Assembly (NCBI RefSeq): GCF_018398935.1
Contig: NZ_CP074694.1
Location: 4,080,001 to 4,112,000 of the forward strand
DNA from: Telmatocola sphagniphila
GTDB lineage: Bacteria; Planctomycetota; Planctomycetia; Gemmatales; Gemmataceae
Direction: 5' to 3'
DNA: 32,000 nucleotides
Shown: positions 1-32,000 of the stretch, piece after piece
How the letters are laid out: each line of letters opens with the position of its first letter
How positions within the stretch are numbered: position 1 is the first letter of the stretch
The notes under the pieces: model-generated
Seen by the model: only the letters and a program-made list of their open reading frames with translations
Told to the model about the DNA's origin: nothing
Database searches by the model: none
Translations under genes and position numbers: made by a program

Positions 1-1614
1 GACGATCCCCAGGCGATCACCCAGATCGTCAACGCCGTGCAGGACGCCTATTTTCGAGAAGTGGTCGAGGACGAACAGCGTCGTAAGAAGCTTCGCCTCA
101 ACCGGCTTGAAGAAACGGTTCACCGCATGAAAGACGAGGTGGAGACCCGTCAGAAACTGGTGCCGCCGGGTACGCCGCTCAAGGTGAGTTCTCAGGTGGT
201 ACCGCAACTCGCGGCTAATCAGGTAGTACGCATCAAAGAAATGCTGGCGAATTCTGACTCCGCGATTCGCGCTCAGGAAGACAAGATCACGGGACTGCAG
301 AAACGATTCAACCAGCCTCGTTCGGAGTGGATTGATCCACCGAATATTCTGGAACTCCTGGATCGGGACACGGACATCCAGAAACGCAACGAACGTATGC
401 AGAGCGTGCAAATTCGCATTGATGAGTACAAGCGGGTCTTCCAGAACTTGGATACCACCCAGTTCAAAGAACTGCAGGAGAAGTTGATCGAGGAAACAAA
501 ATTGAGGGATGAACTCCGCGAAAAGAGACTGAACGAATATCGCGCGGCCCACATCCCACTGCTCAGTCAGCAACTCAAACGTCAGTATGACGAGGCCAAA
601 GAGCTCCTCGCTCAACAACGGCACTACAAGAGGGAATTGGAAAAGCAGCTTTCCGAATACCAGGGGATGCTGGACTCCGAACTCGCCAGTAACGAGAAAC
701 CACTCGACTATACCGTCTTAGAAATTCAGGATCGGCAGAATATCATCACCAACCTGATCGACCGCTCCAATCTTTTGAGAATTGAATTGGATGCTCCGGC
801 TCGGGTCCGTCCCCTTCAACCGGCCATCGTTCCTCAAAAACGAGATTACCGTCGACAGATTCTCGGTAGCATCGTTGCCGCGCTTTTCGGGTTCGGTCTG
901 ATTTCGTTCAGCGTCGTGGCCTATGAATCGGCTCTCAAACGAACGACTGCGAGTGCCGATCTGACTCGGTTGGCTCCGATTCTGGGCGTGATTCCTGAAG
1001 TTCTCAATCGGCCGCGTGTAGAAGAGTCGCTCGATAAACTTCGCGGATTGCTCGTCGAACAGGTGAGTCCGAACAGCCGGTTGATCGTGGTTAGCAGTGC
1101 TCGCGAGGAAGACGGCAAGAATTATCTGAGCTGGCAATTGGCTCTTAGCTTCGAACGCGCAGGCGTAAAAACGCTGCTGGTCGATTTCGACCTCCGCCAA
1201 CCCCGGCTTCATCGCTTCTGCAAGACCGATAACGACGGGGGCGTCTGCGATCTCTTAATCGATAACTATGACGTCCGAGCCCATATTCGAACCGCGCCCG
1301 ATGGCCTGGCTTTCCTGCCAGCAGGGGCCTGGTGCGATCTGGTGCGCCGGGAACTGGTGCCCGATCGTTTGGAATCCTTCTTCCAGCGACTTCGCCAGGC
1401 ATTCGATGTGATCGTCGTGAATACTCATCCGGTACTGAATGTCGCCGAGACCTACCCGATCGCCAAATTTGCCGATGCGATTCTGTTGAGCGTGAAAAAA
1501 CATCACAGCCGGCTGGAATTGATCGAGCGGGCCAAGGATAAAATTGTCGGCCTCACGCCTTCGCTGTTTGGCTTGGTCCTCAATGGCGGCAATGAAAACG
1601 AGTGCTGGAACTAG
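1..1614 (+). CDS. Polysaccharide chain-length determinant fused to a BY-kinase-like P-loop domain (Wzc/GumC/EpsF-EpsG type); 5' end cut by the window edge
   Basis: Frame 1 is open from base 1 (DDPQAITQIVNAVQDAYF...), so the GTG at 37 in the ORF track is probably not the true start. The protein has a long charged, coiled-coil-like region, then a TM segment (ILGSIVAALFGFGLISFSVVAY), then a C-terminal domain carrying the BY-kinase Walker A' motif LLVDFDLRQP and Walker A/B-like motifs. This architecture matches Wzz/GumC fused to a CpsD/EpsG-like ATPase. Confidence 0.75.
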   Translation, partial: DDPQAITQIVNAVQDAYFREVVEDEQRRKKLRLNRLEETVHRMKDEVETRQKLVPPGTPLKVSSQVVPQLAANQVVRIKEMLANSDSAIRAQEDKITGLQKRFNQPRSEWIDPPNILELLDRDTDIQKRNERMQSVQIRIDEYKRVFQNLDTTQFKELQEKLIEETKLRDELREKRLNEYRAAHIPLLSQQLKRQYDEAKELLAQQRHYKRELEKQLSEYQGMLDSELASNEKPLDYTVLEIQDRQNIITNLIDRSNLLRIELDAPARVRPLQPAIVPQKRDYRRQILGSIVAALFGFGLISFSVVAYESALKRTTASADLTRLAPILGVIPEVLNRPRVEESLDKLRGLLVEQVSPNSRLIVVSSAREEDGKNYLSWQLALSFERAGVKTLLVDFDLRQPRLHRFCKTDNDGGVCDLLIDNYDVRAHIRTAPDGLAFLPAGAWCDLVRRELVPDRLESFFQRLRQAFDVIVVNTHPVLNVAETYPIAKFADAILLSVKKHHSRLELIERAKDKIVGLTPSLFGLVLNGGNENECWN

Positions 1615-1618
1615 AGCT

Positions 1619-2233
1619 ATGAAACCGCAAGCGTTCTTCATCCTGGCAATCGTCCTGGTCGGCAGTAGTCTGGTCCACGGCCATTACTCCGGCCGCTGGG
1701 AAGATTTCACCGAAATCCGACCTGTACTGAATCAGTTGCCTGAGCATATGGGGGACTGGACCCCGGGAAATTTTTTGAAAATCGATAGTCGGGAGCTGGC
1801 TTTTCAATCCTCGGCCGAGCATCGCATCATCCGGCACGTTCCCTCCAACCGTAATATCGTTCTATCGCTGACGAGTGGCCGTCCTGCCGTGGTGGCCGTG
1901 CACACCCCCGATGTCTGTTACGTCGGCTCCGGGTTCCAGGCAATGACGCAGGCACGAAGAGTGGAAGTGCCGACCGAACAAGGACCTGCTACCCTCTGGT
2001 GCTGCGATTTTCAGAAAAATGAAGAGCGCATTCGCGTCTACTGGAGCTGGAGCGACGGCAGTCGCTGGCAAGCCCCGGATTCTCCCCGCTGGCAGTTTGC
2101 CCGCACGTTGAGACTATGGAAGTTGTATGTCGTGCATCCCCTGGAAACGGGGGATGATTGGACGGTAAATGAAGATTCGCTCAACAGTGCATCGCCCCTG
2201 CTGAACGCCCTCTCAGCGGCAATACGACGTTAA
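1619..2233 (+). CDS. EpsI-family (exosortase-associated) protein
   Basis: An ATG at 1619 gives MKPQAFFILAIVLVGSSLV..., an N-terminal TM or signal anchor, 4 nt after the upstream stop. The motifs LPEHMGDWTP and VHTPDVCYVGSGFQ fit the EpsI hallmark H-x-P-x-x-C-x-x-G-x-G-[WF], and VYWSWSDG follows. The longer 1544 start overlaps the upstream gene and is unlikely. Confidence 0.7.
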   Translation: MKPQAFFILAIVLVGSSLVHGHYSGRWEDFTEIRPVLNQLPEHMGDWTPGNFLKIDSRELAFQSSAEHRIIRHVPSNRNIVLSLTSGRPAVVAVHTPDVCYVGSGFQAMTQARRVEVPTEQGPATLWCCDFQKNEERIRVYWSWSDGSRWQAPDSPRWQFARTLRLWKLYVVHPLETGDDWTVNEDSLNSASPLLNALSAAIRR

Positions 2234-2244
2234 CGAGAAATCGC

Positions 2245-2976
2245 ATGGAAGCGACTATAGAACCCGAAATAGAGCAACGCCGTAAGTCCGTACTGGGCCG
2301 GCGTTCTTTACTTTCAGCGGCCGCGAAAGGTCCACTGCCGGAAGTGCATCTTCCGTTCGCGTTGAAACTTTATTCGAGCAAACGATTTCTGGATGTGATG
2401 CTGGCAGTGCCGCTTTTGATTCTCTCTCTCCCCCTGATGTTCCTCTGCGGTATTTGGATTAAGCTGGTTTCTCTGGGACCGGTGATCTACACGCAAGTCC
2501 GGCTTGGCCTGAAAGGCAAACCTTACACGATCTACAAGTTGCGAACGATGCTGGTCGACTGCGAAAAAGCCACGGGCCCCATCTGGTCCCCGGCCGATGA
2601 TCGACGGATCATTTGGGGAGGACAATTTCTCCGTCGCTGGCACCTGGATGAATTGCCGCAGCTCTGGAATGTAATTATCGGAGATATGTCACTCATCGGG
2701 CCGCGTCCCGAACGACCGGAAATCATTCTGGAACTGCAGAAAGATATACCGGAAGTCACGCAGCGACTAGCCGTGCGGCCGGGAATCACAGGTTTAGCGC
2801 AGGTGACCTTGCCCCCCGATAACACCGTTTTAGCCTTCCGCCGTAAGACCGAACTCGATCTTCAGTACATTCGCGAAGGATGTTTGGATCTCGATTTGCA
2901 GATTCTGACCTGGACCTTTTTGAAAGAAATGGGGCTCCGGCAGAATTGGATCTACCCGCGTGTGCAGCATGGCTAG
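2245..2976 (+). CDS. Polyprenyl-phosphate sugar phosphotransferase (bacterial sugar transferase family, WbaP/EpsB-like priming enzyme)
   Basis: Family motifs are present: RFLDVMLAVPLLILSLPLMFLCGIWIKLVSLGPVIYTQVRLGLKGKPYTIYKLRTM, DELPQLWNVIIGDMSLIGPRPERPE and VRPGITGLAQV. The start lies 11 nt after the EpsI stop. Confidence 0.9.
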   Translation: MEATIEPEIEQRRKSVLGRRSLLSAAAKGPLPEVHLPFALKLYSSKRFLDVMLAVPLLILSLPLMFLCGIWIKLVSLGPVIYTQVRLGLKGKPYTIYKLRTMLVDCEKATGPIWSPADDRRIIWGGQFLRRWHLDELPQLWNVIIGDMSLIGPRPERPEIILELQKDIPEVTQRLAVRPGITGLAQVTLPPDNTVLAFRRKTELDLQYIREGCLDLDLQILTWTFLKEMGLRQNWIYPRVQHG

Positions 2977-4084
2977 CAATCGCCCGACAATTTCGGTTTT
3001 ACTTCCCGTGCGTAATGAAGGTCGGTTTCTGTGCAAAACGCTGGAATCCCTTCAGCAACAGGACTTGGGCGATGGCGAATTCGAAATTCTTCTGGCCGAT
3101 GGCGATTCGACCGATAACACGCTGGAGATCGCCCGGAAGATCGGCAAAACTTGTCCGCAATTGCGTATTTTTTCCAATCCTGAGCGCTGGTCGAGTGTTG
3201 GCCGGAACATGGGAATTCAAAATGCCCACGGCCAGTACCTGATTGTCATCGATGGGCACTGTGAGATCCCGTCGAAAGACTATCTTCGCCGGGTGATCGA
3301 AGTGTTCGAACAGACCGGCGCAGACTCTCTTGGCCGGCCTCAACCGCTGCGTTGTTCTAAGCCCACTTATTTCCAAGTGGCCGTGCAGAAGGCCCGAACC
3401 AGCTGGTTGGGACACAATCCCGATTCGGCCGTGTTCTCCCGCAAGGCAAAGTTTCTTAAAGCGGAAAATGTGGCGGTGGCTTATCGCCGCGAAGTGTTCG
3501 ATCAGATCGGCTTGTTCGATGAAAAATTCGACGTTTGCGAAGATGTGGATTTCAATCGTCGTCTCGATGCGGCGGGCTTGACCTGTTATTTTTCTCCGAA
3601 AATTGGAATCGATTATCGGCCCCGCAGCAGTATTGCCGCGTTATTCCGACAGATGTTTCGGTATGGAGTCGGTCGAGCCCGACTGGCTCGTAAAGATTCC
3701 CAATCACTGACCGTAGCCGCCCTGGCGCCGCCTCTATTCGTCATCGCCTTGATCTTGGCACCGGCTATTGCCTGGGCTTCCTCTCTCGGAACGTTACTCG
3801 CCTTGATTTTTTGGGGAAGCTATCTGGGCTGCACCGCCTGGGAAGCCCTCCGAAAAAGTGCTCGACAGCCACTGCCCGGCTTGTTGATGCCCTGTGTGTT
3901 TCTAGCCATCCACTGCGGGTTCGGATTTGGTTTTTGGGCGGAAATGCTCACGCCACGGTGGAGATTCCGGTTGCCGAAACAGTATCAAAATTCTCGCGTG
4001 GTTTCTTTCGAGACCAGCACTCATATCCTCTCGGAAATTGACCCCGCATCCGCAAATAAACGACTGCCTTCAGAAGAGGATTAA
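2969..4084 (+). CDS. Family 2 glycosyltransferase with C-terminal transmembrane segments
   Basis: GT-A N-terminus: ISVLLPVRNEGRFLCKTLESLQQQD...FEILLADGDSTDNT, and a CEDVDF (DxD-like) motif. The C-terminal third is hydrophobic (LTVAALAPPLFVIALILAPAIAWA..., LLMPCVFLAIHCGFGFGFW). I prefer the ATG at 2969, which overlaps the upstream stop by 8 nt, over the GTG at 2960. Confidence 0.85.
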   Translation: MASNRPTISVLLPVRNEGRFLCKTLESLQQQDLGDGEFEILLADGDSTDNTLEIARKIGKTCPQLRIFSNPERWSSVGRNMGIQNAHGQYLIVIDGHCEIPSKDYLRRVIEVFEQTGADSLGRPQPLRCSKPTYFQVAVQKARTSWLGHNPDSAVFSRKAKFLKAENVAVAYRREVFDQIGLFDEKFDVCEDVDFNRRLDAAGLTCYFSPKIGIDYRPRSSIAALFRQMFRYGVGRARLARKDSQSLTVAALAPPLFVIALILAPAIAWASSLGTLLALIFWGSYLGCTAWEALRKSARQPLPGLLMPCVFLAIHCGFGFGFWAEMLTPRWRFRLPKQYQNSRVVSFETSTHILSEIDPASANKRLPSEED

Positions 4085-4386
4085 CTGGGATTCCCAAGAA
4101 CGCTGAGAATCTCCACAAGTTTTTGCCATTCGCTGGTGAGCTGAGCATCGGCATTACCCCAAATGACGCAATCGAGGCTATGACCGTTTTTTCGGAGCGT
4201 CATCATTCCCGCCGTCGTGCTGAATCGGATTTCCTTCCAGCCATCCTCCGGCTCTTCATTGGGAAAAGCGGGAAGATTATCGATCATTTTAATGGCTAGC
4301 GGCAAAAGTGCTTTCGCAGCCGCCGCCTGGATCGCCGACCAGGAAGGTATGCCCTGACTAAATGAAACCGACTTTGACATCCCCAT
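4081..4386 (-). CDS. Hypothetical soluble protein (about 101 aa), no recognisable family
   Basis: The ORF track starts at a TTG at 4422. The ATG at 4386 is preceded by AAGGAAG (SD-like) about 6 nt upstream and lies 44 nt after the RND stop. No TM segment or signal peptide. The product is MGMSKSVSFSQGIPSW...EWQKLVEILSVLGNPS. Confidence 0.45.
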   Translation of the reverse strand: MGMSKSVSFSQGIPSWSAIQAAAAKALLPLAIKMIDNLPAFPNEEPEDGWKEIRFSTTAGMMTLRKNGHSLDCVIWGNADAQLTSEWQKLVEILSVLGNPS

Positions 4387-4430
4387 CAAATCTTCCTTTT
4401 GGAATGCAATCCCGTTGGACAACTTTCATT

Positions 4431-7400
4431 TTAGGGATGAGCGGTCGAAGGATCATAGTGACTGCTGGCCGGATCGTAGGGATCCAGCGACGCACTCTCG
4501 ATTCCCGAACGGCCTCGCAACAAAGCGAATATCGATGGCAATAACAGCAGCGTGGAAAGTGTCGAAAAAATCAAGCCGCCGATAACTGCCAAGCCGAGCG
4601 GCTTCGCTTGCTCGCCTCCTTCGGTGAAACCGAACCCCATCGGTACCATCCCGACCAACATGGCACAACTGGTCATCAAAATAGCCCGGAATCGGGCTTT
4701 AGCTCCGTCCCGGGCAGCCGCGCGTGCATCGCCGCCATTAGCCCGGCGTGCCCGTTCCGCAAAGGTCACCAGTAGGATGGCATTTGCAGTCGCAACCCCC
4801 ATGACCATGATTGCACCCATGAAAGATTGCAGATTTAAAGTGTTGCCGCTGATCCAGAGAATCAGGCCTACACCCGTCAACGCGGCCGGGATGGAAGTGA
4901 CGGAAATCAACCCCAGTATAAACGATTGGAAGTAGGCACTGAGCAAAAGAAAGATGATCAAAATTGCCATCAACAAACCAAAGCTTAGTCCTTTTATAAT
5001 CTGGCTGAGCGGTTCGAGTTGCCCACGGATATCGACGATCAGGCCGCGCGGCTTTTCACCCGCCGCCACGATCGCTCTTTCCACATCCTTCCTCAGACGG
5101 CCCAGGTCTTCTCCCTCTACGTTGGCCACAAGGCTGATATACCGCCGCATGTTGTAGCGATCGATTTCACCGGCAGTCACCTTTTCCGTGACCGTGGCCA
5201 CATCCCGAAGCAGCAGCGAAGGCCTGTCCATCGTGTCCGACATGCTGATGTCGCCGCCGTGGTTGTTACTTCGAACCACGGTCATTCCCAGTTCCTTGCT
5301 GGAATTCATCTTCTGAATCGGCACTTGAATCTGAATCAGATAAGAGTGGCCGGTTGCGGGATCGGGCCAGTAGATCGGTCGCATGAATCGGCTGGAGGAC
5401 GTGGCGGCGATCAGTGCATTCGAGATATTCTCGGTGGTCAAATTGCTCATAGCCGCCTTTTGTCGATCGATCTTCACATCGATGGTGGGATAATCCTGCG
5501 GTTGAACGGACTTGAGATCGCGTAAGGCTTTAATCTTCGACAATTGCTGGCGAACTTTTTCTGCATATTCGATGCTGTCCGCGATCTTCGGGCTGCTGAT
5601 CACGATCTCCAGCGGCGTGGGAGCACCAAAACTCATCACCTCGTTGATGATGTCGGCCGGCTCAAAAGAGAGTTGCAATTTATTCAGACGATTTTCGATT
5701 TCCTGACTACTCAATCCTTCCAGGGTCCATTGATTCGTCAGCCAGACACCCAATTTCTGGGGCAGCACCGACCGAAGTTTTTCTTTCATGGCGGCCAAGT
5801 CGTTTTTCGCCTCCGCCTTCAAGGCCACCTTCATAAAGGCTTCTTCCGGCCCGCTAGTCCACTGGTAAAGTGCCTGTACCGGATAGGAGCTGGGTATCAT
5901 CCCAACGTAACCGACACTGTTGGCGATATTGTTGGCACCGATCTCTTCTTTTAGGATCTTGAGAGCCTGCTGCATGATTTCTTCGGTTCTCTCGATCCGA
6001 GTACCCGTTGGAGCGCGCAGTCGGAGCTGGAACTGACCGTTGTCGGAGCGTGGGAAAATATCGAGTCCTACTTGCGTGGTCAGAAAGAAAATTGCCAGCC
6101 CAGCTGCAGCCAGATAAATAGGAACCACCAGGAAGCGGAGTCGAATGGTCGAGTTCAACAGAAACTGATAAATGCGTGAATCGCTCGGCTTATCGGCTTC
6201 GAAATGTTTATGATTCTTCAGCAACCAGACCGACACAACGGGGACGAAAGTGGAAGAGAGCATGTAGGAAGCGATCATGGCGAAACCGACGGCCAGAGAC
6301 AACGGGATAAAAAGAGCTTTGGCCGAGCCTTCCATGAAGAAAGAAGGTAAAAAGACCGCCAGGATGCAGAGCATCGCCAGCAGACGAGGAACCGCCGTTT
6401 CGGCATTTCCTCTTCGTACCGCCTGGGCAATGCTGTCCGTTTTCTCCATCTGCGTATGAATGTTTTCCACTTCCACAGTCGCTTCATCGACGAGAATACC
6501 GACGGCCAGAGCGAGACCGCCGAGCGACATGATGTTGATTGTGTTACCCGACAGCCAGAGCCCAATCACGGCGGCAAGAATTGCTAGCGGAATATTCAAC
6601 ACCACGACAATCACACTGCGCCAATCTTTCAGGAAAATCAGCACCATCAAACCGGTAAGCATGGCTCCAATGGCCCCTTCGATGCCTACTCCCCACATGG
6701 CATTCGTTACGATCGGCGACTGGTCGAAAATGAAATCGAGCTTCACATCTTCGGGTACCGTTTCCCGCAGCCTCGGCAACTCGGCCTTCAGGCGATTCAC
6801 CACATCCAGAGTGGAAGCATTCGCCCTTTTGGTCACCAGCATATAGTTCGAGCGCCGGCCATCGACGAGAACGTAACCCGTGGCAATATCGCTGGTGTGA
6901 TCGTTTATATCGGCAACATCGCGCAGAAAGACCGGTTTGAGGCCCGTTCGAACAGCAATGTCGCCCAATTCTTTCGCAGGGGATTTACCCACCGCGGCGT
7001 TGGTATTGACCAGGTACATCAGGTCGTTCACGCGCACATTGCCCGGTGGAACGATGGGATTACCACTTGCGACGGCATTCGTGACATCTTCGGGAGTCAG
7101 GTTCAACGACCGGAGTTTTTCTGGATCAAGTCCGATTACTACCGCTTTCTGATTTCCGCCGAAAGCTGGTGGCGACGAGATCCCATCGATACTGGCGAAC
7201 ATCGGCCGAACCCGCTGCGTGGCAAAATCCTGAATCTCCGTGATCGATCGCGATTCGCTGGAAATGACCAGATAGCCGACGACGGCAGTGTCGGTATCGA
7301 CACGGGCAACGAAGGGCGGCACCGAGCCCGGCGGCATGAAAGCCCGCGCTCGGTTGACGGCCGCCACAACTTCACTCATCGCCTGGGGCATATCCGTACC

Positions 7401-7691
7401 GGGCTGGAAGTAGACTTTTAATAAGGCGTAAGATTGAATGTTTTTGGCTTCAACGTGATGGATACCATTTACATAAAAGAAATGAGATTCAAAGAAGTAA
7501 GTCATCAGTGCTTCAATTTGCGGGGGGCTCATGCCGCCGTAAGGTTGAGCGATGACGATAGAGGGTAAATTCAATGAAGGGAAAACGTCCACTTTGACGC
7601 GGCTTCCCGCCAAAATAGAACCCGAAATGATGGCCAAAACACCTACGAGCACGGTGATCGGATGGCGAAGAGCAAACTGGATTGGGTTCAT
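4431..7691 (-). CDS. RND-superfamily efflux transporter permease (AcrB/AcrD/AcrF-like, 1086 aa)
   Basis: The length and the N-terminus MNPIQFALRHPITVLVGVLAII are typical. It has the 12-TM two-repeat layout with two large periplasmic loops. The TM4 motif GILVDEATVEVENIH corresponds to the AcrB VDDAIVVVEN proton-relay segment. Confidence 0.92.
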   Translation of the reverse strand: MNPIQFALRHPITVLVGVLAIISGSILAGSRVKVDVFPSLNLPSIVIAQPYGGMSPPQIEALMTYFFESHFFYVNGIHHVEAKNIQSYALLKVYFQPGTDMPQAMSEVVAAVNRARAFMPPGSVPPFVARVDTDTAVVGYLVISSESRSITEIQDFATQRVRPMFASIDGISSPPAFGGNQKAVVIGLDPEKLRSLNLTPEDVTNAVASGNPIVPPGNVRVNDLMYLVNTNAAVGKSPAKELGDIAVRTGLKPVFLRDVADINDHTSDIATGYVLVDGRRSNYMLVTKRANASTLDVVNRLKAELPRLRETVPEDVKLDFIFDQSPIVTNAMWGVGIEGAIGAMLTGLMVLIFLKDWRSVIVVVLNIPLAILAAVIGLWLSGNTINIMSLGGLALAVGILVDEATVEVENIHTQMEKTDSIAQAVRRGNAETAVPRLLAMLCILAVFLPSFFMEGSAKALFIPLSLAVGFAMIASYMLSSTFVPVVSVWLLKNHKHFEADKPSDSRIYQFLLNSTIRLRFLVVPIYLAAAGLAIFFLTTQVGLDIFPRSDNGQFQLRLRAPTGTRIERTEEIMQQALKILKEEIGANNIANSVGYVGMIPSSYPVQALYQWTSGPEEAFMKVALKAEAKNDLAAMKEKLRSVLPQKLGVWLTNQWTLEGLSSQEIENRLNKLQLSFEPADIINEVMSFGAPTPLEIVISSPKIADSIEYAEKVRQQLSKIKALRDLKSVQPQDYPTIDVKIDRQKAAMSNLTTENISNALIAATSSSRFMRPIYWPDPATGHSYLIQIQVPIQKMNSSKELGMTVVRSNNHGGDISMSDTMDRPSLLLRDVATVTEKVTAGEIDRYNMRRYISLVANVEGEDLGRLRKDVERAIVAAGEKPRGLIVDIRGQLEPLSQIIKGLSFGLLMAILIIFLLLSAYFQSFILGLISVTSIPAALTGVGLILWISGNTLNLQSFMGAIMVMGVATANAILLVTFAERARRANGGDARAAARDGAKARFRAILMTSCAMLVGMVPMGFGFTEGGEQAKPLGLAVIGGLIFSTLSTLLLLPSIFALLRGRSGIESASLDPYDPASSHYDPSTAHP

Positions 7692-8063
7692 ATCTGAAAG
7701 AACAAAAATTAGGTTCGTCAGCGCGAATTGACTACGCGGACGGTGAAACTCGGCCGGGTTACATCTTTATACTAACTGCCGACACATTTAGATCTGGTCG
7801 AAATCCGTTCAGCTTTCCCAGAAGTTCCGGTATAACTCCCAGGTTTCCCAATCTTCCGGGTTTGACGAGTAATCTCAAATTAGGGAGAAATTGGCCCACC
7901 GGGATACTCATTGAATGTTATCATGATAGTTTTTAATCTCTCAATGCGGATAAAGTGGGTAATCTGTAGAAAGATGAGAGACATCGAGACGCTCAGCAAG
8001 GAATCAGCCAGCGTTACCAATCGCACAGGACCAGCCGCGATGCGGGACGGAGGTTTTTCGGCC

Positions 8064-9353
8064 ATGCGCCGTGTAGTTGTCACAGGATTAGGGGTGGTGG
8101 CCCCCAACGGCATAGGTCGGGAAGAATTCTGGTCCAGCTGCGTCGCAGGACGTAGCGGGATCAGTACGATTTCAGCCTTTGATTCGAAAACATTCCCCAT
8201 CAATGTTGCCGGAGAAGTTAAGCAATTCGACGCTACGCCGTTCGTTCCAGAATCTTCACGTAAATCGCTGAAGATCATGGGTCGGGCAGCCAAGTTCGGG
8301 TTGGGCGCTGCCGGTCTGGCTTTGCAAGACAGCGGCATCGATATGCGCACGGAAGATCCGGGCATGGTCGGCGTCGTCATGGGCACCGGCCTGGTACCCA
8401 TCGACATGTCCGAAATTATGCCTCTTCTTCGCAAAGTCATGAACGAGGAAGGCCACTTTGACCTGACAAAGCTGGATGCGGGCGGGGGGTCACCTATCTT
8501 TCCGCTCTGGCTGCTAAAATATTTGCCCAACATGGTAGCTGCCCATATTTCGATGGCCTTTAATGCTCAAGGACCCAACAGCACAATCACGACTGCTTGC
8601 GTGGCGGGGACCCAGGCGGTCGGCGAAGGATTTCGCATGATTTCCCGGGGTGAGGCCGACGTCTGTCTGGCGGGAGGGGCCGATAGCCGATTGGATCCTC
8701 TGCTGCTGATGGCGTACACCGCTCTTGGAACTCTAAGCCGCCGAACCGACTTGCCGCCAGAACAGATTTCCCGACCGTTTGATCGCCTGCGGGATGGATT
8801 CGTCTTGGGCGAAGGGTCTGGTGTTTTGGTTCTCGAAGATTTCGACCGGGCCCGAAAACGGGGAGCCAAGATTTACGCCGAGATCCTGGGTTTCGGCAGC
8901 AGCTTTGATGCTTATTCGATCACCAAGCCGGATCCCGAGGGCAAAGGGGGCGCTCGAGCCATTCGTAACGCTCTGAATGAGGCGAAGGTCTCCACGGAAG
9001 ATGTTCGTTACATCAACGCTCACGGCACCAGCACTCGACTGAACGACTGCATGGAGACCAATGCGGTTAAACATGCCTTTGGCGAGCATAAAGCCCGGAT
9101 GGTGCCGATTTCATCGATCAAGTCGATGATTGGGCACTCCATCGGGGCCAGCGGGGCCATCGAAGCGGTCGCTCTGGCTCTCACATTGAGCGAAAGTGTG
9201 ACGCCGCCGACGATTAATCTGACTCACCCGGACCCGGTTTGCGATCTGGATTACATTCCTAACGTCGCTCGTGATTGGGCTCCCGCCGTGGCCATTTCCA
9301 CGAGCTTCGGATTCGGGGGACAAAACGGGGCCCTGGTCATGCGGGCGATGTAA
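8064..9353 (+). CDS. fabF: Beta-ketoacyl-ACP synthase II-like ketosynthase (FabF family)
   Basis: The N-terminus from the ATG at 8064, MRRVVVTGLGVVAPNGIG, matches the FabF N-terminus. The Cys-His-His triad contexts are present: TTACVAGTQAVG, NAHGTSTRLND, SMIGHSIGASG. The C-terminus has SFGFGGQNGALV. The 7911 start in the ORF track adds an implausible 51-aa leader. Confidence 0.88.
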   Translation: MRRVVVTGLGVVAPNGIGREEFWSSCVAGRSGISTISAFDSKTFPINVAGEVKQFDATPFVPESSRKSLKIMGRAAKFGLGAAGLALQDSGIDMRTEDPGMVGVVMGTGLVPIDMSEIMPLLRKVMNEEGHFDLTKLDAGGGSPIFPLWLLKYLPNMVAAHISMAFNAQGPNSTITTACVAGTQAVGEGFRMISRGEADVCLAGGADSRLDPLLLMAYTALGTLSRRTDLPPEQISRPFDRLRDGFVLGEGSGVLVLEDFDRARKRGAKIYAEILGFGSSFDAYSITKPDPEGKGGARAIRNALNEAKVSTEDVRYINAHGTSTRLNDCMETNAVKHAFGEHKARMVPISSIKSMIGHSIGASGAIEAVALALTLSESVTPPTINLTHPDPVCDLDYIPNVARDWAPAVAISTSFGFGGQNGALVMRAM

Positions 9354-9420
9354 TTGGGCCCGGCCTTTTCTCAGCCGCCTATACTTCAGGTAGAGGTAAT
9401 CTTCTCCTGAGGTAACTGCG

Positions 9421-9894
9421 ATGGTTCAGGTTAAAGTTTTCAATTCCCGGGGTGAGTTGGTTGGCCCCTTAAGCGTTCCCAAGATCACCAAAGCGGACGC
9501 CGAGTGGCAGGCTCAGCTGAGCCCGACCCAGTACACTATCGCACGCAATAAAGGAACAGAACGCCCCTTCTGCGGAACCCTTCTGGATAACAAAAAGAAG
9601 GGAATTTATTCCTGCGTCTGTTGCGGGCTTCCCCTGTTCGCCTCCACGGCCAAATTCAACTCCGGAACTGGTTGGCCTAGCTTTTTCATAGCTGTAGCAC
9701 CCGAAAATGTCGTAACGGCGAGCGATCGATCGCACGGCATGATCCGCGACGAGATTCTCTGTTCCCGCTGCGACTGCCATTTAGGACACGTCTTCGAGGA
9801 TGGTCCGGCCCCAACGGGATTGCGTTACTGCGTAAACTCGGAATCTCTGGTGTTCACAGATGAATCTGAAGTGGCGAAATTGGCCGAGATTTAG
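9421..9894 (+). CDS. msrB: Peptide-methionine (R)-S-oxide reductase MsrB
   Basis: SelR/MsrB motifs: GIYSCVCCGLPLFASTAKFNSGTGWPSFF, two CxxC zinc pairs (CVCC, CSRC), HLGHVFEDGP and the catalytic RYCVNS. Confidence 0.93.
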   Translation: MVQVKVFNSRGELVGPLSVPKITKADAEWQAQLSPTQYTIARNKGTERPFCGTLLDNKKKGIYSCVCCGLPLFASTAKFNSGTGWPSFFIAVAPENVVTASDRSHGMIRDEILCSRCDCHLGHVFEDGPAPTGLRYCVNSESLVFTDESEVAKLAEI

Positions 9895-10262
9895 CTACAG
9901 AAATTCAGACCCGATTTGTACAATTTTGGAACGCGCAGGACTGCATTTCTGCACATGTTTTAACAATCGCTTGAACGATCCAATTTCAGTAATGATCCTC
10001 CTCTCTGAAGGAGGGTTGCGGGTTGTTCGGATTATCCTTTCCGAGTTGAACAGGCTGCTCAAAAACACCGCAGAATCCCCATATTTCCAAATAAGATGGG
10101 GTATATTGGATTGTTTTGAAAGATTTACAAACAGAACGGCTCTCACGAGGGTTTGAGTAGAAGAAATCAATCGGGCAATTTAGTTAATGGCATCAGATTT
10201 GCTTGATTGCAGTCGTCACTCACCAGTGTGGGTACAAGTTGAAAGAAAGGGAGGAAAGTACC

Positions 10263-10718
10263 ATGGCCAGACGCGATGCACTCCTCCGATTGCACAAGAC
10301 TTTGACTCAGCGTCGTGTGGAACTCCAGCGGCGTATGGGGATGGAACTCGAAGATCTTGCGAAACAATCCACGGGGGATACAGCAGATATTGCTTTCGAC
10401 ACCAGCGGTGAAGAAATTTCTTCGCAGTTGGCGGAAATTGAAAGCCGGGAATTAGTTCAAATTGATCGGGCGCTGAAACGCCTGAAAAATGGCACATACG
10501 GTTTATGCGAAATCTGCAACAAGCGGATTCCGGTAGCCCGGCTCGATGCCTTACCTTACAGTACAGTCTGTATCGGCTGCCAGAGAGATCTGGAAGACGA
10601 TCCGAGCATGATTGAAGACCGTACCAATCTCGATTGGGAACGCGTCAACGATCACGATCCTTATAGTTCCGACCGGAAGGTAAACCTTTCCGATCTGGAA
10701 TTGGATATGGCTCGTTAA
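10263..10718 (+). CDS. DksA/TraR-family C4 zinc-finger protein
   Basis: The ATG at 10263 is preceded by GGGAGGAAAG. A coiled-coil region carries a DxxDxA-type tip (DTADIA). The C4 finger is CEIC-x17-CIGC within GTYGLCEICNKRIPVARLDALPYSTVCIGCQ. The last roughly 45 aa form an acidic extension. Confidence 0.8.
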   Translation: MARRDALLRLHKTLTQRRVELQRRMGMELEDLAKQSTGDTADIAFDTSGEEISSQLAEIESRELVQIDRALKRLKNGTYGLCEICNKRIPVARLDALPYSTVCIGCQRDLEDDPSMIEDRTNLDWERVNDHDPYSSDRKVNLSDLELDMAR

Positions 10719-10743
10719 GTACAATTCCTGAAATTAAAGCCTG

Positions 10744-10775
10744 GACCCATCGAGTTTTCTCGGTGGGTCTTTTTC
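10744..10775 (+). terminator. Rho-independent terminator after the DksA-like gene
   Basis: GACCCATCGAG-TTTT-CTCGGTGGGTC forms an 11-bp stem with one G-U pair and a 4-nt loop, followed directly by TTTTTC. It begins 26 nt after the stop codon. Confidence 0.65.
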
Positions 10776-10994
10776 GTGTTCTCCCACTCTCCACACATTT
10801 CCAACCCACTGAACCTCCAACGTTCGACTAAACGATTGGCAGGATGTCGCTGATTTGCTTTTTGTAACGCCTCCTGTATACAATTTTGCGAATCCTGGCA
10901 GGGAATTTCTCATTCCTCGCTTCAGTCCACCGTTTAGAGTTACAGAAGAACGGTTCATGGATGCACCAGTTTCAATACGCGTCCGCTTGCGAAG

Positions 10995-12161
10995 ATGCCA
11001 AAGCAGGCCGACCCAGTAGGGAGCAGTAAAACATCCATGAGACGTGTTGGTTTTTCTTTTTTCCTAGGCGCTTGCGCCTTCGTCGGTGGCACGGCCGGTA
11101 CGGTAATTCTCAGCCAGATTAACACCGTTCACGCCGATCCCCGCCGTCCTCAAGACATTCAATTGCTTTCGGAATCCTTCGAACAAGTTGCCCGGCGGGT
11201 TTCCCCCACTGTGGTCGCTATCGAAGCGGTTAAGTCCCCCGCCGCCAATTCCCCGAATGCGAAAAGCAAACCGGTGGAAGAATCGGGTTCGGGTGTACTG
11301 ATTCGATTCGAAGGGATGAAAGGCACGCTGGTTATTACCAACAACCACGTGATCTCCGGTGCCAAAGCGGAACAGATTACCGTCAATCTGGCAGACAATC
11401 GACTGCTCAAACCGATTAAAGTCTGGGCCGATCCGGAGTCGGATATCGCCTGCTTATTACTCGATATCGACAATTTACCCACGGCCAATTTCGCAGACAG
11501 CGACCGGATTCGAGTGGGCCAGTTTGTTCTGGCCTTCGGTTCTCCGTTCGGCTTGAACCAGACCGTTACACACGGCATCATCAGTGCCAAGGAACGCGGC
11601 CAGGTGAGCCTCGGTACCACGATTCGAATCAAGGAATTCCTCCAGACTGACGCCGCCATCAATCCGGGATCCAGCGGCGGTCCACTGCTCAATCTCGATG
11701 GTGAAATTGTCGGGATCAACACGGCGATCGCCTCCCACTCCGGCAGCAACAGCGGCGTGGCCTTCAGCATTCCTTCCAATCTGGTCAAGCGGATCGCCAA
11801 ACAATTAGTCGAGCGGGGTTCGGTCACGCGTGGATATCTTGGCGTGCAACTTTCAGGCAGTATTGACCCGAATGACGCCTTGAGACTGGGAATGTCGAAA
11901 TCCGAAGGGGCTCTCGTCGAAGCAGTCTATCCGGAAACACCGGCCGCCAGCGCAGGCTTGCGAGCGAACGATGTGATCCTGAAAGTTGATGATGTGATCA
12001 TCAAAAGCGATAATCATCTCATCAATCTGATAAGTGCTTTACCCGCAGGACAAAAGGTGAAGCTCCAGCTGTGGCGGGACAAAAAAAGTATCGTGATCGA
12101 GGCCATCGTAGGCGATTGGGAGCGAGCTCAGGCTCGTCTTAAAGCCTCGCCCATGAATTGA
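10995..12161 (+). CDS. HtrA/DegP-family periplasmic serine protease (trypsin-like domain plus one PDZ domain)
   Basis: There is an N-terminal signal or anchor (FSFFLGACAFVGG). The catalytic contexts are TNNHV (His), ESDIACL (Asp) and GSSGGPLLNLDGEIVGINTAI (Ser). The PDZ-like C-terminus has RGYLGVQL...PAASAGLRANDVILKVDD. The start could instead be the ATG at 11037. Confidence 0.88.
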   Translation: MPKQADPVGSSKTSMRRVGFSFFLGACAFVGGTAGTVILSQINTVHADPRRPQDIQLLSESFEQVARRVSPTVVAIEAVKSPAANSPNAKSKPVEESGSGVLIRFEGMKGTLVITNNHVISGAKAEQITVNLADNRLLKPIKVWADPESDIACLLLDIDNLPTANFADSDRIRVGQFVLAFGSPFGLNQTVTHGIISAKERGQVSLGTTIRIKEFLQTDAAINPGSSGGPLLNLDGEIVGINTAIASHSGSNSGVAFSIPSNLVKRIAKQLVERGSVTRGYLGVQLSGSIDPNDALRLGMSKSEGALVEAVYPETPAASAGLRANDVILKVDDVIIKSDNHLINLISALPAGQKVKLQLWRDKKSIVIEAIVGDWERAQARLKASPMN

Positions 12162-12169
12162 TCGAGCCG

Positions 12170-12218
12170 AGAAAACAGCGGCAATGAATGCTGTAAGATG
12201 ATTGCGTAATTGCCGCTG
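12170..12218 (-). terminator. Hairpin terminator between convergent genes; reads best on the minus strand
   Basis: A perfect 10-bp stem, CAGCGGCAAT (12176-12185) pairing with ATTGCCGCTG (12209-12218), encloses a 23-nt loop. On the minus strand it is followed by TTTTC. On the plus strand the T-run is displaced (CCTCTCCACATTTTT). It sits 14 nt after the micro-ORF stop and 15 nt after the HtrA stop. Confidence 0.45.
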
Positions 12219-12231
12219 CCTCTCCACATTT

Positions 12232-12336
12232 TTAGTCGTCGTTCTGACGTTTCTTCAATTGCAGATAGTACACGATCAAACCAACTAGCAATGCCGCCAT
12301 AACGAGCATGCCGGGTACGCTGTAGAGAAAGCCCAT
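12232..12336 (-). CDS. Candidate 34-aa single-pass membrane micro-protein (below the ORF-track length cut-off)
   Basis: My own translation of the reverse strand gives ATG..TAA = MGFLYSVPGMLVMAALLVGLIVYYLQLKKRQNDD. This is a hydrophobic helix followed by a basic/acidic tail. GGAAAGGA (SD-like) lies 5-6 nt upstream. The ORF is flanked by its own hairpin (12176-12218) and is separated from gltB by the gltB terminator. Confidence 0.4.
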   Translation of the reverse strand: MGFLYSVPGMLVMAALLVGLIVYYLQLKKRQNDD

Positions 12337-12461
12337 AACGTCCTTTCCAACGAGAGATGAGAGTTTTTAGCGAAGCTTCCCATGCGGGCGAGCCTACTCG
12401 CAGCTTACATGGTTTGAACGATTTTTTACTTGAACTAGCGCTTCATTGCAAGCGCCAAGTC

Positions 12462-12499
12462 AAAAAAAAGCTCTCGTCAGAATTTTCGCTGACTAGAGC
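12462..12499 (-). terminator. Rho-independent terminator of gltB
   Basis: On the minus strand, 35 nt after the gltB stop, GCTCTAGTCAG-CGAAAATT-CTGACGAGAGC forms an 11-position stem with one mismatch. It is followed directly by T8 (the complement of the A-run at 12462-12469). Confidence 0.7.
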
Positions 12500-12533
12500 T
12501 GGATTTTAAAATGTGCGGTTGCGTTAACCGTCA

Positions 12534-15500
12534 TCAGCCCGCATTGGTTCCGGTAGCGGCGTAGTCCTCCATTTTTCGGGCTACAGCTAATGGAACGACT
12601 TTCTTCAGTTTCTTACCGCGACGAATCTCGGTCCAATCCTTCAGTATCTTTTCCGCCGATCTCGACCTGGTGAGCGAGTAGTAGTGATCCATCAGCGGAT
12701 GAATCCATTCGTAATCGACGTAATTGCAATCCACTAGAGCGACGCTCTTGGAATGCAGCTTGCCCGGCAGTTCATTCTTAGGATCGAAAATGAAGAGTTC
12801 TCCGCCGGTCATGCCCGACCCGACTTCATTCTCGATGGCCCCGAGGATGAGTACCTTTCCGCGCGTCATATATTCGCAGGCATACTTCCCGGCAGCCTCG
12901 GCGACGATGACAGCGCCGCTATTGCGGATGCCCAGACGGTGACCGGCCCGGCCGCCGATATAAATCCGGCCTCCCGTGCCCCCATAGCCGACGTTGTTCC
13001 CCGCCACGCTCTGAATCTGATTTCCGTAATCGGTTCGCTCATAATCGAGCGTGACCGTTACGGTACCACCCGAGATACCCTTCGCCACGCCGTCTTGAGC
13101 AAAACCGTTCAGCTTCAATTCCATCGAATTCAGGTTCCAAGCCCCGAAACTTTGGCCGGCCTCCCCTTCGAAGTTCACAGCGATGCGTCGATTGTTCGGC
13201 ATACCTTCCCGACCATAGAGCATCGCGATCCGGCCTGCCAGGGTAGCCCCTACACTCCGGTCGGAGTTGCGAATCCGGAACATCAGCTCGGACGACATGC
13301 AGGCATCCACAGCATCTTGAGCGGCCGCGACGATTTTCTCATTAAGCGATCGTTCGGGGCCGAAACCCACCCCCGTGCTGCATACCCCGCCCGGCTGAAG
13401 ATCCTGAGGATATTTTTCCAGGAGATTCGTCAGAGCCATGTCCGTGCGGACAAACCGGCTGACATCCACTAGCGTTGCACGACCCTTCATGGAAGGATTC
13501 TTAAGCAGCAGATCCCCTCGACCGACAATTTGCTCGAGCTTCGTGAAGCCCATATTGGCTAGGAGCTTTCGGACTTCTTCGGCCACACTGTACAGATAAG
13601 CCTTGGTGTGTTCCGGATGGCCGTGATATTTCTCCATCGAACCCGTGATTCCGGTCGGGCAATTGGGAATGTGGCAGCTCTTGCAGACAATACATCCCAC
13701 GCTGACCATCAAGGCCTGTCCGAAACTGAATTCGTCGGCGCCAAACAAGGCGTACTTAACGACGTCGTAGCCATTTTTGATACCGCCACCGACCCGAAGC
13801 GTGACAGCTTTTCTCAGGCCATTGACCACCAGAGCCTGATGCGCTTCCGCCAGTCCCATTTCGCTGGGTAGCCCAGCGTGCTCTTTCGATGAGATCATAG
13901 CAGCGCCGGTGCCGCCATCGATACCATCGATCTCGATGATGTCGGCCCCAGCCTTGGCAACTCCCACCGCAATCGTACCAATATTTTCGACAGCCACAAG
14001 CTTCACACTGACCGGCATGCCGGGTTTAATGGCTTTAAGATCGTAAATCAGTTGCGCCAGATCTTCGATGGAATAAATATCGTGGTGCGGTGGGGGACTG
14101 ATCAGGTCGTTACCCGGCTTGCCATAGCGAATTTCGGCAATTTCCTTGGTAACCTTTTTGCCCATCAGCTGGCCGCCTTCACCCGGCTTGGCCCCCTGAG
14201 CCATCTTGATCTGAAGTTCGTCGGCATTGATGAGGTATTCCGCATCCACTCCAAACCGGCCGGAAGCCACTTGACGGATTCTGCTGCGGAAACGGCTCTT
14301 GCGAAGCTCTCCCGCCAAGGTATATATCGAAGGATTTTGAATACGTTGCTGACGGATAGTATCCCAAAATTCGCCCCAGGCTCGTTCGGGCATGTCGTTG
14401 CGGAAGCGGGCTTCGCCCCCTTCACCGGAATTGCTGAGGCCATCCAGTTCGTTGAACGCCGCGGCCAGAGTCTGATGGCTGGCGCCGGTCAATGCTCCGT
14501 GGCTCATCGCAGCTCCACGGAACTTACGACGAATGATGTGGATCGCCGGTTCGACCTCTTCCAGCTTTACCGGCTGTCCGGATAGCTTGATGAGGAACAG
14601 ATCGCGGAGAACCGTAGGAGTCCGATTCTGGACCAACTCCGTGAATTTGACGTATTTATCGGCGACCCGTTTGGGGGCTTCCGGATCATTATCGGTCGGA
14701 ACGGCAGTGTAAACGCTTTCGCCGCCGCCCATTTCCGGTTCGGGATAGGCTTCCTTCACGGCATCCCGAAGTGCCATGCGTACCTTGGCATTGAAGGCTG
14801 TGTAGTCTAGGTGCTTGCCCAGAACCGACATTTTCTCGGCCTGCTCAACTCTCCAGGCAGCATCTTCCACCAGATGTTCCAACTGGATGCCGCCGATTCG
14901 ACTCGGGAATTCGCCGAGAAATTCCATAAGTTCCGAGCCAAACCCGACCGCCTCGAACAGCTGGGCGCCCCGATAACCTTCGATGGTAGTAATCCCCATC
15001 TTGGCGATGATCTTCTTGATGGAATCTTCGAGCGCGGCGAAGATATTCTCGAGGCACTCGCGGGCCGAGAGGGTCGATTCCTGCTTGGTATCGGCTTCCT
15101 TGAAAGTTAGACCATTCTGAATGATTCGCAGCATCAGATAGGGATGCACGGCGTCCGCGCCAAAAGCGATCAGGCAGCAAATATCGTGGCCTTCCTGAAC
15201 ATCGGCAGCCTGGACAACCAGAGAGCAGCGATCGCGCAAACCTTGCTTGCACAAATAGGTGTGAACGGCCCCTAACGCCAAGAGCGATGGGATCGGTACG
15301 ATCCCCATCTTGCTCGATTCCTTGTCGGACACGCAGAGCACCCGGTATCCTTCGTGCACGGCCTTTTCCGCGGCGGATTGAAGCGAGGTTAACGCTGTGC
15401 GTAAAGCCGCTTTGCCGCCGGACAGGTTGAAGGTGGCATCCAGAGTGGTGTAGGCCAGCACTTCATTTCGGCGAATTTCTTCGATGATCGCATCGGAAAC

Positions 15501-17303
15501 CACGGGCGAAGAGAGCTCCATCTGCTTGATCGGCAAAGCATCTCTTCCATCACTCGTCTTTTGCTGGCCATCTGCAAAACCAGCAGGCTTACCGAGGTAG
15601 GTCATCAGGCTCATGGCCCCCCCTTCTCGATAAGGATCGATCGGAGGATTGGTCACTTCCGCAAAGGTCTGCTGGAGGTACTTGAAGAGCGTCTGATGGT
15701 AGTTCGAGAAGATGGTCAGCACGCGATCGTGCCCCATCGAACTGAGAGGCTCCTTGCGGAGCTTGGCCATTTCCTTAACGAAAACCGCCCTCTGGAAATC
15801 CCAACCGCAGGCTTGCAAAAGGTGATCGAGCGTCCAGTTGCGATGGTTCAACTGCGCTTCCACGGTATCCGAGGTTTGGGCCGTGAAATCGAAGCCTTCG
15901 GGAATAATAATTTCGGCTTTGTTCAATTCGTGAAGATTGGGGTAACTGATCCCGGTCATCTTCCTGCGGGCTTCCAGTTCACCGCTCGACATTTCGGTGA
16001 CGACACGATCCAGAGTCTGGAAGTGGTCGAGCCGTTCGCCGGTCTGCGTATCGATGGCGATCATCTGTCCCGGTTGCAACTGGCCGCTGGCGACAATCGT
16101 GGCATTGTCGAGACCAAAGACTCCCGATTCCGAAGCGATGTACAACCAGCCGCGCTTATCCGACAGCCAACGCACCGGCCTCAAGCCCATTCGATCGACC
16201 AGAGCGACCAGATAACGACCATCGGAAGCGACTAATCCCGCCGGTCCATCCCAGGCCGAGAGCGAACCGTAGGCTCGACGGCAATAGGTGAATGTATCGA
16301 CCGCTTCCGGACCCCAGTAATCGGCTTCGGAATCCCAAACCGGCGGCAAACTCAAGCGCATCGCCCGGAGCAAAGACCAATCGCGTTCCAGCATCAGGTG
16401 TTCAACCCACTCGTCGAGCGAGCCGGAGTCCGACATCCGGGGAGTGAGTAAATCGTTACCGGGTAGTGCAGGGCTGAGGCCGCGTGCATAAGCATGCACG
16501 GCATTGCGATTGGTGCGAATCGTGTTGATTTCGCCATTATGACAGAGAATCCGGAACGGCTGGCCCAGCATCCAGTTCGGATAGGTATTGGTGGAATAGC
16601 GGCGATGGAAATAGGCGATGCCGGTTTCCATGTCGTCCCGTGAAAGATCGGGATAGAACGCTATCGCTTGATCGGACGTTAACAATCCTTTGTAGCTGAT
16701 CACTCGAGTGGATAGCGAGCAAACATATACCTGAAGCTTTTCTTCCTCAAAGCGCTGACGCAATTCCAGTCGACGGCGATAAAGCCACTTCTCGGCGGCG
16801 AAAGCATCTCCTTCGACGCGAATCAGCAATTGTTCGATACTGGAAGGGCAGGATTCCCGAGCTGTCTTCGGGATGGCATCCATGTGAACCGGAACCGGCC
16901 GCCAGCCGAACAGGTAGTAGGGACCGCTTCCCAGCACGTCGCGAATGATTTTCTTGGCGGCTTCGACTCGCTGCGGTTCGCGATCGAGAAAGAAGAACAC
17001 GCCGATAGCGAGTTTGTCTTCTTCCTTCAGAAAGCGGGCTTGGTCGAGTTTATGCCGACGAGCTTCTTCCTTGAAAAAGTTCTGAGGAATTTGCAGGGAG
17101 ACTCCGGCGCCATCGCCAGCTTCACCGCAGATACCACCACGATGTTCGACGGCTTTCAATGCAGTGAGCGTGCGTTTCAAGACTTCCGACGTGGGTTTGC
17201 CGTCTTTAGCAGCTACCCCGCCGATACCGCAGGCGTCTTTACCCACGTCGTCCTGATACAGCAATTCTCGTGACCGCACTAAGGCCAGGCCGGCTTCATT
17301 CAT
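12534..17303 (-). CDS. gltB: Glutamate synthase large subunit (GltB-type, about 1589 aa)
   Basis: The N-terminal Ntn amidotransferase domain has DACGIGGVA. The FMN/Fe-S domain has GCIVCKSCHIPNCPTGI. A C-terminal GXGXG beta-helix domain is present (GNNVGYGGTGGRIYIGGRAG...). The ATG at 17303 (MNEAGLALV) is preceded by GGAGAAGGA, so the 17342 start is probably too long. Confidence 0.93.
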   Translation of the reverse strand: MNEAGLALVRSRELLYQDDVGKDACGIGGVAAKDGKPTSEVLKRTLTALKAVEHRGGICGEAGDGAGVSLQIPQNFFKEEARRHKLDQARFLKEEDKLAIGVFFFLDREPQRVEAAKKIIRDVLGSGPYYLFGWRPVPVHMDAIPKTARESCPSSIEQLLIRVEGDAFAAEKWLYRRRLELRQRFEEEKLQVYVCSLSTRVISYKGLLTSDQAIAFYPDLSRDDMETGIAYFHRRYSTNTYPNWMLGQPFRILCHNGEINTIRTNRNAVHAYARGLSPALPGNDLLTPRMSDSGSLDEWVEHLMLERDWSLLRAMRLSLPPVWDSEADYWGPEAVDTFTYCRRAYGSLSAWDGPAGLVASDGRYLVALVDRMGLRPVRWLSDKRGWLYIASESGVFGLDNATIVASGQLQPGQMIAIDTQTGERLDHFQTLDRVVTEMSSGELEARRKMTGISYPNLHELNKAEIIIPEGFDFTAQTSDTVEAQLNHRNWTLDHLLQACGWDFQRAVFVKEMAKLRKEPLSSMGHDRVLTIFSNYHQTLFKYLQQTFAEVTNPPIDPYREGGAMSLMTYLGKPAGFADGQQKTSDGRDALPIKQMELSSPVVSDAIIEEIRRNEVLAYTTLDATFNLSGGKAALRTALTSLQSAAEKAVHEGYRVLCVSDKESSKMGIVPIPSLLALGAVHTYLCKQGLRDRCSLVVQAADVQEGHDICCLIAFGADAVHPYLMLRIIQNGLTFKEADTKQESTLSARECLENIFAALEDSIKKIIAKMGITTIEGYRGAQLFEAVGFGSELMEFLGEFPSRIGGIQLEHLVEDAAWRVEQAEKMSVLGKHLDYTAFNAKVRMALRDAVKEAYPEPEMGGGESVYTAVPTDNDPEAPKRVADKYVKFTELVQNRTPTVLRDLFLIKLSGQPVKLEEVEPAIHIIRRKFRGAAMSHGALTGASHQTLAAAFNELDGLSNSGEGGEARFRNDMPERAWGEFWDTIRQQRIQNPSIYTLAGELRKSRFRSRIRQVASGRFGVDAEYLINADELQIKMAQGAKPGEGGQLMGKKVTKEIAEIRYGKPGNDLISPPPHHDIYSIEDLAQLIYDLKAIKPGMPVSVKLVAVENIGTIAVGVAKAGADIIEIDGIDGGTGAAMISSKEHAGLPSEMGLAEAHQALVVNGLRKAVTLRVGGGIKNGYDVVKYALFGADEFSFGQALMVSVGCIVCKSCHIPNCPTGITGSMEKYHGHPEHTKAYLYSVAEEVRKLLANMGFTKLEQIVGRGDLLLKNPSMKGRATLVDVSRFVRTDMALTNLLEKYPQDLQPGGVCSTGVGFGPERSLNEKIVAAAQDAVDACMSSELMFRIRNSDRSVGATLAGRIAMLYGREGMPNNRRIAVNFEGEAGQSFGAWNLNSMELKLNGFAQDGVAKGISGGTVTVTLDYERTDYGNQIQSVAGNNVGYGGTGGRIYIGGRAGHRLGIRNSGAVIVAEAAGKYACEYMTRGKVLILGAIENEVGSGMTGGELFIFDPKNELPGKLHSKSVALVDCNYVDYEWIHPLMDHYYSLTRSRSAEKILKDWTEIRRGKKLKKVVPLAVARKMEDYAATGTNAG

Positions 17304-17511
17304 CGCAGTAGTCCTTCTCCCTTTCATGGAAGCTCGAAACAACGGAACAAGGAAAGATTGGTAATTTTACTAACTAGCCAAACAATGTGAAAGAGCGTCT
17401 AGGATTTTGGGGGTTCACTGGACAAGAAATCGATTCCAAAAAATAGGTGAGGGTTAAACCGAAATGGCTCCAGGGCATTAACAGGACGCTAAGTGCGAAA
17501 CGAGAGTTAAT

Positions 17512-18075
17512 TTACTTCATCCTCTCCCGGACCAGTTTGCTGACCGCTTTGAATTGCGGATGCTTGGCATCCTCCAGCCATTCAAACGCCGTGGTTTCCA
17601 CACTGGTGAGTATCGCACCGGCACTTTCCAGCCTGCGCAAAGCCACTTCGTGATCCAGCGAAAAACGGGATTGCACCCCATCCACGGGGATGAATACCAA
17701 ATAGTCCCGATCGATCAGATCCAGAACGGTTTGAAGCACACAAACGTGGCTTTCCATTCCGGTGACTATCACTTTAGGTCGCCCAAAGTGATTCAAAGTC
17801 GGCAGAAACTCGCCGGGTCCACAACAACTGAACTGCGTCTTGGCACTTATCGGACTCGCAATCCTAACCGCAAGAGTCGGATGGGTAGCTCCGAGGCCCT
17901 GAGGATATTGCTCGGTGGCCAGGATGGGCACTTCCAGAAGGCGGGCTACATCCAGAAGAAAGCCGACATCCCGCAGTAAATCACTGGCTTTCGGCATCGC
18001 GGCCAGAAGCTTATCCTGCACATCGATCACTAGCAGAACGGAGTCCTTCGAAGTGATTCGAGGGTTCTTTTTCAT
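17512..18075 (-). CDS. Isochorismatase-family cysteine hydrolase
   Basis: Family pattern: SVLLVIDVQDKLL (Asp), ATEQYPQGLG, and KVIVTGMESHVCVLQTVLDLIDRDY (catalytic Cys context). Confidence 0.85.
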   Translation of the reverse strand: MKKNPRITSKDSVLLVIDVQDKLLAAMPKASDLLRDVGFLLDVARLLEVPILATEQYPQGLGATHPTLAVRIASPISAKTQFSCCGPGEFLPTLNHFGRPKVIVTGMESHVCVLQTVLDLIDRDYLVFIPVDGVQSRFSLDHEVALRRLESAGAILTSVETTAFEWLEDAKHPQFKAVSKLVRERMK

Positions 18076-18105
18076 TTAGCAGAGTCCAAAAAGATTTGGC
18101 CGGTT

Positions 18106-18420
18106 TCACCAAACGCCCGCTTTAAAGCGGAGATCGTTGAGGGTAATGCCCTGAAGATTTTTTCTCAGCGATTCGAGCAGCTTTCGTTTGTGGAATTGAG
18201 CGAGTTCCTGCATCAAGACAGCCGAGCGTACCTCGATTTCCAGCACGCCGCGGCGAATATTCAAAGGCCGGGCGTGGGCTTTGTACTCTTCGTCTATAGA
18301 AGCTTCGAAGGCGCGCTCCAGCCGCAGGCGGTCCTGCTTGCGGCCAAAGCCCCGGGCGGCAAAAAGGCGGGCAAGAATATCGCCGAGCGGTTCCGGGCCG
18401 CTCGGTTCCGGTTTTTTCAT
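18106..18420 (-). CDS. DUF721 / DciA-like protein
   Basis: A 104-aa protein with the DUF721 pattern: LGDILARLF...A..LNIRRGVLEIEVRSAVLMQELAQFHKRKLLESLRKNL..ITLNDLRFK. It starts 9 nt after the upstream gene's stop. Confidence 0.65.
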   Translation of the reverse strand: MKKPEPSGPEPLGDILARLFAARGFGRKQDRLRLERAFEASIDEEYKAHARPLNIRRGVLEIEVRSAVLMQELAQFHKRKLLESLRKNLQGITLNDLRFKAGVW

Positions 18421-18429
18421 AGGATTCGA

Positions 18430-19437
18430 TTACGCCTTGCTGCTGACGTTTACGTAGGCATGCACATGAGGTAACACGCGGTAGTTCCATATGAAGCCAG
18501 GGCCTTCCAGGCGCCAGAAGCTCCACGGCTGCTTTTCATTCGTCTTGGCACCTTCACTTTCATCGGTGTAGAAAGCAAAGCGGATTTTTTCCATGCCTCC
18601 GGTGCGTTTGATGATGGCCATCACTTCATCGACATCCTCTTTCCGGTAAGGGGAAAGTATGGTCCTCATCACGCTATCCACCAGTTTAATCTCGTCCGCC
18701 GTCATCTCAGCGGTGGCCAGACCAGCGGGGGTATGCTTGCGGGCTTCCTTGAAACTGACCGATTCCTCGTGCTCGCCGGGCGTCCCCATAGTAATGAGAG
18801 CTTTGGAGCGCTGCTTGGCATCGAGTGCCTCGAACAACCTGGCAACTTCACGCGTCTGGTAGTTGAAGATGTTCTTAGAATCGTAGCCCATCGGCGTATG
18901 GCCGTAGTAAATTGGCCCGCCGAAGGCGGTTTCTTCTTCCGAATCGCCATCGCATCGCAACGTAATATGGTGGCCCGAGAAGACGAAAGCGTATTTATCC
19001 TTGGTGGGGTCGCCGAAAATATTGGCTCCGCAATTCTCGAAAGATTTGGAAGCATCCCAAGTGCCATCCCGGCTGAACTGACGATAGCCTTCCTCGCCGC
19101 TGGACATGGCCTTCAGAACGCGAACCACCAACTCCTGCTGAGGTTTCGTGTAGACGTCCTTGATCGGCTTGCCAAGTGCTTTGTTGTACATGCGGCCGCG
19201 AGCTTCGTGATTCCAGGGCAATTGAATATTCTTTTTCTGATCCTCGGAGAGCCCGGCGAAGAGTTCCTTGACCAGTTCCTCGGCCGGATGGATGACTTGC
19301 GGCATCGGTAATTTTTCCGGTTCCGAAGCCAAACTCAGACCCGCTCCCGAAAGCACGGCGGCTCCCGTACCCATCAGACGGACAAAATCTCTGCGATCCA
19401 GATCGACGCATTCGGGGCAATTCAATTTTTCTTGCAT
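18430..19437 (-). CDS. TAT-signal exported protein, DUF3500-like
   Basis: The ATG at 19437 is preceded by AGGAG. A twin-arginine signal is present: DRRDFVRLMGTGAAVLSGAGLSLA. LSEDQKKNIQLPWNHEAR, FVFSGHHITLRC and WSFWRLEGPGFIWNY resemble my recollection of DUF3500 conserved blocks. The family call is tentative. Confidence 0.55.
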   Translation of the reverse strand: MQEKLNCPECVDLDRRDFVRLMGTGAAVLSGAGLSLASEPEKLPMPQVIHPAEELVKELFAGLSEDQKKNIQLPWNHEARGRMYNKALGKPIKDVYTKPQQELVVRVLKAMSSGEEGYRQFSRDGTWDASKSFENCGANIFGDPTKDKYAFVFSGHHITLRCDGDSEEETAFGGPIYYGHTPMGYDSKNIFNYQTREVARLFEALDAKQRSKALITMGTPGEHEESVSFKEARKHTPAGLATAEMTADEIKLVDSVMRTILSPYRKEDVDEVMAIIKRTGGMEKIRFAFYTDESEGAKTNEKQPWSFWRLEGPGFIWNYRVLPHVHAYVNVSSKA

Positions 19438-19879
19438 GGCGGTGACTCCTAAGGAGAGTTTGAGAGACCGATCTGATTCTACTTCGATTTTCTGCAATTA
19501 AGCAAGCGAAAGGATCGGGCTCGGCAATTATGCGCAAGTTTGAGCGAAAGCCCTAAGAGCAATTGCGGACACCCGCTTCCGCCGGAAATAGGCTGTTTCA
19601 GATTAACGTTCCACTCCCAAGGGTTCTCCGATTTAAGGGAGAAGTCGGAGGTACGGAGAGTTTCGAACTTGGGCTTTTCCGCAAAAATTTATCCCTGGAA
19701 CATATTCCGAATTGTCTGGATATTTAAGATTTTTTCATTCTGCAAGTCCATTTAAATTCAGACTTTATAGCAATTTATCCCAATCCAGACTACTAAACAG
19801 TATTGATTTACTTCTATTTCGATATATGTTGCTATTGAGATTCAATCTCATTAACAAAGGGCGTATTCGAGGTAGATTT

Positions 19880-20902
19880 ATGCGATTTAGTTTTCGACGA
19901 AAAAATGCTTTTACCCTCATTGAGCTTCTGGTGGTCATCGCCATCATCGCGTTACTGATCGGCCTGTTGCTGCCAGCAGTGCAGAAAGTCCGCGATGCGG
20001 CCAGCCGACTGAAGTGTCAAAATAATTTGAAGCAGATTGGGCTGGCGATGCATGGCTACATGGACGTGAATAACGGTCTGCCGCCCAACGGTCGATTTAC
20101 TTACAACGGTTCGACGGTTACCCAAACCTCCCCGTGGTCGGCTTTGTCGCGTATTCTGCCATTTATCGAACAGGAAAATCTTTCCAAGGCAATCGACTTC
20201 AACACAAACTACAGCACACAGCCGTTCGTCACTTCCAAACGCATCTCGACTTTCCTTTGCCCGAGTGAGATCAACGACAAAGGCAGTGGCACGGATGCCA
20301 CCTATGGTAATAAAAACTGGACGCTGAATTATGCGGTGAATTTAGGCACTTGGGGCGTGCTAACGAATAAGTCCAAGTCGATGCAAGGTACCGATGGCGC
20401 TTTTTCTCCGAATTTCTGCTACCGTCCTTCAGATTTCATTGATGGCATGAGTAACACTCTCGCCCTGGCCGAGGTGAAAGGGTACACGAATCGGGTGAAC
20501 GGCGCTTCCAATTCCACAACCTATAGTTCACCGCCCCCGCTGCCGAACAGTCCGGTCGATATTACCGCCCTTTCTCTCGCGGCCTTCGATGCGAGCAAAA
20601 ACACCCACGTCGAGTGGGTGGATGGCAAGGTACACGAAACAGGATTCACGAGTATCTTTACGCCGAACACCAAGGTCAATTACAGTGCGAACGGCCAAAT
20701 TTATGACGTGGATTACATTGCCGCCACGGAAGCCAATTTGGGCGACACTTATGCGGCGGTGACGTCTCGAAGTTACCACACTTCGGGTGTAAATGCCGTG
20801 CTAATGGATGGCTCAGTCCGCTTCCTTACCAACTCTATTGCGCTGCAAACCTGGCGCTCCCTCAGCACCCGGGCCAGGGGCGAAGTTCTGGGAGATTATT
20901 AA
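19880..20902 (+). CDS. DUF1559 protein with prepilin-type N-terminal cleavage/methylation domain
   Basis: The ATG at 19880 is preceded by GAGG. The N-terminus is [58 protein letters not shown]. The C-terminal block is SYHTSGVNAVLMDGSVRFLTNSI. Both are typical of planctomycetal DUF1559 proteins. Confidence 0.9.
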   Translation: MRFSFRRKNAFTLIELLVVIAIIALLIGLLLPAVQKVRDAASRLKCQNNLKQIGLAMHGYMDVNNGLPPNGRFTYNGSTVTQTSPWSALSRILPFIEQENLSKAIDFNTNYSTQPFVTSKRISTFLCPSEINDKGSGTDATYGNKNWTLNYAVNLGTWGVLTNKSKSMQGTDGAFSPNFCYRPSDFIDGMSNTLALAEVKGYTNRVNGASNSTTYSSPPPLPNSPVDITALSLAAFDASKNTHVEWVDGKVHETGFTSIFTPNTKVNYSANGQIYDVDYIAATEANLGDTYAAVTSRSYHTSGVNAVLMDGSVRFLTNSIALQTWRSLSTRARGEVLGDY

Positions 20903-20921
20903 TTCGATATCGTATCCAAGT

Positions 20922-20952
20922 GAGTGCGGCCGATTCTCGGTCGCACTCGTTT
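20922..20952 (+). terminator. Hairpin after the first DUF1559 gene (weak T-tract)
   Basis: GAGTGCGGCCGA-TTC-TCGGTCGCACTC forms a 12-bp stem with one G-U pair and a 3-nt loop. It is followed only by GTTTCC. Confidence 0.4.
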
Positions 20953-20973
20953 CCGAGTTAATCGAGATATCCC

Positions 20974-21903
20974 ATGGCAGTCCTTGAATCTGCAGAATTT
21001 CCGCGCCGCTCGTTCAGCAAAAAAACGCTGCAAATACTCCGTCGGCTCCATCTCTATCTGGGGCTTCTGCTCTTCCCCTGGGCTCTGATCTACGGCAGCA
21101 GCGGGCTACTGTTCAACCATCCGGAATTTTTCAACGAACAGCCGCTGCATTACTATGGTGCGAGCGAAATCGCGGGAACTCCCTTGGAGTCTCGCTCACC
21201 CCCTTCCGACATCGCAGCGCAAGTCTTTGAGGTTTTGAAAAGCAGGCTGCCAGATAAGAGTTTGCAACTACTGGATGTGGAGAAGGCAAAATACAGCCGG
21301 GATTTCGCTTTTGCCGTTGTGAATACCACCGATGGACCCTGGAATGCGCTTTTTGAAGTGAATGGGAATGGGGGAACGATCACTAAGCCCAAGCCGACCA
21401 CAAAAAAACCTCCCGAGACTGTCGCCCCTTTCGCTCAGAAAGAGGGAGTACAAGCCGGGGTACCCCTTGGCACGCAGTTCCGGGAAAGTCTCCCGACGAT
21501 TCTGGAACGCAAGGGATTACCATCGGGCGAAGTTCGCATCACTTCCGTTCCCGATCTGCAATTCCCTATGTCGGTCGATGGGGAGCCCTGGCTGGTGAGT
21601 TATAATTCCTTGACAGGAAGCGTCTCTGGAAAGCCGCTGGAAGCCGATTCAGGTCGTTCGCTATCGGCCCGTCAATTTTTGCTTTCTCTTCACAAAGCGC
21701 ATGGCTACCCTTCCGCTCGAACTGCGCGGTGGGGTTGGGCTGTGATTGTCGACATCATGTCCGTTGTGCTGATCTTCTGGGGAGTATCGGGCTTATTCAT
21801 GTGGTGGCAAATCAAATCCACACGAACCTGGGGCCTAATCGTTTGTCTCTCGAGTATGGTACTGGCCACATTGTTAGTGGTAGGAATGTTGAGAGTTCTT
21901 TAG
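20974..21903 (+). CDS. PepSY-associated TM-helix family membrane protein
   Basis: The N-terminal block is LQILRRLHLYLGLLLFPWALIYGSSGLLFNHP. The C-terminal blocks are LSLHKAHGYPS...WAVIVDIMSVVLIFWGVSGLFMWW plus a final TM helix. This is the characteristic PepSY_TM arrangement. Confidence 0.7.
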   Translation: MAVLESAEFPRRSFSKKTLQILRRLHLYLGLLLFPWALIYGSSGLLFNHPEFFNEQPLHYYGASEIAGTPLESRSPPSDIAAQVFEVLKSRLPDKSLQLLDVEKAKYSRDFAFAVVNTTDGPWNALFEVNGNGGTITKPKPTTKKPPETVAPFAQKEGVQAGVPLGTQFRESLPTILERKGLPSGEVRITSVPDLQFPMSVDGEPWLVSYNSLTGSVSGKPLEADSGRSLSARQFLLSLHKAHGYPSARTARWGWAVIVDIMSVVLIFWGVSGLFMWWQIKSTRTWGLIVCLSSMVLATLLVVGMLRVL

Positions 21904-21983
21904 CGGAATTCCGAAATGTCGTTAGGGAATCTGGACTTCAACGCATAAAATTTCCCCCGTAAATGTAACCGTGGAGAAGTTTT

Positions 21984-22661
21984 ATGTGCTTTTCGCCAGA
22001 GGCCAGTTTTACAGTCGGTGCAGGATTGATCCCGGCCGGGCTCTTCTGTATTCGACAAGCAGTGAGAATCAATCCTCGGACGATTTATCTCGCCTGTATT
22101 CCCCTGGTATTCGGGATACAGCAAATTTGCGAAGGCTTCGTCTGGCAGAACATTACCGGTACTGGAGAAAACCTCCGACTGAGCTCGCTGGCATTCTTAT
22201 TTTTCGCGATCGCTTTCTGGCCTTTTTGGTTTCCGTTGGTGGCCGCGATCATGGAACCACCGTCCACAAAGAAATGGCTGTTCTGGGGCTTCGCAATTCT
22301 CAGTACGTTCTGGTTATTCGCCATGTATTTACCGCTGGTATTTGGGCCGTCCGAATTGCTCATCACGCGCGTCGAGCGGCATTCCATCCAGTATTACTAT
22401 CCCGATCTATGGATCTATCAGTATTTGCCGAAGACACCGTTACGGATCATTTACTTTCTCATGGTGGCTCTGCCGATGGCGTTTAGTTCGGAATCTCTGG
22501 GGAAAATCCCAGGTTTGGCGCTGGGAATATCCGCCGGGGTGACAATAGCCCTTTACGATTACGCTTTCGTTTCGGTGTGGTGTTTCTTCGCGGCCGTTTT
22601 GTCCTTTTATCTGGTGATCATGTTTTACCAGCTCCCTAATAAAGAGAAGCCGAGCTTATGA
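21984..22661 (+). CDS. Multi-pass membrane protein, DUF6629-like
   Basis: GGAGAAG lies upstream of the ATG. The N-terminus MCFSPEASFTVGAGLIPAGLFCI resembles my recollection of the DUF6629 N-terminus. There are about 6 hydrophobic segments. The overlapping ORF 21971-22486 in another frame is not hydrophobic or periodic and is rejected. Confidence 0.6.
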   Translation: MCFSPEASFTVGAGLIPAGLFCIRQAVRINPRTIYLACIPLVFGIQQICEGFVWQNITGTGENLRLSSLAFLFFAIAFWPFWFPLVAAIMEPPSTKKWLFWGFAILSTFWLFAMYLPLVFGPSELLITRVERHSIQYYYPDLWIYQYLPKTPLRIIYFLMVALPMAFSSESLGKIPGLALGISAGVTIALYDYAFVSVWCFFAAVLSFYLVIMFYQLPNKEKPSL

Positions 22662-23461
22662 GCATTCCCTATTTTCAGATCGACGCGTTTTCCGATCGAA
22701 TCTTCCACGGCAATCCTGCGGGAGTGTGTTTTCTGCCCGAGTGGCTTCCCGATTCCTTATTGCAAGCGATTGCCGCTGAAAATGGCTTGCCCGAAACGGC
22801 GTTCGTAGTACAGAAATCGGACCATTTTTTATTGCGATGGTTTACGCCGAATCTGGAGATGGATCTTTGCGGCCACGCCACTCTCGCCCCGGCCTACGTC
22901 CTTTTTCAGCACTATGGCTATCCAAAAGACAAGATCGCTTTTGAAACCCGCTCCGGAATATTGACTGTTCGCCGAAAGGCGGATTACTTCGAACTGGACT
23001 TCCCTTCCCGCCCCGCTGTTGCCTGCAATGCCCCGGCCTCACTCCTGGAAGGTTTGGGTATTACAGAGGCTCTATTCATTGGCAAAGCCCGGGACTATCT
23101 GGTCGTACTGCCGGATGAAAAGAGCGTGGCTGAGCTGAATCCGAATTTTCAGGAATTAAAAAAAATCGATACTCTGGGAATCATCACCACGGCTCCTGGA
23201 AAACAAGTCGATTTTGTATCGCGATTTTTCGCGCCGCGAGCCGGAGTCGATGAAGACCCCGTTACCGGCTCCGCTCACAGCACGCTGATTCCCTACTGGT
23301 CCACTCGTCTGGGGAAAACCGTACTAAAGGCGCGACAGATTTCAGCTCGAGGTGGGGAGCTGTTCTGTGAACTCCGGGGTGAACGCGTAGGAATAGGCGG
23401 TAGAGCCACAACCTATATGCAGGGATTTTTGAATATTGATGTATTTCAAGGACAAAAATAA
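22658..23461 (+). CDS. PhzF-family isomerase-like protein
   Basis: The sequence FQIDAFSDRIFHGNPAGVCFL, ETAFVV, LRWFTPNLEMDLCGHATLA, DPVTGSAHSTL matches PhzF/YddE. The start overlaps the upstream stop in ATGA. Confidence 0.9.
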   Translation: MSIPYFQIDAFSDRIFHGNPAGVCFLPEWLPDSLLQAIAAENGLPETAFVVQKSDHFLLRWFTPNLEMDLCGHATLAPAYVLFQHYGYPKDKIAFETRSGILTVRRKADYFELDFPSRPAVACNAPASLLEGLGITEALFIGKARDYLVVLPDEKSVAELNPNFQELKKIDTLGIITTAPGKQVDFVSRFFAPRAGVDEDPVTGSAHSTLIPYWSTRLGKTVLKARQISARGGELFCELRGERVGIGGRATTYMQGFLNIDVFQGQK

Positions 23462-23850
23462 GGGACAACTATATCCGCAAATAAACCGCTTGTGAAAAAA
23501 TCAACAAGATTGAAATGGTGGAGTTCAATCGGTGAAATCGGGAGTTTCCAACAAATTGCGTAAATTCCCTGATCCCTCTCATTCTTATTATTCAGCGAGA
23601 TTTTTATTATTTTCTGCTTCGTGCGCCCCCTCTGAATCCTGATAAATTTCCAATTTGTATTTGACTCCGAAATGAAATCTGTTTACAAGTTAAGTAGCGG
23701 TTTTGTGGCCTAGGTCAGCGTACCGCGATTTACAGATCACCTTCTTGGTCTAAGAACTCAGCTTTAAGGAGCTTTTTCTATTTATCAGGTCGACGCTTGG
23801 TCACTTCGATCAAGACTATGACCGTATACTTTTTACTTTAAGAGGTCTCA

Positions 23851-24888
23851 ATGAAACGGTTTCTCTCCAACCGTCGGTCGGGTTTCACCCTGATCGAGCT
23901 TCTCGTCGTGATCGCAATTATTGCGATACTCATCGGCCTGTTGTTACCGGCCGTCCAAAAAGTCCGTGAAGCGGCTGCACGTATGAAATCTGCCAACAAT
24001 CTGAAGCAGATTGGTCTGGCACTTCACAATGCCCATGATTCTTTGGGTGCATTTCCTCCAGTTTCGGCTGGATGGTGGGCATCGTACTCGTCCGCACAGG
24101 GCGGCTATGGTGGACCTAACCCATACACCGGGCCGTATGCCCCCTTGGCCCAGCCTGGTGCCGTTTCCTACTACGAAATCACTTTCTTTTCTTGCTTGCT
24201 TCCTTACCTGGAGCAGGGGCCACTCTATGCTAAGAGCGGTCAGCCTTCGAACGTGTACAGTTGGGTGACCGGTCCAGCAGATATCGTGCTCGGTCAGAAA
24301 CTGAACGTTCTGTTGTCACCGACCGATTACAGTGTCGCCAACACCGTTACCGCCAATTGGAGTTGGGTGAATAGTAACAATCCAGTGCCCGTCGGCCTCA
24401 CTAGCTACGCACCGAGCTACCGCGTCTTCGCCAAGAATCCCAAAGCCTACGTTTGGAACATTTGGGACGGTAGCGGTGGCGGCCAACGAACGATTGCCGG
24501 AGTTAGCGATGGTTTGTCCAATACCATTTTTGTCGCGGAAAAGATGATGATTTGCGGTGCCAGCCAGCCCAACAACTTGAACGGTAATCCTTTCGTGTCC
24601 GCCTGGGGTACCGATCAGGATGTCAACAGCACGCCTTGGTTTGCCGGTATCTCTACCCAATGGCCAGTCAGTAACTGGAGTGACAACAACGGCTACTGGG
24701 AAGTTCCGCAGGCTCAACCCGCTCCCGCCAACTGCTCCTACTGGCGTCCAACGGCCCTGACGGCCAGCGGTTGCCAATGCCTATTGGGCGATGGTAGCGT
24801 TCGAAATGTTAGCACCAATATTTCTTACCAGACCTGGAGTGCCGCGATTACTCCCGATGGTGGAGAAATTCTGGGTTCCGATTGGTAA
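23851..24888 (+). CDS. DUF1559 protein with prepilin-type N-terminal cleavage/methylation domain (paralog of 19880-20902)
   Basis: AAGAGG lies upstream of the ATG. The N-terminus is [60 protein letters not shown]. The C-terminal block is [14 protein letters not shown]. Confidence 0.9.
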
Positions 24889-24916
24889 GCGTTAATTTTG
24901 ATTAAATATTTTTGAC

Positions 24917-24950
24917 CCTCGGCGAACGCTCCGCCGAGGTTTCTTGTTTA
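24917..24950 (+). terminator. Rho-independent terminator after the second DUF1559 gene
   Basis: CCTCGGCG-AACGCTC-CGCCGAGG forms a perfect 8-bp GC-rich stem with a 7-nt loop, followed by TTTCTTGTTTAT. Confidence 0.7.
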
Positions 24951-24978
24951 TATATTCCCACCTCTGGAGCAACATGCC

Positions 24979-25467
24979 ATGAGATTACGTCTAATCCCCC
25001 CTGCACTCTTACTCGCAATTCTATTCGTCACTGAAGGCTGCGGTCCCCGACTCGATCCGGGTACGGGCATCGAAATCAAAGGATCCGTCACCTTGGACGG
25101 AAAGCCCATCACGATTGGCCAAGTGATGGCATTCCCCTTTACCGGCATCCAGGTAAGCGGCAATGCTCAGAGCACGAGGATCAATGCCGATGGAACATAC
25201 TCCCTGGGAAATGTGCCGGCCGGCTTCCTGCGAATAGTGGTAAAAACCACTCCCTTTAAGGGTAGTGCAATGGCGCTTGGTAAAAAGAACGCCAACCCGA
25301 CAAAGGGTGTTGGAGCGCCTACGATGGAAGGAACCTTCATCGATGCTCCGGCGATCTACGAGGATCCCGAGAAAACTCCTCTGAATCTCGAAGCCAAGGG
25401 AAGAGGGGTAATCACCTATGACATTGAAATGAAGTCGAATGCGGCCTCCGGCGACGCTAAAAAATAA
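24979..25467 (+). CDS. Small secreted protein or lipoprotein with a carboxypeptidase-regulatory-like beta-sandwich signature
   Basis: GGAG lies 9 nt upstream of the ATG. The signal peptide MRLRLIPPALLLAILFVTEGC ends in a Cys, an imperfect lipobox. Next comes IKGSVTLDGKPITIGQVMAFP...DGTYSLGNVPAG, typical of the small proteins that follow DUF1559 genes in Planctomycetota. Confidence 0.7.
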   Translation: MRLRLIPPALLLAILFVTEGCGPRLDPGTGIEIKGSVTLDGKPITIGQVMAFPFTGIQVSGNAQSTRINADGTYSLGNVPAGFLRIVVKTTPFKGSAMALGKKNANPTKGVGAPTMEGTFIDAPAIYEDPEKTPLNLEAKGRGVITYDIEMKSNAASGDAKK

Positions 25468-25492
25468 AATCCCCGCCGAAGATTAGGTTTCT

Positions 25493-25536
25493 AAAAAACT
25501 GAAAGTCGCAACTCCCACTTGGGTAATTGCGACTTT
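25493..25536 (-). terminator. Rho-independent terminator closing the minus-strand ArsR-to-MoaD-like cluster (possibly bidirectional)
   Basis: A perfect 10-bp stem, AAAGTCGCAA (25502-25511) pairing with TTGCGACTTT (25527-25536). On the minus strand it lies 17 nt after the MoaD-like stop and is followed, 3 nt later, by T6 (the complement of 25493-25498). Confidence 0.6.
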
Positions 25537-25552
25537 CTTGCATTTAAAAACT

Positions 25553-25849
25553 TCATCCGCCAGCAATAGCTCCGAGAATCCAGAAAGGTTCTTTACCACT
25601 CAAAATGTCCGCGGGTAGCTTATACTCGAAAGGTTCGTGTGATATATCTTCCTCGCACGCAAAAAATCGCAACATGGGTCGACGGCGTTTAGTAACATGA
25701 TCGCGGATCGTCCCGAGTAAAACGGGATAGCGGGCTTCCAGTGCATTCAGAACGGAACCGATATCCCCGGCCTCATCGATTTCCAGGCTAATTTCCTCTC
25801 CGACGTTCGCCAGCGTTCTCAAGTGATAGGGCAGAATCACACGGATCAT
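25553..25849 (-). CDS. MoaD/ThiS-family beta-grasp (ubiquitin-like) protein with a C-terminal Gly-Gly
   Basis: A 98-aa protein, [24 protein letters not shown]...[21 protein letters not shown]...[16 protein letters not shown]-stop. The size, the N-terminal beta-strand pattern and the terminal GG fit sulfur-carrier / Ubl proteins. The start overlaps the upstream stop in ATGA. Confidence 0.72.
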
Positions 25850-26961
25850 AAGATCGTCTGTACCTCCACCGAGAGGACCGCGGGAAGATCCCGAACGATG
25901 GCGGTCCAGTTATCGCCTGAATCGGCCGAGACGTACACCTGCCCGCCTGTGGTGCCGAAGTAGACACCGCAGGAATCGAGGCTATCCACCGCCATGGCAT
26001 CTCGAAGAACGTTGACGTAGCAATTTTCTTGAGGAAGCCCTTGAGTCAAGGCTTCCCATTCATGACCGCCCGTCCTGCTGCGATAGACCTGCAACTTACC
26101 ATCCATGGGGTAATGTTCGGAATCGCTCTTGATGGGAACGATATAAATTGTGTTGGGTTCGTGAGCGTGCACGTCAATGACAAACCCGAAGTCTGTGGGT
26201 AGATTGCCGCTGACACGCGTCCAGTTATCGCCGGCATCATCGGATCGCATGATGTCCCAGTGTTTCTGCATGAACAGGACGTTGGGGCGTTTCGGGTTCA
26301 TGGCCACATGGTGCACGCAATGGCCAACTTCCGCCGTCGGATCGGGTATGTATTTGGAATGGAGTCCCTTGTTGATGGGCTTCCAACTCTGGCCGCCGTC
26401 ATCGGTCCGAAAAGCACCGGCGGCCGAGATGGCAATATAAATGCGCTGGCTATTGGATGGATCCAGCAAGATGGTGTGCAGACACATCCCTCCGGCCCCC
26501 GGCTGCCATTTTGGTCCGGTGCCGTGCTTGCGCAATCCCGACAGTTCTTCCCAGTTCTGCCCGCCATCGTTAGTAACGAATAGAGCGGCATCTTCCGCAC
26601 CGGCGAAAACCTTATTGGGATCGGTTAAGGAAGGCTCCAGATGCCAGATCCGCTTGAACTCCCAAGGATGTGGGGTGCCGTCGTACCACATATGGGTGCC
26701 GGGAATCCCATCGTACACGAATTTGTTTCCCACGGGATTCCAAGTCTTACCGCCATCGTCCGATCTCTGAATCATCTGGCCAAACCAGGAACTGGTCTGG
26801 GACGCATAGATCCGATCGGGATCGGCGGGCGAGCCCTTCATGTGGTAGATTTCCCAACCGCCGAAGTATGGGCCATTCACTTCCCATTTTTTGCGTTCGG
26901 CATCAGAGTTGAGGAGAAAAGCCCCTTTGCGGGTACCAACCAGTACGCGAACATGGCTCAT
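25846..26961 (-). CDS. BNR/Asp-box repeat beta-propeller protein (sialidase-fold / Ycf48-like); no signal peptide
   Basis: Six Asp-box (S/T-x-D-x-G-x-x-W) motifs are present: [48 protein letters not shown]. The N-terminus [20 protein letters not shown] is not a signal peptide. Confidence 0.88.
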
Positions 26962-27003
26962 AGTAGGACTCTGGAGAGGAAGAAATTTACAAAATTTTAT
27001 TTT

Positions 27004-27543
27004 TTATTTTTCGGCAAGTTCCTTGAGGTTCAACAGGCCATTTTCGAAATCGCGCCCCACCATTTTCTCCATGTTAATGAAAACACTCATCACTCGACCC
27101 ATGAACACCATGGGACCTTCCATTCGCCAAGTCATCACAGTCGAATGTTCCGCTTGGGGCTCGAGTTTGAATGTCGTCGTATTATGACTCGGGAATGGCT
27201 TGATGAAATCCAACTTGATGGAGACATATCGTTCCGGCTCCGCATCCAATATTTCCATGCGTCCCTGGCCCGCCTTCTTATTCCCGAGCCATTCGTAAAC
27301 CGCACCTTTTCCCTTCTCCGCCCCGCTAAAAGTGGCCTGCATTTCTGGATCCAGTTTTTCCCACGGCGACCAGCTCTTCCAGTGGTGAAAATCGCTAATG
27401 TACTCGTAAATTTTCGCGGGAGATGCTTGAATATTCTGGCTGCGCTCCACTACGAATTTTTTGGGCTTGGTCAGTGCGAGGCCGATTATCACCAGGAAGA
27501 AAGCGGCTAGAGCGATACCAACATAAATCAGAATCTCCAGCAT
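27004..27543 (-). CDS. Membrane-anchored SRPBCC (START / polyketide-cyclase-like) family protein
   Basis: GGGAG lies upstream of the ATG. The N-terminal TM helix is MLEILIYVGIALAAFFLVIIGLAL. The SRPBCC pattern follows: ASPAKIYEYISDFHHWKSWSPW...GAVYEWLGNKKAGQGRMEI. Confidence 0.8.
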   Translation of the reverse strand: MLEILIYVGIALAAFFLVIIGLALTKPKKFVVERSQNIQASPAKIYEYISDFHHWKSWSPWEKLDPEMQATFSGAEKGKGAVYEWLGNKKAGQGRMEILDAEPERYVSIKLDFIKPFPSHNTTTFKLEPQAEHSTVMTWRMEGPMVFMGRVMSVFINMEKMVGRDFENGLLNLKELAEK

Positions 27544-27590
27544 CGAAATCTCCCAAGGTGGTAAGGAAAAGCGCGACTGATAATATGCTT

Positions 27591-28466
27591 TTATGTCATC
27601 TTGGTCAATTCGGCATTAAGCCTGTCAAAATTCTGTTCATTTGCCGGGACTGCAATACTTCGCAATCGCTGACATTCCTCGAGAGTCTTGAAGGTTTGCC
27701 GGAAGGTCACTTTGGTTTTTCCATTCGACTCTTCAAAGTTAACCATTACTTGAAAATACGGCAGGGAGACATGATCGAATTCAATTTTTTCCGGTTCTAA
27801 AATATCGGTGAAAATAATGTGATTCTGGAAGTTCGCGCCGTTCGGGCCGTGCATGACGAATCGCCAATGCCCCCCTATTCGAAAATCGAATTCTTCAAAT
27901 GTATTCGTAAACCCGTTCGGCCCCCACCAGTGGATGATGTGATCCGGGTCTTTCCAAGCTTCGAAAACCAACTCGCGGGGAAAATCAAAAAATCTGCTGG
28001 ATATCAACTCTCGCCCGGTGGCGAGCACTCCGGAAAGATTTTCCAGGATCATACTCCAGCCTGCTTGAGCGCGATCCTTGAAATTGGCCCACTTCGGCGC
28101 AATCGGATGCGACACGGTCATTTTGCATCCTTCCGGCACGGCCTCGAATAAAACCGTGACAATGGTCGGCTCCGATTCCCGGTCCGTGGAAAACGAGAAC
28201 ACCAGCTTTCGGGGCCGATCTAGTTCCAGGTAGATCCCGAAATGTTCCGCCAGGGTTTCTCCACGCTTCTCGACAATAACCAGCTTACCGCCGGGACGAG
28301 GTTCGGTTTCCACCCGAACCATTTCTCCCTGCGGCGTAGCGAACAGCCATCTTCCCAGGGAACGGGGGTCGAGCCAGGCATCGTACACTTGATCGCAGGA
28401 AGCTTGAAAGATCCTGGAAACTTCCATCAGGGGCTGAACGGCATTCGGTTCATCTTTTTGAGGCAT
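27591..28466 (-). CDS. Tandem AHSA1-type SRPBCC domain protein (two Aha1-like / START-like domains)
   Basis: There are two copies of the AHSA1 pattern. The first is SRIFQASCDQVYDAWLDPRSLGRWL. The second is SRFFDFPRELVFEAWKDPDHIIHWWGPNGFTNT..FDFRIGGHWRFVMHGPNGANFQN. Confidence 0.85.
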   Translation of the reverse strand: MPQKDEPNAVQPLMEVSRIFQASCDQVYDAWLDPRSLGRWLFATPQGEMVRVETEPRPGGKLVIVEKRGETLAEHFGIYLELDRPRKLVFSFSTDRESEPTIVTVLFEAVPEGCKMTVSHPIAPKWANFKDRAQAGWSMILENLSGVLATGRELISSRFFDFPRELVFEAWKDPDHIIHWWGPNGFTNTFEEFDFRIGGHWRFVMHGPNGANFQNHIIFTDILEPEKIEFDHVSLPYFQVMVNFEESNGKTKVTFRQTFKTLEECQRLRSIAVPANEQNFDRLNAELTKMT

Positions 28467-28818
28467 TTTTTTTCTCTTTCTTGCGAGGATTCTTCTGATT
28501 TTGAAGATCCTTCAAATAGGCATCGAGTCGATCGAAGCTTTCTTCCCAGAATCGATGGTAATGTTCGATCCACTCGGCGGCACTCTTCAACGGAGCCGGT
28601 TCGAGTCGGCACGGTCGCGATTGAGCCTCACGCCCCCGACGAATCAGTCCCGCTTTTTCCAGAACTTTCAGATGTTTCGAAACGGCGGGTAGGGTGATTT
28701 CAAAAGGCTCCGCCAGTTCGTTGACGGAACACTCCCCGCTCGACAGCTTCCACAGAATCGCGCGACGCGTGGGATCGGCCAAAGCGGCGAAGACAGCACT
28801 CAAGGGATCGGCGGACAT
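28450..28818 (-). CDS. ArsR/SmtB-family winged-helix transcriptional regulator
   Basis: The sequence AVFAALADPTRRAILWKLSSGECSVNELAEPFEITLPAVSKHLKVLEKAGLIRRGREAQ is a canonical ArsR HTH. The ATG at 28818 is preferred over the TTG at 28824. The 3' end overlaps the next gene by 17 nt. Confidence 0.9.
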   Translation of the reverse strand: MSADPLSAVFAALADPTRRAILWKLSSGECSVNELAEPFEITLPAVSKHLKVLEKAGLIRRGREAQSRPCRLEPAPLKSAAEWIEHYHRFWEESFDRLDAYLKDLQNQKNPRKKEKKNASKR

Positions 28819-28824
28819 GCGCAA

Positions 28825-28856
28825 TTTACCACCAGGTTAATTAACCGATTGGTAAA
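28825..28856. promoter_or_regulatory. Operator-like nested palindrome immediately upstream of the ArsR gene
   Basis: The sequence is TTTACCAcCAGGTTAATTAACCgATTGGTAAA. A perfect 12-bp core palindrome, GGTTAATTAACC, is flanked by the 7-bp inverted arms TTTACCA and TGGTAAA. It lies in the divergent ArsR/amidase intergenic region. Confidence 0.35.
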
Positions 28857-28965
28857 TTAATAATCTGGAGATTCCGGTCAAGTCCGGGATCGCCCGGAAG
28901 CGTGAAGAATACCTACACTAAAGCGCAAGGCTCTCGTTTCCATTTATAATTTTTGAGGTTTATTT

Positions 28966-30663
28966 ATGAATTCAGAAATTGATCCCCCCTCCCTCACCCC
29001 AAGTCGTCGAAGTCTCTTGAAAATTTTGGGCGCGCTCGGAATTGGCTCGCTTCCATTTCAAAGATCGGTCGCCGCTCAAGCTCAACAATCCTCCACCATT
29101 ACCGAAGGGATGATTCAACAGGCCGAATGGATTTCCGGCATTAAACTCGATGAAGCTGCTCGGAAGTCCATCGTCCGAACTGTGAATGGTGAACTCCGCG
29201 CAATTGCCTCGATGCGAGGATTCGAGCTCACGAATGCCCATGCCCCGGCCCTGTCCTTCCAGCCGGAGCCTTGGAAAGTCCCCTCTGAAAAACCGAATCG
29301 CGGGACCGTCGAGATCGGCGAATCGAAGGGAATCAAAAAACCTGCGAGCGAGGAGGAACTGGCTTTTCTACCCGTCACAGCTTTGGGAGAACTGATTCGA
29401 ACGAAACAAGTCACGTCCCTCGAGTTGACCAAACTGTATCTGTCTCGTCTGAAAAAATACGACCCGGCCCTACTGTGTGTAGTCACACTCACCGAGGAGC
29501 TAGCCCTCAAACAGGCGGCCGAAGCCGACAAGGAAATCGCTGCCGGGAAATATCGCGGACCTCTTCACGGCATCCCCTGGGGAGCGAAGGATTTGATTTC
29601 CTACCCTGGCTACAAGACCACCTGGGGAGCCACGCCGTATAAGGAACAACTGCTGAAGACCAAAGCGACTGTGGCCCAACGACTCGACGACGCCGGAGCA
29701 GTGCTGGTGGCCAAATTGACGCTAGGAGCCCTGGCCATGGGGGACCAGTGGTTCGGCGGCATGACCCGCAATCCCTGGAACGTGGAGGTCGGCTCGAGTG
29801 GCTCCTCTGCGGGTTCCGCTTGCGCGGCCGTGGCTGGCTTGGTCGGCTTCGCAATTGGTACGGAAACACTTGGAAGCATCATTTCCCCGAGCACGCGATG
29901 CGGCGCGAGCGGTTTGCGTCCCACCTTCGGACGCGTTAGCCGGGCCGGCTGCATGGCACTCGCCTGGAGTATGGACAAGCTCGGTCCTATCGCACGTTCA
30001 CTGGAAGATTGCGCCTTGATTTTAGGGGTGATCCATGGCGCGGATGGTCTCGACAATTGTGCCGTCGATCGCCCTTTCAACTGGCCGGGTCGGAAAGATC
30101 TCAAGGGAATCAAGGTCGGTTATGCGGAAGGTGCGAAAGAGGTCAAAGATCGAACGGAATTGCAGGTTCTAAAAGAACTCGGCGTGGAATTGATTCCCCT
30201 TTCTTTACCGAACAAAGTGCCGATGGGCATTACCTCGATTATTCTCAATGCCGAATGTGCCTCGGCCTTTGATGATCTGACGCGCAAGGGCGTAACCGAA
30301 GGTTTAAACTCCTGGCCGGAGATTTTCCGCGGCGGTCAGTTCATCTCGGCAGTGGAATATCTGCGAGCCAATCGACTGCGAGCCGTGCTCATGGAAGAAA
30401 TGGCCAAGATCTTCGAAAAAGTGGACATGTACGTCGGTATTCCAGATCTCGGCATCACCAACTTGACCGGTCACCCGACGGCCGTGATGCCCAATGGGTT
30501 CCGAAAGATGAATGAGATCTCGACGCCTACGGCCATCACTTTCACAGGACGGCTGTATGGCGAAAGCGATCTGCTGGCAGTGGCGAGCGCATACCAAAAA
30601 GCGACCGGGCACCACCTGAAGCATCCACCAATGGATAAAGTGGTTGTGAAGGAAAAGAAGTAA
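28966..30663 (+). CDS. Amidase-signature (AS) family amidase with a twin-arginine signal peptide
   Basis: The TAT signal is SRRSLLKILGALGIGSLPFQRSVAAQA. The AS-family blocks are GPLHGIPWGAKDLI (Lys) and GSSGSSAGSACAAVAGLVGFAIGTETLGSIISPS (Ser-cisSer). Confidence 0.9.
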   Translation: MNSEIDPPSLTPSRRSLLKILGALGIGSLPFQRSVAAQAQQSSTITEGMIQQAEWISGIKLDEAARKSIVRTVNGELRAIASMRGFELTNAHAPALSFQPEPWKVPSEKPNRGTVEIGESKGIKKPASEEELAFLPVTALGELIRTKQVTSLELTKLYLSRLKKYDPALLCVVTLTEELALKQAAEADKEIAAGKYRGPLHGIPWGAKDLISYPGYKTTWGATPYKEQLLKTKATVAQRLDDAGAVLVAKLTLGALAMGDQWFGGMTRNPWNVEVGSSGSSAGSACAAVAGLVGFAIGTETLGSIISPSTRCGASGLRPTFGRVSRAGCMALAWSMDKLGPIARSLEDCALILGVIHGADGLDNCAVDRPFNWPGRKDLKGIKVGYAEGAKEVKDRTELQVLKELGVELIPLSLPNKVPMGITSIILNAECASAFDDLTRKGVTEGLNSWPEIFRGGQFISAVEYLRANRLRAVLMEEMAKIFEKVDMYVGIPDLGITNLTGHPTAVMPNGFRKMNEISTPTAITFTGRLYGESDLLAVASAYQKATGHHLKHPPMDKVVVKEKK

Positions 30664-30665
30664 GC

Positions 30666-32000
30666 TCAAACGGCCGGGTGCGACGGTGTTCTCCTCCGTC
30701 GCAACACCGGAACCAGGATCGCGGCCAGACCCACCAGGAATACCGGCTCGGGCACCGGTGTCGGCTGCCAAATCAGATCCATGGTGGAGGAACCATCCGA
30801 ATTGTTGATGATGCTTGTCGTGATGGTGCCATAACTGCTGTATGAGATTGGGTTGTTATTGGTATCGATCATACCGTAGACAAACGGAGCGTTCGACCCG
30901 GTTAGGATAATGCTATTCTGATCGACGAAATTGCCCTTGCTGTTGGTGATGACCCGCCAACTTTCGGACACGCCCCAGAAAGAATCGCCCCAGTTCGGCT
31001 GAGTCGTGCGAATCTGCATCGATGCACCCGGACGAATTATCGTATTACTGGTAGTAATGGTAATGGTGTCGAAACCGCTGCCTGGCTTGGTATTTCCCTG
31101 AGTATTTGAATTCCCGGGGGGCACGTCGATGACTGCTCCGCCGCCAAGGTCCAAGCCATTGGTGATGGTAATAATTCCAGGAGAATCGCCTGGCTTCAAA
31201 ATGCCGCCCGACTGCACCGAGAGAGTGGAAATCGTCCCGTTGCCGTTGACATAACCACCCGATTGAATTGTCACCACTTTGGAAACCTGGCTTGTCGGGT
31301 CGGGCAGCGAGAGTTGCGAAGAATTCGTAACGATCAAATTCCCGGAACCTGTAAAATTTGCCCCGCCGCTGACAGTCAGAGTGGAATTAACTGTTGTGGT
31401 GCCTGTTACGCTTACCGTTCCATTGAGAAGATTCGTGGAACTATTCACCGTGAGCGTCGATCCCAAGGTGATGGTGCCGCTGGTGCTGACGGTGCCGCCG
31501 TTGAAGTAGCCGGGGTTATTGGAAGAGAGAGTTCCATAATTTTGATAATTGCCGCTGGTCGAAAATGTTCCGCCGACGTTGATATTCCCATAATTGATGA
31601 GTGTGCCGGTAGCCGAGTTAGTGAGATCGCCGGGTACTGCTAACGTCGAATTAGTACCTACCGTGAGCGAACCGTTGTTCAGGAACGTGCCAACGGTCGT
31701 AAAACTTTTGCCGTTGATGACCTGAAAGTTGCCGTTGTTGGTGGCCAGATTATTGATGGCATTAAAAGTCGCCCCTGTACCGCTTAATATGACGGTGGTA
31801 CTGGAGGCCAGAGTAGTGATCGATTTCGAGCCAAAATTGATGGTACCATTTGAATTATTGGTGTCTCCCACCGACCAGGTACCGCCGGTCAACGTACCGC
31901 CCGAGAAATTGATGATGTTGCTGTTACTGAGATCGAGCGTTCCATTCTGAACGTCCACCGTTCCGGTGTTATTGAAATTCAAACCTGCGGTGAAGGTCCT
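30666..32000 (-). CDS. PEP-CTERM-anchored protein with autotransporter-associated beta-strand (PATR-like) repeats; N-terminus beyond the window edge
   Basis: The frame stays open to base 32000, and the TTG at 31982 in the ORF track is internal. Gly/Thr/Asn-rich degenerate repeats are present (GGTLTGGTWSV, NNGSLTVGTNSTL, GTVSVTGTTTVNSTLTVSG). The C-terminus VPEPVFLVGLAAILVPVLRRRR is a PEP motif plus a TM helix plus an Arg cluster. Confidence 0.85.
   Translation of the reverse strand, partial: RTFTAGLNFNNTGTVDVQNGTLDLSNSNIINFSGGTLTGGTWSVGDTNNSNGTINFGSKSITTLASSTTVILSGTGATFNAINNLATNNGNFQVINGKSFTTVGTFLNNGSLTVGTNSTLAVPGDLTNSATGTLINYGNINVGGTFSTSGNYQNYGTLSSNNPGYFNGGTVSTSGTITLGSTLTVNSSTNLLNGTVSVTGTTTVNSTLTVSGGANFTGSGNLIVTNSSQLSLPDPTSQVSKVVTIQSGGYVNGNGTISTLSVQSGGILKPGDSPGIITITNGLDLGGGAVIDVPPGNSNTQGNTKPGSGFDTITITTSNTIIRPGASMQIRTTQPNWGDSFWGVSESWRVITNSKGNFVDQNSIILTGSNAPFVYGMIDTNNNPISYSSYGTITTSIINNSDGSSTMDLIWQPTPVPEPVFLVGLAAILVPVLRRRRTPSHPAV

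Follow-up and report, generated by a model that had tools for sequence, protein, structure and literature searches.

An Asp-box propeller and a Gly-Gly β-grasp protein form a widely conserved gene pair within an ArsR-headed cluster of Telmatocola sphagniphila: a possible sulfur-carrier system with a propeller partner

Thiocarboxylate-dependent cysteine synthesis in Mycobacterium tuberculosis relies on the CysO–CysM system with MoeZ (and Mec+), the expression of which is linked to oxidative stress. Its carrier CysO is a small β-grasp protein with a Gly-Gly end. MoaD–MoaE (molybdopterin synthase) and ThiS–ThiG (thiazole synthase) are one-to-one carrier/enzyme gene pairs in which the Gly-Gly tail enters the active site of the partner, and occasional carrier–enzyme fusions occur (PMC1779556). 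Dual carrier/modifier systems are represented by Urm1–Uba4, the archaeal SAMP–UbaA and Thermus TtuB. Here a five-gene cluster of Telmatocola sphagniphila (Planctomycetota), located in a 32,000-nucleotide stretch of DNA (the window), was compared with these systems. Its last two genes encode an Asp-box β-propeller and a Gly-Gly β-grasp protein, a pair for which no published function was found in the literature. As in the CysO system, the carrier-like gene adjoins the gene of its proposed acceptor and a ThiF+rhodanese E1 is usually encoded elsewhere. In contrast, the acceptor is a propeller instead of a PLP enzyme, a JAMM protease gene is missing and the carrier is marginal to Pfam ThiS. The one-to-one pairing is shared with MoaD–MoaE and ThiS–ThiG, whereas the propeller fold is unrelated to MoaE and ThiG, and molybdopterin or thiamine genes were not consistently present in the neighbourhoods examined. 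Similarity to Urm1, SAMP and TtuB lies in the β-grasp matches, a rhodanese-E1 in three loci and a stress-related context, but the dedicated, coupled propeller partner has no counterpart there.

The first-pass annotation, made from the letters of the window, had described five co-directional minus-strand genes. All five ORFs and their coordinates were recovered (Table 1), and Pfam confirmed the ArsR, AHSA1/SRPBCC and Asp-box assignments. Read directly from the sequence, the junctions from gene 1 to gene 5 are a 17-nt overlap, gaps of 47 and 42 nt and a 4-nt ATGA overlap, exactly as described before. For both gaps, shuffled versions folded about equally well (z = +0.3 and -0.3), in line with the reported lack of hairpins. 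The hairpin and T-run noticed directly after the last gene proved to be a strong predicted terminator with a folding energy of -26.7 kcal/mol (z = -6.6), a stability reached by none of 200 shuffles.

Table 1. Features of the Telmatocola sphagniphila cluster (positions within the window)
Feature	Position	Strand	Basis or remarks
ArsR gene (gene 1)	28450-28818	minus	ORF and Pfam
Double-AHSA1 gene (gene 2)	27591-28466	minus	ORF and Pfam
Membrane-anchored SRPBCC gene (gene 3)	27004-27543	minus	ORF and Pfam
Asp-box propeller gene (gene 4)	25846-26961	minus	ORF and Pfam
Gly-Gly protein gene (gene 5)	25553-25849	minus	ORF; C-terminus ...GAIAGG-stop
Promoter-like region of the ArsR operon	28853-28881	minus	conserved upstream alignment; -35-like TTGACC at 28881-28876
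Operator-like palindrome	28823-28858	no strand	18+18 nt inverted repeat, 83% complementary
Possible internal sigma-70-like promoter	27580-27608	minus	TTGACC-17-TATTAT, 10/12 consensus matches
Intrinsic terminator (predicted)	25493-25537	minus	hairpin 25501-25537 (13-bp stem capped by 3-bp stem-loop), then AG and U6 (25493-25498)

The first gene encodes an ArsR/SmtB-family winged-helix regulator of 122 aa (Pfam HTH_20, 1.6e-15, and HTH_5, 1.5e-14; NCBIfam NF033788, 88 bits, cutoff 55), in which no canonical metal-binding motif of the ELCVCDL type was found on reading the protein sequence. Its ATG is the likely start, and the orthologues of L003 (a Planctomycetaceae MAG) and L038 (a Hydrogenedentota MAG), which head similar clusters with the same operator/promoter layout, start alike. 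The palindrome that had been noticed directly upstream of this gene consists of two TTTACC-N4-GGTTAA units with a common central TTAA and stops 5 nt before the ATG. Its core is also kept in L003 and L038, and upstream of ArsR in L106 there is a similar palindrome, AACC-N4-GGTT. A weak -10-like element (TAATTT/AATTTA) overlaps the operator. When the sequences ahead of ArsR in L003 and L038 were aligned with it, TTGAC and TA(T/A)TTTACC did not vary, and promoter and operator are conserved in three phyla. Since the site was missed by the consensus scanner, it is regarded as a putative promoter.

The second gene encodes a cytosolic protein of 291 aa with two AHSA1/SRPBCC domains (PF08327 in two stretches, 156 bits), homologues of which occur in the ArsR-headed clusters of L003 and L038. 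The third product (179 aa; Polyketide_cyc2, PF10604, 1.4e-17, 65 bits) has a hydrophobic N-terminus, MLEILIYVGIALAAFFLVIIGLAL. The head of the cluster thus resembles the ArsR–AHSA1/SRPBCC modules of soil bacteria, with an ArsR gene that lacks metal-binding motifs and overlaps an AHSA1 gene, and with a palindromic operator at the promoter. It differs from them in that the modules of the window, L003, L038 and L106 run on into the propeller/Gly-Gly pair.

A sigma-70-like site overlooked by the first-pass annotation lies ahead of the membrane-anchored SRPBCC gene and ends inside the 47-nt gap, which may give genes 3-5 an additional transcript outside the control of ArsR. Because the scan found two such sites across the region where 3.4 were expected by chance, the site constitutes weak evidence. 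It would fit loci in which SRPBCC, propeller and Gly-Gly genes follow each other without ArsR. The proposal of a single transcription unit is compatible with the operator, the unstructured gaps and the one strong terminator. Most likely the whole cluster is transcribed as one unit repressed by ArsR, and a second promoter may lie ahead of gene 3.

To place the cluster among its relatives, a set of 160 related loci (2.09 Mb in total) was retrieved from genomic and metagenomic sequence; 144 of them had room for a Gly-Gly gene. In 140 of these a Gly-Gly gene followed the propeller gene, with the identical ATGA overlap in 83, and the pair was found in at least ten bacterial phyla. Judged by this overlap, the Gly-Gly gene is translationally coupled to the propeller gene. 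The pairing was kept at propeller identities of 53% (L161), 45% (L162), 43% (L167), 40% (L163) and 31% (Ralstonia and Mitsuaria), and both gene orders occur. One ThiS–propeller fusion (P0324) and one kinase–propeller fusion with a ThiS gene beside it (P0262) extend the pairing. Directly upstream of the Ralstonia and Mitsuaria propellers, whose divergence from the query is like that of the structure 3b7f, lies a MoaD/ThiS gene, annotated in the source records as 'MoaD/ThiS family protein' beside 'exo-alpha-sialidase'. ArsR was present in only 4 of the 160 loci and window-type AHSA1 homologues in two, in addition to a truncated remnant in L106. The five-gene cluster proposed earlier exists, yet what has been conserved as its core is the pair of genes 4 and 5 and not the full gene order.

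The genes flanking the pair are very variable. HxlR regulators were encoded upstream of it in 27 loci, and PhnB-like VOC (19), YCII (13), membrane-anchored SRPBCC (10) and DoxX (8) proteins were also frequent, with DinB among the further small proteins and ahpCF near the Mitsuaria pair. This variability and the absence of ArsR and AHSA1 from most loci would suit a generic ArsR–SRPBCC cluster lying beside the pair by chance, with genes 3-5 or 4-5 under their own promoter such as the site in the 47-nt gap; moreover, SRPBCC, VOC, YCII, DoxX and DinB families loosely co-occur in many soil-bacterial genomes anyway. We consider such a lack of joint function improbable. ArsR-headed clusters with the pair recur, with different internal orders, in L003, L038 and L106; orthologues of the membrane-anchored SRPBCC protein (39-53% identity) are encoded on the same strand directly upstream of the propeller in ten loci of several phyla; a winged-helix repressor adjoins the pair in about a quarter of the loci with upstream sequence; and the gaps of the window carry no terminator-like structure, the one strong terminator following gene 5. 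Given this recurrent linkage, the chance juxtaposition of two unrelated pairs that the first-pass annotation had considered was not borne out. The pair occurs in several contexts that can replace one another, of which the ArsR/SRPBCC genes are one. The repressors, together with the SRPBCC, PhnB-like VOC, YCII, DoxX and DinB neighbours, point to a module that would answer electrophile, redox or sulfur stress.

The propeller (371 aa; Pfam BNR/Sortilin-Vps10) is a seven-bladed Asp-box β-propeller (AF2 model, pLDDT 82). It had been described as signal-less with six Asp-boxes, which held true: clear boxes lie at residues 67, 130, 186, 240, 295 and 345, no signal peptide was found and the first β-strand of the model begins at residue 3. 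A seventh, degenerate box was added at residue 19. Propeller sequences share 75-82% identity across at least ten phyla, with an amino-acid identity of 0.80 between and 0.81 within phyla, while identity at four-fold degenerate sites is 0.42. Synonymous sites are saturated despite about 80% protein identity, demonstrating strong constraint. H162, C215, H217, Q232, H234 and R320 were nearly invariant across 36-77% identity, and the tight group additionally conserves H40, H107, H265 and H267. Four Cys residues of the propeller are invariant in the tight group. From the AF2 model and the Asp-box register (PMC2716378), the six nearly invariant residues are predicted to lie at the innermost strands of successive blades or immediately ahead of them, and the His/Cys residues probably constitute a metal or catalytic site.

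The best PDB match of the propeller was 3b7f (33% identity, TM 0.84, 1.1e-67), a protein of unknown function (Reut_B4987 of Cupriavidus pinatubonensis JMP134) deposited by structural genomics as 'glycosyl hydrolase, BNR repeat' and classified only structurally (PMC2716378). It belongs to the same seven-bladed Asp-box family and conserves H162, H214, H217, H234 and H265 of the window propeller, but represents a divergent subfamily with Asp for C215 and without several of the tight-group His residues. Ycf48/HCF136, DAIP and the sortilin Vps10 domain share the Asp-box architecture with weak Pfam/NCBIfam similarity (28 bits to the Ycf48 family, cutoff 326), but these are extracytoplasmic binding or assembly factors, whereas the propeller studied here is cytosolic, stems from non-phototrophs and has a ThiS-like partner. 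The source annotations, structural similarity to GH74 enzymes (E ~1e-13) and a weak NCBIfam match to the F510_1955 glycosylhydrolase family could indicate an exo-alpha-sialidase or BNR glycoside hydrolase with an unrelated small neighbour. This is very improbable for a cytosolic protein without signal peptide: it forms a single seven-bladed propeller, as opposed to six blades in sialidases and two tandem propellers of >700 aa in GH74 (PMC2716378), no FRIP/RIP motif was found on reading its sequence, and the F510_1955 score of 75 bits stayed below the cutoff of 175. Carbohydrate genes adjoined the pair in only few neighbourhoods examined, and such an enzyme would offer no reason for the tight coupling to a ThiS-like gene.

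The Gly-Gly protein (98 aa) has a ThiS/MoaD-type β-grasp fold, and the earlier β-grasp/Gly-Gly call was correct: its AF2 model (pLDDT 89) gave SAMP1, CysO, MoaD and Urm1 as top Foldseek matches in the PDB, with the Ahp1–Urm1 complex also among the matches. No Pfam or NCBIfam match, including Pfam ThiS, was obtained for the window protein, and Pfam ThiS was detected at E <= 0.1 in only 8 of 40 close relatives. An hhalign comparison of the family with PF02597 (Pfam ThiS)-positive partners of divergent propellers gave 98.8% probability (E = 4.7e-17). GAxAGG is invariant in the family and usually forms the protein end, although a few members carry 1-2 further residues, and the terminal Gly-Gly is invariant from the tight group down to the partners of 31%-identity propellers. 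C65 is invariant in the tight group only, not in the divergent partners.

As the first-pass annotation had stated for the window, Pfam scans of its other 20 large ORFs revealed no E1, JAMM, MoaE, ThiG, CysM or rhodanese domains. A ThiF+rhodanese E1 gene adjoins the pair in three of the 160 loci, divergently in L048 and L070 and in the order propeller–GG–E1 with a 4-nt gap in L108, so that the missing E1 of the window is no real obstacle. No further ThiF matches were obtained in the 2.09 Mb, leaving 157 loci without E1. A further link to sulfur chemistry occurs in L083, where a gene for an MBL protein with two rhodanese domains directly follows the Gly-Gly gene.

Our preferred reading, held tentatively and at somewhat less than even confidence, is that the module is regulated by stress and that a sulfur carrier, activated by an E1, supplies the conserved His/Cys site of the propeller. 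Expression would be controlled by small winged-helix repressors, ArsR in Telmatocola and most often HxlR elsewhere, and both proteins, made by coupled translation, would probably form a complex. A ThiF+rhodanese E1 of the MoeZ/Uba4 type, with its gene at another place in the genome, would act in trans to adenylate and thiocarboxylate the Gly-Gly tail. Analogous to MoaD–MoaE and ThiS–ThiG, the tail would then dock at the entrance of the central channel of the propeller, at H162, C215, H217 and H234 and, in the tight group, also H40, H107, H265 and H267, where the sulfur would be used on some substrate. Against a carrier stand the absence of E1, JAMM and rhodanese genes from the window, the rarity of adjacent E1 genes, the position of the Gly-Gly protein outside Pfam ThiS and NCBIfam recognition, a kinase–propeller fusion (P0262) and the distant propellers L166, L168 and L170, which have no ThiS gene alongside. 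To our knowledge, no propeller is known to accept a thiocarboxylate.

Alternatively, the Gly-Gly protein might be a protein modifier of the Urm1/SAMP/TtuB kind, instead of or besides a metabolic sulfur donor. Once activated by an E1, it would be attached to targets during oxidative or electrophile stress, possibly the propeller itself or proteins recruited by it, and conjugation could be coupled to cysteine persulfidation, as reported for Urm1. We judge this unlikely, at about one chance in five. It would agree with the matches to SAMP1, Urm1 and the Ahp1–Urm1 complex, with the redox- or electrophile-like contexts (HxlR with N-terminal Cys, ahpCF), with the invariant Cys residues of both proteins in the tight group and with a propeller as a typical protein-binding scaffold, a recognition role that the kinase fusion would fit. 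The adjacent E1s share the ThiF+rhodanese architecture of Uba4, which serves both carrier and modifier functions (PMC9574740, PMC7527816). Conversely, a JAMM/MPN deconjugase was absent from all neighbourhoods examined, C65 is lost in divergent partners, and the strict one-to-one coupled pairing resembles MoaD–MoaE or CysO–CysM more than a modifier with many targets.

Equally unlikely is that the β-grasp protein acts without C-terminal activation as a non-covalent subunit, regulator or chaperone, with the pair serving as a sensor or scaffold that binds ligands or proteins and the Gly-Gly as an inherited structural feature only. Some β-grasp subunits, for instance TmoB and YukD, do without activation (PMC1779556). 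Ycf48 and DAIP, the nearest relatives of the propeller with a known function, are binding proteins and not enzymes, and nearly all neighbourhoods lack an E1. In P0262, a single case, the ThiS gene is still adjacent, which suggests binding or sensing by the propeller rather than catalysis and a pair that provides signalling input. By contrast, a Gly-Gly end conserved to such divergence is hard to explain without C-terminal chemistry, each of the three ThiF+rhodanese genes in the retrieved loci directly adjoins the pair, and the putative ring of nearly invariant His and Cys residues points to a site for catalysis or metal binding. A single ThiS(GG)–linker–propeller fusion, P0324, parallels the carrier–enzyme fusions of the MoaD–MoaE and ThiS–ThiG systems. 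Its Gly-Gly is internal, which would suit a subunit, but it stems from one contig of a read-archive assembly and may be an assembly error. If real, it would be comparable to the fused MoaX of M. tuberculosis, which is activated by cleavage at its Gly-Gly. Sulfur-carrier chemistry would require processing in P0324, as in the family members with residues beyond the Gly-Gly.

The propeller encoded by the fourth gene of the ArsR-headed cluster was used as query against one genome per GTDB species, which yielded at least 595 loci. The best 80 of these, 75-82% identical to the query, were examined and were distributed over ten phyla (Acidobacteriota, Planctomycetota, Verrucomicrobiota, Gemmatimonadota, Chloroflexota, Alphaproteobacteria, Binatota, Hydrogenedentota, Omnitrophota and Eisenbacteria). 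A metagenome scan contributed 80 further loci from at least 599 matches, giving a set of 160 (L001-L160; loci with more divergent propellers are numbered from L161, retrieved proteins with P). A gene for a small protein ending in Gly-Gly followed the propeller gene in 140 of the 144 loci with room for it, and in 83 loci the two genes shared an identical 4-nt ATGA overlap. To survey the neighbours, all ORFs were clustered, ranked by locus count and cross-checked with Pfam. ArsR was present in only four of the 160 loci (L003, L038, L106 and L099, in the last case downstream), and window-type AHSA1 homologues in two (L003 and L038), L106 carrying a truncated remnant only. Twenty-seven loci had an HxlR-type regulator, in every case on the upstream side (median distance 128 nt), and ten had an orthologue of the membrane-anchored SRPBCC protein, without exception directly upstream and on the same strand. 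Further neighbours were PhnB-like VOC (19 loci), YCII (13) and DoxX (8) proteins, with DinB, glyoxalase and GyrI-like proteins scattered among the loci. Since the Gly-Gly gene is nearly constant and ArsR, AHSA1 and the other neighbours vary, the pair of propeller and Gly-Gly protein is the unit under selection, placed amid changing sets of small ligand-binding or detoxification genes and under different winged-helix repressors. The two proteins very probably act together.

The first-pass annotation had described five minus-strand ORFs as one ArsR-headed unit, and this operon description proved largely correct. The propeller and the Gly-Gly protein are 100% identical to NCBI proteins of Telmatocola sphagniphila (Planctomycetota, Gemmataceae). 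All five ORFs were recovered at their positions with junctions of -17, +47, +42 and -4 nt, and for four of them Pfam and NCBIfam agreed with the proposed family (ArsR, AHSA1, SRPBCC and Asp-box/BNR). The framing as a five-gene pathway is better replaced by that of a core of two genes whose regulatory and accessory contexts are interchangeable. The five genes stand in this order in Telmatocola only, but three other loci have clusters that begin with ArsR and continue into the pair with a different internal arrangement: L003 (a Planctomycetaceae MAG), L038 (a Hydrogenedentota MAG) and L106 (a metagenome contig). Because of this recurrence the linkage is not a one-off accident, and a juxtaposition of the ArsR/SRPBCC genes and the pair by mere chance is quite improbable.

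The ArsR-SRPBCC part of the cluster is ordinary. Gene 1 encodes an ArsR-type winged-helix protein (NF033788, 88.2 bits, cutoff 55; HTH_5, 54 bits, cutoff 22). On reading its sequence no metal or metalloid site (α3 CxC, α5 His/Asp/Glu) or ELCVCDL-type motif was seen; it has two isolated cysteines (SGECSV and SRPCRL), and it scored far under the cutoffs of all metal- and sulfite-sensor equivalog models of NCBIfam. Gene 2 contains two AHSA1 domains (PF08327, 156 bits in two stretches), and gene 3 encodes an SRPBCC protein of the Polyketide_cyc2 type (PF10604, 64.8 bits, cutoff 27.4) whose N-terminus is a hydrophobic anchor. The remaining genes listed below that lie outside the cluster, apart from the amidase-family gene, have no obvious connection to it. 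Proteins of the DUF1559 kind with an N-terminal methylation motif are typical of planctomycetes.

Features of the window in and around the cluster (genes 1 to 5 in order of transcription)
Feature	Position	Strand	Remarks
ArsR-type regulator (gene 1)	28450-28818	-	
Double-AHSA1 protein (gene 2)	27591-28466	-	
Membrane-anchored SRPBCC protein (gene 3)	27004-27543	-	
Asp-box propeller (gene 4)	25846-26961	-	
Gly-Gly protein (gene 5)	25553-25849	-	
Palindrome 5' of ArsR	28823-28858		
Sigma-70-like site TTGACC-17-TATTAT	27580-27608	-	10/12 matches; end of gene 2 into the 47-nt gap
Amidase-family gene, 565 aa	28966-30663	+	twin-arginine-like signal SRRSLLKILGALGIGSL; divergent from ArsR, start codons 148 nt apart
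DUF1559 protein	19712-20902	+	N-terminal methylation motif
DUF1559 protein	23851-24888	+	N-terminal methylation motif
PhzF-like gene	22658-23461		
Isochorismatase gene	17512-18075		
Glutamate synthase large subunit	12534-17342		
MsrB	9421-9894		

The palindrome noticed earlier in front of the ArsR gene was found to be real. When the DNA in front of the ArsR gene was aligned between the window, L003 and L038, a TTGAC element resembling a -35 box was invariant, as was the sequence TA(T/A)TTTACC-N4-GGTTAA(T/A)TA, which overlaps the -10 position and extends toward the start codon. This layout would be that expected of a repressor that controls its own gene by blocking the promoter. As the operator sits at the ArsR-proximal end of the region shared with the divergent amidase gene, co-regulation of the amidase with the ArsR unit is possible. 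The hairpin followed by U6 after gene 5 behaved as a strong terminator in folding calculations (-26.7 kcal/mol, z = -6.6), and the 47-nt and 42-nt gaps were unstructured, both as originally described. A sigma-70-like site running into the 47-nt gap had been overlooked. It could serve as a separate promoter of genes 3-5, which would fit the loci that hold SRPBCC, propeller and Gly-Gly genes without ArsR; chance alone would give 3.4 such sites in the region, where two were observed.

The Gly-Gly protein of the window has 98 residues and terminates in GAIAGG directly before the stop codon. The motif GAxAGG was invariant in 40 relatives, and Gly-Gly formed the exact end in 37 of them. The protein itself had no family match in Pfam or NCBIfam, and neither its sequence nor a profile retrieved anything meaningful from the PDB. 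An AF2 model (pLDDT 89, pTM 0.81) adopted a β-grasp fold, and its best Foldseek matches in the PDB were SAMP1, CysO, a MoaD-related protein, MoaD and Urm1 (probability 1.00, TM 0.67-0.79). Together with the terminal Gly-Gly, these matches bear out the initial assignment as a MoaD/ThiS-like protein. The Pfam family ThiS (PF02597) matched eight of the 40 close relatives weakly (E = 0.006-0.1), and the small partners of more divergent propellers were clear PF02597 proteins ending in PAVSGG; other partners of divergent propellers ended in AISGG or ALSGG. In hhalign the Gly-Gly family aligned with the PF02597-positive partners at 98.8% probability (E = 4.7e-17); only structure prediction and this profile-profile comparison placed the family. 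Ubiquitin signalling has its prokaryotic roots in the sulfur-carrier β-grasp proteins. C-terminal activation of the Gly-Gly protein probably occurs. That it acts as a protein modifier like Urm1 or SAMP, with the propeller as target or adaptor, we regard as unlikely. An anti-phage defence function was rejected: PADLOC matched none of genes 2-5 to any defence model, ubiquitin-like systems such as Bil or CBASS Cap2 included, and for ArsR it matched only the generic HTH parts of the Csa3 and CasR models. A seemingly long Gly-Gly protein (P0011, 114 aa, metagenome-derived) contained an internal tandem duplication of a conserved segment and is most likely an assembly chimera.

The propeller had been described as a signal-less protein with six Asp-boxes. 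Six clear boxes (S-x-D-x-G-x-x-W) were found and no signal peptide was seen on reading the sequence, and in addition a seventh, degenerate box could be read, in a fold of seven blades; Pfam matches were to BNR and Sortilin-Vps10. The closest structure to the model (pLDDT 82) was the seven-bladed 3b7f (Reut_B4987 of Cupriavidus pinatubonensis JMP134; 33% identity, TM 0.84), followed by single propellers of GH74 enzymes, DAIP, Ycf48 and sortilin. 3b7f was entered as 'function not known' in a survey of Asp-box proteins (PMC2716378).

Several candidate identities were rejected. GH33 sialidases have six blades and a FRIP motif (x-R-x-P) and are usually secreted; the propeller has seven blades, no RIP/FRIP motif or signal peptide was seen in its sequence, and no sialidase family in Pfam or NCBIfam matched. 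GH74 xyloglucanases consist of two tandem seven-bladed propellers (~700-780 aa), and their matches to the query, a single propeller of 371 aa, covered one propeller only at 13-18% identity. Ycf48/HCF136 is a lumenal protein or lipoprotein of phototrophs, whereas the query is cytosolic, comes from a planctomycete and reached 28 bits against a cutoff of 326 in NF010237; it also stayed under the NCBIfam cutoff of the F510_1955 family. As the protein is cytosolic, not six-bladed, devoid of FRIP and below these cutoffs, the names 'exo-alpha-sialidase' and 'PSII stability/assembly factor-like' are unsupported, and it is most improbable that it is a true glycosidase.

Among the loci, which were retrieved via conserved peptides and ranked by similarity, the propellers had a median identity of 0.80 when taken from different phyla and of 0.81 when taken from the same phylum. 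At conserved residues, the identity of four-fold degenerate sites was only 0.42, and GC3 ranged from 0.64 to 0.89. Because these sites are saturated and GC3 is spread, recent horizontal transfer was dismissed as the source of the 80% identity, and the conservation reflects purifying selection. In a library clustered at 50%, a single full-length sequence (77% identity) stood for the whole of this tight group (75-82%); the nearest full-length relatives after it were at 53%, 45% and 43%, and then came many at 36-42%. Four 'long' propellers considered as fusion candidates (P0123-P0126, 407-457 aa, metagenome-derived) carried internal tandem duplications and are most likely assembly chimeras.

Twelve His and four Cys residues are invariant in the tight group. 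In the family at 36-77% identity, H162, C215, H217, H234, Q232, R320, N197 and D326 were nearly invariant outside the Asp-boxes, and H162, H214, H217, H234 and H265 are kept in 3b7f. The mouth of the central channel is the usual catalytic or metal-binding site of propeller enzymes. Based on the predicted strands and on the rule that an Asp-box connects strands 3 and 4 of a blade (PMC2716378), the conserved residues would be placed around this mouth, in successive blades and each on the innermost strand or immediately ahead of it.

The absence of a ThiF/MoeB-type activating enzyme (E1) and of JAMM, MoaE, ThiG, CysM and rhodanese domains from the window, already reported in the first-pass annotation, was upheld by Pfam analysis of the other 20 large ORFs. 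E1 genes were searched by tblastn with E. coli MoeB, and matches were confirmed independently by Pfam as ThiF+Rhodanese; by Pfam of the ORFs and by this search, no ThiF-type E1 was found anywhere in the 32 kb. A ThiF+Rhodanese gene adjoined the pair in three loci, divergently in L048 (Omnitrophota) and L070 (Gemmatimonadota) and as a tight propeller-GG-E1 operon in L108. These were the only ThiF matches in 2.09 Mb of retrieved loci, where about 0.2 would be expected in the immediate neighbourhoods, assuming 1-3 ThiF-family genes per ~5-Mb genome. In a further locus (L083:5254-6645), a gene for an MBL domain with two rhodanese domains, an architecture typical of persulfide dioxygenase-rhodanese fusions, started 5 nt after the Gly-Gly gene; a gene for a CO-dehydrogenase-type flavoprotein subunit lies further downstream. 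Since E1 genes adjoin the pair elsewhere and the window lacks one, the E1 for its pair is probably supplied in trans, as MoeZ serves CysO and MoaD in mycobacteria (PMC3227635).

Taking these features together, our best reading, which we put at slightly below an even chance, is that a thiocarboxylated carrier delivers to a His/Cys site of the propeller and from there to a substrate, under repressor control. An E1 with ThiF and rhodanese domains would thiocarboxylate the Gly-Gly protein, its tail would dock at the His/Cys site, and the sulfur would be used there on some substrate, with stress- or ligand-responsive repression by ArsR here and by HxlR elsewhere. We are much less confident about the role of the propeller itself than about the joint action of the two proteins.

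The pairing extended beyond the tight group. A small Gly-Gly gene lay beside propellers of 53% (L161), 45% (L162) and 40% (L163) identity, in L163 as a ThiS gene upstream of the propeller with a CsoR/RcnR-family (Trns_repr_metal) regulator further up. The pairing also occurred in annotated β-proteobacterial replicons whose propellers are ~31% identical to the query and about as divergent as 3b7f: in Ralstonia RS639 and Mitsuaria sp. 7 a 'MoaD/ThiS family protein' precedes an 'exo-alpha-sialidase', and on the GMI1000 megaplasmid an unannotated Gly-Gly ORF occupies the same position. Distant propellers of Streptomyces (L168), Fuscovulum (L170) and L166 had no adjoining ThiS gene. A cytosolic Ser/Thr kinase-propeller fusion (P0262, L167:1050-3453; propeller 43% identical to the query) was followed after 8 nt by a gene for a 93-aa ThiS-family protein ending in PAVSGG, which suggests that the pair can serve as a signalling input module. 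In addition, one short read-archive contig encoded a ThiS(…LPAVSGG)-propeller fusion with an 8-residue linker (P0324, L164:602-1966), which could be a real fusion needing cleavage at Gly-Gly or the product of a lost stop codon. Both the kinase fusion and the internal Gly-Gly of this single ThiS fusion would favour a non-covalent sensor or scaffold, a function that we nevertheless judge improbable for the pair.

The known carrier/acceptor pairs MoaD-MoaE, ThiS-ThiG, CysO-CysM and TtuB-TtuA, and Urm1, each have a distinct sulfur chemistry. In contrast to these, the carrier described here is locked to a completely different acceptor fold. What is new is thus the type of partner, a propeller, of a sulfur-carrier/ubiquitin-like system, the kind of system being already known. 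No association of ThiS/MoaD with a propeller was found in the literature searched, including surveys of β-grasp (PMC1779556, PMC1949818) and Asp-box proteins (PMC2716378), nor was a description of the pair found in literature on 3b7f, on ArsR with SRPBCC/AHSA1 or on HxlR. Speculatively, and with odds of perhaps one in three in its favour, the pair may represent an unrecognised ThiS/MoaD branch across many phyla, in which an E1-activated carrier delivers its thiocarboxylate to a His/Cys (probably metal) site at the propeller centre, as a new class of sulfur-transfer or protein-persulfidation enzyme that is about as conserved as EF-Tu and is switched on through repressors sensing electrophiles, redox state or ligands. 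If true, this would provide the first function for the 3b7f family and for many 'exo-alpha-sialidase' genes beside a 'MoaD/ThiS family protein'. Well over a thousand genomes and metagenome contigs carry the pair, from phyla that dominate soil and peat (Acidobacteriota, Planctomycetota, Verrucomicrobiota, Gemmatimonadota, Chloroflexota and others), and for a protein of unknown function the propeller is under unusually strong sequence constraint. Once the reaction is identified, the widespread wrong names 'exo-alpha-sialidase' and 'PSII stability/assembly factor-like' would be put right and the orphan crystal structure 3b7f would gain a meaning; a new thio-metabolite, or a bacterial counterpart of the urmylation/persulfidation linked to stress, could also come to light. 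As tractable hosts (Ralstonia, Cupriavidus) have family members, the question is directly testable.

Some further observations concern individual loci. Contexts of divergent pairs (L163:1544-1810, L172:188-2515, L173:2497-3456 and L169:3448-4455) included a CsoR/RcnR-family regulator, ahpC-ahpF and an MBL-fold hydrolase. Such a hydrolase lies directly upstream of the ThiS gene in Ralstonia, and a 58%-identity homologue is located ~5.7 kb from the pair in L060. After a propeller of 43% identity (L165:1429-1581), an overlapping gene that is not ThiS has a P-loop-like N-terminus (…VGAGGKKTLLYHL…) and may be YqeC-like; it is cut by the contig end. In some Acidobacteriaceae (L032, L050, L063, L064 and L074) the propeller and Gly-Gly genes are spaced by ~600-880 nt, and in L063 an extra gene of ~150 codons whose product has a signal-peptide-like N-terminus occupies the gap (11302-11760). 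The propellers of these five and of several other Acidobacteriota and Verrucomicrobiota loci carry an insertion of ~20-24 aa (match length 1170-1182 nt against 1110).
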